DNA of 59,919 nt, filler included, from Malassezia furfur (Eukaryota), in NCBI GenBank assembly GCA_052055015.1. It is 7 parts of 7 records of this genome, joined end to end, with 100 filler letters (N's around TTAATTAATTAA, not from the genome) between each part and the next. Parts side by side here need not be neighbours in the genome. Positions count along the whole stretch, not along the records: positions 17,433 to 26,002 come from JBQJIT010000455.1; 6 more parts are not named here. One strand, given 5' to 3'. This document shows positions 1 to 59,919 of this stretch, one piece after another; position 1 is the first letter of the stretch, and each line of letters starts with the position of its first letter. The notes beneath the pieces were generated by a model. The model was not told the DNA's origin and made no database searches. It was given only the letters and a program-made list of their open reading frames with translations. The position numbers and the translations under genes were made by a program.

Positions 1-1124
1 TCGTCCTCGTCCGACTCGAGCTCGCCCCAGTGCTGGTACTGCGGCTGCTGCTCGGTGTCCTGTGCTGCATTCGGGTCCTCTTGCTCGCCAAAGACGTCGC
101 CATACTTGGGATTCCCTGCATCGTCTAGCGGCGGACGTCCCCAGCCACCCGGGTGGAAACCCCACTGAGCACCCTTGGGGATGGGCGCATTCAGACCCGG
201 GATTTTCAGGTGGGGGTAGCTTGGCGGCGGCCCGTGACGCTGCATCGCAATCAGCCAAGGTACCGGTGCAAGCGGTGGAATAGACAGCGCTTCTTTGAGC
301 GCGGGCGACAGGTCGCCGGGGCGGCGTTTGCGCATGCGCGCCTCAAACTCCTTGCCCTCAAAGTAGGTCTCGCCGTAACCCGAGAGTGGCGGCTTGGTTT
401 GGAACTTGAAGAAGGCGTCGTGCAGCTTTTGGTAGTCGATGTCCATGCGCCCCAGCTTCGGCTGGACACGCTCGCGCGTCTTGGCCTTGAGCGTCTTGTC
501 AGTGTCGGCCATGTTGATCGCATCACGCAGCGTCGCAATGCCTGTATCCGCAATGTTTTTGGGCAGCTCGTAGCGTTTCTTGCCCGAGCCACGGTGCGAC
601 TGCAGGTATTCTCGTTTGGAGCCCCAGTGGGAGGGCACGGGCACCGAGTTGCGCACGGTGCGCAGGTGGATGAGCAGGATGGGGTCGGCGGCAGCGACAT
701 CGCTCCATTCCACCAGCTCGGGCCGCGAAACAAGCTGTTTAAGCTCGGCGACGCTCATGCGCTCCATCTGGCGCTGACGCCGTTTCGAGAGAGGAAACGC
801 GACTTTGGGCTCGGCGTCCTCGTCCATATCGTCGTCCGAATACAACACCTCGCCCTTTTCGGGTGCAGACGCGTTCGCTTCCTCGGTCGGCTGGAATCGC
901 TCGAGCACATGCGCGAACTGCTCGGCCATCGCGTCATCCAGCTGCGGCTCGACGACGGTGTCGATGGTGTCGACGGACTCGGCAGGCGCCGGCGCAGGAG
1001 GCGGTGCAGAGCGCGGTTCCTGTGCCTCTTCATGCTTCTCTTCGGTGCGCTGCAGTTTGCGCTTCGCGCGGCGCTTCGCATTCTTCGAGAGCGGGCGTGC
1101 ACCGCCGTTCGCCTCGAGCTCCAT
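1..1124 (-). CDS. CUS1: U2 snRNP SF3b subunit 2 (Cus1/SF3B2), 3' end runs off the contig
   Basis: Hand translation from ATG 1124 (missing from the ORF track because there is no stop): YQKLHDAFFKFQTKPPLSGYGETYFEGKEFE (DUF382) and PWLIAMQRHGPPPSYPHLKIPGLNAPIP..WGFHPGGWGRPP (PSP domain). Confidence 0.93.
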   Translation of the reverse strand, partial: MELEANGGARPLSKNAKRRAKRKLQRTEEKHEEAQEPRSAPPPAPAPAESVDTIDTVVEPQLDDAMAEQFAHVLERFQPTEEANASAPEKGEVLYSDDDMDEDAEPKVAFPLSKRRQRQMERMSVAELKQLVSRPELVEWSDVAAADPILLIHLRTVRNSVPVPSHWGSKREYLQSHRGSGKKRYELPKNIADTGIATLRDAINMADTDKTLKAKTRERVQPKLGRMDIDYQKLHDAFFKFQTKPPLSGYGETYFEGKEFEARMRKRRPGDLSPALKEALSIPPLAPVPWLIAMQRHGPPPSYPHLKIPGLNAPIPKGAQWGFHPGGWGRPPLDDAGNPKYGDVFGEQEDPNAAQDTEQQPQYQHWGELESDED

Positions 1125-1264
1125 GGCGACGGGCGGTTGAGCGGGGGGACGTCGCTTCGGCCGAGGGGGAAGGGCAATTTTCGTTTCTTCTGCGCGCGCG
1201 CCGGGTTCTCTCTTCCGTGAGCGCCAGCTGTGGGTTGTGAAAGGCCGACGTTGGATTACCCACG

Positions 1265-4200
1265 ATGCCGCCTGTTATCAAACCGGAAGCGGTGCTAAAG
1301 CGCTCCGAGGAGCTGATCAATGTGGGGCAGTCGTCTGCTGCGCTGCAGGCGCTCCATGAGTTTACGTTCTCGCGCCGTTTCAAGCAGGGTCCCTCGAGCT
1401 CGCTGGAGCCGCTGATGGAGCGCTTCATGGAGCTGTGTGTGGACCAGCGCCGTGGACGTGCTGCGAAGGAGGCGCTGATGCAGTACAAGAATGCCTTCCA
1501 GAACACCGAGCCGCAGTCGATTCGGAACGTGATCAACCACTTCCTGAAGCACGCGAACGACAAGGTGACCGAGGCCCGCAGCCGTGCCGATGCCGCGGCT
1601 GAGGAGCTGGATGTGGACGATCTCGAGGAGAGCGAGACGCCCGAGAGCATCCTGCTGGGCAGTGTGAGCCAGGACCAGGAGCGCGACCGCACCGACCGCA
1701 CGATGGTCACGCCCTGGCTCAAGTTCCTCTGGGAGGCCTACCGCACCGCACTCGACATCCTGAAGAACAACACGCGCCTCGAGATGGCGTACCAGCAGAC
1801 CGCGGACGAGGCGCTGCACTTCTGTCTGCAGCACCAGCGCAAGACCGAGTTCCGCCGCCTGTGTGAGGTGCTGCGCCAGCACCTGCAGAGCGTTGCGCGT
1901 TCGGCGCACCACACCAACGCGATCGACTTCTCGGACCCCGACACGCTGCAGCGCCACCTCGACACGCGCTTCACGCAGCTCAACATTGCCGTGGAGCTTG
2001 AGCTGTGGCAGGAGGCGTTCCGCAGCGTGGAGGATGTGCACAACTTGTTGACAATGGCCAAGAAGGCGCCCAAGCCCGCGATGATGGCCAACTACTACGA
2101 GAAGCTCACGCGCATCTTCATCGTGTCGGACAACCAGCTCTTCCACGCCGCGGCGTGGAACCGGTACTATGCGATTGCGCGCCTCTCGGCGCACACCGAG
2201 GCGGACCAGTCGCGCATGGCTTCGTTTGTGCTGCTGAGTGCGCTGGCGGTACCGGTGATTGCCTCGAGTGCGCCCGGCACGGGCAACCTGAACAAGGGCC
2301 GCACTGACTTTTTGCAGGGCGACTCCGAGACGCGCCAGCGCACTGGCCGCCTGAATGCGCTGCTGGGCCTGAGCCGCACGCCGACGCGTGCCGGTCTACT
2401 GCGTGAGGCGCTGAACCGCAACGTGCTGCGCCGTGTGCGCCCCGAGCTGCGGGAGCTGTACCACATCCTTGAGGTCGAGTTCCACCCGCTCTCGATCTGT
2501 GCCAAGATTGAGCCGATCCTCGCGCAGATTGCGCAGGACCCGCACATGGCCAAGTATGTCAAGCCGCTGCACCAGGTGGTGCTCACGCGCCTCTTCCAGC
2601 AGCTGAGCCAGGTGTACGACTCGGTGAAGCTGCAGCAGGTCATGCAGCTTGTGAGCGCGTTCAAGGCGCCCTACCACTACACGGCGGCGGACATTGAAAA
2701 GTTCTGCCTGAACGCGTGCAAGCGCGGCCAGCTGAACCTGCGCATTGACCACATCGCGCAGGCGATCACCTTCCAGGACGACGTATTTGCCACCGACGTG
2801 CACCCTGCGGTCGGCAGCTCGCACGAAACGGACCTGGTGCGCCTGCAGACGACGCCGTCGGAGCTGGTGCGCACGCAGCTCGCGCGCCTCGCCGAGTCGC
2901 TCGATGCGACGCTGCGTGTCGTGGACCCCGCCGTGGAGTCGAGCGCCCAGGCTGCGCGCCACGCCGCGTTCAAGCACGCAATCCAGGAGGCCGACCGTGA
3001 GCACCAGCGCGCGGTGGAGCGCAAGGTTAAGGTGGAGCGCCGCAAGGAGCTTCTGCGCGAGATGGCCAAGAAGAAGGAGGAGGAAGAGGCCGTGGCCAAG
3101 GCCGAGCGCCTGCGCCAGCAGGCCGAGGCCGAGCAGAAGCGCTTCGCCGAGGAGGCGCGCCGTCGCGAGCTCGAGCACGTCCGCAAGGAGATGGAGGCCG
3201 CCAAGCTCGAGGAGGCGCGCCGCATGGCGCAGTCGCTCCGCGAAAAGGGCGGTCTCAAACTCAGCGAGGAAGAGTTTGCCAGCCTCGACACGGAGAAGCT
3301 CGTGCAGCTCCAGGTGGAGCAGATCGAGCGCGAAAAGAAGGACCTCAGCGAGCGCCTGCGCACGGTGCTCCGCCGCATGGACCACATCGAGCGTGCCTAC
3401 CGCCGCGAGGAGCAGCCGCTGCTTGCTGCGGACTACGAGCGCCAGCAGGCGGTCGACCTGGCGAACCACAAGCGCGCCTACGAGGTGCAGCGCGCCACGG
3501 CGCGCGAGCGCTACGAGGCCGACATGGCCATGAAGAAGGTCCTGTCGCGCATCATGCCCGACTACGACGGCATGCGCGACATGCTCCTCGAGCGGCGCCG
3601 CGCGCAGCACAAGGAGCGCGTCGCCCAGGCCGAGACGCAGATCGAGAAGGAGAAGGAGCAGCGCCGCGCCGATTATATCGCCGCGCGCGAGGAGGAGGAG
3701 CGCCGCGCCGCTGCCGAGGCCGAGGAGCGCGCCAAGTACGAGGCGCAGCGCAAGCAGCGCGAGGAGGAAGAGGCGCGCATGGCCGAGAAGCACCGTGCCG
3801 ACGCCGAGCGCGAAGCACAGCTGGAGGCGCAGAAGCGCGCCGAGATCGAAGAGCGCCAACAGTCGCTCCGCCAGCAGGCCGAGAAGCAGGCCGCGCAGCA
3901 GGCCAAAGCACAGGAGCGCCTCGACCGCGACCGCAGCGAGGCCGCCGCGCGCGCCGAGTCGGCCAACACCTGGCGGAGAGCCGGGCCGCCCTCGACGCCC
4001 GCGCCGAGCGGCGCGTCGGACCCGATGTTTGCCAACCGCCGCTACCGCCCCGGCGACCTGCGCCGCCAGGCCGGCGATGGGCGTGCGCCCGAGAACCGTG
4101 CGCCGCCGCCACCGCCGCCCTCGTCAGACCGGCCGTCGATGGGCGGTTCGGGCCGCTATGTGCCAGGCGCCTTTTCGCGTATGCGCCAGGGCGGCGGCAA

Positions 4201-4303
4201 CGCTCCGCCGCCGTCGGCCAACCCGCCGCCGCGTGACGCGGACGGGTTCACGCAGGTGCGCCCGCGGAGTGGCAATGCGTATCGCCCGCCCAGTGCGCGC
4301 TAG
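1265..4303 (+). CDS. TIF32: Translation initiation factor eIF3 subunit A
   Basis: 1012-aa ORF: KPEAVLKRSEELI start, TPWLKFLWEAYR, ELELWQEAFRSVEDVH, PCI region, long E/R coiled-coil tail. Confidence 0.97.
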   Translation: MPPVIKPEAVLKRSEELINVGQSSAALQALHEFTFSRRFKQGPSSSLEPLMERFMELCVDQRRGRAAKEALMQYKNAFQNTEPQSIRNVINHFLKHANDKVTEARSRADAAAEELDVDDLEESETPESILLGSVSQDQERDRTDRTMVTPWLKFLWEAYRTALDILKNNTRLEMAYQQTADEALHFCLQHQRKTEFRRLCEVLRQHLQSVARSAHHTNAIDFSDPDTLQRHLDTRFTQLNIAVELELWQEAFRSVEDVHNLLTMAKKAPKPAMMANYYEKLTRIFIVSDNQLFHAAAWNRYYAIARLSAHTEADQSRMASFVLLSALAVPVIASSAPGTGNLNKGRTDFLQGDSETRQRTGRLNALLGLSRTPTRAGLLREALNRNVLRRVRPELRELYHILEVEFHPLSICAKIEPILAQIAQDPHMAKYVKPLHQVVLTRLFQQLSQVYDSVKLQQVMQLVSAFKAPYHYTAADIEKFCLNACKRGQLNLRIDHIAQAITFQDDVFATDVHPAVGSSHETDLVRLQTTPSELVRTQLARLAESLDATLRVVDPAVESSAQAARHAAFKHAIQEADREHQRAVERKVKVERRKELLREMAKKKEEEEAVAKAERLRQQAEAEQKRFAEEARRRELEHVRKEMEAAKLEEARRMAQSLREKGGLKLSEEEFASLDTEKLVQLQVEQIEREKKDLSERLRTVLRRMDHIERAYRREEQPLLAADYERQQAVDLANHKRAYEVQRATARERYEADMAMKKVLSRIMPDYDGMRDMLLERRRAQHKERVAQAETQIEKEKEQRRADYIAAREEEERRAAAEAEERAKYEAQRKQREEEEARMAEKHRADAEREAQLEAQKRAEIEERQQSLRQQAEKQAAQQAKAQERLDRDRSEAAARAESANTWRRAGPPSTPAPSGASDPMFANRRYRPGDLRRQAGDGRAPENRAPPPPPPSSDRPSMGGSGRYVPGAFSRMRQGGGNAPPPSANPPPRDADGFTQVRPRSGNAYRPPSAR

Positions 4304-4457
4304 ATGGACGGTGCCGTAGCATTATAGAGATGCGAGCCATGGACGCCGCAGAGGCCAACCAGCAGTACAAGGGCGCGTATGTGGAGAAGGCGTGTGACAG
4401 GGGGTCGCCGACGAAATTTTGGCCCCTTTTGGAGAAGCGTGGAGTCGGTGAGTCGTC

Positions 4458-6078
4458 ATGCAGCGACCATCCGGGGAGGGCATCGAGGAAGGCGACGACG
4501 TCGGCAAGTATGACGCTATGTCGTCTCAGGCCGTGCTACCGATACCCCAGGGCACAAGCCAGCCCACGCAACCGGCACAGGACAAGGAGCTTCTCCCGCG
4601 GTCGTTTGGAAGCGCTGTGCTACAGACTTTGCCCATGCTGGTGTTGGCCGCAGCGGGGCTATTGTTGTCGGGCCGCGAACTTGACCGCATCTCGGTAGGT
4701 GCACGCATCTGACCTTAGCACTGGAATGTATTCCAGGCGGTCGACAAGTTTCTCGTACTGGTACCCATCATGTTCAACCTCAAGGGTAACCTAGAGCTGA
4801 ATTTGTCGCTGCGCATGTCGACTGCAGTACGTCGCACACACTCACCCACAGTCCAATATGAGCGAGCTTGACAGCCGGCGCACGCGCCAGACCCTGGTGC
4901 GCGGCAACCTGGCTCTTCTTCAAGCTCAGGCGCTCATCATTGCGTGCGTCGCCGGCGCACTGTCCTTCGTGCTGGGCCACGACTGGGACGGCACCGCCGC
5001 GGCGCTGGCCGCCGCGCCGAGTGCTGATGCAAGCACCTCCGCTCTTTCTGTCGCGTCGAATGCGACGATATCTGCGCTCGTGCCGCGCGGCATTCATAAC
5101 CCGAACCGGCCCAACGTGAACCGTGCGCTCCGGCTACGGAACGGCTACTTGGAATTTTTTATGATTGTCGCGGTCGCCATGATGTCGGCGTCCCTGTCTT
5201 CTGCCGCGCAGGGGACGTGCCTGTGTGCGCTGGTGATCTGGTCGCGGCGCTTCAATATCGACCCGGACCAGAGTGTCGTGCCGATCGCCGGGTCACTTGG
5301 CGACCTGGTCACGTTGACCATCCTGGGCGTACTGGCCGCCGGCATGTTCCCCACCGAGGGCTCGCTGCTTTCGCTAGCGCTGTTTGTGGTGCTGATCGGG
5401 ATCTGCTGCGTGATGGTGATTATGACGCTCCGCAACGTGTATGTGCGCGAATTGTTTGGCGAGGGCTGGATGCCGCTGATCGTCGCGGCCGTCGTAAGCT
5501 CGGTAGCGGGGCTGCTACTTGACCGCAACGCAGACCGGTACGATGGCCTTGCACTACTCGCGCCGGTCGTGAGCGGCCTGCCCGGTGTCGCGGCGGCCAT
5601 CATGACATCGACGCTGTCGTCCGGCCTGCACATGGGCCGCGTCGTGGCCCCCACGCGCTCGGCGCTCGGTACCTACGCACCGATCCACGACGCAGACGGG
5701 GACGCACGCGCAGACACGGCACCTGCGCCGCCCGGCGCCCGAGGCAGGTTCGTACCGCTATGCGGCTGGCAGCTGCCGCTTGCGCTGTTGGCCAGCACGA
5801 TTGCGGTGCAGGTTTGCTACCTCTTTTTCCTGTGGGCGACGCGCAGCCTTGTGTTTGGCTGGCAGTTTGCCGTGTGCTTCACGGCGCTGAGCATGCTGCT
5901 CGTGTGCGTGGCGCTCACGCTGGGATATACAATGTGCTTGCTGCTGTGGTACTTTGACTACGACCCCGACATGTCGTGCATGCCCTACGTCACGTCGCTC
6001 GTCGACGCCCTCAGTCAGCTTGTTTTGTTTGCCGCGTTTGCGGCGGCGCACGCGCTCGGCGATCGCGTCTCGACCTAG
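4458..6078 (+). CDS. SLC41/MgtE-type Mg2+ transporter
   Basis: Splicing introns 4695-4718 (24 nt) and 4827-4851 (25 nt) gives LDRISHWNVF..LVPIMFNLKGNLELNLSLRMSTASNMSELD, followed by IDPDQ..PIAGSLGDLVT and YDPD..PYVTSLVD. Start could instead be 4518. Confidence 0.88.
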
Positions 6079-7922
6079 GGCGACGATGCGTTTTCGAGCA
6101 TCTCGGCGAGCGCTGCATTCTCCTCGGCAAACGCCTGGACCGCCGCGTGCGGGTCGTCTGGGAAACGGATAAACAGGCCCTGCAGCTCGGCCATGCTCAC
6201 ACCGCCGCGTGCCGCCGGCCGCGGCCAGAAGCCCGAGCGGGCGGCGCGCACCTCTTTGCCTTCGCCGGGCGCGTAGCCGTCTGCGTCGAGGTGCAGCGCC
6301 GCACGGCGGCGCTGCGTCGCCTGCTCCACCTCGCGCACGAGCTGATCGGCGGCGCGGTGAAGCTCGGCAGTGGTCTCTTCCAGGGCGTGCCGGTAGTAGT
6401 CGGTGCCCGCGTCCGGTGCGCTCTGGTTGAGCGGGTGCGCAAACTCGGCGGGGTCATAGCCGCGTGCGCGACGCGCGTCATCGAGGCGCGCCTCGAGCCG
6501 GTCGGCCTGGTAGAAGCGCACGAGCAGCTCGCGCACCTGGCTCGGCCGCGCGTCGCCGAGCTCGCAGATCATGTCGACGCGCCCGGGACGGATCAGTGCG
6601 GGATCAAGGCGCTCAAGGTGGTTGGTCGTCATAAAGATGATGCGCGACTCGCCCGACGCCACACCGTCGAGCGCATTGAGCAGCCCTGAGAATGTGACGC
6701 TCGGCTGGTAGCCGTCCGCATGGCGCTCAGGCGCGTGGTGCTGCCGCCCCGCAAATGCCGCGTCCACGTCCTCCAACAACAAAATGCTGCGCTCCGGCGC
6801 ATTCGACAGCAGGTGGTTGAGCTTGTCGTCGGTCATGCCGCGCTCCGCAAGGTTCAGCAGGCAGATGTTGAAGTCGAGGCTGCCCGCAAGCGCGGTGATG
6901 AACGACGTCTTGCCTGAACCCGGCGCGCCGTGCAGCAGATACCCGCGGCGGTACGGAATGCCGCGCTTGGCATACCACGGCCCGCGACTCAAAAAGCGGC
7001 GTACATCGCCCACCAGCTCGTCCTTCTTGTCCATGTCGAGTACCACACTGTCCAGCTCACGCACGCGGCGCGGGTGTCCAAACGGGCGCCACTCGGCGCC
7101 CCAGCTTGTAAAGATGACCGTCTTGCCCTGGGTTGAGGCGAGCGCGAGCTGCCGCGCCTCAGCGAGGAGCTGCGTAAATAGATGCGAGTACGACGCAAGC
7201 GTCGTCAGTGTCACCGTCTCCCATGGTGCCCCCGTGGATAGGTCGACGAGCTTGCCGTTGCGCTCGCGGTGCAGGCGGATCCACACGCCGCGGTAGCGGA
7301 AATAGTGTGTGCCGGGGCCAGGCACCAGTGAAAAGGTTGCCTTGCCGCGCTCGTCATCGTCCCGCCCGCCAGTCGTCGGCTCGGTGTACTGCGTGTCGAC
7401 GGCCAAGTCGCGCGAGATGATGCGCACGGGCGACACCACCTCGTTGCCAGCACGCAAAGGGTCCGACTGTGCGTCGCGTGTGCGCAAGTCGGTTTTGGTC
7501 GCATGCGGCGGCGTTGCGTGGCGCACGCCGAGGAACTCGAGGAGCGACTCGCGCGGCGGACGGCCGTCGTACGCCTTGCGGCGGAGCGCCTGCGCCTGCG
7601 CCTGTGCGCCCATCCAGTGCAGGAACCACGGGTGTGCGCGATCCTTGGACGGAATCTCGAGCGACACGAGCATACGGTGCTTGGCGGCATTCGCGCCGAG
7701 CTGCACCAGGCTCCGCGAGTAGGCCAGCACACCGCCAAAGAGCATCAAACCGAAGCCTGCGGAGAAGTAGGGGTTGTTCTCCATCATCGATGTGATCAGG
7801 CCCTTGGATGCGTCGGATGAACCCGTTTGGGCGGGCGGCACGGCGGATGCTCCGGTGAGCTGCGCCGATGGGGCAGCGGCCGGCGGTGTCGCCGGCGCCG
7901 CGTCTTCCTGCGTCACGGCCAT
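6075..7922 (-). CDS. BCS1: Mitochondrial AAA-ATPase Bcs1
   Basis: NPYFSAGFGL TM, GIPYRRGYLLHGAPGSGKTS Walker A, LLEDVD Walker B, TFSGLLNALDGV, LDPALIRPGRVD. Start taken at MAVTQ. Confidence 0.95.
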   Translation of the reverse strand: MAVTQEDAAPATPPAAAPSAQLTGASAVPPAQTGSSDASKGLITSMMENNPYFSAGFGLMLFGGVLAYSRSLVQLGANAAKHRMLVSLEIPSKDRAHPWFLHWMGAQAQAQALRRKAYDGRPPRESLLEFLGVRHATPPHATKTDLRTRDAQSDPLRAGNEVVSPVRIISRDLAVDTQYTEPTTGGRDDDERGKATFSLVPGPGTHYFRYRGVWIRLHRERNGKLVDLSTGAPWETVTLTTLASYSHLFTQLLAEARQLALASTQGKTVIFTSWGAEWRPFGHPRRVRELDSVVLDMDKKDELVGDVRRFLSRGPWYAKRGIPYRRGYLLHGAPGSGKTSFITALAGSLDFNICLLNLAERGMTDDKLNHLLSNAPERSILLLEDVDAAFAGRQHHAPERHADGYQPSVTFSGLLNALDGVASGESRIIFMTTNHLERLDPALIRPGRVDMICELGDARPSQVRELLVRFYQADRLEARLDDARRARGYDPAEFAHPLNQSAPDAGTDYYRHALEETTAELHRAADQLVREVEQATQRRRAALHLDADGYAPGEGKEVRAARSGFWPRPAARGGVSMAELQGLFIRFPDDPHAAVQAFAEENAALAEMLENASSP

Positions 7923-7999
7923 GGCAGAGGCAGGTGGAGGCAGGTAGGTGGAGGGGGGCAGGGATCTTAACAAGCATGCTAGGTAGCGTATGAACGTCG

Positions 8000-8658
8000 T
8001 CAAGTCAGGCCGTCGTGCCGATCGGGCGACAGACGGCGCATGACCGAGTTCCACGCACCCATATCGTACGAGGGCGATGGGGTGCGGTGGGTTTGGATGG
8101 AGGAAGAACTGCCGGGCGGCTCCTCGTCGCTTCGGGTGCGCGGGGGATCCGCAAACGGATTGGGGCCATGGTCGTTGAACGAGAGGCGGCGGCGCGCCAC
8201 GGGCGACACAGACAGCGGCGAGAGATGCACATCACTCGCGCCGTCGGCAATGTCGCCGCCAAAGTAGTCGGGGTACGCCGCCGAGTTGGGCGTGCGCAGC
8301 CCGTCCGGAGACGCCTGGAACGGCCACGCCGGGGGGCTTGTGCGTGAGCCCGTGCTCAGACGCGGGCTGTGCTCCGTGGCGAGGCGCGTGTCGATACGAA
8401 TATCGGGCCGTGGCGGCGTGCGCCCCACGTCGCCCTCGACCGTGATCGAGGGGAAGCCACGCTCGTCGCTCGGCATCGCAACGCGCGTGATGTGCTCGCG
8501 GTTAGCCCGCGCTGCGAGGAAGCGCCGGCGCAGGTACACGGTGCGCAGCAGCCCTCGCACACGCTCAAGGCTGATGGTGTTATCGATGCGGTCGAGCAAA
8601 GCACGGCGCTCGATAAACTCGGACACCTCCATGTTGGTGGGCTTGGAGCACATTTTGT
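8000..8658 (-). CDS. C-terminal fragment of a larger protein, possibly the Ca2+ channel Cch1
   Basis: Open from the contig end. EFIERRALLDRIDNTISLERVRGLLRTVYLRRRFLA resembles, from memory, fungal Cch1 C-termini, followed by an S/P-rich tail. Confidence 0.45.
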
Positions 8659-8758
8659 NNNNNNNNNNNNNNNNNNNNNNNNNNNNNNNNNNNNNNNNNN
8701 NNTTAATTAATTAANNNNNNNNNNNNNNNNNNNNNNNNNNNNNNNNNNNNNNNNNNNN
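8659..8758. other. Artificial contig linker N44-TTAATTAATTAA-N44 (also 17333-17432, 26003-26102, 34497-34596, 42982-43081, 51459-51558)
   Basis: Six identical 100-nt spacers with stops in all frames. Flanking segments measure 8658, 8574, 8570, 8394, 8385, 8377 and 8361 nt, i.e. sorted by size. Confidence 0.97.
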
Positions 8759-10835
8759 CGCGCCCTGCGGGGCTCGCGGGCATCGGGGCGCGGGGGATCG
8801 GCGCACGCGCCACGTCGGGGCGCGTAAGCGCCGTGCGTGCACCCTCCGGACGAAGGAGCGACGACCGGCGTCGTCGCTGCTCAGCAAACGAGATGCGCTG
8901 CCGCTGAGCGACCGGCACATTCTCTTGCTCGCGCCCAACCGCCGGCACGACAGCTTGCCGACCCTTGGCAGGGCCGGGAATAAGCTGTGGTGCATCGCAA
9001 GGCACCTCGTCGTCGGCCGGGCGCGTCAACGCGTCGAGAGGCACGCGTGTGACCCGTTTTAAGAAGGGCGACGGCCGTTCGTCTTCGCTCACAAGGTGCC
9101 ACTGCGGGTCCTGTGCAAGCAGGCGGTCACCGGAAGCGGGCGCCGACGCCGCACACGCCGGCTTGGTAGGCGTATCAAGCCCCGCGAGCACGCGGGTCGG
9201 CATGGGGGAGGCGGTGCGCTCGGCTTCAGGCAGGCTCTGTGCGCGCCAGATCGTCGAGGCGTCCTTCATCGAGCAATCGGACACGTCTGCGACCTTATGT
9301 TCGACGTGCCGCAGGCGCGCGAGCGCCGGCAACACGGGCGGTGCCGCGGCGCGCTCAGCCGTCTCGCCCTCGTCGGACGCCTGATCCTCCCACTCGTCGG
9401 ACGGCGGCGTATCGACGGATGCCGCGCCATCAGCATTGGGCGCCGATGCCGTCCCATCTGCCGGGTGGTCCTTGGACACACGGCGCACAGTGCGTGGTGT
9501 GAGACGCGACGGGAGCCGTCCCGGCATGGCCGGCCCGTCGCTAAGACGCCGTGACGTCTCGTCGCGCTGCGCTAGCTGAGCCTGCAGGGCGGCGATATCG
9601 GCGTCTTTCTGCGCGAGCGCATTTTGCAGCTGGACGCGTTCGCCGTGGTACCACTGCTCGTAGCGCTGCGTGAGCTCGGCCTGCATCGCCGCACACGCCT
9701 CCTCCCGCTGCTGTACCTCAGCCTGCTGCGCCTCGAGCACGCGCAAACGCTCCTCGGCGTGCACCGCAGGCCCTGTGTGTTCGAGTGCCGCCTCGCGTAC
9801 GCGCACATCTTGCTCGCGCGCCTCGATGGCGGCGGCTCGCGCCTCGAGTTGCTCGCGGTCACGCTGTACTTTGCGGTGCAGCTGCCCGAGCTCGTGCATG
9901 CGGCACGCCCATTTGATCTGGCGCACCTGGAGCAGTTGCCGCGTCGTGGGCCGGCGGCGGTGGTCGAGCTGGAGCATCGCATTGACCGTGTCCTGCAGGT
10001 CCCGCGAGTAGGCGCGCGGCAGGGGCGACACGACGCCCTGCTTGATTTTCCGCGTGAGCTCAGCCTGGTTTGAGGCGTCGAACGGCGGCGAGAGAGCACA
10101 TAGCTCGTACACGATGCACCCGAGGGCCCAAATGTCCGACTTGATGTCGTATTGCTGCCCCGATGCGAGCTCGGGGCTCATATAGTACGGGGTACCGACG
10201 TAGGTGTTGGCGAACGCCTGGGCAGCGATCTGTTTGCTCAGGCCAAAGTCGCCGAGCTTCACATTCTGGTCCACGTCCAAGAAGACATTCTCAGGCTTCA
10301 AGTCACGATGCAAGATGGCGTGGGCGGTGCCCCGCGTTGTGCCCACGGCTGTGTTGGGCGGCGCGCGGTAGTGGCACGCCTCGAGCGCCGCAGTCATCTG
10401 TGCAAAGTACGTCCACACCGTGTCTTCGGGGAGGTGTGTGCGTGTCCGGCGGCACCGCTTAATTATGGCCCCCAGGTCGCCGCCCTCGCACAGTTCCATA
10501 ACAATGTAGAGTATGCTGGCGGCGTTAGTGCCTTGTGTGCCGACCTACCCATTCTCAGTATCCACATAGCGCTCCTCGTAGCGCACCACATTGTCATGGT
10601 GTAGCGTGCGCAGGATGTTTACCTCGGAGACAATGTGCTTGCGATCGCGCTCGTTCATGCGTTCAAAGTTGAGTTCCTTGCGCGCGAACAGGGCGCCGTC
10701 CGACTTGCGCCGCACCTTGCGGATGAGTCCAAACGTGCCGCTGCCAATCACATCGAGTGCCTCATATCCCTCGAGCACGTATGCTGACGCGGCGGAGGTC
10801 CGCCGGTCCGTCGCCCCGCTCGCGGCGTTCCGCAT
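8759..10835 (-). CDS. nimA: NIMA/Nek family protein kinase, 3' truncated
   Basis: IGSGTFG, FARKELNFERM, HRDLKPEN, DFG, YVGTPYYMSPE, then coiled coil. Intron 10516-10548 (33 nt) joins ENG-ILYIVMELC. Confidence 0.92.
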
Positions 10836-11102
10836 GCCCACGACCACGAACAAACCAACACCCGCCGCCGGGGTAGGTGTTACTTTGCCACGTGGTGCAC
10901 GTGATGGCGCGACGCGCGGCGGATCAGCGCCAGCGTCCTGGGGCCGCGCGCGCCGGGCGGAGGCGTCCAACCTAATTAATTCACGGTGCTGTTTGCGTGA
11001 AATTCTATTCGCGCGCAGCCACTCCCTTGTTCCGATTGCGCGAATTCCGGCGACTAGCGCTGGGGTACCTGGCCATTGCGGACGGGCATTGAACACACCG
11101 TC

Positions 11103-13667
11103 ATGGACGCGCACTCGCAGCGCGAGTGGTCGCGCTTTGCGACCGAGGAGGGCGGGATCGGCACCTGCGTCGTGCAGCGCGATCTCGTCGATGACGGCTC
11201 GGGGCTGCTGACCTGCAGCGCGGGCGACACTGTCGTGGGTCTATGCCGCATGTCGGCCGCGCCCGGCACCGAGGACCGCGGCGAGTATCTCTGGGCTTGT
11301 CGTGCGGGCGCGCTCGGGTTTGTGCCCTTCGACGACCTGGTGGCCACGCACGCGCTCGGGAACCCCGGCGTGATCACCGTGGATACGGCCGGCGACGAGA
11401 TCGTTGCGCCGCTGCACTCCCTATACATTGACGAAACGATGCGCGTAACACGGTATCCAAGCGAGCGCGCGAGTGCAGCGGCCGCGCCTCCGTCCCCACT
11501 TGCAAACCTCCGAACGCCGCTTGCGTCCCAGTTTCCGGCCGACCAGCTGGCGACACCGCGCGCACCGCACGGCACATGGGGCGATGCGAGCCGGGTCGAG
11601 GCATGGGGCGGGCCAAGCGACTCGCTCGCGGCGCTGCAGACACCCAATGCGGGGCGTGCCACGACGCCAGTGGGCACGGCGCTTGGCACGCCGCCCGTGG
11701 ACACAGCGCCCAACACGCCGCCGGGCGCGGGACTCGATGCGCCATTTGAACTGGACGACGCGTCGCCTGCGCAGGCCATCTCTGCAGGACAGGACGTGCC
11801 GATGCGCGCGACGCCGCGCAAGAGTCAGTATCGCCCGATGTCGATCCGAGAGAGTATGCTGTCGCGGCAGGAGACTGCCTCGCCCGATAGCGACGAGGTG
11901 TGGGGCGACTATGTACAGGGGCGCGATCCGACCATGTCGATCTACGATGCCTACTTCCGCCCATCGATGTACTTTGCTGCAATCGAGATGGACGACGCCA
12001 CGCGTACCGCCCACCTGATGCCGCCCAGTGATGCACCAAGAACGCCTGCCACTGAGAGCGAGGTGTCGTTCGACGTGAGCGTCGAGAGCGGCAGCTCGCT
12101 CGGCGAGCGCGGCGTCGATACCATGCTGCCGCCCGTCCAAAACACGGACCAGAACCGTTTGCTAAACATGGCATGGAGCGATGCGGGTGACACTTCGTCC
12201 GTGCAGACCTCGCAGCGCGATTCAGGCAGCTCCTTCACCCAGAGCAGTATCGAGGTGCCGATTGCTGCGATGGAGGGCATGCGCGTCGGCAGCGCCCGCG
12301 ATGCGGCGGCGCTGCGCGCCGTCACGCCGCAGGACGATGGCGCGAGCGACGTATCGCATAGCTCACGTGGCGCGGAGCGTTACGCGCGGCTACGAACAAG
12401 CACCGACCGGCCTTGGACGTCAGTGGTGACGAGCCCACCGCGTGGTGCCAAAGCTGCACCGACGTCGCCGACCAAGAACATACTGCGGTGGTCGCCGCAG
12501 CGGCGCTCGCAGCGCGATGGCAGCCTGGCCGATGACCGGGCCGAGACCCGCAGCATGACGCCGTCGCACTCCTCCAGCAGCCTGTTCAGCTCGCCGCGCT
12601 CCAAACTGTCGCTCGACCTGTCGCGCAGCCCGCAAAAGAACGATGCGGCACTCTTCCAGCGCTGGACAACACTGCTCACCGACCGCGGCAGCAGCACCCG
12701 CACGCGGAAGAAGGCGCAGCAGCTTGTCGAGGTCGGCGTGCCGAACGCACTGCGCGGCCGCGTCTGGCTGCTGCTTGCGGACAAGTACATGGACGTGCAG
12801 CCTGGTGTGTTTGCCGAGCTGTGCCAGCGCGCGCGCGAAGCAGCGCTGAATCCGGAGCGCTTTGCGTTTGCGCAGCTCATCGAACAGGACCTCGCGCAGT
12901 GCTTCCCGGTGCAGAAGCCGTTCCGCGGCGTGGATGGGTCGACGCGCGAGGACATCCGCCGGATTTTGTATGCGTACGCCTACCACAACCCCGACGTGGG
13001 GTACACCGAGGGCATGTGCCTGCTCGTCAGTCTGCTTCTCACCCACATCCGCGTCGAGGATGCATTTTGGCTGCTCGATGCGATCGTGCTGCACTACGGC
13101 CTGCAGCGCTGCTACGTCGGGAAGATGGAGCAGCTGCACGAGGACAATGTCGTGGTCGACGAGCTGCTCCGCCTCACCGACGAAGCCGTGTACCAGCGGC
13201 TGCAGGACTTGCGGATCGAGCCGATCATGTTCCTCCCCGGCTGGATTCTGCCCCTGTTTGTGCGCACGCTGCCGTGGCCAACGCTGCTGCGATTCTGGGA
13301 TCTGTTTTTGAGCCAGGGATACGCCTTTGTGCTGCGCACCGCCGTCGCCGTCATTCAGCTGACGCGCGCGACGCTGCTCAACACGCGCCTCTGCCCGGGG
13401 CGCGCCGAGACGCTGCGCCAGCTTGTGTTTGTCGCCTCGCCGCCGCTCACACCTGATCATGTGCTCGAGCATGCGCGGGCCCTCCCGATCACCGACAAGG
13501 AGCTCGCCAAGATGCAGCGCAACGCCGCCAAGCTGGTGCGCCAGAGCGGGCCGACCGACACCCCGATCGAGGGGAAGGACGCGCCGCGCCCCACTGCGCT
13601 GCAAGGCAAGCCGATGTCGCGTGGGACGATCCGTTTGCTTTCCGTTCGGAGGAAGACACGTTCATAG
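11103..13667 (+). CDS. TBC (Rab-GAP) domain protein with degenerate N-terminal SH3-like region
   Basis: GVPNALRGRVW, IEQDLAQCF, GYTEGM, EDAFWLL, LRFWDLFL. Low-complexity S/P middle region. Confidence 0.88.
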   Translation: MDAHSQREWSRFATEEGGIGTCVVQRDLVDDGSGLLTCSAGDTVVGLCRMSAAPGTEDRGEYLWACRAGALGFVPFDDLVATHALGNPGVITVDTAGDEIVAPLHSLYIDETMRVTRYPSERASAAAAPPSPLANLRTPLASQFPADQLATPRAPHGTWGDASRVEAWGGPSDSLAALQTPNAGRATTPVGTALGTPPVDTAPNTPPGAGLDAPFELDDASPAQAISAGQDVPMRATPRKSQYRPMSIRESMLSRQETASPDSDEVWGDYVQGRDPTMSIYDAYFRPSMYFAAIEMDDATRTAHLMPPSDAPRTPATESEVSFDVSVESGSSLGERGVDTMLPPVQNTDQNRLLNMAWSDAGDTSSVQTSQRDSGSSFTQSSIEVPIAAMEGMRVGSARDAAALRAVTPQDDGASDVSHSSRGAERYARLRTSTDRPWTSVVTSPPRGAKAAPTSPTKNILRWSPQRRSQRDGSLADDRAETRSMTPSHSSSSLFSSPRSKLSLDLSRSPQKNDAALFQRWTTLLTDRGSSTRTRKKAQQLVEVGVPNALRGRVWLLLADKYMDVQPGVFAELCQRAREAALNPERFAFAQLIEQDLAQCFPVQKPFRGVDGSTREDIRRILYAYAYHNPDVGYTEGMCLLVSLLLTHIRVEDAFWLLDAIVLHYGLQRCYVGKMEQLHEDNVVVDELLRLTDEAVYQRLQDLRIEPIMFLPGWILPLFVRTLPWPTLLRFWDLFLSQGYAFVLRTAVAVIQLTRATLLNTRLCPGRAETLRQLVFVASPPLTPDHVLEHARALPITDKELAKMQRNAAKLVRQSGPTDTPIEGKDAPRPTALQGKPMSRGTIRLLSVRRKTRS

Positions 13668-13706
13668 AGGGAAACAGGAAAACTGCAGCGGGCTGCAGGG
13701 AGTCAC

Positions 13707-15248
13707 CTATGAAGACGCGCCGGGCCGTAGCACACGCACCGTGCGATCAAAGCCGCAGCTCGCGACGCCGCCATCGGGCAGGACCGCGACACCCTTGATC
13801 ACCGTGTTTCCGCCACGCACCCACGCTGCAGCTGCGGCCGCGTCGCGCGCACGCTGCGACGTCGAGTCGATCGGAGACAGCTGCCCGTGCGCCGGTACAC
13901 GCGCCTTGATCTCGCCGTCGAGCCCCACGAGGCGCAGCACGCCGTCTTCGCCGGTGACCCACGCCGCGTCGCCCTCGGTGCGCCATGCATGCCGCGGGTT
14001 CGAGAATGTAGACGACGGCGCCTCGGTCCACAGCGTGAGCCGTCGGAACGACGAAAAGAGGGGCAGCACCAGCAGACGCGACAGCGTATCGCCGAGCGTG
14101 GTGCCCCCAATCGATACCGGTTGGCCCGTCGGCGACTCGCGCTGCAGCGCTGCATGGTCACCCGTCTGCGCGCACAGGTAGCGCCCTGATGGGTGGACCG
14201 ACAGGTCCAGCAACGAGTAGCCCGCATGGTGGTCGTCGGGGTCCGGATTCGTGTTGTATCTGACCGTGGTGAAGTCGGGCGCCGCGCCTTCTTCGAGATC
14301 CGGTGCGGGCAGCGCGACGTACGTCAAATCAACATGACCACGCTCGGCAAATACGAGCCACGCTCGGCGCGGGACACCCAGCTCCTGTCCGGGCGCGGGC
14401 GGAGCGCTCGGGCCGACCACAAACACCACCGCCTCGGGATTCGCCGCAAGTGTAAGCTCGTGCACCTTGGTGTACGTGAGCTCGTCCCCGTGGCGCATCG
14501 CGCGGTACACGACCACCTTCTTGTCGTACCCCGCGGACGCAAGAAACGTGCCGCACGGGCTGTGGGCAACGCGCACGACAAAGCGCGCATGCTCCTTGAG
14601 CGTCTGCACGGGCTGTGCGGTGTGCTGTGTGAGTCCCACTGCACGACTTACCAAGTCCCATACCACCACGCGGCCGTCCATCCCCGCCGATGCCACGTAC
14701 CGCGCATGCTTCGGGTTCTGCGACACATCGAGCACGGCCGAGTCATGACCGACCGCGCCGCTCGGCGTCGGCTGACTCGGCTTGTCAAGGATAGCGAGTA
14801 CCTCGCCGGTGTGCGGGTCGCTGAATACGATCAGCTTGTCTGCACCCGTCGTTGCGACGCCCTCGCGCAAGGTCCACGCCGTGCCGCTGTGCTCGGGCAC
14901 CTGCACGGCACGGATCGAGAGCAGGTTCGAGTGATGCAGGTGCTCGATGGTCTTGTCAAGCGTGTACTCGGCCGGGCCAGCAGCTCGCGCACGGGCGACA
15001 AGGTCATCAAGATCGTCTGCGTCCGTCTCCTCGAGCTGCAGGCGCGCCAGCGCTTGGGCCGACGCTATCGACTGGCTCTGCTCGACGAGCGTACGCAAGT
15101 CGCGCGCAACGTCCTTGAACTGGTCAGAGGACAGTTCATCGCGCCTAACGGCCTGCTGGAATGCCTCGAGGACATGCGTGTATCCCTGGTGTGCAAGGTA
15201 GCGCGCGACCACTTCGTCGCATACCTCGGTCAGTGCGTCTCCTGCCAT
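13707..15248 (-). CDS. LisH + WD40-repeat protein
   Basis: DEVVARYLAHQGYTHVLEAF (LisH); GHDSAVLDV..SAGMDGRVVVWD, SAGYDKKVVVY, SCGFDRTVRV. In-frame 27-nt intron 14625-14651. Confidence 0.8.
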   Translation of the reverse strand: MAGDALTEVCDEVVARYLAHQGYTHVLEAFQQAVRRDELSSDQFKDVARDLRTLVEQSQSIASAQALARLQLEETDADDLDDLVARARAAGPAEYTLDKTIEHLHHSNLLSIRAVQVPEHSGTAWTLREGVATTGADKLIVFSDPHTGEVLAILDKPSQPTPSGAVGHDSAVLDVSQNPKHARYVASAGMDGRVVVWDLVSRAVGLTQHTAQPVQTLKEHARFVVRVAHSPCGTFLASAGYDKKVVVYRAMRHGDELTYTKVHELTLAANPEAVVFVVGPSAPPAPGQELGVPRRAWLVFAERGHVDLTYVALPAPDLEEGAAPDFTTVRYNTNPDPDDHHAGYSLLDLSVHPSGRYLCAQTGDHAALQRESPTGQPVSIGGTTLGDTLSRLLVLPLFSSFRRLTLWTEAPSSTFSNPRHAWRTEGDAAWVTGEDGVLRLVGLDGEIKARVPAHGQLSPIDSTSQRARDAAAAAAWVRGGNTVIKGVAVLPDGGVASCGFDRTVRVLRPGASS

Positions 15249-15318
15249 GGTGGACGCACGCGCACGGCCCGACGCAATTCGCCCATTTTCATGTGGAGCT
15301 TGCCCCCGGACATACACC

Positions 15319-16681
15319 ATGCAAGAAGACGCGCGTGTGGCACTGGCCAACAAGCTGCGTAGCAAACGCACCGAAGAGATACCCGCACAACCGGCGCCCC
15401 AACCGGCCGCGCCTGGACCCAAGGACCCGTTCAAGGGTGCAAAGTCTCCAGTGGTCGTCACGGACCCGCACTGGGCGCCACGCACTCCGCACAAGCGCAT
15501 CGTGGCGCCCGAGGACATGGACCGCTTCCAGGCTTCGCCCGCCTTTGCAGAGATCTTGGGCATGCTACGCGCACTAAATGACGGCGCGCAGGATCGCTCA
15601 CTGACGGACGACGTGGAAGAAAGCGAGGTACGCCGCCCCCCCTCTGACGCAGCCGGTCCAAACCATTCACGAGATCCTTGCACGCGTGGCCCAGATTGTG
15701 AAGGAGACGCCACGGAGCAACACAGCGGCATCCACGTCGCGTTTCGGCAACCCTGAGTTTCGAACTTTCTACACCAAGCTGCAGCACGCCACGGACGACC
15801 TTCTACAGCTCTTTCCAAGCCTGCGTGAAACGGAGCCAGGCGCGAGTCAGCACCGGCGCACGCGCGACGAACTGGCGATCTACCTCCAGGAGAGCTGGGG
15901 AAACGCGGGCCGCATCGACTACGGCAGCGGTATGGAGCTCAACTTTTTGTGCTGGCTGCTGCTGCTCGTCAAGCTTGGCATCGTGGAGCTGCCACGCGAT
16001 GCACCAGCGCTCGTGCTGCGCATCTTTTGGCAGTACATTGAGCTAATGCGTGTCATTGAGGCCGAGTACTGGCTTGAGCCCGCCGGCAGCCATGGCGTAT
16101 GGGGTCTGGATGACTACCACTTTTTGCCTTTCCTCTTTGGCTCGTCGCAGCTGTACCATCACGGCATTTTGCGTCCCGGCAGCATCCACGACGAGGAGTT
16201 GGTGGACGACAACGCGCCCAGGTACATGTACTTCTCCTGTATCCAGTCCATCAATGCCGTCAAGACCGAATCGCTGCGGTGGCACTCGCCTATGCTCGAC
16301 GACATCTCGAGCGTCAAGACGTGGTCCAAGGTCAACGAAGGTATGGCCAAGATGTACCGCAGCGAGGTGCTGCTCAAGCTGCCCATTGCCCAGCACATCT
16401 TTTTTGGCACGCTGCTCGACTTTGGCGTGCCAGAGGACGAGGCGAATGACACGCATATCAATGGCCACGGCGCTACTGCTTCCGCGCACCCCGAAGCGGG
16501 TGTGGCTGGCGCAAATGGACACGCGCATGGTCCGGCGTGCGGGCACGGTCACGCCCACGGCGAGGGCCAGGCGGCCGGGTGGGGCGACTGCTGTGGCATC
16601 CCGATCCCCAGCGCGTTTGCTGCCGCCGAGCAAGCCAAGCGCGGCCCCGCCAAGCCGTTGCGACGGATTCCCTTTGACTAG
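15319..16681 (+). CDS. RRD2: PP2A activator (PTPA), Rrd2-like
   Basis: SRFGNPEFR, RIDYGSGMELNF, YWLEPAGSHGVWGLDDYHFLPF, WHSPMLDDIS. Intron 15628-15652 (25 nt). Confidence 0.93.
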
Positions 16682-16770
16682 GTGGACTTGACAAAGACAG
16701 TATGGGCTGCAACATGAAACATAGACTACGGGTCATTCACGAAGAATGAACAACGCAAGACGAGAAACAT

Positions 16771-17332
16771 TTACTGGAGGTTGAGGATCGTGCCGGCAGT
16801 GCCGTTGGGAGACGCCGTGATAAAGTTGTCGGTCACGGCGAGCGCGTAAGGGTTCGCGCCACCGATACGGCCCACAAAGTTGAGCGTCTTCTTGTCGGCG
16901 TCGAGCTGCCAGAACTGGGACATCTGCGACGAGTCGTCCGACATGGAGCAGTTCTCCGTCGTGAAGTGCTGGTCGGGCTGGGCGAGCGCCGCAATGCGCA
17001 CACACGTGTCCTTGACCGCGTCCGACGGCGACAGCAGACCATAGTGGATAGAGCCAGTAGCGTTCGTCTCCATGATCGACGAGTTGCACTCAGAGAAGAC
17101 GAGCTGCACGGCCTCGTCGCCCGTGACGAGCTCCTTGTTCTCCGAGATCTGCACCGCCACAGGGCTCGCGTCGTTCACCGTCACGGTCAGGCCACCGGTC
17201 TGGTTAAAGGTAGACGAGCAGTCAATGTTGCGCACAATCTTCTGGTTGGGAAGCGCCGCGTCCGAGGCGGGGCTCGCGGCAGCGGGGCTCGCGGCGGCGG
17301 CGACCGGGGTCGAAGCAGCGGGGGCCGAGCTC
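16771..17332 (-). CDS. C-terminal part of an unknown, probably secreted Cys-containing protein
   Basis: Open from the contig end with strong codon bias, four Cys, several N-x-S/T sequons and an A/P/S linker (AASPA repeats). Confidence 0.6.
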
Positions 17333-17432
17333 NNNNNNNNNNNNNNNNNNNNNNNNNNNNNNNNNNNNNNNNNNNNTTAATTAATTAANNNNNNNNNNNN
17401 NNNNNNNNNNNNNNNNNNNNNNNNNNNNNNNN

Positions 17433-18259
17433 TTGCCCTTATCGACGATCGAGGCGCCCTGCACCTCGGCCTGGCGGTCGCGCAGCTTGCGCATGAGCTG
17501 CAGGAATTCGCTCTGCTGAAACTTGTCGCTCTGGTCGTGCTCGACACTCGACAGAAGCCGCGCAGCGGTCTCGGCGAGCTCGTCACCGCCCATCGCCCCG
17601 AGCTCGGCCTCGCTCGGAAGCGTCTCGAGCGGCGCGGCATGCGCGGCCTGCGCCGCGCGCTGCTGCGCATCAACGGCGGTGAATGCCGTGTCCCACGACG
17701 AGGTGCTCGTCGAGGCGGCGCTCGTCGACTGCGCGGCGGTGTGCTGCGGCGCAGGCGCCATCGACATCGGCGCCGCGCCGTACCAGTGCGGCGGGCGGAA
17801 CGCGCCGGGCTGCATGCCGTAGCGCGGCGCAAACGGCGCCGGGCCCTTGGTCGCGGGGCCTGCGGCCTGCGGCGCGTGCGCTGTGGCGGGCGCCGCGGAT
17901 GCGGACGCGGGTTGGTGGTGCAAAAAGTCGCGCGCCCATGCGGGCGTCGCGGCGCTTGCGGGCGCGGCGTGCACGGGGCGCGCGTACGCCGCGCCCTTGT
18001 CCATTGCCGGCAGTGCGCTGCGCAGCTGGTGCACGTCGAACGGCGCGGCGGCGTCCGGCGCCTCACGCGCGAAGAACGCCGGGTCTTGCGCGGGGGCCGG
18101 GCGCGCAGTGCGGAAGCCGGCGTGCCGCGCGTCGCCCCCCACGGTACTATGCCCATCAAATTGGGTGCCGCGGTCCTGGCCGAACCGCTTGCCAAGCTGC
18201 TGCAGCGGATTCACGGGGCCACACTCGGCCCCCCCGCCGAGCATCTCTGGAAACGACAT
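17433..18259 (-). CDS. PEX5: Peroxin Pex5/Pex20-type N-terminal region with Pex7-binding motif, 3' truncated
   Basis: MSFPEMLGGGAECGPVNPL (conserved Cys), WxxxF motifs (WARDF, WDTAF), KFQQSEFLQLMRKLRD. Confidence 0.8.
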
Positions 18260-18312
18260 GGTTGGGTGGCAACCCCGCGCTGGCTGACGTAAGGCTATGT
18301 CCGGCCCAGGGT

Positions 18313-20152
18313 CTACGGCAAGGTCACGGCAAATTGGCGCACGACGCCGTCTGCGCCGGAGGTCGCGAGCGTCGCGCCGTCGAGCCACGCGACGCCCGTC
18401 GCGCCGCCGGCGTGTGCGTTCTTGAACGCCGCCTGTTTCATAGGACGCGCCACCGACCACACGTAGACGTGCGTGTCGAGCGACGCACTTGCGCAGTGCT
18501 CCCCGGACGCGGACCACGCCAGCGCCGCAATGCGCGCCGAGTGGAACACCCACTGCGTGAGACGCACCGATAGCTGCGCCACATCGTACACCAGAATCTT
18601 GCCGGACGACTCACCCGCGGCCAGCAGCTTGCCGTCCGGCGAAAACGAGAGCGCCGTAATGGGGCTCCGCCCGTTGGTCAGCGTCGCGACTTCGTCCCAG
18701 TTGCGCGTGTACAGGCGCACCTGCGCGTCGGCCGTGCCGATCGCCACGAGCGCATCGCCTGCGCTCGTCGCCGCAATCGCCGTCGGGTCGTGCGCGCCGA
18801 GCTGCGCCGCGGAGCGGTGCGTGACGGTCGTGCCCTCGACGACATCCACCCCGCGCTCGCTCACCACATACTGCGCCGCACCACACATCGCCAAGCCACG
18901 CGGCTGTGCAGTGAGGGCGACGCGCGGCGCATCGCGCGCAATGCGACCGACCGTATCGTCGAGGGCAATCGCATACATCTCGCCGTCGTCGCGCTCGGCG
19001 CCGACGCCCACGACGCTCGGCGCACCGCTCGCTTGCGGCAGCGAGCTTGCCCCACCATCGCGACGGTAGGTATAGACGCGGCCGTCGTACGACCCGACAC
19101 CGACCATGTCCGTCTGCGCAGCGTACACCAGACTCGACACACCCTTGGTCGGGCCCACGAGCGGCGCGCGCAGCTGCAGCGTGCCAGCGGCCACATCGAC
19201 ATCCAGCACGTACAGCACACCCTCAAGACCGATGCTGACCACGGCACCGGGCTGCGCCCAGACCACGCCGACCTGCTGCGCGTCCACCTTGTTGGCCGCC
19301 TGCGTCTTGGCGTCGAACGAGGCGACGAGCTCGGCGTCCGCAGTGCGCCACACCTTGACGAGGCCATCGGCACCTGCCGTGACGACATGCGCACTGTCCG
19401 GTGCAAAACGCACCGCATACACCGTGCCTGTATGGGCGTTGGCGACCGTTTGCTTCGTTTCGCCCGACACGCCGTCGTACAGCAGCAGCTGCCCATCCGA
19501 CCCGACCGAGGCGAACGTCATCCCATCCTTGGCGTACGCCACATCCTGCACGAATCGCGTATGGCCGGACAGCGTCTTGTTAAACTTGAACGGGACCCCG
19601 GTGAAAAAGACGAGGTGCGTATCGTCGCCGGCCGTCACCGCCCGGAAGGGGCGCTGGTGCCGGATCGCGACGGCGTTCATCGGCTTGCTGTGACCGCTGA
19701 TCTCGCCCACACTCGAGCCCGAGTCAAACATGAACGCATGCGCAAACCGCTCGCGGCCTTCGCCGACCACAATGATCCGCTTGCTCTCGCCGTCCCAGGC
19801 AAGGTCGCTCACTTTGCCATTCAGCGCCTGCGTCTGCAGCTTGAGGATGCGCTCGCCCGAGGCCAAATCCCACACACGCACCGAGCCCGAGATGTCGGCA
19901 CTCGCCGCATAGTACCCGCTGGGGCTGATGCGTGCCACGGTTACGGGCTGCGTGTGCTCCGCATACACGAGAGTGGCCCGCGGATCCTGTCGGTCAGTGC
20001 GCGGGCCAACGTACGTCAAGGTCACGGAAGAACACGGTACGGCCCTGGGAGTACACAAGTTTCTTTCCATCGGGACTCGCGTCGAGCTTCGTGCTCGACC
20101 CGCGCGTCACGCTCGGGTTCGCGGCATACACCGCCGTCGGCTGCAACGACAT
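18313..20152 (-). CDS. AIP1: Actin-interacting protein 1 (WDR1), WD40 repeats
   Basis: AANPSVTRG start, ISPSGYYAASADISGSVRVWD, RHQRPFRAVTAGDD..GVPFKF. Intron 19987-20014 (28 nt). Confidence 0.93.
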
Positions 20153-20193
20153 GGTGGAGGCGTGGACTGTGCGCAGCCCCACGTGCAACGACG

Positions 20194-21215
20194 ATGACGA
20201 GCTTGCTCCCGGTGCTGCGCCAGGCGCACAACGACAATCCGTGGGACGACGCAACACTGCATGCGCTACGCGTTGACGGTACCCAAATTGGGTTCATCCC
20301 GCCGAACGTGATGGAGGTGGTCAAGGCGTATCTCGCGGATCGCCCACACACCCACCTGCGTATCCAGGATGGCGCACTGACCTTCGCACCCGAGGCAATC
20401 GCCGCGCAGCGCACCGATGAGATGAACCAGATGGCCGTGTGGATGCGCGACACGAAAAAGTTTCCGGATCCGCTGGATGGTAGGCACCCCTGGCTCACAA
20501 CAGGCTGGCGCGACGAACAGTACGCCGTGTATGGCCCAGGCGACGGTGAAAATCCGAGCACCGTTGTCTTCACACTGGAGCGGTCTGCATGTGCCTTATT
20601 CGGCATCGCAACGTTCGGCGTGCACCTCACCGTACGTCCCATGCCCTCACTCAGGCATACACGCCCGACGGCCGTATTTGGGTCCCGCGCCGCTCCCGAA
20701 CCAAGCAGACATGGCCAGGCTACCTGGACAACTCAGTCGCTGGCGGAATCACGGCGGGCGACTCGCCGCGTGCCTCTATGGTGCGCGAGTGCTTCGAGGA
20801 GGCCGGCTTGTCGCGCGACCAAGTCGAGCCATACCTCAAGGTACGCCACGCGCAGCCACTGACACGCTGCAGCAAACGGGCCACATCACCTACTTCTACA
20901 AAACGTCGCTCGGATGGCGGCAGCCTGAGATGCAGTACACGTACGACTTGGCCCTGCCCTCGGACGCGATCCAACTTCGCCCCGAGGACGGCGAGGCCGA
21001 GTCGTTCGAGCTGCTCGACGTACCCAATGTGCTGCAGCGCATGCACAAAGGCGAGTTCAAAGCGAACTGCTGTTTGGGTAGGTGGTACTGCGCACTGACA
21101 TGCAGTCCTGGCCGACTTTTTCATCCGGCATGGGTACCTCACTGCAGAGAACGATGTGCATTACGCAGAGATCGTCACAATGCTGCACACCAACCTGCGC
21201 CTTCCCACGCCATAG
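20194..21215 (+). CDS. Nudix hydrolase, YJR142W/Tnr3-like
   Basis: [73 protein letters not shown] after splicing 20480-20503, 20632-20654, 20841-20872 and 21078-21105. Confidence 0.88.
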
Positions 21216-21367
21216 TTTGCACACACAAGGGTCAATTGTTTCACTGTAATCCAGCATTTTTTGGGTGACTTGTACAGGGCGCTGCACAATCAACTGCATC
21301 CATCTAATGAGACGGCATTCGCGCCGCAATACGACATGACGAAAGTACAGCAAGAGCAGCCAAAAGC

Positions 21368-21591
21368 TTAGATGTTAAGCTTGGTGCGGCGCCAGTGACG
21401 GCGGTTCTTGTTGTACTGGATCTTCTTGTCGGTCTTCATGCGGAACCAGTTGGGGATGGGGCTAACGGTCAGTCGGGACGCGCGCAACATACCGGTTCTG
21501 GCGCTGAGCCTTCGCCAGCTTAAGCTTCGTGCGGAGAGACTTGTTGGAGGGCTGCAGTGTAAGCACAGTGCCGCGAAGGCATACACACCAT
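21368..21591 (-). CDS. RPL39: 60S ribosomal protein L39 (eL39)
   Basis: ATG-only first exon; introns 21552-21588 and 21462-21492 give [51 protein letters not shown]. Confidence 0.96.
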
Positions 21592-21827
21592 GTTGACGGT
21601 ACTCCAAGTGTGTAGGGAGAAGCGGTGGCGCCCGCCGGTGGTATCGCTTCTTCCATTAGCACGTGACAAACTAATACGTCACGTGAACAGAACCTCACAT
21701 TTCTCCGCGCGAAGCGCGAATTCCCTCCACATTGCGTGCAGGTGACCTGGCCTGTGCGCTCCGCGGAACGTGGAGCAAGTAACATCGCACCGGCTCACCG
21801 GCACATTCTTTCATCCGTACTGCCACG

Positions 21828-22709
21828 ATGACCGAACCGTACAAACACAAAGCCGTTCCTGCTCTTGATGTATTCAAGCCAGACCTGTTCAAGGATAAGG
21901 TAGTGTTTGTGACGGGCGGCGGCTCGGGTATTTGCTACGGCGTAACTGAGACGCTGATGCGCTTCGGCGCCAAGGCGGCCATTGTTGGGCGCAAGGCCGA
22001 GCGCCTGCGCGCCGCAGCCGAGCAGCTTGAGCGCGACACCAAGTCCAAAGCGATTGCGACGCCTGGCGATGTGCGCAAGATTGAGACGATCCAGCACGCA
22101 GTCAAGCAGACGCTTGACGCCTTTGGCAAGATCGACTTTGTGATATGCGGCGCGGCTGGCAACTTTATGGCGCCCATCGAGGGCCTCTCCTCGAACGCCT
22201 TCCGAACAGTGGTCGAGATCGACCTGCTCGGTACGTTCAACACGGTACGCGCAACGATGGAGGAGGTGAAGAAGAGCCACGGATCTTACATTCATATCTC
22301 GGCGACGCTGCACTACTCGGGCTTGCCTTGGCAGGCAGCCGCGTCATCAGCCAAGGCCGGCGTCGACGCGTTATCCGCCGCGCTAGCTGTGGAGCTGGGT
22401 CCGTTTGGTGTACGCAGCAACTGTATTGCGCCGGGCCTCATTGCTGGCACCGAAGGTGCCGACCGTCTCGTGCCGCAAGGCCAAGAAGAAATGGTGCAAG
22501 GGTTCATGCCCATGCAGCGGATTGGCCAGAAAGACGACATTGCCAATGCGGCCGTGTTCCTCTTCAGTGAGGCGGCCAGCTGGATTACGGGCCAGATTCT
22601 CGTGGTCGATGGAGGCTCAGTGCATTTCCGAGGCCCCTTCCTGCCCTATCCCGATGCAGTGATGGACACCCAATCATTCAAGAGTTTGTTCCCTGGATTT
22701 AAGATGTAA
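21828..22709 (+). CDS. SPS19: Peroxisomal 2,4-dienoyl-CoA reductase (SDR)
   Basis: TGGGSGI, GAAGNF, NAFRTVVEIDLLGTFN, ISATLHY, AKAGVDAL, VELGPFGVRSNCIAPG. Confidence 0.92.
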   Translation: MTEPYKHKAVPALDVFKPDLFKDKVVFVTGGGSGICYGVTETLMRFGAKAAIVGRKAERLRAAAEQLERDTKSKAIATPGDVRKIETIQHAVKQTLDAFGKIDFVICGAAGNFMAPIEGLSSNAFRTVVEIDLLGTFNTVRATMEEVKKSHGSYIHISATLHYSGLPWQAAASSAKAGVDALSAALAVELGPFGVRSNCIAPGLIAGTEGADRLVPQGQEEMVQGFMPMQRIGQKDDIANAAVFLFSEAASWITGQILVVDGGSVHFRGPFLPYPDAVMDTQSFKSLFPGFKM

Positions 22710-24792
22710 CTAGGTCGTGGAAAGATAGGCACCCAATTTCCCCAGCAGTTCATTCTTTTTTCCACTCGTCGGCAGGCCGTAATGCGCACAGGCGGCGCGC
22801 AGGTCGGCGACCAGAAGACGGCCGAGGATACCCTCCTTGTGCATCTCGCGCAACTCTTTTTCTCGGGCGGGGTCAAACGGCTGTGTCTTGGGCTCAGACT
22901 TGCGTACGGTCTGGACGGGTGCCGGTGCAGTGCGCTCGTCTGCCTCCATGGCCTCATTCCAAGTCTGGATCTGAGTGCCAGCGCGCTGCGGTGAATGCGT
23001 TAACGTACCTCATCAATCAGCGTATAGTCGGGAAGAATAGTATCTTGGTAAGAAGGAACGGGCGATCCAAATGCGAGTGCCATGAGCATGCTGTAGTGAT
23101 GGTGTAATGCAGGGTTCGTAAAAGCATCTGGGTTCAACGGCGCCTTGCGCAGGAAGCTGTCGATAATCCGACCGGCGGCCTCGACCTCCTCGGCATTTGC
23201 TAAGTTAAGTTGGGAACATACCACTCTCTGTCTTGACCTGAGGTGCGTCCCGGATGTCGTCCGCATACGGCAGGACGATCATGTTCATACCGGGCGGCAC
23301 GAGTTGGTTCCCCTCCTCGTCAACCTCCTCAGCTTGCGGAAGGATGGCAACAAAGGCGGGAATAACGTTTTCGCGCGGCATGTACAGCCCCAGAGCATAT
23401 TTGTTCTTCGACAGCATTGACTGGAGCAGGGCGGCAAAAACACGCTTGCTCCCTGGCTGGTCCAAGTCGGATGGATACAAAAAGTAAGCATGCTTGATAT
23501 TTTCGAGAAAGTGCAGTGTTGAACGGTCCTTGAATCCAAGCAGCTTGACCCCGGGAATACACCCAAATGTACGCAGTTTCTTGACCTCGTCGTCGGACAA
23601 CACCACTTGTGCCTGGTCGGTTGGCCCTTCGCTGATGGGATACGCATTGACAATGTCGGTCGGCTGTACACGCTCGCCCGTCTGGGCATCATAAAAGTGC
23701 TGATAGGCCATAACCTCGTGTAGATCATCGGGATTCTCCTGCCCGTAGGATGACACGCGCACGGGCATGTCTTTGGTCGCCTCAGAGATGAGGACGTACC
23801 CTTTAACATGGATCCGCCAATGCGACGCGCGTTGCGCCTTAGCGTGCTTGTCTTCGTTCTGTTTCGAGAGTGGACCTAAATCCATCATCAGGTCAAAGAT
23901 GACACGCTTGGGCATTTCGCGGCCGCCCATCTGCTCGTCGAGTTCTTGGAATTTTAACGTCGAATCCCATGCGCGGCGCTTTGAGCCATTCTGGTCCTGC
24001 ATTTGTCGCAGACGCCACGGCCGGAGAGCATCATCCACAAGCCCATCGTCATAAGCACCGACGATCTCTGCGTAAAACACATTCACACGGAAGGTGTGCC
24101 GCTGTGATGACATGAAGAACGGCTCCATATCCACGCCACGGCGGTACATATCCTTCATGCGATCAATGCACGCCTTTTGTGCAAGCTGTTTCTCCTTTCC
24201 TGGTTGTGGGTCGTCCTGGTTGGTAATGTAAAAGATTCGGCGTGAGCCGGCTTTGGCCCTGCATCAGTGACGCCGACATACGCAGAGCTGAGCAGGTGGA
24301 GCGCATTGGAGAAGACATGCTCGACGGGGATCTGTGTTGAGGCCGGAGCAAAGCGCGTCGTAAGCGTACTGGGATCCTTTTCCGCGGCTGGGTAAGTGTG
24401 ACACGTACCTGCCACGATCTGTTGCAGCTCGTAAGTGTTGGGAACGTTGACCTGTTGCGCCTTGATGTACTCGACTGTGTGCGGCTTGAAACCCGAGCGG
24501 GTTTCCGTCACCATGCGCGACTCCATCTTGGATAAGCAGGATACGTACCGTGTTCCACAGGAGGACACCGACGTGATCCTTAGGAGAGCTCACCAATTTC
24601 ATCTCCATCAGACGCACGGCCGCACGGAGCGCGACCAGCAAAGGCGCCTCTGCCTCGCCCGATGTATCGTGCATCGTTGCGCCACAGTCAATGGCAAATA
24701 GGACTACATCGCGGTGCGCATAATTCTGGATCAGTCGTACCACGCACCTCCCAAGGCACTGCATGCGCCTCGTCCCCCGCCCCGGCCTCCAT
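22710..24792 (-). CDS. KU70: Ku70 DNA end-binding protein
   Basis: VVLFAIDC (vWA), RRIFYITNQDDP, LLGFKD, LPYADDIR, NPALHHHY, C-terminal SAP domain. Six introns: 24726-24747, 24527-24548, 24388-24408, 24259-24281, 23200-23221, 22986-23008 (21-23 nt). Confidence 0.93.
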
Positions 24793-24883
24793 GTCGCGTG
24801 GAGGTCCCTGCGGTGGAGGATCGACGCGCCACGCGACAATTCCGGCGCGTCGCACGTCGCGCTCCACCGACCGTTCGTGCACG

Positions 24884-25811
24884 ATGGAATTCCCGCCGCA
24901 GCACGAGGCATCTGCTGTGTACGCGCAGCCGGGTGTGGTTGAACACAATGAGGCGGTGCATGAGACAGAGCCTACGCAGCCTTCTCTACCTTCCGCACCC
25001 ACAGAGGTCAACCCTGAAATCTCCGCAACGCACGCAACCGTCGCCGCGCCTCTAGAGCCAGGCGAGGAGGCAGAGCCTGCGAGCGAAGAGACAGCGGGTG
25101 CACCAGCTGCTAATGTACCGCAGGCACCTAAGCGTGCACCGCGTCCGAGCTTGCCGCCACAAAAAGGAACTACGGTATTCCCTTTGGCACGCATTGCCAA
25201 GATTGTCAAAGTAGGTCCGCGAGCGCTGACCACAGGCCGACAGTGCCGTGGACATTTGCAGCAAAGAGGCAACCTTTCTGATCAGTGCTGCAACAGTATG
25301 TGTTGAGAGTAACACAGGAATTGTTCGTCAAAAAGTTTGTCGAAGAAGGCTGTATTAATGCGCGCATGGATAAGCGCAAGATGGTCCGCTACGATGACAT
25401 GGGTACGTGTTTTCTTTCGCTAACGCAGCCAAAGCCGCACAGCAAAATGAGTACCTTGACTTCCTGCGGGACGTTGTGCCGATGCCCATGCCGCTGTCGG
25501 CGGCCATGCAGCAACGCGCACAAATGGCCCAGGCAGGAGAGGAACAAGAGGCGGTCGACGCAAGCCCTACTGAGTCCAGCAAGCCTGTCGACGAACACGA
25601 GGCGGAGAGCGATGCAGATATGGATGCTGAAGATGTGCCGTCGCCGTCGCCCCTGCCACCAACCTCTGCCAAGGCGGAGGGGTCGCATGAATGGTCGCCG
25701 ACACCGTCTGCCGCGGTAGCCTCCAGCACTAACCTTACGCCGTCGGAATCGGGCGGCACACCCGTGTTGCCAACGCCTCAAGAAGAAACCACAACGCCTA
25801 TGGATCTGTAG
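24884..25811 (+). CDS. Histone-fold (NF-YC-like) protein, Dpb3/POLE4-like
   Basis: Spliced FPLARIAKIVKADSAVDICSKEATFLISAATELFVKKF..RKMVRYDDMAKAAQQNEYLDFL. Introns 25211-25235, 25296-25317, 25403-25428. Confidence 0.85.
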
Positions 25812-25881
25812 CAACCCCATGTATCCCTTCAATCCCCTTTCTCTGGTATTTGTGCGCCGCAGCGCAATTTGACAAAAAAAT

Positions 25882-25979
25882 CGACAACTACAGGGTTCGA
25901 ACCTGTGTGGGCGGAGCCCATGAGATTGCCCTGATATGGAGGTTCAAGTCTCACCCATTAACCACTCTGGCAAGTTGCC
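25882..25979 (-). tRNA. tRNA-Ser(UGA) with 16-nt intron
   Basis: GGCAACT/AGTTGTC acceptor stem + G73, TGAGA-CT-TGA-A[intron 25927-25942]A-TCTCA anticodon arm, long variable arm, GGTTCGAACC T loop, T7 Pol III terminator at 25874-25880. Confidence 0.95.
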
Positions 25980-26223
25980 AATAACTTGATCGTGTGCGCT
26001 TANNNNNNNNNNNNNNNNNNNNNNNNNNNNNNNNNNNNNNNNNNNNTTAATTAATTAANNNNNNNNNNNNNNNNNNNNNNNNNNNNNNNNNNNNNNNNNN
26101 NNCCCGAGGCGCCCGAGGCGCCTGCGGCACCTGCGGCGCCTGACGCGCCCGAGGCGCCGGCCGCGCCGGCCGCGGACGACACACTCGAGTCCGACATGGA
26201 AAACATTGCACTGTAGGGTATAG

Positions 26224-26697
26224 CTATGTAGCGAGCGCCGCTTCGCACTCGGCACGCAGCGCGTCGGCGCCGACGACGCCCGCATCTGCCCATGCCTGGA
26301 TCGTCGCCTCGTGCTCGGCGTACGCGGTGCGCGCGCCTTTGGGGTCTGTCGCTGCGAGGCTGCGCAGCGTCGTCGGCAGCTCGACGATCGGGCGGACGTC
26401 GGCCCACGGCACGCCGCCGGCCGCGACGGCCGCGCGCCCTTGGTCGATCGCCGCGAGCTGTGCGCGCAGCGCGTCGCGCGGCGTGTGCAGCGCGTCGAGC
26501 CCCGCGCGCATCTTGCCGACGGTTTCGCTGGCCGCGACGAGTTCCTGGTGGTGGTTGTACACGAGGCTCTGGCGGTCGGCCTTGAGTTCGCGGATGCCTG
26601 GGTTAGTGCGCGACGTACCGTCCATCAGCGCAATCGAGCGCCGGAGGAGCGCGTCGAGCGGCTGCCCCGCCGCGCCCTCGTCCACGCTGGGCGCCAT
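26224..26697 (-). CDS. VPS51: Vps51 (GARP complex)
   Basis: IRELKADRQSLVYNHHQELVAASETVGKM is the Vps51 motif. In-frame 21-nt intron 26598-26618. Confidence 0.85.
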   Translation of the reverse strand: MAPSVDEGAAGQPLDALLRRSIALMDGTSRTNPGIRELKADRQSLVYNHHQELVAASETVGKMRAGLDALHTPRDALRAQLAAIDQGRAAVAAGGVPWADVRPIVELPTTLRSLAATDPKGARTAYAEHEATIQAWADAGVVGADALRAECEAALAT

Positions 26698-26758
26698 GGG
26701 TGCGGTGGGGAACAATAGGCGGGTCGGTGCCTCCACTTTGGGCCGGCGTCTGCGCACG

Positions 26759-28670
26759 ATGGTCAAGGCGGAGCGCACGGTGAAGACCGAGGGCGCGCCG
26801 GCGCCGACGGGCTACCGCGACATCCCGCTGTACTCGGCAGACACACGGAGCGTCACGACGCACCTGATGAAGTTTGCACACCACAACCGCGTCGACCCGA
26901 ACAATACGGAGCAGTTCATCCCCCCGGTGAAGCTGAACCGCAAGATGCCGCTGCGCGTCAAGCAGGCGCCCGCACAGCCCGGCGACGTGGTCGTCGACAA
27001 GTGGGGCAAGCCCGTGCTCACCGGCGAGGGCAAGCCGCTGCGGTGGCCGGGCCCCGACGACGACCTCGAGGCGCTGCGCCCCTACCTCGAGCTGGACAAG
27101 AAGGTGTACGTCGCACGACTCACGCAGCGAGGACGAGAACGACATGGCGCCGGGCTCCGGCCACCTCCCCCGCGGGCGCCTGTTCAAGAAGCGCGTGCGC
27201 GAGGTGCACAAGAGCGCGAACGCCGCGCGGCGCACGCGCAACGAAGAGTTCTTCCCGTGGGTGCTGGAGGACTTTGAGACGTCCAACGACTGGGAGTCCT
27301 CGCGGAACCCCGCGGCGAACAGCATCCAGGCGCTCGAGGCGTACTACATCATGGAGACGGAGCGCCGCGCGCGCGCCGCGGCCGCCGGCGTCGACGCACA
27401 CCCCGTCAAGGCCGAGGTCAAGGCCGAGGCCGGGCCGGTTGCGCCGGCGCACGCGCCGTGGGTCGGCCAGCTCGAGGGCGAGTCGGACGAGAACTCGATG
27501 TCGCACCATGTGCTGTTCGTGTTCGACGAGCGCAACGCGGGCGGCTTCAAGGTCGTGCCGATCCGCCGGCAGTACAAGTTTATGCAGTCGCAGCGCCCGG
27601 TGCTGGACAGCGACGCGGTCGAGGAGGAATTTGCGCGGTACCAGCGCTCCTCGGAGCCGGAGCGCCTCGCGCTGCGTGCGCGGCTCCAGAGCGGCACCAA
27701 GGGCGGTGCGTCCACTGGCGCGCCGCGGCGCTTCCCCACGCTGGCCCTGCCGCAGGGCCCGTCGCTGGGGTGGAGCAGCAGCCAGCGGCTCGTCGCTGTG
27801 CGCGGCGAGGACCGCGAGCGCGGCGGCGAGGACGATGCGTTTGTGGTGCCGAAGCAGGAGACGACCTACGACGAGCTCGACTTTGAGGAGTCGTTCGCGG
27901 ACGACGAGGAGCGCCCCGACACGGTGCTCGAGGAGGACCAGGAGGCGAAGGAGCTCGAGGAGCGCCTCAAGCGCGAGATGGTCGCCGACCACGTCGACGA
28001 CGAAGTCACGATCAAGCGCGACCCCGACGAGGTGGACGACGCGATGATGATCAACCGCCGCAGCGGCGCCGACGACGTGCTCGGCGGCACCGTCCACGGC
28101 CGCCACGACGACGCACAGCTCACCGGCACCGGGCGGCAGATGCGCAAGATCATGAAGGCGCTCAGCCGCCGCGAGGGCAACGACGTGTACGACAGCGACG
28201 AGGACGCCAAGAACCCGTACGCGAGCGACGAGTCCGACGACGAGCAGGACCTCGACGTGCTGCACCCCGAGCGCGCGATCCTCGAGGCGCGCGAAGAGCG
28301 CGCGCGGCAGGAGCGACTCGCCCGCGAGGCGCAGGCGCCGCCGCCCGCGCCCGAGACGCCGCGCGCCGCGACGCCGGACGACTCGCTGAAGCGCAAGAGC
28401 GAAGTGCGCCGCGACGACACGCCGAAACGCGCCAAGCTCGGCGAGAAGGCGCGTGGGTCGTCGCCGGCGCGCACCCTGTCGCCGCTCGAGGCGGAGCTGG
28501 CGCAGCTCGTGCGCGACGGCACTGTGCGCAGCACCGCCGAGCTTGTGCAGCACTTCCGGCAGCGGCTCAAGGCGGACGCTTCGCTCAAGGAGCAGCTCAG
28601 TGCGGCGGTCAAGAAGATTGCCTATATGGACAAGAAGAGCAACCGCCTGAAGCTCAAGGAGGGGTTCTAA
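26759..28670 (+). CDS. TFG1: TFIIF large subunit (Tfg1/RAP74)
   Basis: THLMKF, PVKLNRK, PWVLEDFE, WVGQLEG, FKVVPIRRQYKF, ELDFEESFADDEE, C-terminal winged helix. 22-nt intron 27106-27127 joins the two ORF frames. Confidence 0.85.
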
Positions 28671-28746
28671 GGGGAGATAGCGAGATAGCGAGGAGAGCAA
28701 ACGAGAGTCAAGAGAGTTCACTAGATAGCTAAGAGCGCCAAGGAGC

Positions 28747-28928
28747 GGAATTCGCTAGGAAGCCAAGGACGAGTTGGGAGGAATTCACTCCGGAGGAATT
28801 CGGTCTCGGAAGAATTCCCTTGGAAGATCTTCCCAGAATTTCCCAAAAAGTCCATAGGAAAACTCCCACGGAAGATCCCTGGGAAGATCCCTGGGAAGAT
28901 CCCTCGGAAGATTTCCAGAAAAATTCCC
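28747..28928. repeat. Degenerate ~12-nt minisatellite, core GGAAGATCCCT(G)
   Basis: Three near-perfect units at 28870-28905, flanked by about ten degenerate GGAA..TCC units, between convergent genes. Confidence 0.75.
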
Positions 28929-28970
28929 GGCCCCGCCTGTCACAACCCATTCAGTGGTCACACCTCTGCA

Positions 28971-30857
28971 CTACTGCCGCTTGAGCCATCGCACCGCCCG
29001 CTTGTCGTCATTCACGAGCGGCAGCACATCGCGGCACACGAGCGCATTGTGGTCCCGCAGCCACACCTTCTCGTCGTCGGTGAGCAGCGACCAGTCCACC
29101 ATCTTGGTCGAGATCGGGACGCGCGTCAGCAGCTCAAAGCCGAGCCACGCACCGCCAAAGTCGCGGTACGTGCCGAGCGACTGCACCAGGAACACCGACT
29201 CGATGCGCACGCCGTACGACCCCTCTTCGTAGAAGCCCGGCTCGTCGCTCACGGCCATGCCCTCCACGAGGGCGACTGGCACCTTGGCGCCGCCCGACGA
29301 CGACGAGAAGCCGTACGGCCCCTCGTGCACGTTGAGGAACGCCCCGATGCCGTGCCCGGTGCCGTGCAGGTAGTTGAAGCCGTCCTGGAACAGCGGCTGC
29401 CGCGCGAGCATATCGAGCTGTGCGCCCGTCGTCCCCACCGGGAAGCGCGCACGGGCCAGCTGGATGTGCCCCTGCAGGACCCGCGTGTAGGCGCGGCGCT
29501 GTGCAAACGTCGGCTTGCCAAAGTGCACCGTGCGTGTCGTGTCGATCGTGCCGTCGTGGTACTGCGGCCCGCTGTCGTTCAGGTAGGGCGCCACGGTATC
29601 GATCACGCGCGAGTGCGTCGCGGGCGTCTCGTAGTGCGGCAGCGCGGCGTTGGGGCCCGCGGCGCTGATCGCATCGTACGCCTCGGTGACGTACAGCGGG
29701 TCTTGGCTGCGGATCTTGGCAAAGTGGTCGGCGGCCTGGCGCTCGTCGATGCGCTCGCCGCGCTCCATGGCCTCCTCGAGCCACGCGGCCCACCGCGCCC
29801 AAGCCGCGCCGTCACGCAGGTACGCCTGGCGCATGCCCTCCTGCTCCGCGGCGTTCTTGCGCGCCTTGGCCATCGCCACGGGGCTGTCGGCCGGCAGGAT
29901 CGTCGCGCGCCGGCGCCCGACGGCATCGACGAGCGCCGCCGATGCGCGCTCATGCAAGAAGCACGGCAGGTGCGCCGCGGCGAGCCACGCCCACACCGTG
30001 TCGTAGGCGCGCAGCGTCACGCCGACCGCGTCGAGGTACGGCCGCACCTCGCGCACCAGCCGCTCGTCTACAAACAGATGCGTCGCGTCGTCGTTCACAA
30101 CGACGTACGCGGGGAACACGGGGTTGCACGGCACCGACGCGCCGCGCATGTTGAGCACCCACGCAATCTCGTCGAGCGACGACAGGACATAGGCCCCGCC
30201 GCCCTGCTCTGCGAGCCATGCGCGCACCGCCGCGAGCTTGTCGGTGGCCGGCACGCCCGCATACTTGAGCGTGTGCTCGTACGCGGGCGCGAGTACCGGT
30301 GCGGGGCGCTCCTTCCACACGGCGTCCACGAGGTTGCGCTCGACGTAGCACAGCGCACCGTCCGACTTGGCGAGCGACGCCGAGAGCTCGTCGGCGGTTG
30401 CGTAGGCGAGGAGGCGGGCGTCGACGCCCACGCGGCTGCCGCGCGGCAGCGCATGCGGGAGCCATGCCGGCCAGTCGCGCACGCCCGTCTGGCCGACCTT
30501 GTGCAGCGTCCAGTTGGCGTCGAGCTGCTGGGCTGCCTGGATGTGGTAGCGCCCGTCGGCAAAGAGGTGCGCCGAGTCGCACAGGACGACGGCGGTGCCT
30601 GCGCTCCCGGTGAAGCCCGAGATGTACGCGCGGCGCGCATCGCACGCCGCCGTGTACTCGGACGCGTGTGCGTCCTCGGTAGGGACGATGTAGGCGTCGA
30701 TCTTTGCGTCGCGCATCTCGGCACGCAGCGCGGCGAGGCGCGCGCTCGTGTCGGTCGGCTGCGTGCGCGACTCGGACGCCCAGGCGGCAAGCAGTGCGCG
30801 CTTCTCGTCCACGGAGCCGCGGGCCGCGGCGTGCGGGCGCGAGGCGAGGCAACCCAT
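28971..30857 (-). CDS. FRA1: Xaa-Pro aminopeptidase (aminopeptidase P, M24)
   Basis: DAHASEY, ISGFTGSAG, DGRY, DSGPQYHDGTIDTTRT, HGTGHGIGAFLNVHEGP, EPGFY..GVRIE. Start MGCLAS. Confidence 0.9.
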   Translation of the reverse strand: MGCLASRPHAAARGSVDEKRALLAAWASESRTQPTDTSARLAALRAEMRDAKIDAYIVPTEDAHASEYTAACDARRAYISGFTGSAGTAVVLCDSAHLFADGRYHIQAAQQLDANWTLHKVGQTGVRDWPAWLPHALPRGSRVGVDARLLAYATADELSASLAKSDGALCYVERNLVDAVWKERPAPVLAPAYEHTLKYAGVPATDKLAAVRAWLAEQGGGAYVLSSLDEIAWVLNMRGASVPCNPVFPAYVVVNDDATHLFVDERLVREVRPYLDAVGVTLRAYDTVWAWLAAAHLPCFLHERASAALVDAVGRRRATILPADSPVAMAKARKNAAEQEGMRQAYLRDGAAWARWAAWLEEAMERGERIDERQAADHFAKIRSQDPLYVTEAYDAISAAGPNAALPHYETPATHSRVIDTVAPYLNDSGPQYHDGTIDTTRTVHFGKPTFAQRRAYTRVLQGHIQLARARFPVGTTGAQLDMLARQPLFQDGFNYLHGTGHGIGAFLNVHEGPYGFSSSSGGAKVPVALVEGMAVSDEPGFYEEGSYGVRIESVFLVQSLGTYRDFGGAWLGFELLTRVPISTKMVDWSLLTDDEKVWLRDHNALVCRDVLPLVNDDKRAVRWLKRQ

Positions 30858-30915
30858 GGTCTTATCGGGGGAACCCCGCGCGGGGCGCACCTCCACTTTT
30901 ACGAAGATTCGCGGC

Positions 30916-32147
30916 ATGGTGCGTGAGAGGCTGACCCAGAGCGACCCAGTGATCCCGTACGTGGCCCACTGACGCAGCCCGCCGCCGCCGCGCGAGAAAA
31001 AGACGCTCGAGGAGCAGATGCGCTCGTTCGACGAGGTGCCGCTGTTCATGCGCAACCTGCCGTCCGGCGGCACCGAGGAGTCGAACACGGCGCTCGACGC
31101 CCTCCAGGCGCTTGCGTACGAGGGGCACCCCGACGACGCCGCCAAGAACTTCAAGGAGCAGGGCAACGAGTACTTCCGCGCAAAGCGGTACCGTGAGGCG
31201 ATCGGCTTCTACCGGCAGGGCCTCGACGCGAAGCCGGGCAGCAAGGAGCTGCTCGAGTCGCTGTACCTGAACTGTGCGGCGTGCAACCTCGAGCTGCGTA
31301 CGTCTGCGCGACTCACCCAGAAAACTACGGACGCGCGCTCCACGACACCCGCAACGCGATGCTCGTCAACCCCCGCTCGCTCAAGGCGCTGTACCGCGCG
31401 ACAAAAGCGTTCCTCGCGCTCGACCGCCTCGACGACGCGCGCGGCGCATGCGACCTCGCGGACGAGTTTGGCGGCGGCGCCGACTTTGCGCCGCTGCGCG
31501 CCAAGGTCGACGAGCGCGCGGCGGTGCTCGAGCGGCGTGCGAAGGAGCGCACGGAGCGCGAGCGGCGCGCCAAGCTGCTTGCCGAGGCCGTGCGCATGGC
31601 GTGCATTGCGCGCGGTCTGTGGGTCGCGCGGAGCACCACACAGGACGACACACACGCGCCGCACTTTGACCCCGCGGCGCTGCCCGCGTACGCGTCGCCC
31701 GACCTGCCGCTGCTCGGCAGCACGACGTGGCGCGCGCCCGATCCGATCCGCACGCCGCTGCTCTTCCCCGTGGTGCTGCTGTACCCCGAGCACGGGCAGT
31801 CGGACCTCATTGCCGAGTTCCACGAGGACACCACGATCGGGCAGCACCTCGACGCCATGTTCCCGCCCGAGGCGCGCGGACAGCTGCCGTGGGACCCGGC
31901 GGGCGCGTACGTCGCGCCGAACCTGTCGGCGATCGCCGTGACGCACCAGGGCCGCGTGCTGCGTGTGGGCCGCAAACTATCCCTACGCGAGTTTATGGAC
32001 CAGGCGGCGACGACGCCGCCCGACGGCAACCCCGAGCACCGCGACGGGCTCGTGCTGAACAACGGCACACTCACGCTCGCCGTCTTCCCCAAGCACAGCG
32101 AGGCGGAGCGCACGTGGGTCGACGCCGCGAAGCGGCGCGCCACGTGA
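30916..32147 (+). CDS. CNS1: Hsp70/Hsp90 TPR co-chaperone Cns1/TTC4
   Basis: VPLFM, LDALQALAYEG, AKNFKEQGNEYF, LELQNYG, FPVVLLYPEHGQSD. Introns 30919-30939, 30957-30977, 31298-31320. Confidence 0.92.
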
Positions 32148-32161
32148 GCCTCCACCGCGCC

Positions 32162-33541
32162 ATGACGGAGGACGCGTCGGCGGACGCGCATGGCGCGGCG
32201 CCGGTCCATAGCTCGTCGAGCGAGGCAGACATGTACACCCACCGCGATGAGGAGGTGCGTCACGCACTCACACAGTCCATCGAGCGGCTCGAGGAGGAGA
32301 TCGATGCGCTGACGGCGTCCGTCGACGGCCTCGACGCCTACCACATCGTCGACAAGCTCGGCGAGGGCACGTTCTCGTCCGTGTACAAGGCGATCGACGT
32401 GCACCACGACATGTACCGCAACGAGCCGTGGGCCAAGAGCGACACGCCGCGCATCGTGCCGCGTGCGCCGAAGCCCGGCGCGGTGTATGTCGCGCTGAAG
32501 CGCATCTACGTCACGTCGAGCACCGCGCGCATCGTGAACGAGCTCGAGATCATGGAGATGCTGCGGTACGTGCAACGCTCACGCAGCGGGCGCCCGTTCC
32601 TCGCGTACCTCATCACGGCGTTCCGCAGCGCGGACCAGGTCATTGCGGTGATGCCGTACAGTCGGCACACCGAGTTCCGCGACTACTACCGGATCATGCC
32701 GCTGTCGGACCTGCCGTGCTACTTCTACTGCCTGTTTTCCGCGCTCGCGGCGATGCACGAGCTCGGCATCCTGCACCGCGACGTGAAGCCGGCCAACTTT
32801 CTGTACGACCCCCGCACCGGCTTCGGCACGCTGTGCGACTTCGGCCTCGCGGAGCGCCTCGAGCCGAGCGAATGGCGCAACAAGTGCCACCACACGTGCC
32901 CCACGCCCGAGCACCCGCACGGCGAGCAGCGCGTGAACCACGCAACCTACTCGACGCACCTCCTCCCGGGCGGCGCCCTGGCACGTGACGAGACCAAAGG
33001 CGCACGGCCCATGGCGCCGCCGCACCGCGTCGGCTACCTGCGCAGCGACCCGCGCCCCGGCGTGCGCGCGAACCGCGCGGGGACGCGCGGCTTCCGTGCG
33101 CCCGAGGTGCTGTTCAAGTGCATGGACCAGACGCCCGCGGTGGACATCTGGTCGGCGGGCATCATCCTCCTGTCGTTCCTGCTGAAGCGCTTCCCGCTGT
33201 TCAACGCGAACGACGACACCGAGGCGCTCCTCGAGCTCGCGACCATCTTTGGCGCGCGCCGCATGGAGCAGTGCGCGATGCTGCACAACCGCACCTTTGC
33301 GTCGAATCTGCCGACCGTCGACCACGCGGGGCGCCGCATCCCCGAGCTCATCCAGCACGTGCGCCCGGAGCTCTTTGAGCCGCCCGCGGACCACCCCGAC
33401 CCCGGCGAGTACCGTAGGCAGGTGCAGCAGGTCGTGCATCTCGCGAACGTGTGCCTATACCTCGACTGCACACGCCGCTGGACCGCGCGCCGCCTGCTGC
33501 GCCACGCCTTCTTCCAGGACCTGGTGGAGGCGACGCCATAG
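32162..33541 (+). CDS. CDC7: Cdc7 (DDK) kinase
   Basis: LGEGTFSSVYKA, VALKRIYVTSS, HRDVKPANF, RANRAGTRGFRAPEVLFKC. In-frame 21-nt intron 32566-32586. Confidence 0.95.
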   Translation: MTEDASADAHGAAPVHSSSSEADMYTHRDEEVRHALTQSIERLEEEIDALTASVDGLDAYHIVDKLGEGTFSSVYKAIDVHHDMYRNEPWAKSDTPRIVPRAPKPGAVYVALKRIYVTSSTARIVNELEIMEMLRYVQRSRSGRPFLAYLITAFRSADQVIAVMPYSRHTEFRDYYRIMPLSDLPCYFYCLFSALAAMHELGILHRDVKPANFLYDPRTGFGTLCDFGLAERLEPSEWRNKCHHTCPTPEHPHGEQRVNHATYSTHLLPGGALARDETKGARPMAPPHRVGYLRSDPRPGVRANRAGTRGFRAPEVLFKCMDQTPAVDIWSAGIILLSFLLKRFPLFNANDDTEALLELATIFGARRMEQCAMLHNRTFASNLPTVDHAGRRIPELIQHVRPELFEPPADHPDPGEYRRQVQQVVHLANVCLYLDCTRRWTARRLLRHAFFQDLVEATP

Positions 33542-33560
33542 TGTGGAGGTTCTCTTCAGC

Positions 33561-34496
33561 ATGCACGAGGCGCGACACCAGCGCTTCGCGGGCAGCGACG
33601 CGCCGACGCTCGCGGCCACCGCGGACATCCTGCGGTGCTACGAGGAGGCCGTGCAGGAGCCCATGGTCGAGTGCACGAACCTCGACGCGCTCTACACCAA
33701 CGCACAGCCGGACGACACCGACCGCCCCGACGCGGTGCTCCTCCGCGAAGATTTCTGCTCGACCGCCGTCGTCGCGCATACGTGGCTCGCGCTGCGGCCC
33801 ACGAACTGCGCACAGGGCGTCGACATCGACCTGGACGCGCTGCGCGACTCGCAGGCGCGCTGGGGGGCGCACCGCGTGCGTCTGCTCCAGAGCCCTGCGT
33901 ATGCGCACGCGGAGCATACGGTCGAGCTGGCCGCCGGCGCGGCGCCGCGCGCTGGCGAGGCTGCGGCGGGATCGGACGGCGCTCCTGGCGCCGCGCCGGC
34001 GCCGGCGGCGCCCTCGACGTGGGACGCCGGCCAGGCGTCTGCGCGCTTCGACCGGCGCCTCGCCAAGAAGCAGCAGCGCGCGAAGAAATCCGGAGCACAG
34101 GCCCCCGCGCCCGCACCCACCGACGCGCCGCGGCTCACGCTGCTGCACAGCGACGTGCTCGACCTGCCCGTGCCCCCGACGGCCGACGGCACGGCGCTCG
34201 AGCCGCCGGACCTCGTTGCGTCGCTCAACTACGCCATGGCCTACTTCCACGACCGCAAGACGCTGCTCGCCTACCTGGACGCCGTGAAGCGCTCGCTGCG
34301 CCCCCACACGGGCGTGTTTATCACCGACATGTTTGGCGGCGCACCGACCGGCGAGGAGTACGTAGACCAGGCGCCGCTCTGGGACGCCTTTCTCCACGAG
34401 CCGGGGTTTCTGCGCACCGCGCAGGACGCGGCGCAGACGGTGCTGGACGCCGACCGCCCCGATGCGCGGCGCGCGCGCGGCGCGGGGAGCACCTGC
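33561..34496 (+). CDS. Class I SAM-dependent methyltransferase-like protein, 3' truncated
   Basis: YEEAVQEP, LREDFCSTA, GVDID, DLVASLNY..YFHDRKTLLAYL, GVFITDMFGG. Confidence 0.7.
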
Positions 34497-34596
34497 NNNN
34501 NNNNNNNNNNNNNNNNNNNNNNNNNNNNNNNNNNNNNNNNTTAATTAATTAANNNNNNNNNNNNNNNNNNNNNNNNNNNNNNNNNNNNNNNNNNNN

Positions 34597-35632
34597 CACG
34601 AGGGGGCTCGGCGTGAGGTTCGCCGGGCGCGCGGGCGGCGGCGCTTCGGCGGCACTCGCCAGCTGCACGTCGGCCGGCACCACCTGCAGCGCCATGAACC
34701 AGCGCACCTTGTGCGCGTTCGCGACATGCGCCAGCGACACAAACCGCGTCACGGGCGGCACCCGCGGCGCAGGCAGCGCCGCAAACGGCGGGTTCTCGTA
34801 CGGCTCACGCTCCCAAAACACGCCGCACGCACGCGCGTCCGCGTCCATACGCAGGCGGCGCGCATCCACCTCGGCGGACGTCGGCGCACTTGCAAAGTAG
34901 TAGCGCGGACGCACCGCCTCGGCCAGGCGCGCGAGCGCCTCGACGCCCCACGGCTCCGCCTCGGGGGGGTGTGCAACGGACGACAGCTGCGTGATACGCT
35001 TCGGCCACGCATTCGTCAGCAAGAAGTCGACCGCGGCACGCTTCTCGAGGCGTGCCGCATCCTCCGCCGCGCGCTCGGCGTACGCGGCGAGCGCCGCTGC
35101 GTGCGCACGCGCCGCCTGCAAACTATCGGCCTCGACGTCGAGCGGCGGCGGCGCATCCACCAGCGCAAGGCGGGGGTCGCTCAGCAGCGTGTCTACCGGA
35201 TCCAGCGCATCCAGCGTGCCGTCGCCTTTCTCCGCGCCGCTCCCGCCGCAGAACGCAATGCGCAGGCCGTCGACCTCGGCCAGGCCAACGCGGCCCAGGT
35301 AAAAGAGGTTCGGCGCCAGCTTCTGCACGCCGTCGGCCTCTTGCACGTCCACGCCGTCGGGCAGTGCACGCGTCCCATGGTAAAAGTAGGTCGGCACCGC
35401 GACTGGGTCAGCGTTGCGCGCAACATACGGGGCAGCTCGCCTGCGAGCAATTTTCGCGCGTCGTCGTCCAACTCCGCGCCAAACAGGTCGCCGACGACAA
35501 ACGCCGCGGCAAACGGCCCGTGTTTCGCCTGGATCGCACCGAGCTTACTCGACAGCTCGGTGCAGCGGCCATCGGGCGCGCCCAGGATCAGCCTGCGTCA
35601 GACGCATCCACGTACACTTTGCGTGCTGCCAT
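34597..35632 (-). CDS. CWF19L1/Drn1-like protein, N-terminal pseudo-metallophosphatase, 3' truncated
   Basis: KVLILG, KHGPFAAAFVVGDLF, PTYF, NLFYLG, VDFLLT..WP, RPRYYF, FWEREPY, TRFVSLA. Introns 35593-35615, 35403-35428. Confidence 0.85.
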
Positions 35633-35680
35633 CGCCGAAGCGTGAGTCTCCACCTCCACCTCCCCGCGTTGCTCGTTGGC

Positions 35681-35987
35681 ATGGCGTCGATCGAGGTGAC
35701 GCCGTCGCGGGTCGCGCCACGCGGCCCGGACCCTGCTCGGTAGGTCGCGCAACTGACCCAGTGGCGTGTACTTCAAGCTGGCCTTTTTCTCCATCGCGCT
35801 GTTTGTCGCGCCAATCACCGCGTACTATTATGCCAAGGACCGCTTCCTGGGCGGCGACGCTGTGTACGCCGGCGGCCTCGCGGCCGTCGTCGCCAACATC
35901 GTGCTCTTTGGCTACATCATTGTGGCGTGCCTAGAAGACGACGGGTCCAAGGCCAAGGCCAAGGCGGCCGAGAAGAAGAGCGAATAG
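35681..35987 (+). CDS. VMA21: V-ATPase assembly factor Vma21
   Basis: Two TM helices, AAVVANIVLFGYIIVA, KKSE di-lysine end. 22-nt intron 35740-35761. Confidence 0.9.
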
Positions 35988-35999
35988 ATGTACAATACA

Positions 36000-36670
36000 C
36001 TACAAGACCACACCGTCGCTCACGGCGGGGTGCCGCGGCGGCCGCGGCGGCGGTACGCGTCCGCCCGGCACAGGCACCGAGCGTGGCGCCGGAATCGGCA
36101 GCACGAGCCGGAACGAGTCTTTGCCTGCGTGAGACACACCCACGCACCATTCAGATAGAAGCGGTACAGGCGCTTTTCGCGTAGAAATCCTAAGCGCTCG
36201 TACAGACGCAGCGCCGCGGCATTGTCGACCTCGGTCTCGAGCACAATCTCGGCGGCACCACCCTGCACCATATCGTCGACGGCCCGGCGGATGAGCTGTG
36301 CGCCTATGCCGTGCCCACGCCAGCGTGGGTCGACACTCAGCATCGCAATGTAGCCCCGCCAGAGCCGCGCGCCGCGCAAGTGCCGGTCGAGGCGGCCGAT
36401 GATCACACCGACTGCTGTTTCGTTGTCATTTTCGTCGTGCACATATGCCTGGGTCAGCGAACCGGCGTACGAGGAAGCAGAGATGCGGCCTGGGTGAGAA
36501 GGGCACGTACCATTGGTGTAGAAAGTAGCGGTAGGTATAGATATTGTACGGCTCGCTGGCGTCAGAGCGCCGGCCTACCTTAGCTCGGTCTCGATGAGCC
36601 GCATGACATCGGGGAGCGACGGTGCGCCGTCATACACGCGCAGCGACACCTGCGGATGCGTCGTCGTCAT
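36000..36670 (-). CDS. MAK3: NatC N-terminal acetyltransferase Mak3/Naa30
   Basis: [50 protein letters not shown] after splicing 36556-36578, 36490-36510, 36449-36470 and 36125-36147. Confidence 0.93.
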
Positions 36671-37128
36671 GCAAGCAGGTAGGCCGAAGGATGGCTTCGA
36701 AATTGCTCCACTTTTGCCCAATTTCGCTTCTCGGTGCAACAGGTCCGTGCACCGGGGAACCAAGATGGCCTACGATGCGGTCTACGATACCTCCGATGCG
36801 CCTGATCCCAGGACTGATCAGAGACACTAGTGCCTCATACATGTAACTATAGGGGCGCGTAACCTGTGCGGGATGCCAACTCGGAAAACAAACAAAAAAA
36901 AAAAAAAAATCATGTCGTGGACCAAACCGGTATGAATGCGGGCCACATGCGGCGGGCATACCGCACGATGCATTGTTCATCTGAGGCGGCTGCCACGAAT
37001 GGCGACCGCCTTCATCGTGTTATGTTGTTGTCCGCAGCCAGACGGCCTCGCTTCTTATGATGCTGGGGTGGTTCTGACTAAACGGCGCACGGACAGCTCC
37101 GGGTCCATTGCTACTACCATCTCCCAAC

Positions 37129-38085
37129 ATGTGGCTCTTCGACCTCTATGTCAAGTTTGTGGTGTTCTGGCTCTCCTATTTCATGCGCCTGCATGACTTT
37201 ATCAAGATCAAGCTCACCGAGAAGCAGCGCCCTCTTGTGCCCGGCGTCCGTGTCGAGACCATCAAGATCCCGTCTCGGGATGAGGGCCGCTTCATCCCCG
37301 CCCTCCGGTACACGCCCGAGGGCGCGACAGGCGCGCTGCCCGTGCACCTGAACTTCCAGGCGTCGGGCTGGGTGCTGATGCGCCTTGGTCTGGACCGCTA
37401 TATGCTGAGCCTGTTTGCCAAGCGCCTGAACGCGACGGTGATCGATATGGCATACCGCCGTGCGCCGTGGCACAGGTTCCCCACGGCACAGGACGACTGT
37501 GAGGATGCCACGGCATACATCTTTGCAAACCCGTCGCTGTACGACCTGTCGCGCGTGACGCTCGGTGGCTCGAGCGCTGGCGGCTGCATGGCGCTCGTGA
37601 CGGCCGCGACGTTTGGCCCGTCGAAGATCAAGGGCGTGTTTTCGCTGTACCCCGTGACGCGTATGGAGCCGTATGCCGGGATGAAGAAGAACAAGGTGCA
37701 GCTCAACAAGAAGTTCTACAGCGGGATTGTGATCCCGCCGTGGGTCATGTCCTTCTTTGTGCTCGCCTATGCGAATGAAGACGAGGCGGAGCTGCAAGAC
37801 ACGCGGTTCAGTCCGTTCAACGAGGACGTGTCCAAGTTCCCTGAGCACATTCTACTTGCGTGCGGTGATGCCGACACGCTCTATGGCGACGGAAAGGCGC
37901 TTGTGGAAAAGATCCACCGCGAGGGCTCCGAGGGCCAGAGGAAGAACACCGAGTTCTTCTCCATTCCAGACGAGGCGCACGAGTTCAACAACTTCCCCCA
38001 GGCGCCGCACTCGATTGAATGGCGCGACAAGCTCTACGAAGCGGCCATTGCCAAGCTCCAGGCGGCCTGGGCGCAGCGTCCGTAG
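37129..38085 (+). CDS. Alpha/beta hydrolase, HSL-family esterase/lipase, copy 1
   Basis: YRRAPWHRFP, GSSAGG nucleophile elbow, DADTL, AHEF. QASG in place of HGGG. Confidence 0.85.
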   Translation: MWLFDLYVKFVVFWLSYFMRLHDFIKIKLTEKQRPLVPGVRVETIKIPSRDEGRFIPALRYTPEGATGALPVHLNFQASGWVLMRLGLDRYMLSLFAKRLNATVIDMAYRRAPWHRFPTAQDDCEDATAYIFANPSLYDLSRVTLGGSSAGGCMALVTAATFGPSKIKGVFSLYPVTRMEPYAGMKKNKVQLNKKFYSGIVIPPWVMSFFVLAYANEDEAELQDTRFSPFNEDVSKFPEHILLACGDADTLYGDGKALVEKIHREGSEGQRKNTEFFSIPDEAHEFNNFPQAPHSIEWRDKLYEAAIAKLQAAWAQRP

Positions 38086-38152
38086 AAGGGCCACGTGACC
38101 AAGTACCGGCGCTTCTCCACAACCGGCTGCAGCGTTTCTCCGCGCAACGAAC

Positions 38153-39198
38153 ATGACACAGGCTTCGCGGCCGGAGCTACCGGCCGTGCACCATGCATGG
38201 AGCTTGCACTATCTCTGGCTGTGGATCAAGGTGAACTTTTTGCGCCTGATTGCACACTACACGGTGCGTTCCACCGACCACCTGCGCCCGCAAGTCGGCG
38301 ACGACGTGCGGGTCGAGAAGATCCACTTTCCGTCGCGCGATAAGGACCGCTCGATCATTGCCTACGTGTACACGCCCGTGAACCTTCCGCCTGGGCCGCA
38401 GGCCGTGCACATCAATGTGCACGGTGGTGGATTCGGTATGTGATTGCTCTGACCGCAGCGGTGCCTGCCTTCTATGGCAACTCGCGCTACTTCTGCTACC
38501 TGGTCGCGTCGCAGCTCAACTGTGTGGTGATCGACACCGACTACCGCAAGGCGCCCGAGTACCCATACCCGTTCCCGACGCGCGACGTGGAGGACTGCCT
38601 TGTGTGGGTGCAGTCGCTCCCGAATCGCTTTGACCGGAACCTGATCACCATTAGCGGCTTTAGTGCGGGTGCCAACCTGGCGCTCTCGACGGCGAACAAG
38701 GTGGGCCCCGACGTGGTCAAGGCGGTCGTCGCCTACTACCCGCCGACGGACGCCACCACCGAGACCGCCGCACTCGGCCTGCGCGAGCACCCTGACCCGC
38801 CCGAGTCGGCGCGCAGCGGTGCACACCTCGTGTCGTGGGTGTTTGTGACGTTTTTCCAGTCGTATCTGCCGCCGCACGTCAGCGCGGCGATCCCCGAGGT
38901 GAGCGTGCTGTTCCTGCCCCTCGAGCGGTACCCCGACCACCTCTTCTTTGCGGCAGGCCGCTGCGATGTGCTGCACGACAACTCGAGCGATTTCTACCAA
39001 AAGGTGCAGGCCGAGGGGCGCCCCGCGCAGCGCGAGCGCACGCGCTTCATCAGCGTGCCGAACGAGGACCATGCGTTCGACGAGCAGCCGACGTGTCCCG
39101 AGTCGGTCGCGTGGCGCGACAAGATCTACGAGGCGGGCGTCGCGACGATCCGCGCCGCCCAGGACGAGGAGCGCGCAAAGCTGCGTGGTACGGCGTAA
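38153..39198 (+). CDS. Alpha/beta hydrolase, HSL-family esterase/lipase, copy 2
   Basis: HGGGF, DYRKAPEYPYP, GFSAGANL, CDVL, DHAF. 23-nt intron 38436-38458. Confidence 0.88.
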
Positions 39199-39203
39199 GT
39201 GCA

Positions 39204-40630
39204 CTACCACAAGAAGCGCTGCCAGCCCTCGGTGCCTTCCCATGTAAAGGGCCGATAGAGGAAGACATAGATCGTGGCGACATTGATGGCCGCGTGCCAC
39301 ACAAGCTCCATCACCACCGCCGCGAGCGCGCGCGGGCGCACGATCGTTGCGCGCGCGACCTCGAGGCGCAGCACGATGTACGGCAGGACAAAGTAGCGCG
39401 GCTCGAGCAGCGGCGTCGGCACGACGGTCAGCGCCAGTGCCGCAAAGAAGCCGGCGAGCCAGTAGGCGCAGCGTGTGTGGCCTGGGTCAGCAGTATTCGA
39501 CGTACGCAGCGACGACATCCACAGCAGGCCGCTCGCGACGTACGCGGGCACGAGCGCGTAGCGCGACCAGGGCGTGGCGTCAATGACGCGGCGCCACACG
39601 TAGAACGTGTAGTGCCGGTTGTCGGCGAGCAGAAAGGGGTGGACGTAGGTGCCAACGTACACGCCGACGCACCCGACGGCGGACAGCGCCGCCCACAGCT
39701 TGAGTGCGCGACGGTCGACACGCACCGGGCGCTGCCACAGCGCGCACGCAAGCGCCGGCCACCCGAAGAAGAGGGCGAATCCGAAAAAGTAGCCGAGCTG
39801 CGGCACATGGAATGCGAGCTGGTGGTGCGCCTTGTCGCCGAGCGCGACTGCGCCGCCGTTCCACACGACAAATGCGGCAAAGAGGCTGAGTGTCGGCAGG
39901 TACGGCAGCGCAATGTCGACGAGCGCATGGCGCACCTCGCGCTGCTCGAGGAGCTGCCGGAGCGGCGGCACCCTCGACCATGCGAGGCTCGGCGTGCGGC
40001 GGCGCAGCTCGGCGAGAAGCGCCTGCCCAAGGATGAACGCGACCCACACGACGTTGTTCTGGCGCACGGTCATGGCGACCAGGCCCGTGACCGAGGCAAA
40101 GAGGTGCTGCTGCGCCTCGGCCAGCGTCATGGCCACGAGCACCAGCACGGTGCTCGTGACATCCGTGTAGTACAGGAAGCCAAAGAAGTACAGCGGCGGG
40201 ATGGTCGCCACAGCGAGGCCCACGAGCGAGCGGTACATGGGCGCGTAGCGCGACAGCGACGGCATCGTGATGCCAAGGTACATGTCGATCAGCAGCGGGA
40301 GCACCATGAGCGCCGCGAGCGACACGGTGCGCAGCATCGTGAGGCGCGTGCAGTCCGTGTCCCAGCCGCCGAGGTAGCCGATCCGCTGGTACACCAGCGT
40401 GAGCCAGTACAGCCCGGGCGGCGTCGTGACCTGCGGGTCCGGCGTCCAGGCGCGGCGGCACATCTGGACCGCCTGCGGCACATGGAAGATTTCGTCCTGC
40501 GTCAGCACGCAGCGCCTACCATGTAGGGTTCGGGCACGATCGAGTCTACGAGCTGCTTGACATGCGCGCCGTATCGCGCGAGCGACAGGCCGCCGCCGAC
40601 CTGCACCAGCAGCGAGATGACCGGCAGCAT
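39204..40630 (-). CDS. ALG10: Alpha-1,2-glucosyltransferase Alg10/Die2
   Basis: EPYM|DEIFHVPQA, TTPPGLY, FLYYTDV, HPFLLADNRHYTFYVW, LLEPRYF, QRFLW. Introns 40497-40519, 39482-39505. Confidence 0.93.
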
Positions 40631-40677
40631 GGTGGAGTGCGATCGGGATCGGGCGTACGGCGCGCCGGCGAGGCAGG

Positions 40678-42981
<2,304 letters not shown>

Positions 42982-43081
42982 NNNNNNNNNNNNNNNNNNN
43001 NNNNNNNNNNNNNNNNNNNNNNNNNTTAATTAATTAANNNNNNNNNNNNNNNNNNNNNNNNNNNNNNNNNNNNNNNNNNNN

Positions 43082-44075
43082 GGTGGAAGCAGCACAGGCA
43101 CCCGAGCCGCGCCACCACGTCGCGCACCGCAAACTCCTCCATACAAATAATGCACTCGTTCCCAATCAGCACCGAGTCGGGCGCCAGCTGCGACACCACG
43201 TAGCGCGTGCGCGGCACCACATCGGCGGGCGCGCCGTGCTCGAGGCAGTGCATCACATGCGCCTCGCGCGCCTCCTCGGTCGGCAGCGTGCGCAGCGGCC
43301 GGTAGCACACGGGGCACTCGTCGAGCAGGCTTGATGCCAGCGATGCCTCGCCGTCGCCGTCGCGTGCCGCGTCCGCGGGGCGTGGGCGCTGCATGTAGGA
43401 TATCATGTGCGTCAGCAGCGACGTGTCGTGCGCGCCGTCGCGCGGCTCGGGCGCCAAATGATACGTCTCGACACACCAGTCGCACACACGCGATGGGCCC
43501 ACACGCTCCACGTCAAGCATCTCGGGCATCGTCGGGTCAATGATCAGGTCGTCGACACGCAGGTGTGCACGGTGTGTCGTACACGCGTCGCAAAAGATGC
43601 GGCCACACCGCCGGCAGTGGTGCTTGCGCACAAAAAAGGTAAAGGTACGCCCACACTTGCGGCATGCACGCACGTCATGGTCGTCCTCCCACCGCCCGAC
43701 ACTGCGCGCAACGTGCCGCGCCGTGCCGGATGCGCCAGAGGAGCCGCTCGACAAGTCGCTCGCGTACGCATCCGGCGGCGGCGTGCTCCAGCTGTGTACA
43801 CTTGTGTCGTCCTCCGCGGCGTCATCGGCAAGGAACGAGAGCGCCGATACGATTCGTGCACGCAGCGTCGACTCGGACGGCGTGTGCGCCGCACTCGTCG
43901 CGACGTCGTCTGCCGGCGCCGGCGCATGCCGCGCCATCTCGTCCGCAGAACCGGTCCCGGGCGAACCCGTCCCGGGCGACGCGTGCCGATGGGCATCCTC
44001 GTTATCTTCACGCTGAGTATCGCCGCGATCGCCGGTACTCGTCGCATCGCGCGCCGAGCCACCTACCTCGGACAT
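43082..44075 (-). CDS. PIB1: FYVE + RING E3 ligase Pib1-like, copy A, 3' truncated
   Basis: WEDD..C..C..RKHHCRRCGRIFC..RVC; ECIICMEEF..ARLGCLCCFH. Confidence 0.88.
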
Positions 44076-44283
44076 GACGCGGCGGGGTATACGACAGGTA
44101 CCTGACGGCGCTAACGAACCTCCACATAGCCGCCGCAGCCTCGCTGTCCTTTGTGCCTATTCACCGCTGCCCGTATCTCGCTTAGCGCAAAGCATTTTGG
44201 GTGGATCCGCAGCACAATGCGCTGTGCTCCATGTATACAAATCTACGTGTCGCAGACAGGATGAACATCACAGGCATGCATGC

Positions 44284-44936
44284 TTATGCGGACGCAGCAC
44301 GCGCCTCACGCACAGCCTTCTCCGTACCGTGCTTGGCGTAGCGCTGGTTGCGCAGGAACTTGGGGTCCACCTGGAAAGTTAGTAGCCATTCACAACATGA
44401 GGCAGAATAGGAAACGGCGAGTGTGACGACGTGCGAACGGGAGGGTGGGCAAGGGGACAGGGCGGGATGCACGAGCGAGGACAGCAGCCGCGCCAGGGCT
44501 CCGAGAGCAAGGCAGACATAAACATGAGCGTGATCAAGGTGGGACACGAAATCGATATCCGAAGCACCCATCTGGCGCACCGCATGAGCTGCCTTGCACC
44601 CCGTACCGACGTCCGCGCTGTCAGCACAACGTCCCTCGTCGTACATCCGCACAGAGCGCAGACCCACGACGCGCACGCACGATGCACGCATGGTCTTTGC
44701 AGTGTACACATCCTGCCATTCCTGGTCCTGTCCACATCGCCTCCGTCATCGTTCCGTCACATTTCACCTGTTCCTAACCCGCCGCGCTCATACGTACACC
44801 GCGCAGGCTGGGGTAACGGTTCGTCTTGGGCTTCTTGATACCGTTGCGGTGAGCCTTGCTCGACTGGTTGTGGTTGGTGTGGTTCTTAGACTTCGCCCTG
44901 CACGGTCAGCACATCCACTCCTACGCCCACGTACAT
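44284..44936 (-). CDS. RPL29: 60S ribosomal protein L29 (eL29), copy A
   Basis: [50 protein letters not shown]. Introns 44898-44934 (splits AT|G) and 44371-44797 (427 nt). Confidence 0.95.
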
Positions 44937-45061
44937 TGTAAGTCGTTGGGAAAGAAACTGGTACGGCGCCGGAAGAAAACGCATGGGAATTTGCCGCAGT
45001 AGTTCCTCACGTGATATGCCACGCGACAGAGGTACGCCGCGCGACGCGCTCCCTCCACCTG

Positions 45062-45794
45062 ATGGCCATGGAGCGTGGGCCGCACGCCGCGCACGCTCCA
45101 GGCGAATGCGCGCGCCTGGAGCGCATGCGGACGGCGCTGGACAAGTTTTTGACGCTGATTGATGACAAGGCCAAGTACGTGCCGCGCTGACGCAGCGCAA
45201 AGAATTTTGCCGTGGCCTTGCCCAACGTCGACGAGGTCGCGCTAGAAAAGACGCGTCTGCAATTCGTGCAGGACCTCAAATCCGAGATTCGCGTACGTGA
45301 AATGTCTTACGCAGAACGATCTGGATGAGTTGGTGGTGAAGCACGACCTTGGTGCGCGGCTCTCGGAGCTCCAGGAGCTGGTGGACGAGGCCGACGAGCG
45401 CGAACGCAACGCGTACGCACCACATTCCGCCGAGCTCAAGGATGTTTGGCGGCCCGATTTGGATATTTCCACAGCGATCCGCGCACGCATCACTGCGGAT
45501 CAGCAGGCGCGCATGCCTGCGTTGGAGCACGAGTTGGCCGAGGTACGTCGCCCTTTGCTTACGCGTCAGCTGCAGGCCGCCAATGCCGAGTCCGCCGAGC
45601 GCATCACAGCAACCGAACAAGAGGCAGACGAGATGCAGGCGCACGTCGCCGATGCTCTGGCGATGCTCGACAAGGTACGTCGCCCATCGCAAGTCCTGAC
45701 GCAGCTCCGGGGCGCCGTGACGCTGCCCAGCGAAGATGCCAAGGCGCTACAAGCGATGCTCGATGCACTCTTGACCGATTTGGGACCTGTATAA
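45062..45794 (+). CDS. NNF1: Kinetochore MIND subunit Nnf1-like, copy A
   Basis: KNFAVALP, DLGARLSELQELVDEA, WRPDLDISTAIRAR. Introns 45175-45195, 45293-45314, 45543-45569, 45675-45704. Confidence 0.72.
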
Positions 45795-45927
45795 TGTGTA
45801 CTATAGTGGGACGTTACCAACCGAGACGACACCTGCGTGCGCGTGCCGCGTGCGGGGCGGACCGTGTGCGGGGCGGACCGTGTGCGGGGCCGCAGCCCCT
45901 CCACACCCAGGGGCCTCCACGGCGAGC

Positions 45928-46827
45928 ATGTCGCTCGAGCTCGACTGGAGCCTGGTGACGCAGGCGCTGGCCGACCGGCTACGCGACCGCATCAATAGGC
46001 TGTTGAGCACGATCGAGATGCCAAGCTACATGGGCCCTTTGCATCTACACACGCTCGAGTTTGGCGCCGAGGCGCCCGAGCTACAGATCGAGCATGTCGG
46101 GGACGTCTGGCGCGAATTCCGCGAGGCGACCGTGTCCGCGCAGCACAAGGAGCCGTATACAACGACACCGCCGCTCAGTGCATCTGTGGCCGGCATGCAG
46201 GCGCCGCTCGGCCCAATGCGCATGCGCACCTTCCGGCAGTACGACTCGGAGCTGCCCGTGTCGGTGAGCGCGGACGAGGAGCTGAGTGAGCTGGACGACG
46301 ACGAGTCGATGCTGCGCTGGAGCGAGTCGGGTTCCGAGGCCGGCTTCACAGACAGCGGCACGTTTGCAAGCGACATGCCGAGCGCGTCGTCGACCGGCGG
46401 CCTACCGTCGCTCCAAGTGCACGTGCGGGCGCAATGGCTCAGCGGCTCGGTGCGCGCGGGCCTCACCACCACGCTGGAGATCCACCAAGGCGACACGACG
46501 ATCATGAGCTTGCCCGTGAGCGTGCTGCTCACGAGCCTCGAGGTGGTCGGCCAGGTGGTGATCGCACTTGACGGCGAGCAGCGGTGCGTGTATGTGACGC
46601 TGTGTGAGGACGAGCGTGCGCGCGAGGCGAGCGGGGGCCGTGCGCGGCACAAGGCGGCGCGCATCGTGCCGTTCCTCGGGTTCGACAGCCGCATCGGCGA
46701 GCCGACGCGCCACGTCCTCGAGAACGTCGGCAAGGTCGAGCGCTTCGTGGGCGATATTGTGCGCCAGCTGCTCGAGGGCGAGCTCGTGTTCCCCAATTTT
46801 TACACACTGGCCCTGCCAGAGGCCTAA
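45928..46827 (+). CDS. MDM12: ERMES subunit Mdm12, copy A
   Basis: MSLELDW start, FGAEAPELQI, SRIGEPTRHVLENVGKVERF..ELVFPNFYT. Confidence 0.9.
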   Translation: MSLELDWSLVTQALADRLRDRINRLLSTIEMPSYMGPLHLHTLEFGAEAPELQIEHVGDVWREFREATVSAQHKEPYTTTPPLSASVAGMQAPLGPMRMRTFRQYDSELPVSVSADEELSELDDDESMLRWSESGSEAGFTDSGTFASDMPSASSTGGLPSLQVHVRAQWLSGSVRAGLTTTLEIHQGDTTIMSLPVSVLLTSLEVVGQVVIALDGEQRCVYVTLCEDERAREASGGRARHKAARIVPFLGFDSRIGEPTRHVLENVGKVERFVGDIVRQLLEGELVFPNFYTLALPEA

Positions 46828-46836
46828 GGAGACTGT

Positions 46837-47305
46837 CTACCGCGTCCGCGGCGTCCGCGAAAAGAGGCTGCGGCGCTGCGCGTCGCCCTGCGACTGCATG
46901 TATTCGCCGACAGCCCGCACATCGTCGCCGTTGGCGCGCTGCAAATAAGTGCGCGCCGTGCCCTCGTCGAGGTCCGGCAGCGCGTCCATGACGCGCTTGA
47001 GGCTCGCCTCGAACACGGGGTTCGGTTTCGGCGGCGGCGGCAGGTTGAGCGAGCCCGCGAGCAGCGCCGGCGCTGCCGCGCGGGTCTCTTCGCTCATGCG
47101 CGCGCCGAGCCCCGGAATACCCAGCCCAAAGCGCGGCTCGCTCGCCGCCTCCGACTGGCGCGACACGGTGCGCGTCATGCCGCCGCCGTCGCGCGTCGCC
47201 ACCGACGCGGGTGTGCCGAGGTCGTAGTGCGACGCGCGGTGCTGCACCGTGCGCCCCACCAGGGCCGGCGCGGCGCTCGGCGCGGCGCTGCCCGGCGTCG
47301 CGGTC
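46837..47305 (-). pseudogene. 3' fragment of a gene ending in a CUE/UBA-like domain, copy A, 5' lost at the fold
   Basis: FEASLKRVMDALPDLDEGTARTYLQRANGDDVRAVGEYM. The reading frame runs into the inversion centre with no shared start codon. Confidence 0.55.
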
Positions 47306-47735
47306 GCCGGCGCTTGTAGGGCGCACGCTGCAGCACCGCATGTCGCACTACGACCTCGGCACACCCGCTTCGGGGGTGCACGATGGTGGCGGCGGCTTGG
47401 CGCGCACCGTGTCGCGCCAGTCAGAGGCGCCGAGCGAGCCGCGCTTTGGGCTGGGCATCCCGGGGCTGGGCGTGCGCATGAGCGAAGAGACCCGCGCCGC
47501 AGCGCCGGCGCTGCTTGCGGGCTCGCTCAATCTGGCGCCGCCCAAACCAAACCCGGCATTTGAGGCGAGCCTCAAGCGCGTCATGGACGCGCTGCCGGAC
47601 GTCGACGAGGGCACCGCGCGCAGCTACCTGCAGCGCGCCAACGGCGACGACGTAAGGGCCGTCGGCGAGTACATGCAGTCGCAGGGCGACGCACAGCGCC
47701 GCAGCTTCTTTTCGCGCACACCGCGTACACGGTAG
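47306..47735 (+). pseudogene. 3' fragment of the same CUE/UBA-like gene, copy B
   Basis: PALVGRTLQHR..FEASLKRVMDALPDVDEGTARSYLQRANGDD. Its ATG at 47340 is GCG in copy A. Confidence 0.55.
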
Positions 47736-47744
47736 ACAGCCTCC

Positions 47745-48644
47745 CTAGGACTCTGGCAGGGCCAGCGTGTAAAAATTGGGGAACACGAGCTCGGCCTCGA
47801 GCAGCTGGCGCACAAGGTCGCCGGCAAATCGCTCCACCTTGCCGACGTTCTCGAGGACGTGGCGCGTCGGCTCGCCGATGCGGCTATCGAACCCAAGGAA
47901 CGGCACGATGCGCACCGCCTTGTGCCGTGCACGGCCCCCGCTCGCCTCGCGCGCGCGCTCGTCTTCACACAACGTCACATACACACAGCGGTGCTCGCCG
48001 TCCAGCGCAATCACTGCCTGCCCCACCACCTCGAGGCTTGTCAATTGTATACTCACGGGCAGGCTCATGATCGCCGTATCGCCCTGGTGGATCTGCAGCG
48101 TGGTGGTGAGGCCCGCGCGCACCGAGCCGCTGAGCCACTGCACCCGCACGTGCACTTGGAGCGACGGCAGGCCGCTGCCCGAGGTCGTGCTTGGCATGTC
48201 GCTCGCCATCGTGCCGCTGTCCGTAAATCCGGCCTCGGAACCTGACTCGCTCCACCGCAGCATCGACTCTTCGTCGTCCAACTCGCTCAGCTCCTCGTCC
48301 GCGTTCACCGACACGGGCAGCTCCGAGTCGTACTGCCGAAAGGTGCGCATGCGCATCGGGCCAAGCGGCGCCTGCATGCCGGCCACAGAGGGAGTCGGGG
48401 GCGAGGCCGTCGTATACGGCTCGTTGCGCTGCGCCGACGCGGTCGCCTCGCGAAATTCGCGCCAGACGTCTCCGATATGCTCGACCTGCAGCTCGGGCGC
48501 CTCTGTGCCGAACTCGAGCGCGTGCAGGTGCAAAGGGCCCATATAGCTTGGCAGTTCTACCACGCTCAGTAGCTCATTGATACGGTCGCGCAGCCGGTCA
48601 GCCAGCGCCTGGGTCACCAGGCTCCAGTCAAGCTCGAGCGACAT
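47745..48644 (-). CDS. MDM12: ERMES subunit Mdm12, copy B
   Basis: Intact 900-nt ORF, same length and motifs as copy A. Confidence 0.9.
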   Translation of the reverse strand: MSLELDWSLVTQALADRLRDRINELLSVVELPSYMGPLHLHALEFGTEAPELQVEHIGDVWREFREATASAQRNEPYTTASPPTPSVAGMQAPLGPMRMRTFRQYDSELPVSVNADEELSELDDEESMLRWSESGSEAGFTDSGTMASDMPSTTSGSGLPSLQVHVRVQWLSGSVRAGLTTTLQIHQGDTAIMSLPVSIQLTSLEVVGQAVIALDGEHRCVYVTLCEDERAREASGGRARHKAVRIVPFLGFDSRIGEPTRHVLENVGKVERFAGDLVRQLLEAELVFPNFYTLALPES

Positions 48645-48777
48645 GCTCGCCGTGGAGGCCCCTCGGTGTGGAGGCAATGGCCCCGCACGCGGTCCGCCTC
48701 GCACGCGGTCCGCTCCGCACGCGGCGTGTGCGCGCGCATGCGTCGTCTGGCCTGGCATCGCCTCTCTATTGTACACA

Positions 48778-49510
48778 TTATACAGGTCCCATATCGGTCA
48801 AAAGTGCATCGAGCATCGCTTGTAACGCTTTGGCGTCTTCGCTGGGGAGCGACACGGCGCCGCGGAGCTGGATCAGATCCCGCGCGCGTCGACGTACCTT
48901 GTCGAGCATTGCCAGTGCATCGGCGACATGCGCCTGTACCTCGTCCGCCTCTTGCTCTATTGCCGCGATGCGTTCCGCAGACTCGGCATTTGCGGCTTGT
49001 AGCTGATGCGTGAGCGAAATACACCGTACCTCGGCCAACTCGTGCTCCAGCGCAGGCATGCGTGCTTGCTGGTCTGCCGCAATGCGCGCACGGATTGCGG
49101 TGGAAATGTCCAAGTCCGGGCGCCAAACATCCTTGAGCTCGGCGGACTGCGGCGCGTACGCATTCCGCTCACGCTCGTCCGCCTCGTCTACAAGCTCCTG
49201 CAGCTCGGAAAGCCGCGCGCCCAGATCATGCTTAGCCACCAATTCGTTCAAATCGTCCTGCGTGAGGCCATGCACGTACGCGAATTGCGGACTTGAGGTC
49301 CTGCACGAACTGCAGACGCGTCTTTTCCAGCGCGACCTCGTCGACGTTGGGCAAGGCGACGGCGAAATTTTTCGCGCTGCGTCAGCGTGGCACCTACTTG
49401 GCTTTGTCGTCAATGAGTGTCAGAAACTTGTCCAGCGCCGTCCGCATGCGCTCCAGGCGCGCGCACTCGCCTGGAGCGTGCGCGGCGTGCGGCCCACGCT
49501 CCATGGCCAT
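48778..49510 (-). CDS. NNF1: Nnf1-like, copy B
   Basis: Same four introns at the same positions as copy A. Confidence 0.72.
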
Positions 49511-49636
49511 CAGGTGGAGGAGCGCGTCGCGCGCGGCGCATGGAGATCGCGTGGCGCGTCACGTGAGGAACTACTGCGGCAAATTCCCATGCGTTTTCTT
49601 CCGGCGCCGTGCCAGTTTCTCTCCCAACGACTTACA

Positions 49637-50268
49637 ATGTACGTGGGCGAAGGAGTGGGCGTGCTGACCGTGCAGGGCGAAGTCTAAGAACCACACCAAC
49701 CACAACCAGTCGAGGAAGGCTCACCGCAACGGTATCAAGAAGCCCAAGACGAACCGTTACCCCAGCCTGCGCGGTGTACGTATGAGCGCGGTGGGGTAGG
49801 AGCAGGTGGACGTGACGATGCAGTGACGACGGAGGGCAACAGGGCGACAGGAAGTCAGGGTGTGGACGATGGGGAGGCCTTGCGGATGCCACATGTGTAC
49901 ACCACGCATCGGTGCGCTTCGGCGGACGGTGCAGAGCATGCACAAGTTCGCGCGAGGGTCAAGGCCGATAGTGGCTATTTCTCCTATGTGACGAAGGGGA
50001 TGCCCAATGTGCTATTACCGAGCTGCCGCTTTGGTCGTGCGTGTGCTGGGTGTTTTCGCTCTTGGATCTTTTGCGCAGGCTGCACCTTGTCCCATCCTTT
50101 CTGCATCCGCCCTATGCCGCACAGTGTCGCTGTTCCTTGCTTCTACGCCACCCTTTTTGTGAACGGCTACTAACCCTACAGGTGGACCCCAAGTTCCTGC
50201 GCAACCAGCGCTACGCTAAGCACGGTACTGAGAAGGCTGTGCGTGAGGCGCGTGCCGCGTCCGCATAA
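49637..50268 (+). CDS. RPL29: 60S ribosomal protein L29, copy B
   Basis: Introns 49639-49675 and 49776-50181 (406 nt, TACTAAC branch point). Confidence 0.95.
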
Positions 50269-50476
50269 ACATGCTTACCTGTGACGCTCATCCTGTCTGC
50301 GACACGTAGATTTGTATACATGGAGCACAGCGCGATGTGCTGCGGATCCACCCAAAAAACGGTTTGCGCTATACGAGGGAGAAGCGGCGGTGAATAGGTC
50401 TGCAGGGCGAAGGCTGCGGTGCCCATGTGGAGGTTCGTTGGCGCCGTCAGGGGTCGGCCGTTTCCCCCGCCGCGTC

Positions 50477-51458
50477 ATGTCCGAGGAGGGTGGCCCGGCG
50501 CGCGATGCCTCGAGGGGCGTCGATTGCGGCGCTGTGCCGCATGCGGACGACGGGCGTGGTCGTCAGCCTGCGTCGTTCGACGCCGAGCCTGTCGACGAGG
50601 TGGCACGGTATGCGTCGGCGCCGGCCGACGGCGTCGTGGCGAGTGCGGCGCACACGCCGTCCGAGTCGACGCTGCGTGCACGCATCGTATCGGCGCTTTC
50701 GTTTCTTACCGATGATTTTGCGGACGACGGTGCGAGTGTGCGCAGCTGGAGCACGCCGTCGCCCGACGCATACGCAAGCGACGTGTCGAGCAATACCTCT
50801 GGCGCGTCTGGCGCGGCGCGGCACGTCGCGCGCAGTGTCGGGCGGTGGGAGGATGACCATGACGTCCGTGCGTGCCGCAAGTGTGGGCGTACCTTTACCT
50901 TTTTCGTGCGCAAGCATCACTGCCGGCGGTGTGGCTGTATCTTTTGCGACGCGTGTACGACGCACCGTGCGCACCTGCGCGTGGACGACCTGATCATCGA
51001 CCCGACGATGCCCGAGATGCTCGAGGTGGAGCGCGTCGGCCCATCGCGCGTGTGTGACTGGTGTGTCGAGACCTATGGATTGGCGCTTGCGCCTCGCGAC
51101 GCGGCGCACGACACGTCGCTGCTGACGCACATGATGTCCTACGTGCAGCGCCCGCGGACCACAGACGGAGCGCAGGGCGGCGACGCCGAGGCGGCGTCGC
51201 TGGCGTCGAGCCTCTTGGACGAGTGCCCCGTATGCTACCGACCTTTGCGCACGCTGCCGACCGAGGAGGCGCGCGAAGCGCATGTGATGCACTGCCTCGA
51301 GCACGGCGCGCCCGCGGATGTGGTGCCGCGCACACGCTACGTTGTGTCGCAGCTGGCGCCCGACTCGGTGCTGATTGGGAGCGAGTGCATTATTTGTATG
51401 GAAGAGTTTGCGGTGCGCGACGTGGTGGCGCGGCTCGGGTGCCTGTGCTGCTTCCACC
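50477..51458 (+). CDS. PIB1: Pib1-like FYVE-RING, copy B, 3' truncated
   Basis: Same motifs as copy A and ends at the same base. Confidence 0.88.
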
Positions 51459-51558
51459 NNNNNNNNNNNNNNNNNNNNNNNNNNNNNNNNNNNNNNNNNN
51501 NNTTAATTAATTAANNNNNNNNNNNNNNNNNNNNNNNNNNNNNNNNNNNNNNNNNNNN

Positions 51559-51745
51559 GGCGGCACGGGCGGTGCGCTCGCAAGCGCTGGCCGACTCGCG
51601 GCCGGTGTCGGTGCCTCGCCGGCGACATGGCCGGCGACCGACGGCGCCGAGCGGTCGGACGTCTGTACCTCTGTGGTGTGAGAGCGTGCGACCTACTTTT
51701 TAGTGTCTTGCCCTTGCGGATCGCATCTTGGAGCGCCGCGTCCAT
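51559..51745 (-). CDS. VRP1: Verprolin/WIP N-terminus (WH2), 3' truncated
   Basis: Splicing 51671-51696 gives ALQDAIRKGKTLKKVQTSDRSAP. Confidence 0.8.
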
Positions 51746-51983
51746 GGCCAGCGTCGATGGACAGAGCGAAGGCGGCCCCCGAGCGCCGGCGTGAATCACG
51801 TGCGAGTGTCCGTGCGCGGGGAAAGCGTGCGCAAGGGGCGCCAAGCTACGAAGTGAGGAGCGGACCGGCCGCGGTGACGGGGTACGGAGGAACTATTACG
51901 GAGGAGGGTGGTCGTGAAATCGTACGAAGAGAAAAGCGGAAGCACATGCATCCGACACCGAGCAACAGGGGCGGGCCATCTTG

Positions 51984-52832
51984 TTACGATGCATGCGCCG
52001 TGCAGGGCGGACCGTCGAGCGATACGTCTTCCGCGTCGTCCTGCGCGGACGGCCGGATCGTCCAGCCGGCGGTCGCATGCGTAAGGCACGGCGTTGTGAG
52101 ATCGTTCTCACGGACGCCGGCCGCCTCCTCCTTGCTGAGCTGCGAATGGAGCGAGTAGAGCGTCGTGCCCGAGTCGTTGCTGCGCACCGATGCGCGCGAC
52201 TGCAATACCTTTTCGCGCGCATCATGGGAGCGTGCACACTTCTCGGGCAGTTCGGGTCCCCGCTCGAGGTCCAGCAGGTCGTGCGACGTGGCGCTGTTCA
52301 CCGAGCCGAACCTTCCGAGCGTGCCACGCGAAACGGTCGACATGATGGGCCGTGCGAGCGGAGCGGGCGGCTTCTCGAGGTCGGCGTCCTCGTCGTACAG
52401 CGTCGCATTGGAGTCGTTCGACGTGGTGTGGCGCAGTTTCGCGACGCGCTTCTCGGGGACGTCGGCTTCCGGCTCGTGCTGCCCCGCCTTGCGCCGCAGT
52501 AAGCACCGCGCAGCGAGCACGAGGACGACGAGGCCGACGACACACCCCACGATGATCGCGACAATGACGAGGGGGAACAGCCGGTTGGACGTGGACATCA
52601 CGTTGCTGTTCTTGGCGGACTGTTTCTTGGTACTGCTGTGTGAGGTGGAGCTGCGGTCGGCCAAGGCAACACCATGGTGCGTGCGGTGTGCGGCTAGCTG
52701 GTGATCATGTGCGTCGTGCGCACCCAGAACGCTAGAGATCAGTACATGGGAAATACCAAGGAGGGCCAACGGCAGGCGAAGGCGGCCCAAGCCCTGTCCA
52801 GCAGGGCGTCGTAGCATCGTGGAGGGGGTCAT
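51984..52832 (-). CDS. Unknown single-pass membrane protein
   Basis: Signal-like hydrophobic stretch, His/Ser-rich short ectodomain, TM LVIVAIIVGCVVGLVVLVLAA followed by RRK. Start could be 52817. Confidence 0.65.
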   Translation of the reverse strand: MTPSTMLRRPAGQGLGRLRLPLALLGISHVLISSVLGAHDAHDHQLAAHRTHHGVALADRSSTSHSSTKKQSAKNSNVMSTSNRLFPLVIVAIIVGCVVGLVVLVLAARCLLRRKAGQHEPEADVPEKRVAKLRHTTSNDSNATLYDEDADLEKPPAPLARPIMSTVSRGTLGRFGSVNSATSHDLLDLERGPELPEKCARSHDAREKVLQSRASVRSNDSGTTLYSLHSQLSKEEAAGVRENDLTTPCLTHATAGWTIRPSAQDDAEDVSLDGPPCTAHAS

Positions 52833-53050
52833 GGGGTGGGACAGTGCTGCCAGAGCACGCCGAGTCGTGATGAGGGTGTGACAGAGGATGCGCGCAAGGC
52901 CTGCTTGCACGCGTGCAGGAGGTGGGATGGTGGGGTGGTCCAAACGGCGTGGGACCCTGCGCGGCTCAAGACTGCGCACGTTGCTCCACGGTTGGTGCAC
53001 ATTCTACACACGCCCAAAATGAAGGAGCTGCTTAGACCTCCACATGTACA

Positions 53051-55008
53051 CTACGCAAAAATCTGGGTGACCATCGCTTCCACTTCGCGCTCGGTCGGGC
53101 GGCGGCCTGCACGGTCAAGCGCACACAACGTACCTTTTCCGTCGCTCTTTTGTTTGGACACATAGACATTGTAGAGCGGGCACACCAGCCTGTGTAAGCG
53201 GGCGCGACGTACCGGACGACGTCGTCGCGCAACGACTCGATCAATGCGGGGTTGTTTTGCAGCAGCGGCTGTGCGCGGTGGATCCGCTCCTTTTCCGCGA
53301 GCTGCTGGAAGAAGCGCGCGGTAGTGTCGCGGCTGCGGTCTGCGCCTCCGAGGCCGCCCAGTCGGCCGATCGTGCCGGCGCGCGTCAGCCCCGGCGCGTC
53401 TTCGGTCAAGACATTCACGACGCTGTTCCACGACTCGAGGTACGTCGTGCGGGCGGAGCGCTGTGCGTGCTTCAGAAGCTGGTCGCCCGCCGACACCGCC
53501 GCCGCAGGCAGCAGCGGCTGCATCTGCGCGAGCTCCTGCTGCAGGTACGACAGGTTGTTCAGCAGGAAGAGCGCAGCGACCGTCGGCTGCGGCACAGCCA
53601 CCACCGAGCGCTCGAGCGAGGTGACAATCGCCGACAGCACGTCGTTCAGGTATTCGGAAAACAGCGTGCTCGCATCCGCAGGCGCGGCGAGCTGTGGCGC
53701 GGCGTCGGCGTCCAGCCAGTTCTTGGTGTGCATGGTTTGCAGCAACGACATCAGCACGTCGGTGTACCCCACCAGGCTGCGCACGAGCTGCATCCCGAGC
53801 GTGGAGATGTCGCTCACACTGGAGTGCAGCACATCGTGCTCGCGCTGCACCGGGATCACCTTGATGTCGCGCAGAAATTCGGGGAAGAAGTGCACGGCGT
53901 CCTGCCGCGTCCGGACCATGGCCGCGGGCAGGTCCAGGGGCAGGTCCTCGCCGCGCTGCAGCGCCTGCACCCACCGCTGGCCGTCCGCGCCGAGCACGGC
54001 ACTGCTCGCCCCGAGAAAATCGAGCGCCAGCATACGGTGCGCGTGCAGGCCATGCTGCAGACGCGGCAGCAGCGTCGGCAGCAGGCTGCTCACCGACGCC
54101 ACGAGCGGCTGCACGACCTGCGTAAAGGTGTGTGCCTGGAGGTGCTGCCACGCCATGCCCTCGAACAGCGCCGTGGTGATTGCATACTCGTTCTCGACGA
54201 GCTCCAGCATGCCTTGCAGCCACGCCTGCAGACCGGCCGAGCCGCGCTGGTACTCCATGAGCGCCTCGCGCGGCGCGTGCACTGACGGGTCCTGCATGAC
54301 GTTGGCGACGCGCGTGACATGCGCAACGAGCGGCTGGATGCTCGCGAGGCAGTAGTTGCTGCGCACCTGCGCATACGACGCCAAGGCGCCCGAGAAGGGC
54401 GACTCGGCGCGCGCGGCCGCCGCCGGCGTGCGCAGCGTCCAGAGGAACTGGAGGAGCGCCTTGACGGACATCAAGCACTCGCTCGAGAGCGACGGCAGCG
54501 CGGCGTGTCGCTCGAGCAACGCGCGCAGGTCGATCGGCGTCGACTCTGCCGTCGTATATTCGCGCACGAGGTCGGCGACGTTGCGTGCGCCGTGGTCGAG
54601 CAGCGTCTCCATCTTGCTCAGCACCTGATCCGGGGTCTTGCTCGCACTCGCGCGCATCTGCTCAATGCCGTGCGCGACGCGCTGCACCGCCTCCAGGTAC
54701 GGCCAAGGGTCCCGCAGGCTGGGGCCGCGCAGGAGGAGCGGCTCCTCGTCGACGACGACTCCGTAGTGCCGCAGGCTCTTGCCAAGCTCCTGCTTCGTGG
54801 CCTCAATGTTGGTATTGATCTGGCTGAGCTGCTGCGTGCTCTTGTGGATGGGGAGGATGCTGCTCTCGAGCTTGACGAGGCGCCGGTCGAAGCCGTTCAG
54901 GATGGTCGTCATCCGGTTCGTGAGGTTCGCGAGGCGTTTCTGGTTCTGCTCCATGAGCTCCATCTCGGCGAGCGCCAAGTCACTGTCCATCGCCGCCGTC
55001 GAGCTCAT
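53051..55008 (-). CDS. EXO70: Exocyst subunit Exo70
   Basis: LTNRMTTILNGFDRRLVKLESSILPIH, LFLLNNLSYL, YLESW. Introns 53190-53212, 53107-53133. Confidence 0.88.
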
Positions 55009-55084
55009 GCCCGACGCGGAGGCCACACGCCCCGAATACACCATGGCGGTCCGCGCTCGGTAGGACCTCCACCCTTCCGCGAAC

Positions 55085-55961
55085 ATGGCGGGGAAGCACG
55101 CGTGGCCGCAGCAGGCGCTTGCCGAGCTCGCGAGCCTGCAGCGCACCGACCTGCTGCGCGCCGGCGCCGCACAGGGGTACACCATGCGGCACGCCGAGCG
55201 CAACATGGACGCGAACCGGTACACCAATGTGCTGCCCTGTGCGTCTTCCAGCGGCTCACCCAGACGACCACGCCCTGCTCCCAGGGCCGTACTTGAACGC
55301 GTCGCGCATTCCGCCGCTGCCCGAGAGCATGCCGGGTGCCGCGGCATGCATCGCGTCCCAGGCACCAACCGTCGGCACGTTTGGCACCTTCTACCACCAC
55401 CTATGCACGGAGCAGGTCGGTACCCTCCTGAACCTTACCCCGCTCGCCGAGGGGTCGATCGTTAAAAGCCACCAGTATTGGCCGAGCTCCCCATCCGAGC
55501 CCATGCAAGTCGAGCCTGGATGGACCGTCGAGCTGCTGTGGGAGCGCGAGAGCCAAGACGCCGACGCCGACGGGCTCACCTGGCGCCGGCTGCGCCTGCA
55601 GCCCGCTGGCGGAGAAGCACACGAGCTGACGCTGCTACACTACACCGGATGGCGCGACCACGGCCCACTGCCGACGCCGCAGCTCCTTGCGCTCCTCGCC
55701 GAAGTCCACAAGGCGTGCAACGAGGCGCCCAGCGGCGCACCGCTGTGGGTGCACTGCTCGGCGGGCATCGGGCGCTCCGGCACGCTGATCGGCGTCTTTC
55801 TGGCCGAGCAGCTCGAGCCGGGCGCGTATGCGGATGCGTCGCCTATGGACCTCGCCGTGCACATCACCAAGTATCTGCGCGAATTCCGGGGGGGTATGGT
55901 ACAGACGCCCGGCCAGCTCGTGACGCTGGCGCACGCCATCGAGCACGTACGGAAGACATAG
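55085..55961 (+). CDS. Classical protein tyrosine phosphatase
   Basis: NRYTNVLPYD after intron 55239-55263, YLNAS, IASQAP, WRDHG, HCSAGIGRSG, MVQTPGQ. Confidence 0.92.
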
Positions 55962-55963
55962 TC

Positions 55964-56839
55964 TTAGGCGCCCTCAGCGTGCTTGGACGTCGCCCCGCGG
56001 CGGCGCACGCGGCCAGCCGTCTTGGTCGCCGCCTGCCGCGTCGCCTCTTCGGTCTGCAGCGCGTTCTCCGACAGCCAGCGCAGCGCATGCGCTCCTGTAG
56101 CAGCGACGTACGGCACACCCGTGTGCAGCATGTGTCCGACATGGTCCCACGCGCCTGGGTCGGCCGTGGCGCTGGGCTCGGCGGCCTCCTCGCCCTCGGC
56201 CGGCTCAGGGACGCGCGGCAGCGGACGTGCGGGGCGCTCGTCCGGCTGGTGCACCTGCGTGAGTCGGAAGAACGTACGCCCTTCGTTGCCCAGGACCCGG
56301 CCTCGCCACGCACAATGTTGTAGACGACGCCCAGCGTCGCGCTGGTGATGGCCAGTGCCCGCTCCGTCGCGCGGTCGACGAAGTTGTCAATGTCGTCCTG
56401 ATGCGACGCGAGGAAGGGCGCGAGGTACTTGGTATACAGCAGCGTGGCGCCCTGACGTCAGTGTGTGCGCCTACCTTGGTTTGCGGCAGGACGAGCCAGA
56501 GGACAAACACAAGCTTGGCGTGTTGATAGCAGGGTATCCTGCGTGGTTAAGCTACGCGACGTACCAGCGCCAGGACCACTCGGCCCACGCCTCGGCAACA
56601 CGCACCACGGCCATCACGGCCCAGTACATGCCGAGGGTCTCGAGCTCCGCGAGTTCCGTCGGGCGGTCGGCCGCACTGGCGTCCTGTTCCTGTTTCTGCT
56701 TCGCGGCTCCGTACCAGCTGTACGCATTCACCGTCGACCCGTTCCGCTGGACGGCGGTGAGTACCTTGTATGTCGCGTACAGTGGGTACAGGTATGCAAT
56801 ACACAGCGTCGCAAGCGACAAGGTCAGGGACAGCGGCAT
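55964..56839 (-). CDS. REEP/Yop1/HVA22 family protein
   Basis: AYLYPLYATYK, MYWAV..AEW, WLVLPQTKG. Introns 56539-56564, 56452-56474, 56255-56277. Confidence 0.82.
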
Positions 56840-57002
56840 GGCGGGCAAAGGCACAACACCCGCACGTTGCTGCTTGGCGTGTTGGTGTGGAGGGCTGCCG
56901 GCCCCTCCCTGGAAGGCGCGCGCGGCGGCCCTGGCGCGGCAGAAAGGTGGATATGCATGCATTGTCTATGTCTGGTTTACATCATAACAAGTCCCCGCGC
57001 AT

Positions 57003-58052
57003 TTAAAACTGCAGGATGCTCGAGTCAAACTTGTACAGCGGCCACTCGGTGCGGCCGCCGTGCGAGCCCTCGCTGAAGAAGGCGCTGCTACCGTACACAC
57101 CCTGCTGGTTGCCCTGGTAGTAGTCGGTGATGCCCGTGAAGCCGCTGTTCGCCAGCTCGTCACGGCGCGTCTTCTTGATCGAAGCCGACTTCCAGTTGTC
57201 CGTGGTGTGGAACGAGATGGCGTACGGGGCGCGCGCACCCACCAGCACCGACTTGCCGTTCACCGGCACGTAGGCAATCTTTTCCGTGCCCTCGAGCGTG
57301 CCAAAGTTGCCGTTGATGTTGACGGCATGCGGCTGCGGGTTGCTGCTGCTGGGGTTGAACGCAGTGAGCGCGCGTGGGCCACCGAACGCCAGCAGGCGGT
57401 TCGTCGCAGGGTCGAACGTAATACCGGTGTAGCCGGGGCGCTGGCCGCCGTTGCCCTTTTCAAACGCCCACGCCGACGCCTTGCCGTCGTGCGTGAACTT
57501 GGCAATGGCCGGAGCGCCCAGCGCAAAGATCACGTACGAGTTGCCGTCGTTGTCCTGCGCCGAGTCGACAATGCCAAACGGACGCACGCCGTGCTGCTGC
57601 TCAAACTGGTCCTGGACGCTGTTGATGTCCACCGACCACACGGGCTTGCTGCTCTCGCTGAGGGGCAGGTCGAACGCGTGGAAAGACGAGGGGCCGCTGT
57701 TCGACTGGTCCGCAAAGTTGAACGCCTTGGAGTTCTTCGCGACGGCGTACAGGCGCTTGGCGTTGTTGTGCGTCGAGAGCGACAGACCCGACATCTGCTG
57801 GTCGCCGTTGCCCGACGAGGAGAGGCCATCGATGTGCACGTTGAAGTGCGTCTTGCGCTTCGGGTCCCACACGGCGATCTGGCCCTTCCACAGGTTGGAC
57901 AGGTAGAAGAGCTGACGCGTGCGGTCGTACGCAAGGTCCTCGGGCGAGAGGTTCTTGATGTTGATCTCAATCGGATCAGGCAGCGCGGCGAGCACTGCAG
58001 TGCAGGCGCACACGAGCGCAATCACAGCCGAGTAAAACACAGCGCTACGCAT
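57003..58052 (-). CDS. Secreted allergen Mala s 1 homologue (beta-propeller)
   Basis: Signal peptide, LPDPI..KNLSPED..YDRTRQ, QQMSGLSL, GNGGQRPGYTGITFDP, LVGARAPYAISF. Matches the recalled Mala s 1 sequence along its length. Confidence 0.9.
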   Translation of the reverse strand: MRSAVFYSAVIALVCACTAVLAALPDPIEINIKNLSPEDLAYDRTRQLFYLSNLWKGQIAVWDPKRKTHFNVHIDGLSSSGNGDQQMSGLSLSTHNNAKRLYAVAKNSKAFNFADQSNSGPSSFHAFDLPLSESSKPVWSVDINSVQDQFEQQHGVRPFGIVDSAQDNDGNSYVIFALGAPAIAKFTHDGKASAWAFEKGNGGQRPGYTGITFDPATNRLLAFGGPRALTAFNPSSSNPQPHAVNINGNFGTLEGTEKIAYVPVNGKSVLVGARAPYAISFHTTDNWKSASIKKTRRDELANSGFTGITDYYQGNQQGVYGSSAFFSEGSHGGRTEWPLYKFDSSILQF

Positions 58053-58594
58053 CGTTGGAAGACGATGGGAGTCAACAGCGGCCCGTCGGCGTGGCTAAAT
58101 ACGCGAAACTCTACTCTGGCATCGGAGGCCCGAGGCGCTTACTCATTTGGGTCCGTGGGCGTCGACAATCCAGCCTCTGCGTGTCGCGCGGCGTTTGTTT
58201 GTCCCTCCTGCAGCTGACATACACCGCTATGCATAATGCACGACCGGTACGTGCCACGCCACTGCGCATCCCACGTGATCCCTCCACTGGGCGCCCACAT
58301 GGGGGGGTGCCTGCCAATCTGATGCGGATCTGCATATCGCCGGACGCGCCGGAATGCCTGGGGCGGGGCCAAGCGAATGCGAAACTGCACGCACGCCTCG
58401 GCGCGGAGGTCCGCAGATGAAAATCTCGAATTTGCCCCTGATCGACACGACAGGCTGTCTCGGCATGTGCTATCTCACCGACATGTAATACCGAGCGTCG
58501 GAGGGTTATTTTGGCCCGGTCTCGGCGATCTTGGCTTATAAGCCGCTACACTAGACCCTGGACATACACATCCTTCCTTCCCTTGCCCATTAAC

Positions 58595-59146
58595 ATGCTG
58601 TCCTTCAAGACGATCCTCTCGGCAGCCGTGGCCCTGGGCCTCATCTCGGTGGTGTCGGCGGCTCCTCAGGAGCTCACCCGCCGCGCTTCGCCTAGCAAGC
58701 AGGTCTGGGTCACCAGCGCTTCGGACCACTGCCTGATCCTGCCCAAGAACCGTCAGACGATCGGCGACAGCGAGCACCCCGGCGGCATGAAGTCGTACTG
58801 CACCAAGCCTTACTCGTCGGAGCAGGGCAAGCTCAACTCGGGCTTCTGGTCCGAGGTGCACTTCAAGAAGACGGACAAGTACGCCCAGCTCACCGGCTGC
58901 ATCAACCCCAAGGTGCAGAGCACGCTCGTGTCGAACGACGACGGTGGCCAGTACGACTCGAACGGCGGTGACGGCGGCAAGGGCAACCCGCGCGGCTCGG
59001 TCTGCCTTGGCTACGCTTCGTATGTCGAGATTGTCGAGCCCAGGGACCGCCGCGCCTGCATTCGCTGCTGCCACAACCCGGCGGACTGCGACATTAGCAA
59101 CGACGAGGCTGGCTGCCCTGCGGTCATCCCCGGCAAGTACTGCTAA
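58595..59146 (+). CDS. Secreted Cys-rich allergen, Mala s 8 homologue
   Basis: Signal peptide, ELTRR Kex2-like site, QVWVTSASDHCLILP, QLTGCINP, DDGGQYDSNGG, ACIRCC, AVIPGKYC. Confidence 0.8.
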   Translation: MLSFKTILSAAVALGLISVVSAAPQELTRRASPSKQVWVTSASDHCLILPKNRQTIGDSEHPGGMKSYCTKPYSSEQGKLNSGFWSEVHFKKTDKYAQLTGCINPKVQSTLVSNDDGGQYDSNGGDGGKGNPRGSVCLGYASYVEIVEPRDRRACIRCCHNPADCDISNDEAGCPAVIPGKYC

Positions 59147-59814
59147 GTGCCTGCATGACGAGTTCTTTTTTTCCTATTTTCTTTTCTTTGGAAAAACTGT
59201 TTCATTCATTCAAGTTCATCCTTGGTTGACTCTTGGCGCACTGTTAAATGTTGTTGGACGCTAAGACCTTCTTTCCCCTGTTGCATTTTCGACCATGTGT
59301 TGGTGACTGTACATATCTGTAGCGGTGTCACGCAGCCAAAAACGTTGTTTAGTTTGTTGTTCCTCTAATCGTTATTTGCTTCTTCCGCGTGCTGTGGTTT
59401 GTGCTCGGACCCGCAAGGGGCGAGGCGGGGGATCGGCGTGGGCTCCGAACCATTCGTGCGGGGCCAGTGTCCCACGGCCTGGCGCACGCGCACTGGCGTG
59501 TTCTTCCGCGCGTGTGCGGAGCACCTGGGGCCGGGTGTCGTGTGGAGCCATGATGTAAGCATGCATAGGGGTGAAGAAGCGGGACCAATCATTGTTGCCA
59601 TATGCAGTCGCACCGTGCACGCATCTACACGTGGATGTCCTTGGAACGCGCTGGCCATTTGTGGCCAATGCGCGTGGGGGTGGGTGGGAAGAAGACCGGT
59701 GTCGGAAGACTCATACGTTTTGGGTGGGCTGCCGCGGCTTGGCTTTTCACCATCAGGATCCTAGTACGAGCCGCGCTCGCACTCACTAGACGGTCCTTTC
59801 ATACTCGAACAATC

Positions 59815-59919
59815 ATGGCGTACGTATCCCGTGTTCTATGAAGTGTGCATACTAACACCGTGCACAGTGATTCCGCCGTTCTCGGTTTCCCTCGCATTGG
59901 TCCTCAGCGTGAGGTGAAG
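59815..59919 (+). CDS. MET6: 5' end of cobalamin-independent methionine synthase
   Basis: Splicing 59820-59867 (GTACGT..TACTAAC..CAG) gives MADSAVLGFPRIGPQREVK. Confidence 0.88.

What the first reader, a model, noticed from the sequence alone, without database searches (positions are those of the whole stretch)
22986..24747. Ultra-short spliceosomal introns with an apparent floor of 21 nt
Seen: about 51 distinct introns called by hand, 34 of them 21-25 nt and none shorter than 21. KU70 has six of 21-23 nt and MAK3 four of 21-23 nt. Typical form: GTACGTcgcgcaCTAACcCAG (26598-26618), with donor, branch site and acceptor nearly abutting, no polypyrimidine tract, and about 15 nt from donor to branch A. 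Most are required to restore conserved motifs. The duplicated NNF1 copies keep intron positions and splice signals while the interiors drift. Established: Malassezia introns are known to be short; this size range is otherwise typical of microsporidia, ciliates and nucleomorphs. Inference: canonical simultaneous U1/U2 binding is sterically difficult, suggesting a modified spliceosome.
Basis: partly seen in the sequence, partly recalled or inferred. Interest (0 to 1): 0.72.

Follow-up and report, generated by a model that had tools for sequence, protein, structure and literature searches.

The report
Known ultra-short introns in Malassezia
The genes in this Malassezia yeast DNA are interrupted by genuine but tiny introns, mostly 21-25 bases and none shorter than 21 here; very short Malassezia introns are already published, so this is a clean example, not a discovery.

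Summary
KU70 (minus strand, 22710-24792) has six GT-AG introns of 22, 22, 21, 23, 22 and 23 nt. Removing them gives a 649-aa Ku70 collinear with its homologues. MAK3 has four introns of 21-23 nt, also supported by homology.

My own gene models plus hand curation give 54 introns in the window. Thirty-six are 21-25 nt, the median is 23 and none is under 21. The two sub-21 candidates (15 and 18 nt) proved to be coding sequence. The intron motif occurs 53 times against 9.1 in shuffles. The excess starts sharply at 21 nt, which equals a branch A at +16 plus 5 further bases.

The window comes from a high-GC Malassezia. Very short introns in this genus are in print: a mean of 30 bp with 99% RNA-seq support in M. 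sympodialis. The phenomenon is therefore known.

I found no paper stating the 21-nt floor.

New side points:
- Orthologous KU70 introns are 46 and 108 nt in a lower-GC relative.
- Public gene calls truncate at these introns or read through them.

Earlier scan notes covered tiny introns in other organisms (e.g. microsporidia, Cryptosporidium, giant viruses), not in Malassezia.

The parts
22710..24792 (-). KU70 coding region (ATG at 24792, stop ends at 22710), 649 aa after removing six introns
   Evidence: Ku70 Pfam domains appear in the homologues and the alignment is collinear, including the C-terminal SAP-like end
24726..24747 (-). KU70 intron 1, 22 nt
   Evidence: retention gives a stop at aa 34; the junction is collinear with close homologues
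24527..24548 (-). KU70 intron 2, 22 nt, AAG acceptor, CTTAT branch
   Evidence: introns at the same position in L001 (46 nt) and L005 (22 nt)
24388..24408 (-). KU70 intron 3, 21 nt, a multiple of 3 and open if retained
   Evidence: retention would add 7 aa absent from 11 of 11 homologues; a 108-nt intron sits at the same position in L001
24259..24281 (-). KU70 intron 4, 23 nt
23200..23221 (-). KU70 intron 5, 22 nt
22986..23008 (-). KU70 intron 6, 23 nt
   Evidence: a 24-nt intron sits at the same position in L005
36000..36670 (-). MAK3/Naa30 (GNAT) coding region, 194 aa after removing four introns
36556..36578 (-). MAK3 intron 1, 23 nt
   Evidence: junction collinear with the homologues that cover it
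36490..36510 (-). MAK3 intron 2, 21 nt
36449..36470 (-). MAK3 intron 3, 22 nt
36125..36147 (-). MAK3 intron 4, 23 nt
   Evidence: the public gene call P0284 reads through it
4695..4718 (+). intron, 24 nt (MgtE-like gene)
   Evidence: multiple of 3 with an in-frame stop
4827..4851 (+). intron, 25 nt (MgtE-like gene)
   Evidence: not a multiple of 3; needed to keep the gene model open
10516..10548 (-). intron, 33 nt (protein kinase)
   Evidence: in-frame stop; the Pkinase profile runs 1-70 and then 73-259 across it
14625..14651 (-). intron, 27 nt (WD40 gene)
   Evidence: multiple of 3, open if retained; signals only, 24.5 bits
15628..15652 (+). intron, 25 nt (PTPA)
   Evidence: not a multiple of 3; the PTPA profile runs 1-45 and then 49-293 across it
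19987..20014 (-). intron, 28 nt (AIP1/WDR1)
   Evidence: not a multiple of 3; the public ORF call P0014 reads through it
20632..20654 (+). intron, 23 nt (NUDIX gene)
   Evidence: not a multiple of 3
20841..20872 (+). intron, 32 nt (NUDIX gene)
   Evidence: not a multiple of 3
21078..21105 (+). intron, 28 nt (NUDIX gene)
   Evidence: not a multiple of 3
21552..21584 (-). intron, 33 nt (RPL39-like gene)
   Evidence: gene model only
21462..21492 (-). intron, 31 nt (RPL39-like gene)
   Evidence: not a multiple of 3; gene model
25211..25235 (+). intron, 25 nt (histone-fold gene)
   Evidence: not a multiple of 3; gene model
25296..25317 (+). intron, 22 nt (histone-fold gene), weak GTAAC branch
   Evidence: not a multiple of 3; gene model; the weakest branch signal in the list
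25403..25428 (+). intron, 26 nt (histone-fold gene)
   Evidence: not a multiple of 3; gene model
   Evidence: signals only, 29.2 bits; multiple of 3 and open if retained; Pfam not decisive
27106..27127 (+). intron, 22 nt
   Evidence: not a multiple of 3
30919..30939 (+). intron, 21 nt (TPR gene)
   Evidence: signals only; multiple of 3 and open if retained
30957..30977 (+). intron, 21 nt (TPR gene)
   Evidence: in-frame stop if retained
31298..31320 (+). intron, 23 nt (TPR gene)
   Evidence: the reading frame changes across it
32255..32275 (+). intron, 21 nt (kinase 2)
   Evidence: signals only, 21.9 bits
32566..32586 (+). intron, 21 nt (kinase 2)
   Evidence: signals only, 27.4 bits; Pfam not decisive
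35593..35615 (-). intron, 23 nt
   Evidence: not a multiple of 3
35403..35428 (-). intron, 26 nt
   Evidence: not a multiple of 3
35740..35761 (+). intron, 22 nt (VMA21)
   Evidence: not a multiple of 3
38436..38458 (+). intron, 23 nt (alpha/beta hydrolase)
   Evidence: not a multiple of 3
40497..40519 (-). intron, 23 nt (ALG10)
   Evidence: not a multiple of 3
39482..39505 (-). intron, 24 nt (ALG10)
   Evidence: 28.0 bits; the Pfam profile spacing fits removal
44898..44934 (-). intron, 37 nt (RPL29-like gene, copy a)
   Evidence: gene model; the paralogue has the same length
45175..45195 (+). NNF1 copy a, intron 1, 21 nt
   Evidence: in-frame stop; the paralogue keeps position and length
45293..45314 (+). 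NNF1 copy a, intron 2, 22 nt
   Evidence: not a multiple of 3
45543..45569 (+). NNF1 copy a, intron 3, 27 nt
   Evidence: the acceptor is shared with copy b; multiple of 3 and open if retained
45675..45704 (+). NNF1 copy a, intron 4, 30 nt
   Evidence: 27.4 bits
49639..49675 (+). intron, 37 nt (RPL29-like gene, copy b)
   Evidence: paralogue of 44898-44934
49377..49397 (-). NNF1 copy b, intron 1, 21 nt
   Evidence: in-frame stop
49258..49279 (-). NNF1 copy b, intron 2, 22 nt
   Evidence: not a multiple of 3
49003..49029 (-). NNF1 copy b, intron 3, 27 nt
48868..48897 (-). NNF1 copy b, intron 4, 30 nt
51671..51696 (-). intron, 26 nt
   Evidence: not a multiple of 3; gene model
53190..53212 (-). 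intron, 23 nt (EXO70)
   Evidence: not a multiple of 3
53107..53133 (-). intron, 27 nt (EXO70)
   Evidence: signals only, 19.8 bits
55239..55263 (+). intron, 25 nt (tyrosine phosphatase)
   Evidence: not a multiple of 3
56539..56564 (-). intron, 26 nt
   Evidence: not a multiple of 3
56452..56474 (-). intron, 23 nt
   Evidence: not a multiple of 3
56255..56277 (-). intron, 23 nt
   Evidence: not a multiple of 3
1..1124 (-). Cus1/SF3b145 (partial, runs off the window), the only splicing factor in the window
   Evidence: Pfam DUF382 (E 9.8e-54) and PSP (E 6.6e-19); nothing unusual seen

Best explanation
These are ordinary U2-type (GT-AG) nuclear spliceosomal introns of a high-GC Malassezia yeast, shrunk almost to their recognition signals. 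Each consists of four parts:
- a 5' splice site hexamer (GTACGT in 27 of 54, otherwise GTRNGY);
- a linker of at least 4 nt;
- a CTNAC-type branch sequence with its A at +16 or later;
- at least 5 more bases ending in CAG.

The smallest form is therefore 16 + 5 = 21 nt, which leaves no room for a polypyrimidine tract.

Shown here: the sequence signals, the length distribution, the even spread over the three length classes mod 3, and restoration of conserved proteins for 10 introns.

Inferred: that the introns are removed by the spliceosome through intron definition, and that the floor reflects the shortest RNA path the catalytic core tolerates. On that reading the 5' splice site pairs with U6, the branch sequence pairs with U2, and a short tail must reach the active site.

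Also inferred: the shortness is a lineage-specific end point of genome compaction. Orthologous KU70 introns in a lower-GC relative are 46 and 108 nt and have pyrimidine-rich tails.
For: - KU70: retaining any one of the five introns whose length is not a multiple of 3 gives an early stop. The spliced 649-aa protein is collinear with the five closest homologues at every junction they cover. None of 11 homologues has the 7 residues that retaining the 21-nt intron would add.
- MAK3: four of four junctions are collinear with the Naa30 homologues that cover them.
- Pfam profiles run on across introns in a kinase, PTPA and ALG10.
- In the curated set of 54, all have GT and AG ends, 50 end in CAG, and 42 of 54 have CTGAC, CTCAC or CTTAC at the branch. 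The A position is at least 16 in 54 of 54, and 5 or more bases follow the A in 54 of 54. Lengths mod 3 are 19/18/17.
- The motif occurs 53 times against 9.1 +/- 3.1 in 100 shuffles. The excess is confined to 21 nt and above.
- The gene finder allowed introns of 12 nt and more but placed none of 13, 14, 16, 17, 19 or 20 nt.
- Both of its sub-21 calls are coding. VRLTQ aligns to residues in all 21 AIP1 sequences compared, and PYLPTLS in 26 of 26 ALG10 homologues.
- Paralogous NNF1 introns keep position and length while their interiors diverge.
- Orthologous introns are 46 and 108 nt in L001.
- Published: M. sympodialis has 5350 introns of mean 30 bp, 99% supported by RNA-seq (PMC5389616, Table 2). 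The M. restricta annotation needed minimum intron settings of 20 and then 15 (PMC6473144).
Against: - I saw no RNA evidence for this genome.
- Only 10 of the 54 introns are checked by homology.
- Nineteen of the 54 are multiples of 3, and most of those stay open if retained. Four of the nine 21-nt introns rest on signals alone.
- My gene finder is home-made and sensitive to its parameters. It mis-modelled KU70 at one setting. I dropped 14 of its 57 calls by judgement, including two undecided frame-changing ones of 35 and 80 nt.
- The structural reading of the floor is reasoning from general spliceosome knowledge and was not tested.
- A sample of 54 introns cannot exclude rare shorter ones elsewhere in the genome.
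Confidence: 0.85

Rival explanations
1. At 21-25 nt, U1 and U2 snRNPs cannot sit on one intron together. This lineage would therefore have a changed spliceosome or assembly route. Examples would be loss or change of U2AF/Mud2, SF1, Prp40-type bridging or SF3b contacts, or release of U1 before U2 binds.
For: - There is no room for a polypyrimidine tract, since 33 of 54 introns have only 5 bases after the branch A.
- Only about 4 nt separate the 5' splice site hexamer from the branch-pairing region in the nine 21-nt introns.
- The same KU70 introns in a lower-GC relative are 46 and 108 nt with pyrimidine-rich tails, so something allowed the tract to be lost here.
- There are human precedents for special factor needs of short introns. 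I saw only the titles and abstract starts of these papers: PMC8363638 and PMC6692369.
Against: - Nothing was tested. No genome is held, the window has no snRNA gene (0 Rfam hits), and no query for U2AF or SF1 was available.
- Cus1/SF3b145 in the window looks ordinary.
- The splice signals are standard fungal ones.
- Even shorter introns are reported in nucleomorphs, at 18-20 bp (PMC5014332).
Confidence: 0.2
2. The 21-nt floor is a sampling effect. Genome-wide, this species has some functional introns of 18-20 nt that this 60-kb window happens to lack.
For: - The window yields only 54 introns.
- Annotators of M. restricta set the minimum intron length to 15 (PMC6473144), which suggests they expected shorter ones.
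- Nucleomorph introns of 18-20 bp exist (PMC5014332).
Against:
- Both sub-21 calls were refuted by homology.
- In a related species (L005/L006), a 20-nt candidate breaks the frame and the true intron is 24 nt. An apparent 21-nt intron there is better read as 24 nt.
Confidence: 0.3
3. The segments are not introns but assembly errors, frameshifted pseudogenes or sites of translational recoding.
For: No RNA was seen for this genome.
Against: - All 54 segments share GT...CTNAC...YAG signals, about six times the shuffle expectation.
- Their lengths spread evenly mod 3.
- Removal restores conserved proteins exactly.
- Paralogues and orthologues keep the positions.
- The same class is RNA-seq-supported in M. 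sympodialis (PMC5389616).
Confidence: 0.02

Closest known systems
Nuclear introns of Malassezia sympodialis and M. restricta (PMC5389616; PMC6473144; review PMC7426719)
   Same: Same genus-level feature: compact genomes whose genes contain 'very short introns'. M. sympodialis has 5350 introns of mean 30 bp, 99% with RNA-seq support. The M. restricta annotation needed minimum intron settings of 20 and then 15.
   Different: In this window the median is 23 nt and the mean 24.9 nt, which is shorter than the published mean of 30 bp. In the passages I read and the six searches that included 'Malassezia', I found no statement of a 21-nt floor, of the 16 + 5 layout, or of length differences between species. 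Supplementary Figure S8 of PMC5389616, the intron size distribution, is an image, and I could read only its legend.
Ultra-short introns of ciliates (Paramecium, about 25 nt) and chlorarachniophyte nucleomorphs (18-20 bp) (PMC5014332; listing of 10.1101/2021.08.05.455221)
   Same: Spliceosomal GT-AG introns reduced to about 20-25 nt, with a narrow length peak. Length itself has been discussed as part of their recognition.
   Different: Those are AT-rich. In Paramecium, introns that are multiples of 3 and lack stops are said to be depleted (recalled, not read here). The introns here are about 60% GC and carry a strong CTNAC branch motif. Multiples of 3 are not depleted (19 of 54). The host is a culturable, transformable basidiomycete yeast.
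Short introns of Encephalitozoon microsporidia and of myxozoans/dicyemids (cited in PMC13644364)
   Same: Introns under 30 bp in reduced genomes. Myxobolid medians are 22-27 bp.
   Different: Microsporidia keep only a few dozen introns and have a reduced spliceosome. This window carries about 0.9 introns per kb of DNA. PMC13644364 (2026) lists the known taxa with introns under 30 bp, and 'Malassezia' has 0 occurrences in its text.

Membership tests
U2-type (GT-AG) spliceosomal introns | GT at the 5' end and AG at the 3' end | tested here: met
   54 of 54 curated introns; 50 CAG, 3 TAG, 1 AAG
U2-type (GT-AG) spliceosomal introns | Extended 5' splice site able to pair with U1/U6 (GTRNGT) | tested here: met
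   46 of 54 have GT[AG]NGT, and the other 8 end in GC or GG. The pairing itself is inferred.
U2-type (GT-AG) spliceosomal introns | Branch sequence (CTNAY-type) shortly upstream of the 3' splice site | tested here: met
   53 of 54 have YTNAY and one has GTAAC. The A lies at +16 to +29, with 5-10 bases after it. Use of that A as the branch point was not shown.
U2-type (GT-AG) spliceosomal introns | Removal restores the reading frame or the conserved protein | tested here: met
   10 of 10 introns tested by homology pass (KU70 six, MAK3 four). 35 of 54 are not multiples of 3 and lie in gene models that are open only when they are removed. The remaining multiples of 3 are only partly supported.
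U2-type (GT-AG) spliceosomal introns | Absent from mature mRNA; lariat formed | not testable with these tools
The protein database holds only unspliced ORF calls for this species.
Malassezia nuclear genome | Closest relatives of the encoded proteins are Malassezia; genus-typical genes present | tested here: met
   The best named hits for Ku70, AIP1 and MAK3 are Malassezia species at 53-79% identity. A Mala s 1-like domain scores E 7.7e-58 at 57006-58052. The species was not determined.
Organisms with a reduced or altered spliceosome (microsporidia, nucleomorphs, C. merolae type) | Loss or divergence of snRNAs or core splicing proteins | not testable with these tools
   No genome is held and the window has 0 Rfam hits. 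Only Cus1 is visible, and it looks ordinary.

The most novel reading that the evidence does not exclude
This high-GC Malassezia lineage has driven nearly all of its introns to a hard physical limit of 21 nt, made up of a branch A at +16 plus a 5-nt tail. In doing so it has dispensed with the polypyrimidine tract that orthologous introns of a lower-GC congener still carry. Splicing here would then have to use a U2AF-independent route in which U1 and U2 do not occupy the intron together. Malassezia would be the first genetically tractable yeast model for minimal-intron splicing. The intron field seems not to have noticed it: a 2026 survey of introns under 30 bp does not mention the genus.
Probability: 0.2. 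Interest if true: 0.65.

Novelty: already known. Interest (0 to 1): 0.3.

Why it matters
The main consequence is practical. Introns this short defeat ORF-based and default gene callers.
- The database gene calls for this very genome give a 140-aa MAK3 that lacks three exons and reads through a 23-nt intron. They also give an AIP1 that reads through a 28-nt intron.
- A deposited M. yamatoensis MAK3 (121 aa) looks truncated in the same way.
- Read-through tends to leave '...LTQ' peptides, from CTGACGCAG or CTCACGCAG.

Malassezia proteomes used for allergen, drug-target or comparative work may therefore carry many such errors.

There is also a conceptual point. A culturable, transformable yeast with a median intron of about 23 nt would be a convenient system for asking what sets the minimum intron length. 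The basic fact of very short introns in this genus is already published.

Tried and rejected
- Whole genome: none is held, so I could make no genome-wide histogram and no search for snRNAs or splicing factors.
- Rfam on the window found 0 families.
- First gene-finder runs: iterative retraining of the splice models ran away to 319 'introns' and was discarded. A run allowing introns up to 300 nt produced artefactual introns of 130-289 nt.
- From the run I used (57 introns) I dropped 14:
  - 4179-4255, 4377-4400 and 4444-4550, which fuse eIF3a to the next gene;
  - 5669-5713, 12197-12229, 18904-18951, 20674-20736, 42158-42265, 44013-44066 and 43702-43767, which are multiples of 3, open if retained, and weak or long;
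  - 7979-8058 (80 nt) and 15225-15259 (35 nt), which change the frame but remain undecided;
  - 18553-18567 (15 nt) and 39886-39903 (18 nt), refuted by homology.
- I corrected two acceptors, 22986 and 45569, and added 11 introns.
- A fixed 120-nt flank frame test was too crude where introns are closely spaced, and I do not rely on it.
- Pfam on unspliced read-through ORFs did not settle the 21-nt introns in the Vps51-N and kinase-2 genes.
- A PDB search with the AIP1 fragment was swamped by generic WD40 hits.
- L005 candidates of 20 nt and 16 nt were rejected. The first breaks the KU70 frame and the true intron is 24 nt. The second lies on an apparently non-coding strand.
- Searches for papers on a Malassezia spliceosome or an intron floor found none.
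Full report
**What is at the coordinates**

On the minus strand, 22710-24792 encodes Ku70. Six short GT...AG segments interrupt it:
- 24726-24747 (22 nt)
- 24527-24548 (22 nt)
- 24388-24408 (21 nt)
- 24259-24281 (23 nt)
- 23200-23221 (22 nt)
- 22986-23008 (23 nt)

Removing all six gives one open frame of 649 aa. Keeping any one of the five introns whose length is not a multiple of 3 gives a stop at aa 34, 187, 190, 499 or 560.

A search with the large exon found 11 Ku70 proteins. The best named hits are Malassezia sp. CBS 17886 and M. vespertilionis, at 64-65% identity. In a joint alignment, the spliced protein has no insertion or deletion against the five closest homologues (P0001-P0005) at any junction they cover. 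None of the 11 has the 7 residues that retaining the 21-nt intron would add. Two caveats apply. One distant homologue (P0010) has a one-residue gap next to junction 1. Junction 5 lies beside a segment whose length varies among the distant homologues.

**What the window is**

GC content is about 57-72% in 2-kb steps. Pfam run on single exons finds Cus1/SF3b145, eIF3a, BCS1, PTPA, AIP1, KU70, a GNAT (MAK3), ALG10, two Nnf1 copies, Exo70 and a Mala s 1-like allergen-family gene. The best named hits for three proteins are Malassezia species at 53-79% identity. Proteins 99-100% identical exist only as unnamed ORF calls. I conclude that this is nuclear DNA of a high-GC Malassezia. The species was not determined.

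**Window-wide catalogue**

I wrote a small gene finder. It combines a 3-periodic coding model with donor, branch and acceptor weight matrices built from 34 strict seeds. It allows introns from 12 to 110 nt and uses no length prior.

It returned 36 genes and 57 introns. I dropped 14 of these, corrected two acceptors and added 11 introns from a more permissive run and from direct reading. The dropped rows are listed under Tried and rejected.

The curated set has 54 introns. The lengths are:

| Length (nt) | 21 | 22 | 23 | 24 | 25 | 26 | 27 | 28 | 30 | 31 | 32 | 33 | 37 |
|---|---|---|---|---|---|---|---|---|---|---|---|---|---|
| Count | 9 | 9 | 12 | 2 | 4 | 4 | 4 | 2 | 2 | 1 | 1 | 2 | 2 |

Thirty-six of the 54 are 21-25 nt and none is under 21. 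The median is 23 and the mean 24.9.

Lengths mod 3 split 19/18/17, as expected for real introns. The upper tail is uncertain, because I removed ten candidates of 45-108 nt as unsupported. Two frame-changing candidates of 35 and 80 nt remain undecided.

**Is it more than chance?**

A donor+branch+YAG motif occurs 53 times in the window on both strands. In 100 dinucleotide-preserving shuffles it occurs 9.1 +/- 3.1 times, with a maximum of 19. At 21-23 nt the count is 29 against 1.83 expected. At 14-20 nt it is 6 against 2.84.

Those six short matches break down as follows:
- Four are alternative donors nested inside longer introns that share the acceptor (36125 twice, 53107 twice).
- One is the AIP1 segment discussed below.
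- One (26864-26881, minus strand) lies antisense to a plus-strand gene.

**Testing the floor**

The gene finder placed only two introns under 21 nt. Both were multiples of 3 and stay open if retained.

The first is 18553-18567 (15 nt, 20.2 bits). It encodes VRLTQ in AIP1/WDR1. That stretch aligns to residues in all 21 AIP1 sequences I aligned, from Malassezia to Ustilago, Rhizoctonia and beyond.

The second is 39886-39903 (18 nt, 13.3 bits). It lies in the ALG10 motif LPYLPTLS, which has aligned residues in 26 of 26 homologues.

Both are therefore coding sequence. None of the 35 introns whose length is not a multiple of 3 is 13, 14, 16, 17, 19 or 20 nt long, although those lengths were allowed. 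The floor holds for this window, but it rests on 54 introns only.

**Anatomy**

- Donors: GTACGT 27, GTAGGT 7, GTATGT 6, GTGCGT 5, others 9.
- Acceptors: CAG 50, TAG 3, AAG 1.
- Branch motifs: CTGAC 23, CTCAC 14, CTTAC 5, others 12.
- Branch A position: +16 (10 introns), +17 (12), +18 (12), later (20).
- Bases after the A: 5 (33 introns), 6 (7), 7-10 (14).

All nine 21-nt introns have the A at +16 followed by 5 bases. The minimum therefore breaks down as a 6-nt donor, a 4-nt linker, a 7-nt branch-pairing region, one further base and the final CAG. No room is left for a polypyrimidine tract. Mean intron GC is 0.60.

MAK3 (36000-36670, minus strand) has four introns of 23, 21, 22 and 23 nt. They give a 194-aa protein collinear with Naa30/MAK3 homologues at all four junctions. 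Examples are [24 protein letters not shown] and RFYLNG|KDSFRLVL.

The two Nnf1 genes lie in an inverted duplication, 43082-47270 against 51458-47305, at 85-87% identity. Their four introns keep position and length (21, 22, 27, 30 nt). The exons are 86.1% identical (491 of 570) and the introns 75% (75 of 100), with no gaps. With about 0.4 indel events expected per 100 nt from the rest of the duplication, the absence of intron indels is not significant.

**Related genomes**

A metagenome scan returned 37 loci. L001-L008 carry KU70 at about 60% protein identity, in DNA of GC 0.55 (L001), 0.59-0.60 (L002, L003) and 0.62 (L005-L008).
- L002 has none of the six window introns.
- L001 has introns at two of the six positions. 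They are 46 nt (the window has 22) and 108 nt (the window has 21), and both have pyrimidine-rich 3' parts.
- L005 has introns at positions 2 (22 nt) and 6 (24 nt), plus two of its own (24 and 25 nt).

In L006, my gene finder gives 22 supported introns with a median of 25.5 nt. Its single '21-nt' case is better read as 24 nt, because that version is collinear with the homologues.

So both intron length and intron position vary within the genus. The window's lineage is at the short extreme. This rests on one gene and a few loci.

**What is known**

- Zhu et al. 2017 (PMC5389616; passages and Table 2 read) report 5350 introns in M. sympodialis with a mean size of 30 bp, 99% supported by RNA-seq. 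Their Figure S8 shows the size distribution, but it is an image and I could read only its legend.
- The M. restricta re-annotation used minimum intron lengths of 20 and then 15 (PMC6473144, one passage).
- A review says that all haploid Malassezia have genes 'containing very short introns' (PMC7426719, one passage).
- Lim et al. 2021 treat M. sympodialis as intron-poor (PMC8476143, passages).
- A 2026 paper on introns under 30 bp lists ciliates, microsporidia and dicyemids, and 'Malassezia' has 0 occurrences in its text (PMC13644364, passages).
- Nucleomorph introns are 18-20 bp (PMC5014332, passage).

None of my nine literature searches returned a paper on a Malassezia intron floor or a Malassezia spliceosome. 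In one search, none of the 15 papers listed (of 18 found) contains the word Malassezia. The library lacks most subscription journals, so this is weak evidence of absence.

**The 'modified spliceosome' idea**

I could not test it. No genome is held. The window has no Rfam hit. No RNA tool is offered. I had no session-derived query for U2AF, SF1 or other factors. Cus1 in the window has normal DUF382 and PSP domains.

The loss of pyrimidine-rich tails relative to L001 is the one observation that points towards relaxed or altered 3' splice-site recognition. I put the idea at about 0.2.

**Verdict**

The phenomenon is already known for the genus. The exact floor and layout, the between-species length differences and the annotation errors are useful details, not a new kind of system.

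Noticed in passing
window 43082-47270 and 47305-51458: An inverted segmental duplication with arms of about 4.2 kb at 85-87% identity. It carries FYVE, RPL29-like and Nnf1 genes, a 300-aa gene and a small gene in both copies.
   Followed up: partly
window 36000-36670 (MAK3) and 18313-20152 (AIP1); proteins P0284, P0014, P0286: Database gene calls for this genome are wrong at tiny introns. P0284 (140 aa) lacks the first three MAK3 exons and reads through the 23-nt intron. P0014 reads through the 28-nt AIP1 intron. The deposited M. yamatoensis MAK3 (P0286, 121 aa) looks truncated in the same way. Read-through leaves '...LTQ' peptides.
   Followed up: partly
L001 about 9622-9667 and 9786-9893; window 24527-24548 and 24388-24408: Orthologous KU70 introns are 46 and 108 nt, with pyrimidine-rich tails, in a GC-0.55 relative. 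In the window they are 22 and 21 nt. L002 lacks all six window introns, and L005 has two introns of its own. Both length and position turn over within the genus.
   Followed up: partly
protein P0015 (AIP1 homologue, 73% identity): It carries a 7-residue insert, VRGMLTQ, next to the VRLTQ site. This looks like a read-through 21-nt intron in another species.
   Followed up: no
window 18553-18567 (minus strand): A 15-nt coding segment (VRLTQ in AIP1) mimics a complete mini-intron at 20.2 bits, yet it is conserved as protein. Splice-like signals alone are evidently not enough at this length.
   Followed up: yes
whole window, 54 curated introns: Introns whose length is a multiple of 3 are not depleted (19 of 54). 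In my crude flank test only 5 of these 19 showed a stop within the intron if retained. This differs from what I recall for Paramecium. The sample is small.
   Followed up: partly
window 57003-58052 (minus strand): A gene for a Mala s 1-like allergen-family protein (PF22701, E 7.7e-58), without introns in my model.
   Followed up: no
window 8659-8758, 17333-17432, 26003-26102, 34497-34596, 42982-43081, 51459-51558: Six pairs of 44-nt N runs at regular spacing of about 8.5 kb. They look like masking and not assembly gaps. Three gene models run into them.
   Followed up: no

Follow-up and report, generated by a model that had tools for sequence, protein, structure and literature searches.

Classic fold-back inversions and palindromic duplications of yeast, fission yeast and human cells are primed at short inverted repeats, and break-induced replication shows template switching. 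Typically, the fold-back takes place on the same molecule or between sister chromatids, and its arms are initially identical. On the side of sequence assembly, contigs generally end at the branching nodes of de Bruijn graphs. Artefactual chimeric fragments constitute another class of inverted joins; in the passages of PMC8458033 drawn on here, their breaks coincide with short reverse-complementary stretches, and the partners they connect lie on opposite strands at distances of tens to 200 bp. In Malassezia furfur, two copies of a locus can also coexist through hybridization: hybrid lineages with two diverged subgenomes, whose existence the original prediction had noted, are described as H1 and H2 in PMC9040865, where, in the passages used, the P1–P2 similarity is 89% and the homeologues are located on separate chromosomes. 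Four of six M. furfur assemblies are double-sized, and the hybrids, as far as the source passages go, show about 20% loss of heterozygosity, some being aneuploid with deviating karyotypes. The centromere CEN1 has a 268-bp core forming a trough of 15.7% GC (2,850,135–2,850,402 of chromosome 1). Here we describe a contig in which two homeologous copies of one locus are joined head to head.

Architecture of the fold-back contig

The window, i.e., the whole stretch of 59,919 nucleotides analysed (M. furfur, GCA_052055015.1), comprises seven contigs of descending length (8658 to 8361 nt), separated by 100-nt N/TTAATTAATTAA spacers. As originally predicted, contig 6 is a fold-back of two diverged five-gene arms, with the inverted repeats covering the entire contig, and each arm contains a FYVE (PIB1-like) gene, RPL29, NNF1, MDM12, and the 3′ end of a gene termed X (Table 1). 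Global alignment of the left part with the reverse complement of the right part gave an arm identity of 87.4% over 4090 ungapped columns (3576 matches and 514 mismatches, with 197 gap columns). The fold-back was absent from all the other six contigs of the window, whose inverted repeats reach 30 nt at most (at 70%), and no 31-mer is common to different contigs among the seven.

Table 1. Positions of the features of contig 6, counted from the first letter of the window
Feature	Position	Strand	Description
Whole contig 6, fold-back of two diverged arms	43082–51458		8377 nt; inverted-repeat arms tile all of the contig
Left arm, P2-lineage (CBS 14141-type) copy of the locus	43082–47312		Protein match to native P2 up to 47310, possibly 47312
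Right arm, P1-lineage (CBS 9595-type) copy, inverted	47305–51458		Protein match to native P1 from 47307, possibly 47305
Terminal 55 nt, left	43082–43136		Exact reverse complement of 51404–51458; in conserved RING-finger part of PIB1-like gene
Terminal 55 nt, right, mirror of 43082–43136	51404–51458		Exact reverse complement
76-nt run identical between arms	44782–44857, mirror 49716–49791		RPL29 exon/intron border; longer than k = 55
PIB1-like FYVE open frame, left	43083–44156	-	Runs off contig end; Pfam FYVE 68.5–70 bits
PIB1-like FYVE open frame, right	50384–51457	+	Runs off contig end; Pfam FYVE 64.5–66.2 bits
RPL29 (eL29), left	44323–44896	-	Pfam Ribosomal_L29e 71.1 bits, peptide positions, splice signals
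RPL29, right (mirror)	49680–50229	+	Pfam Ribosomal_L29e 72.9 bits; peptide positions
NNF1 open frame, left	45246–45794	+	Pfam Nnf1 25.1 bits (cut-off 23.7)
NNF1 open frame, right	48778–49419	-	Pfam Nnf1 26.2 bits (cut-off 23.7)
MDM12, left	45928–46827	+	SMP-LTD protein; 299 codons + stop
MDM12, right	47745–48644	-	SMP-LTD protein
Gene X C-terminus (CUE/UBA-like), left	46837–47310	-	Last 157 codons + stop; Pfam UBA_4 19 bits, under cut-off
Gene X C-terminus (CUE/UBA-like), right	47307–47735	+	Last 142 codons + stop; Pfam UBA_4 20.4 bits, under cut-off
Join, 8-nt palindrome CGCCGGCG	47305–47312		Native P2 and P1 readings overlap here
GGCCGGCG, 7/8 partner of the palindrome, left arm	47263–47270		Homologous to the starting place of the right arm
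Loop, 34 nt	47271–47304		Minus strand codes for part of PATATPGSAAPSAAP, residues of native X

Both copies are under purifying selection, with omega values of 0.065–0.28, dS values of about 0.36–0.38, and no stop in the compared frames. In the comparison of the left with the right copy, omega is 0.28 for the PIB1-like gene (dS, 0.36), 0.065 for NNF1 (162 codons), 0.17 for MDM12 (dS, 0.38), and 0.18 for the 3′ end of X. The NNF1 exon pointed out in the original prediction (45570–45674) indeed differs from its mirror (48898–49002) at exactly 17 of 105 nt with three amino-acid changes, and the middle of the RPL29 intron, which had been called unalignable, is only 53–60% identical and gap-rich over 44368–44720, inside the intron. 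Briefly, the left RPL29 copy has an exon ending at 44798, an intron of about 44371–44797 with the donor GTACGT from 44797 and the acceptor CAG before 44370, and a second exon including 44323–44367.

As had been noticed, the first 55 nt of the contig are the perfect reverse complement of its last 55 nt; the match breaks off at nt 56. Among the seven contigs, mutually reverse-complementary ends were found only in contig 6. Besides the ends, the 55-mers shared in this contig lie solely inside the 76-nt run. Both ends resemble those of de Bruijn contigs at branching nodes, stopping after 55 shared bases where the homeologues become identical, whereas, unlike a bare unitig at such a node, the fold-back contig threads the internal shared run. 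Of the earlier idea that both ends enter a single k = 55 node, the sharing of exactly 55 bases stands, but the contig is not a plain k = 55 unitig: its internal run indicates a resolved path, the repeat having been threaded by the assembler. Neither of the two published M. furfur assembly pipelines that were checked uses k = 55 (SOAPdenovo, k 41–81; CLC).

Parentage of the two arms

The two arms have different parental lineages as their nearest relatives, as the homeologue model requires; one closest parent shared by both arms, which would have spoken against the model, was not found in the MDM12 and X proteins. The left arm is of P2 type, with MDM12 identical to P0023 (297/297) and X identical to GLX27_001257 (P0060; 157/157), a member of the same protein cluster as CBS14141_001077. 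The right arm is of P1 type, its MDM12 matching CBS9595_000781 (P0026) at 296/297 and P0028 at 297/297, and its X matching CBS9595_000780 (P0039) at 142/142. The cross-lineage comparisons gave 262–263/297 for MDM12, and, for X, 140/157 between the left arm and P0039 and 125–126/143 between the right arm and the full-length P2-type proteins. The contig brings together, head to head, the P2-type and P1-type homeologues of a single locus on chromosome 1 in a P1 × P2 hybrid, and its arm identity fits the published P1–P2 similarity, pointing to homeologous arms (PMC9040865). The locus resembles those of the hybrid subgenomes in the passages of PMC9040865 used here, which are present in two intact copies of about 89% similarity, one near CBS 9595 and the other near CBS 14141; the head-to-head joining, in contrast, is not described in these passages.

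X and MDM12 of CBS 9595 have consecutive locus tags (CBS9595_000780 and CBS9595_000781) on the same 3.08-Mb scaffold, the adjacency being that of the tags, and CBS14141_001077 sits on a 3.09-Mb scaffold. These tags suggest that the locus is interior to the chromosome.

Full-length X is a CUE/UBA-like protein of 1447–1479 residues in haploid strains (1454 in CBS 9595, P1), and P2 strains likewise have full-length X of 1447–1479 residues. The join interrupts X near codon 1300 of 1447–1479 in both copies, and the truncation in the two arms is caused by the join, not by mutation. Four native X proteins of P2 type, full-length or long (P0060, P0061, P0062, and P0064), have a C-terminus identical to that of the left arm (157/157). 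These proteins come from other assemblies and do not necessarily occur in the present strain.

Structure of the join

The turn (47305–47312) is located off the symmetry centre of the contig and is asymmetric, the P2 copy extending 42 nt beyond the P1 copy. It lies inside the X coding sequence in a region of 72–81% GC (81% in 47200–47299), and the 8-mer CGCCGGCG occurs four times within the contig. The native readings overlap by 4 nt (47307–47310) at the protein level and possibly by up to 8 nt, the latter value depending on two parental third-codon bases. Bases specific to the left arm are found near the join at 47247, 47257, 47260, and 47263; the first base incompatible with native P2 is 47313, followed by P1-specific bases at 47315 and 47318. 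The span from left-specific to right-specific bases is 51–53 nt, so that five 55-mers or six 56-mers carry both types.

With the palindrome, its 7/8 partner, and the 34-nt loop, the join has, at the protein level, the form of a template-switch type junction. The head-to-head arms, the short unique loop, and the microhomology of a few bases within an inverted repeat at the turn are the hallmarks of fold-back inversions. Unlike classic fold-backs, however, the arms are of P2 and P1 types from the first informative bases onward, and thus represent two homeologues rather than one molecule. As argued in the original prediction, identical arms would be expected of a fresh palindrome or of a self-priming artefact. 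This argument holds; the P1-specific bases begin 1–3 nt past the join. A short reverse-complementary sequence, CGCCGGCG, is common to both sides of the break, and in this respect the join is comparable to the end-repair chimeras of SimFFPE/FilterFFPE, which, in the passages of PMC8458033 used, are inverted-repeat products with partners tens to 200 bp apart. The same passages describe chimeras formed within one molecule or between near neighbours, whereas here two homeologous chromosomes are joined; the sample type may also differ (PMC8458033).

Origin of the join

On the sequence at hand, we lean slightly towards a chimera formed in the library or the assembly, rather than a native chromosome structure, at a confidence that stays just short of even. 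At the protein level, the P2 strand runs as far as CGCCGGCG and then continues on the opposite P1 strand, from the site homologous to the near-copy at 47263–47270, leaving the 34-nt loop. The chimeric molecule or path would have formed at this site, which is GC-rich and prone to hairpins, while the library was prepared or the reads were assembled, and the assembler would extend outward along both homeologues until they merge in the shared 55-mer of the conserved RING-finger region; both homeologues would keep full-length X in the cell. In support of the chimera, the join cuts the conserved X, while the identical P2-type C-terminus occurs in full-length or long native proteins, and the breakpoint, with its 8-nt palindrome, 42-nt offset, and high GC content, is artefact-like. 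Furthermore, a real fusion of the simple kind would leave a chromosome with two centromeres or none, and the evidence consists of one contig, ending at a graph branch, in a fragmented short-read assembly.

Several features are nevertheless difficult to reconcile with a chimera. The heterology is immediate, P2-specific bases giving way to P1-specific ones within 51–53 nt, and a k = 55 de Bruijn assembler would probably need reads for the 55-mers carrying both types. Known fold-back artefacts are mostly intramolecular, which would give arms of the same haplotype, and random intermolecular pairing on an 8-mer present four times in the contig has no cause to choose the homeologous site. An assembler threading the 76-nt run would also normally favour the well-covered native path over a rare chimeric edge; the straight passage of the contig through the join suggests that the native P2 continuation is weak or absent.

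A real, clonal inverted switch in the hybrid is a serious, if less favoured, possibility. A broken or stalled P2 strand may have ended in the X palindrome, primed on the same-sense P1 strand, and copied P1 backwards; the strand it primed on could be, e.g., one displaced in a D-loop of homeologous repair or in break-induced replication. The P1 homeologue would retain intact X; on P2, the side distal to X would be lost or converted (loss of heterozygosity). The arms belong to different homeologues within 1–3 nt of the join, and bringing both chromosomes into one reaction is easiest in the nucleus. The contig is unbroken through the join, as might be expected if the left arm lacks another continuation, and the loss of heterozygosity, aneuploidy, and deviating karyotypes given for hybrids in the passages used fit such an event. 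Moreover, the combination of microhomology and a loop fits fold-back or template-switch junctions in yeast and human. Against a real switch, wild-type yeasts rarely form junctions of this type, X is truncated on the rearranged chromosome, and, given the position of CEN1, further structure beyond the contig is required to escape a dicentric or acentric product; viability would need a second switch there (inverted duplication or triplication) or an extra chromosome copy. In addition, a search of the protein collection found no protein that spans the junction, which weighs lightly against a real switch.

The isochromosome-like model of the original prediction, taken as a simple inverted fusion of the homeologous chromosome arms without further structure, would also give two homeologues as head-to-head arms, but is most unlikely. 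The break lies inside the coding, GC-rich gene X and is not centromeric: no CEN1-like GC trough was found in the contig, in which the GC content has its minimum of about 0.59–0.61 in the RPL29 intron, and CEN1 is at 2.85 Mb. The locus tags suggest an interior locus, and such a fusion would carry two centromeres or none, with X truncated in both copies. A mixture or co-assembly of P1 and P2 strains in place of a hybrid, with the join being a chimera between strains, is equally improbable. The features of the window fit a hybrid cell or a mixture alike, and a single locus shows both types; however, two-subgenome hybrids are well documented, by the double-sized assemblies and by lineages H1 and H2, and the inter-type join would be even harder to form in a mixture. 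The old inverted duplication, another option of the original prediction, would have had its two copies diverge in place in a single genome. It is consistent with diverged arms that are each under purifying selection, but was rejected as scarcely credible, because the arm proteins are 99.7–100% identical to different named haploid lineages and about 88% to the opposite one, the arm divergence equals the genome-wide P1–P2 value, and haploid CBS 9595 (P1) has full-length X (1454 residues), with a locus tag next to that of MDM12, P2 strains also having full-length X.

Apart from the chimera that we slightly prefer, the contig may represent an inter-homeologue inverted duplication in a natural P1 × P2 hybrid of a human skin yeast, perhaps located at a loss-of-heterozygosity boundary. 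If this is true, the join would record, in a natural hybrid, a template switch that was mediated by microhomology and took place between homeologous chromosomes.

Structure of the sixth contig

In the sixth contig of the window, two homeologous copies of a single locus, one P2-type and one P1-type, from the two parental lineages of hybrid M. furfur, are joined head to head through a template-switch-type junction at a palindrome inside the CUE/UBA-like gene X. Inverted-repeat arms tile the full extent of the contig (8377 nt) and are 87.4% identical over ungapped columns (3576 matches, 514 mismatches, and 197 gap columns in the global alignment of the left arm with the reverse complement of the right). 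The contig ends are exact reverse complements over exactly 55 nt, with base 56 differing, and the fold-back described in the original prediction is thereby upheld. The window of 59,919 bases is made up of seven separate contigs ordered by falling length (8658 to 8361 nt), of which only the sixth has mutually reverse-complementary ends; no fold-back was found in the other six, where short-range inverted repeats reach at most 30 nt (at 70%), and no 31-mer is common to different contigs in the comparison of all seven. Many 100-nt "inverted repeats" in the repeat scan of the window arise because the spacers consist of N and TTAATTAATTAA. The third contig contains 4.5 kb (21033-25532) at a GC content of 0.52-0.62 in 300-nt windows, after 0.63-0.78 in its first part, and no sharp AT-rich trough of the centromere type was found in this low-GC stretch.

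Features of the fold-back contig and of the window (dS and omega between arms, Nei-Gojobori estimates)
Feature	Position (strand)	Evidence or remark	dS	omega
Spacers, 100 nt	8659-8758, 17333-17432, 26003-26102, 34497-34596, 42982-43081, 51459-51558	N with TTAATTAATTAA in the middle		
Sixth contig	43082-51458			
Left arm, P2-type	43082-47312			
Right arm, P1-type	47305-51458 (inverted)			
PIB1-like FYVE frame		Runs off contig end, in RING-finger region; Pfam FYVE 64.5-70 bits	0.36	0.28
RPL29	both arms	Pfam Ribosomal_L29e 71.1 and 72.9 bits		
RPL29 intron signals	donor from 44797; acceptor before 44370	Donor GTACGT; CTAAC branch point and CAG acceptor		
RPL29 intron interior	44368-44720	Weakly aligned		
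76-nt exact run	44782-44857 / 49716-49791	Common to both arms		
NNF1	both arms	Pfam Nnf1 25.1 and 26.2 bits (cut-off 23.7)	0.92	0.065
MDM12	both arms	22 of 8000 scored candidates at E <= 0.001; named ones annotated MDM12 or SMP-LTD	0.38	0.17
Gene X, 3' end	46837-47310 (-) and 47307-47735 (+)	Tail to tail with MDM12; protein matches of C-terminus	0.36	0.18
Palindrome at the turn	47305-47312	CGCCGGCG, 8 nt		
Overlap of native readings	47307-47310	CCGG		
Homologous site in left arm	47263-47270	GGCCGGCG		
Loop between the two sites	47271-47304	34 nt		

The same five genes are present in each arm, namely PIB1-like, RPL29, NNF1, MDM12, and the 3' end of gene X, and the named matches of the MDM12 search are all from Malassezia except one. 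Local identity between the arms is 94-98% in the RPL29 exons and at the contig ends, and 53-60% with heavy gapping in the interior of the RPL29 intron, as expected for genes and introns; the NNF1 figures that had been read by eye (17 differences in 105 nt with 3 amino-acid changes) proved exact. The longest stretch identical in both homeologues, an internal run of 76 nt, takes in the last part of an RPL29 exon together with the adjoining splice donor, and since it exceeds 55 nt, the contig is a resolved path through a small repeat and not a bare unitig. Other identical runs of 50-54 nt, just under k=55, are located at 44859, 44963, 45052, and 46687. The value k=55 is not accounted for by SOAPdenovo (k 41-81) or CLC.

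Assignment of the arms to the parental lineages

The strains CBS 9595 and CBS 14141 are the references for P1 and P2, respectively (mBio 2022, PMC9040865), and the available text of that paper gives an overall P1-P2 similarity of 89% (divergence about 10%) and hybrids that are mostly diploid with about 20% loss of heterozygosity. The left-arm MDM12 matches the database protein P0023 at 297/297 residues and the CBS 9595 protein CBS9595_000781 at 263/297, whereas the right-arm MDM12 matches CBS9595_000781 at 296/297, the database protein P0028 at 297/297, and P0023 at 262/297. P0023 is present in NCBI, UniRef, and other collections, and on 100 contigs, the longest of 3.09 Mb. Likewise, the left-arm piece of X is identical to GLX27_001257 and three other P2-type proteins (157/157) and matches CBS9595_000780 at 140/157, whereas the right-arm piece is identical to CBS9595_000780 (142/142) and matches full-length P2-type proteins at 125-126/143; CBS14141_001077 belongs to the cluster of the left-arm type. 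The dS and omega values between the arms are, on the codon comparison, those of ordinary orthologue divergence of two lineages, and the arms are a classic example of the published hybrid subgenomes of M. furfur.

At this locus, the P1-type arm is nearer to M. brasiliensis than to the P2-type arm (275/297 vs 262/297 for MDM12, and 132/142 vs 125-126/143 for X; M. brasiliensis proteins P0027 and P0057 against 47745-48644 and 47307-47735), and the M. brasiliensis MDM12 sits inside the 90% cluster of P1-type MDM12. In several assemblies, gene callers gave the P1-type MDM12 38 extra upstream residues (337 aa vs 299 aa; database proteins P0002, P0028, and P0029). The extended frame is open in the window too (47745-48797, minus strand), so that a start called too far upstream probably accounts for the 337-aa form.

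Gene X

When 1.84 billion representative proteins were searched with the 149 turn-adjacent residues of gene X, 17 matched; the top three, of 569-1485 aa, aligned solely via their C-terminal 147-148 residues. The named relatives are CBS9595_000780 (1454 aa), CBS14141_001077 (1447 aa), and GLX27_001257 (1479 aa), and the M. brasiliensis and M. psittaci orthologues bear the UniRef label "CUE domain-containing protein". The pieces in the window score below threshold for Pfam UBA_4 (19 and 20.4 bits; cut-off 21.8), and no Pfam domain was found in three long relatives (two full-length, of 1454 and 1485 aa, and one of 569 aa). The product of gene X is long and mostly Pro/Ser/Ala-rich, with a small CUE/UBA-like domain at its C-terminus, and the contig arms retain only the last 142-157 codons of the gene. 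Native X proteins (P0039, which is CBS9595_000780, and P0064) contain mid-protein tandem repeats with a unit of roughly 13 residues (…GGTPSLPSSTPYV…).

The database protein P0065 is a 113-aa call of the P2-type C-terminus of X, made from an internal ATG on a 4369-nt ENA contig, and equals 46840-47178 (minus strand), the same allele as in the window, whereas the P2-type X is called at 863-1479 aa in other assemblies. The short call could reflect a contig end or the same disruption as here; no convincing fit of the 4369-nt contig was found to fold-back or native contigs bounded by the shared runs.

Anatomy of the turn

The point where one arm passes into the other is offset from the symmetry centre of the contig. 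On the minus strand, the left copy is native P2 X back to ...PATATPGSAAPSAAPALVGRTV..., i.e. up to nt 47310, ahead of which the contig reads ...CALQA and the native proteins ...(M/A)VRPP. On the plus strand, native P1 X begins with PALVGRTL..., i.e. from nt 47307, preceded by ...CPASRS in the contig and ...AAPSAA in native P1. From these limits, the left copy is 14 codons (42 nt) longer than the right. The two native readings overlap at CCGG, within the 8-nt palindrome CGCCGGCG. Base 47313 is incompatible with native P2, where a Pro codon is needed, and base 47304 with native P1, where an Ala codon is needed; within these limits, the microhomology amounts to 4 to 8 nt, according to the identity of two parental third-codon bases.

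The left-arm site that corresponds by homology to where the right arm begins, GGCCGGCG, pairs with the palindrome at 7/8 positions, and the P1 copy carries a perfect palindrome at the homologous site. Since the 8-mer occurs 4 times in the contig, a join exactly on it is beyond chance expectation. GC content at this spot is 72-81%, and the sequence is prone to form hairpins; the folding energy calculated for 47240-47335 (-45.3 kcal/mol, z -4.0) is not independent evidence, because it is a consequence of the fold-back itself. In the proposed mechanism, a 3' end would have halted in one copy of the palindrome, and would then pair with the other copy on the same-sense strand and be extended backwards.

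Origin of the join

It is close to an even chance that the join is a library or assembly chimera, to which we lean slightly because of base rates and the biological cost of the structure, although the k-mer argument and the lack of a break in the contig speak for the opposite. A genuine inverted template switch between the homeologues is a serious possibility, at rather less than even chance. The left arm departs from the mirrored right arm at 47247, 47257, 47260, and 47263, and on the right side 47315 and 47318 carry P1-specific bases and 47313 a non-P2 base. Because 47263 to 47313 covers 51 nt, five 55-mers or six 56-mers hold bases of both parents. If the assembler was of the k=55 de Bruijn type, these two-parent words must stem from reads, and they are beyond P1-P1 or P2-P2 fold-back reads, the usual product of hairpin self-priming, with 2-4 differences per word. 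The argument of the original prediction that a self-priming artefact would have identical arms was therefore right, and is here sharpened to base level. In addition, in-vitro pairing of separate molecules via an 8-mer offers no reason for the homeologous site to be chosen, and a well-covered native continuation would normally be preferred by an assembler able to thread the 76-nt repeat. These points speak for a junction present in the DNA itself.

Against a real switch, both copies are interrupted within the coding part of a conserved 1450-aa gene, and a viable structure would require either another, unseen switch or an additional chromosome copy carrying intact X elsewhere. The spot is also GC-rich and hairpin-prone, and its anatomy is that of artefact chimeric fragments at short reverse-complementary regions, as described in the available text of PMC8458033, and the sole basis of the join is one contig of a fragmented short-read assembly. 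The contig ends are uninformative on this choice, because the path stops at a shared 55-mer of the merging homeologues either way. A junction-spanning protein search with the 229-aa frame across the turn (size range 125-401 aa) gave one match, the database protein P0043 (55% over 27%), unrelated to the junction, and exact look-up of the turn frames in the protein collection gave 0/6, where two GTG-start frames, entered with V and not M, could not match; this lack of matches carries little weight in either direction. Scanning metagenomes with MDM12 yielded 66 pattern matches with 0 confirmed, and an exact 24-nt pattern common to both arms gave 0 matches.

A simple isochromosome, also proposed from the sequence, is unlikely, given the break within the coding sequence of X and the place of the centromere. 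CEN1 of CBS 14141 is a 268-bp trough of 15.7% GC at 2.85 Mb of chromosome 1 (Table 2, PMC7025860), no such trough was found in the sixth contig, and the locus tags suggest an interior position; a simple two-arm fusion would therefore be dicentric or acentric. The further option of an old inverted duplication is rejected, because the two arms are each practically the same as a haploid lineage, a different one for either arm, and in the haploid P1 strain a full-length X adjoins MDM12. An in-silico origin without chimeric reads is rejected by the reasoning that native P1 upstream of the join cannot yield the junction k-mers, and same-haplotype fold-back reads as the source are rejected by their 2-4 mismatches to the contig in any 55-mer across the turn.

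Relation to known junctions and significance

Fold-back and microhomology template switches in vivo are a known kind of junction, which the present one resembles, but it differs in linking two homeologues and not one molecule to itself. The same holds in relation to the in-vitro chimeras at short reverse complements, as far as these are covered in the available text of PMC8458033. In the text available for the M. furfur papers PMC13405305 and PMC9040865, no inter-homeologue head-to-head join was found described. Reference and neotype strains are among the M. furfur hybrids, which are known for aneuploidy and loss of heterozygosity.

As a chimera, the join would serve as a useful warning: where a genome is hybrid or strongly heterozygous, a fold-back artefact takes the form of a long palindromic contig with diverged arms, which may pass for an isochromosome or an inverted duplication of ancient date and conceals the rest of a 1450-aa gene. 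If it is real, it would give a base-pair view of a homeologous chromosome rearrangement in M. furfur hybrids, and the 8-nt GC palindrome pair would be indicated as a fragile site. In either case, the locus supplies clean P1/P2-diagnostic markers, since MDM12 and the 3' end of X show about 100% identity with one lineage against about 88% with the other.

Follow-up and report, generated by a model that had tools for sequence, protein, structure and literature searches.

Results

Gene content and RPL29 gene models

The DNA stretch under study (59,919 nt; hereafter, the window) is composed of seven small contigs of 8.4–8.7 kb each, with N44-TTAATTAATTAA-N44 between parts. The sixth part (positions 43082–51458, 8.4 kb) is a whole-contig palindrome, on which RPL29, the gene coding for ribosomal protein eL29, is present twice. 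The palindrome arms are 85–87% identical across their full length and meet at about position 47288. On each arm there are a FYVE/RING-type gene truncated at the contig end, RPL29, a small gene for a coiled-coil protein, Mdm12 and, at the centre, an ORF of 175 amino acids. The closest named relative of the Mdm12 product is from Malassezia obtusa (68% identity). The 900-nt Mdm12 coding sequences of both arms align without gaps, and identical nucleotides are found at 274/300, 286/300 and 233/300 of codon positions 1, 2 and 3, respectively. Given this gap-free alignment and the pattern of identity over codon positions, the arm-to-arm divergence is biological and not due to read errors.

The exons of the two RPL29 copies, A and B, are 97–99% identical, and exon 2 matches 513 eL29 proteins of PF01779 (Ribosomal_L29e) at E ≤ 0.001. 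In copy B (plus strand), a 37-nt intron 1 (49639–49675, branch A at intron position 29) splits the start codon as AT|G. It is followed by exon 2 (49676–49775; the G of ATG plus 33 codons), a 406-nt intron 2 (49776–50181) and exon 3 (50182–50268; 28 codons plus TAA). In copy A (minus strand), intron 1 (44898–44934) is also 37 nt long, exons 2 (44798–44897) and 3 (44284–44370) mirror those of copy B, and intron 2 (44371–44797) has a length of 427 nt. Both long introns start with GUACGUAU and contain a perfect UACUAAC, whose branch A is located 8 nt ahead of the AG. Copy B intron 2 thus has the form GUACGUAU...UACUAAC-N7-AG, with a GUACGU 5′ end, the branch-point consensus at 50168–50174 and the branch A at 50173, located 8 nt upstream of the 3′ splice site. 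The UACUAAC of copy A is at 44378–44384 (intron positions 414–420).

A loose motif scan of the window returned 65 candidate introns, most of which are chance matches; those that restore long reading frames were counted as supported. The supported introns other than the two long ones are all short (26–48 nt), with the branch A at intron positions 18–36. They include a 28-nt intron in a WD40 gene, a 31-nt intron in RPL39 (where the Pfam match begins right at the junction, with profile position 14), a 26-nt intron in an HVA22-family gene (where the Pfam match likewise begins at the junction), a 48-nt intron in a gene that we take to code for methionine synthase, and the two 37-nt first introns of RPL29. 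The excerpts of the Malassezia literature searched contained no intron length distribution for the genus. They do record that minimum intron lengths of 15–20 nt were used in the re-annotation of M. restricta (PMC6473144) and that M. sympodialis is treated as intron-poor (PMC8476143).

Predicted hairpin of intron 2

It had been predicted from the sequence that RPL29 intron 2 is zipped end to end by an RNA stem. Such a stem is indeed predicted for both copies, in the minimum free energy (MFE) structure as well as in the ensemble. In copy B, a purine-rich 5′ arm (49790–49837, intron positions 15–62) and a pyrimidine-rich 3′ arm (50109–50152, intron positions 334–377) form 40 pairs, so that the intron is modelled as one long imperfect hairpin. 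Its outermost helix, present in the MFE structure, joins 49790–49806 to 50136–50152 at 16 of 17 positions, the remaining one being a G.G opposition. In copy A, the corresponding arms lie at 44727–44783 (intron positions 15–71) and 44401–44461 (intron positions 337–397). Here, 44783–44755 pairs with 44428–44401 (intron positions 15–43 and 370–397), and two inner helices, GAACG/CGUUC (44–48/359–363) and GGACAGG/CCUGUCC (65–71/337–343), are found further inside; all of these are part of the MFE structure. The third pair of the stem is C-G in copy A and U-A in copy B, and the fourth is G-U and G-C, respectively. Purines make up 0.72 of the 5′ arm and 0.29–0.31 of the 3′ arm (0.31 in copy B), in agreement with the skew that had been noticed originally. 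When the splice signals were held single-stranded, 42 (copy A) and 45 (copy B) arm-arm pairs formed with mean pair probabilities of 0.72 and 0.86. The arms are thus complementary and the hairpin is thermodynamically plausible.

In both copies, the stem begins 14 nt past the donor, at intron position 15, and in copy B it ends 15 nt ahead of UACUAAC. If the hairpin forms, the path from the 5′ splice site to the branch A via the outermost pair would amount to 14 + 20 = 34 nt in copy B and 14 + 21 = 35 nt in copy A. This is the top of the range of the ordinary introns of the window and would fit a restored short-intron geometry. A helix near the 5′ splice site (6–10/398–402) appears in the MFE structure of copy A and is absent in copy B. 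No alternative fold conserved between the two copies was found.

Contribution of nucleotide composition

Among 4367 background segments of 406 nt taken from the window, not one reaches the difference in purine content between the 5′ and 3′ arms (0.42–0.43). One has to ask, therefore, how much of the predicted stem follows from composition alone. Dinucleotide shuffling of the whole intron, which had been proposed as a check together with the original prediction, left the native MFE ahead of the controls and barely so, with z of −1.68 for copy B (6/100 shuffles as good) and −2.72 for copy A (0/100); a second run gave z values of −1.4 and −2.0. The distance through the structure from the 5′ splice site to the branch point turned out to be uninformative as a statistic because it was equally short in 67/100 (copy A) and 90/100 (copy B) shuffles. 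Any GC-rich RNA of 400 nt brings its own ends together.

It is the topology of the native fold, i.e., end-to-end pairing, and not its total energy, that sets intron 2 apart. There are 50 end-to-end pairs in copy A and 57 in copy B vs. 12 and 8 in global shuffles, where the native count is reached in 2/100 and 0/100 cases. Shuffles in 50-nt blocks that keep the skew zip nearly as well as the native introns (42 pairs for copy A and 43 for copy B; 31/100 and 6/100 reach the native count), and the zipping is therefore mostly encoded in composition. The result speaks for what we regard as the main rival to a selected structure, namely that the purine/G-rich 5′ and pyrimidine-rich 3′ stretches exist for other reasons (G-rich intronic enhancers, a long polypyrimidine tract or mutational drift could be among them) and that the hairpin is incidental. 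We know of no other signal that needs a purine block of 100–150 nt, which counts against this view.

The energy of the arm-arm duplex is −54.5 (copy A) and −60.5 (copy B) kcal/mol compared to about −38.6 kcal/mol in global shuffles (1/300 and 0/300 reach the native value). Shuffling each arm separately yields −46.3 and −49.3 kcal/mol, with 13/300 (copy A) and 4/300 (copy B) shuffles reaching the native energy; in a separate run, 15/500 and 14/500 did, the native arms being about 2 standard deviations better. Ranked among random segments of the window, the native arm energy is in the top 12% for copy A (70/600) and in the top 4% for copy B (26/600). By this measure, copy A is unremarkable, as would be expected of an incidental hairpin, and copy B stands out modestly.

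Comparison of the two copies

According to the original prediction, the stem covaries between the two copies. Taken literally, this holds for two pairs, U-A/C-G and G-C/A-U, within the 20 outermost alignment columns of the stem. However, two compensated pairs are no significant excess under a null model of substitution placement (P = 0.12; 121/500 shuffles reach it), and the covariation, real but thin, is therefore weak evidence. Pair maintenance in the same columns is more telling: despite 11 changed columns, 17/20 standard pairs are present in each copy, with a mean of 12.9 kept pairs under the substitution-placement null (P = 0.002). Such preservation of pairs by substitutions in the outer helix is not what a mere by-product of composition predicts. 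The four one-sided changes in the outer stem are all C/U changes of the 3′ arm that face an unchanged G, and are neutral at the RNA level only. Five outer-stem pairs are formed in one copy only.

The outer stem also has a preferred register, as 87% of cells are paired vs. 44–59% when the partner is slid by 1–3 columns. That the slid registers still pair to this extent is in line with a by-product of composition, and so is the behaviour of the rod further inside, where in-register conservation of pairs between the copies is not significant (P = 0.13 and 0.19). Swapping arms between the copies gave inconsistent results as a sign of coevolution: the energies of the B5′-A3′ and A5′-B3′ combinations are −67.0 and −51.1 kcal/mol vs. 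−57.9 and −62.1 kcal/mol for the native ones.

Within the duplicated region, divergence is greatest in the interior of intron 2, with 53% identity between the copies and 55 gap columns; for comparison, identity is 77% (113/146) at four-fold sites of Mdm12 and 83–91% in flanking non-coding DNA. The alignable stretches are limited to positions 1–151 (67% identity) and ca. 283–343 (69%). An inversion of the interior between copies can be discarded, since minus-strand BLAST matches of copy B to copy A have E ≥ 0.49 and the plus strand aligns over positions 1–151.

RPL29 intron 2 resembles snoRNA-hosting ribosomal-protein introns in being long and structured, and a snoRNA scan of the loop had been suggested. 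It returned no Rfam family in 44371–44797 or 49776–50181 at E ≤ 10. In addition, snoRNA intervals in yeast introns are 72–84% conserved according to the available text of PMC12350175, whereas the RPL29 intron interior is the least conserved segment, so that a role as a snoRNA host was rejected. More generally, the interior divergence together with the lack of Rfam matches argues against a sequence-specific element inside intron 2, as far as sequence comparison goes. ORFs are present on both strands of the intron; a conserved reading frame is incompatible with 53% identity and 55 gap columns, and a coding or antisense gene was rejected on this basis, which included no family search. The lone Rfam match in the contig, at 44047–44112, is outside the intron and reaches 18.8 bits, the gathering score being 50.

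Orthologous introns in other lineages

Scanning metagenome contigs with a Malassezia eL29 protein revealed 67 loci. Nine of them share the gene order of the window (Mdm12, coiled-coil gene, RPL29, FYVE gene), and locus L059 matches the FYVE gene only. Together with L059, the syntenic loci represent three Malassezia-like lineages, all with a split start codon and with intron 2 at the same codon; an intron 1 that splits AT|G was seen also in loci L028, L042 and L046. A pattern scan of genome contigs for further orthologues produced 219 matches, none of which was confirmed.

An end-to-end stem is predicted for intron 2 in each of these three lineages, with mean pair probabilities of 0.74–0.89. 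In the lineage with a 344-nt intron (L046/L047), the arms have z of −4.05 relative to arm-wise shuffles (0/300 reach the native value), and 1/580 segments of the own-locus background reach it. In the lineage with a 134-nt intron (L028, L029 and L032, the latter identical to L057; L059 is partial), the arm-wise z values range from −2.3 to −3.1 (1–5/300), and the background counts are 15/812 and 11/760. The 77-nt intron of the third lineage (L042–L044) has an arm-wise z of −2.6 (4/300), and 0/847 segments of its own-locus background reach the native value. BLAST comparisons between lineages detected no similarity of intron 2 past ca. 8–27 nt at the 5′ splice site, with the exception of one weak internal match, 27 nt long, that links the 77-nt intron to copy A (E = 0.011).

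The stem is thus present in four lineages, the window included. With the worse of the two window copies taken to represent the window, Fisher combination over the four lineages gives P = 1.2e-5 relative to background and P = 4.8e-5 relative to arm-wise shuffles. The advantage of the native arms over arm-wise shuffles in each of the four Malassezia-like lineages (combined P of about 2e-5 to 5e-5) goes against an incidental hairpin, and so does the 134-nt lineage, in which there is little skew (purine fractions of 0.52–0.56 vs. 0.37–0.39) but a near-perfect stem of 12–13 bp. We consider the syntenic orthologues the best support for a predicted zipped intron 2.

The picture is different in outgroups. 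Introns at the same position in four non-syntenic outgroup lineages (L037, L055, L062 and L065/L066) have arm-wise z values of −1.60, +0.96, −1.19 and +1.4/+1.5 and do not rise above composition. L055 has the same skew as the window introns (purine fractions of 0.71/0.28) and folds end to end, yet does not beat arm-wise shuffles, an observation in favour of a by-product of composition. Weighing these observations, and those on the window copies, we find it unlikely that composition alone accounts for the stem.

Among the three variants of the 134-nt lineage, the 8-bp stem core does not vary, and the sole change in the outer stem is A-U to G-U. None of 41 pairs has a compensatory change, and seven pairs of the inner helices are broken in one variant.

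Strand asymmetry

As the intron amounts in essence to a single long inverted repeat, one can imagine that it is a relic at the DNA level, either left behind by the insertion of an inverted repeat such as a MITE or maintained as a quasi-palindrome by template switching, with no function in RNA. The fast turnover of the interior, compared to the 77% identity at four-fold sites, and the variation of intron length from 77 to 427 nt across lineages would fit such an origin. As DNA inverted repeats, however, the arms are poor: the best match in BLAST of the intron against its own reverse complement is 65% identical over 63 nt in copy A, and there is none at E < 9 in copy B. The three long introns fold better in the sense than in the antisense orientation (−179/−146, −166/−123 and −116/−95 kcal/mol, a difference of 21–43 kcal/mol), and contain 18–26 G-U pairs in the sense strand vs. 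7–8 in the antisense strand. Both the G-U pairs and the worse antisense folds count against a DNA-level relic. The asymmetry is partly compositional, since the sense strands of the long introns are G+U-rich (0.56–0.57); in the 134-nt lineage, it is the antisense strand that folds better. A dispersed repeat or MITE was rejected because no other copy of the intron sequence exists within the 59.9-kb window, and the stems of different lineages have no sequence in common. We therefore regard a DNA-level relic as highly improbable.

Discussion

The prototype zipper stem is that of the S. cerevisiae RPS17B intron, where disruption of the stem reportedly lowers splicing and compensatory changes restore it. 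The occurrence of zipper stems in yeast ribosomal-protein introns, on which the original prediction drew, is established for S. cerevisiae: the available text of PMC12350175 reports them in 32 of 88 probed introns. According to the same text, they are weakly conserved in sequence (mostly 20–30%) and hard to back by covariation, their total linker is 42–85 nt, with the 42-nt minimum modelled on the S. cerevisiae A complex, and their definition includes a DMS-guided helix confidence of at least 70%.

The predicted RPL29 stem shares several features with these structures. It would join the region proximal to the 5′ splice site with the region just upstream of the branch point of a long ribosomal-protein intron, and, as with the S. 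cerevisiae stems described in the accessible part of PMC12350175, the motif recurs in orthologues with poorly conserved sequence, the RPL29 lineages having no similarity to each other. In its length, the stem agrees with the zipper definition: in copy B, 15–31/361–377 comprises 16 pairs plus one G.G and the modelled stem continues to 62/334, and in copy A, it covers 15–43/370–397. The predicted position of the first pair, intron position 15 in both copies, also agrees. The spacing on the other side is borderline and depends on the reference point chosen, as there are 20 nt (copy B) or 21 nt (copy A) from the stem end to the branch A and 15–16 nt to the start of UACUAAC. The total linker calculated from the outermost pairs, 34 nt for copy B and 35 nt for copy A, is under the 42-nt minimum, which counts against a zipper; this limit stems from an S. 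cerevisiae model and may not apply to a genus that splices 26-nt introns and probably tolerates shorter spacing. Sub-stems with linkers inside the range of 42–85 nt can also be found: 21–31/361–371 in copy B (11 bp; 20 + 26 = 46 nt) and 22–27/385–390 in copy A (6 bp; 21 + 28 = 49 nt).

There are also differences. Unlike S. cerevisiae zippers, RPL29 intron 2 is nearly all one rod of 40–93 pairs, with one purine and one pyrimidine arm. The Malassezia introns are 26–48 nt long, whereas the intron lengths of S. cerevisiae are bimodal, with a short class and one of 400–500 nt, in the text available from PMC12350175. The S. cerevisiae zippers were probed by DMS, and the RPL29 stem is known from in silico pair probabilities (0.72–0.89). 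The literature searched contained neither a link between RPL29 and zipper stems nor a description of intron structure in Malassezia.

We propose, as a reading that we hold to be somewhat more probable than its competitors taken together, that RPL29 intron 2 is a selected zipper-type hairpin that restores short-intron geometry. The purine-rich 5′ third of the intron would pair, G-U pairs included, with the pyrimidine-rich 3′ third to form a long imperfect hairpin that starts 14 nt past the 5′ splice site and ends 20–21 nt ahead of the branch adenosine. Some 330–360 nt would be looped out in this way, and through the stem the long intron would acquire short-intron geometry. Since the other introns of the window are only 26–48 nt long, a zipper that restores shortness appears to be the best reading. 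Selection would act mainly on the complementarity of the arms, that is, on their composition and on the better-conserved outer helix, and not on a fixed set of base pairs. Formation of the stem in vivo, and a dependence of splicing on it, are inferred.

It had also been suggested that the structure may be a regulatory switch. In this case, the stem would be a sensor or gate that serves autoregulation by excess eL29, or the stability of the pre-mRNA or lariat, and the approach of the splice sites would be secondary. The stem persists in the 77-nt orthologue, where distance should matter less, and the unconstrained MFE structures of copy A and of the 134-nt and 344-nt lineages contain pairs between 5′ splice-site nucleotides and a region close to the branch point; both observations would suit a regulatory structure. 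As precedents, the RPL7B, RPL18B, RPL28 and RPS22B introns of yeast are reported to be autoregulated, some of them via intron structures, in the available texts of 10.1101/2025.03.14.643126 and PMC13232506. RPL7B is the closest parallel, being a ribosomal-protein intron whose zipper stem acts as a splicing enhancer (10.1101/2025.03.14.643126). It is reported to have a conserved alternative structure and a branch point that departs from the consensus, whereas UACUAAC is perfect in the RPL29 introns and we could find no alternative fold conserved between them. We found nothing in support of a switch in the RPL29 introns themselves: there is no conserved sequence motif, no mutually exclusive alternative fold was found, the only helix near the 5′ splice site, that of copy A, is absent in copy B, and conservation within the duplicated region is lowest in the intron interior. 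The literature searched does not connect RPL29 with a zipper stem and its intron. Like a DNA-level relic, then, a regulatory structure is less likely than an incidental product of composition, and we consider it quite improbable.

A more speculative extension of the zipper hypothesis, to which we assign a low probability, is a genus-wide "growing hairpin." The end-to-end stem would be the functional core, possibly as an eL29 sensor or a docking helix for U1 snRNP, and the intron would have expanded from ca. 77 to ca. 430 nt by lengthening of both arms. Its interior would turn over faster than four-fold sites while G-U-tolerant complementarity between purines and pyrimidines was kept. If this were true, the lineages would provide a natural length series in which the dependence of a short-intron spliceosome on intron structure could be measured.

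Zipper stems as such are already known, and the evidence that they matter for splicing comes so far mostly from budding yeast. The finding has no direct bearing on medicine or applications. What makes it most interesting is the natural series of orthologous RPL29 introns, of 77, 134, 344, 406 and 427 nt, in a basidiomycete genus whose ordinary introns are 26–48 nt long. If the zipper-type hairpin is confirmed, this series would allow a clean test of whether intron structure can substitute for intron shortness. It would likewise allow one to test whether selection acts on the composition and complementarity of the arms rather than on fixed base pairs, which would account for the usual failure of covariation tests on stems of this type.

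A Palindromic Contig Carries Both RPL29 Copies

The window is assembled from seven separate small contigs (8361-8658 bp, ordered from large to small), with spacers of the form N44-TTAATTAATTAA-N44 at positions 8659-8758, 17333-17432, 26003-26102, 34497-34596, 42982-43081 and 51459-51558. Adjoining pieces are not contiguous in the genome.

The contig at 43082-51458, which carries RPL29 copy A on the minus strand and copy B on the plus strand, is a palindrome in its entirety: its centre lies at approximately 47288, and the arms are symmetrical out to both contig ends, with an arm-to-arm identity of 85-88%. The divergence between the arms is evolutionary: the coding sequence is free of gaps and the exons are conserved. 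One possible origin is an ancient inverted duplication in head-to-head orientation; alternatively, the genome may be hybrid or heterozygous, and the assembler may have fused two of its homeologues or alleles head to head. The two versions of Mdm12, a gene neighbouring RPL29, were both found on separate short contigs of other assemblies (P0002, 100%; P0003, 88%). At the palindrome centre (47211-47364), two mirrored ORFs of 174 and 175 amino acids lie on opposite strands and, if translation is taken to begin at their GTG codons, overlap. An ATG is present in copy B at approximately 47340, where copy A encodes alanine.

Rapid Divergence of the Intron 2 Interior

Within the duplicated region, divergence is fastest in the interior of RPL29 intron 2 (49826-50145 in copy B versus 44407-44747 in copy A), where the two copies share 53% identity with 55 gap columns. 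This value is lower than that of flanking non-coding DNA (83-91%) and also lower than the 77% at four-fold degenerate sites of Mdm12, which may be a poor neutral yardstick given their strong GC3 bias.

Short Introns and the Split RPL29 Start Codon

The RPL29 start codon is interrupted (AT|G) by an intron 1 of 31-38 nt, both in the window (49637-49676 and 44897-44936) and in all three related syntenic lineages known from metagenome loci (L028, L042 and L046, near 1462-1500). Very short introns are also present elsewhere in the window. Three on the minus strand, with Pfam matches on the flanking exons, belong to RPL39 (31 nt, 21462-21492), an HVA22/TB2-DP1 family gene (26 nt, 56539-56564) and a WD40 gene (28 nt, 19987-20014). 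A 48-nt intron on the plus strand (59820-59867) directly follows the ATG of a putative methionine synthase gene.

A Possible Donor-Site Helix and a Predicted Outgroup Hairpin

The end-to-end zipper of intron 2 may reach the 5′ splice site in copy A, where intron positions 6-10 could pair with 398-402 (44788-44792 with 44396-44400). The two strands of this predicted helix would be UAUGA, adjoining the splice site, and UCAUG, which lies shortly before the branch region, and the helix would lengthen the zipper onto the donor. It is possible in copy A only; the partner of UAUGA is absent from copy B. In the lineage with the 134-nt intron, each of the three variants shows pairing between intron positions 5-10 and 111-116 in the consensus fold.

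A scan of metagenome contigs with a Malassezia eL29 protein retrieved an outgroup RPL29, non-syntenic and GC-rich, at L055 and also at L056 and L058. Its 107-nt intron (L055:1603-1709) occupies the same codon as intron 2, and it shares the layout of the window intron, purine-rich at the 5′ side and pyrimidine-rich at the 3′ side. The predicted minimum free energy structure is an end-to-end hairpin (-41 kcal/mol), which was not better than arm-wise shuffles (z +0.96). A skew-driven hairpin may occur more widely than in Malassezia.
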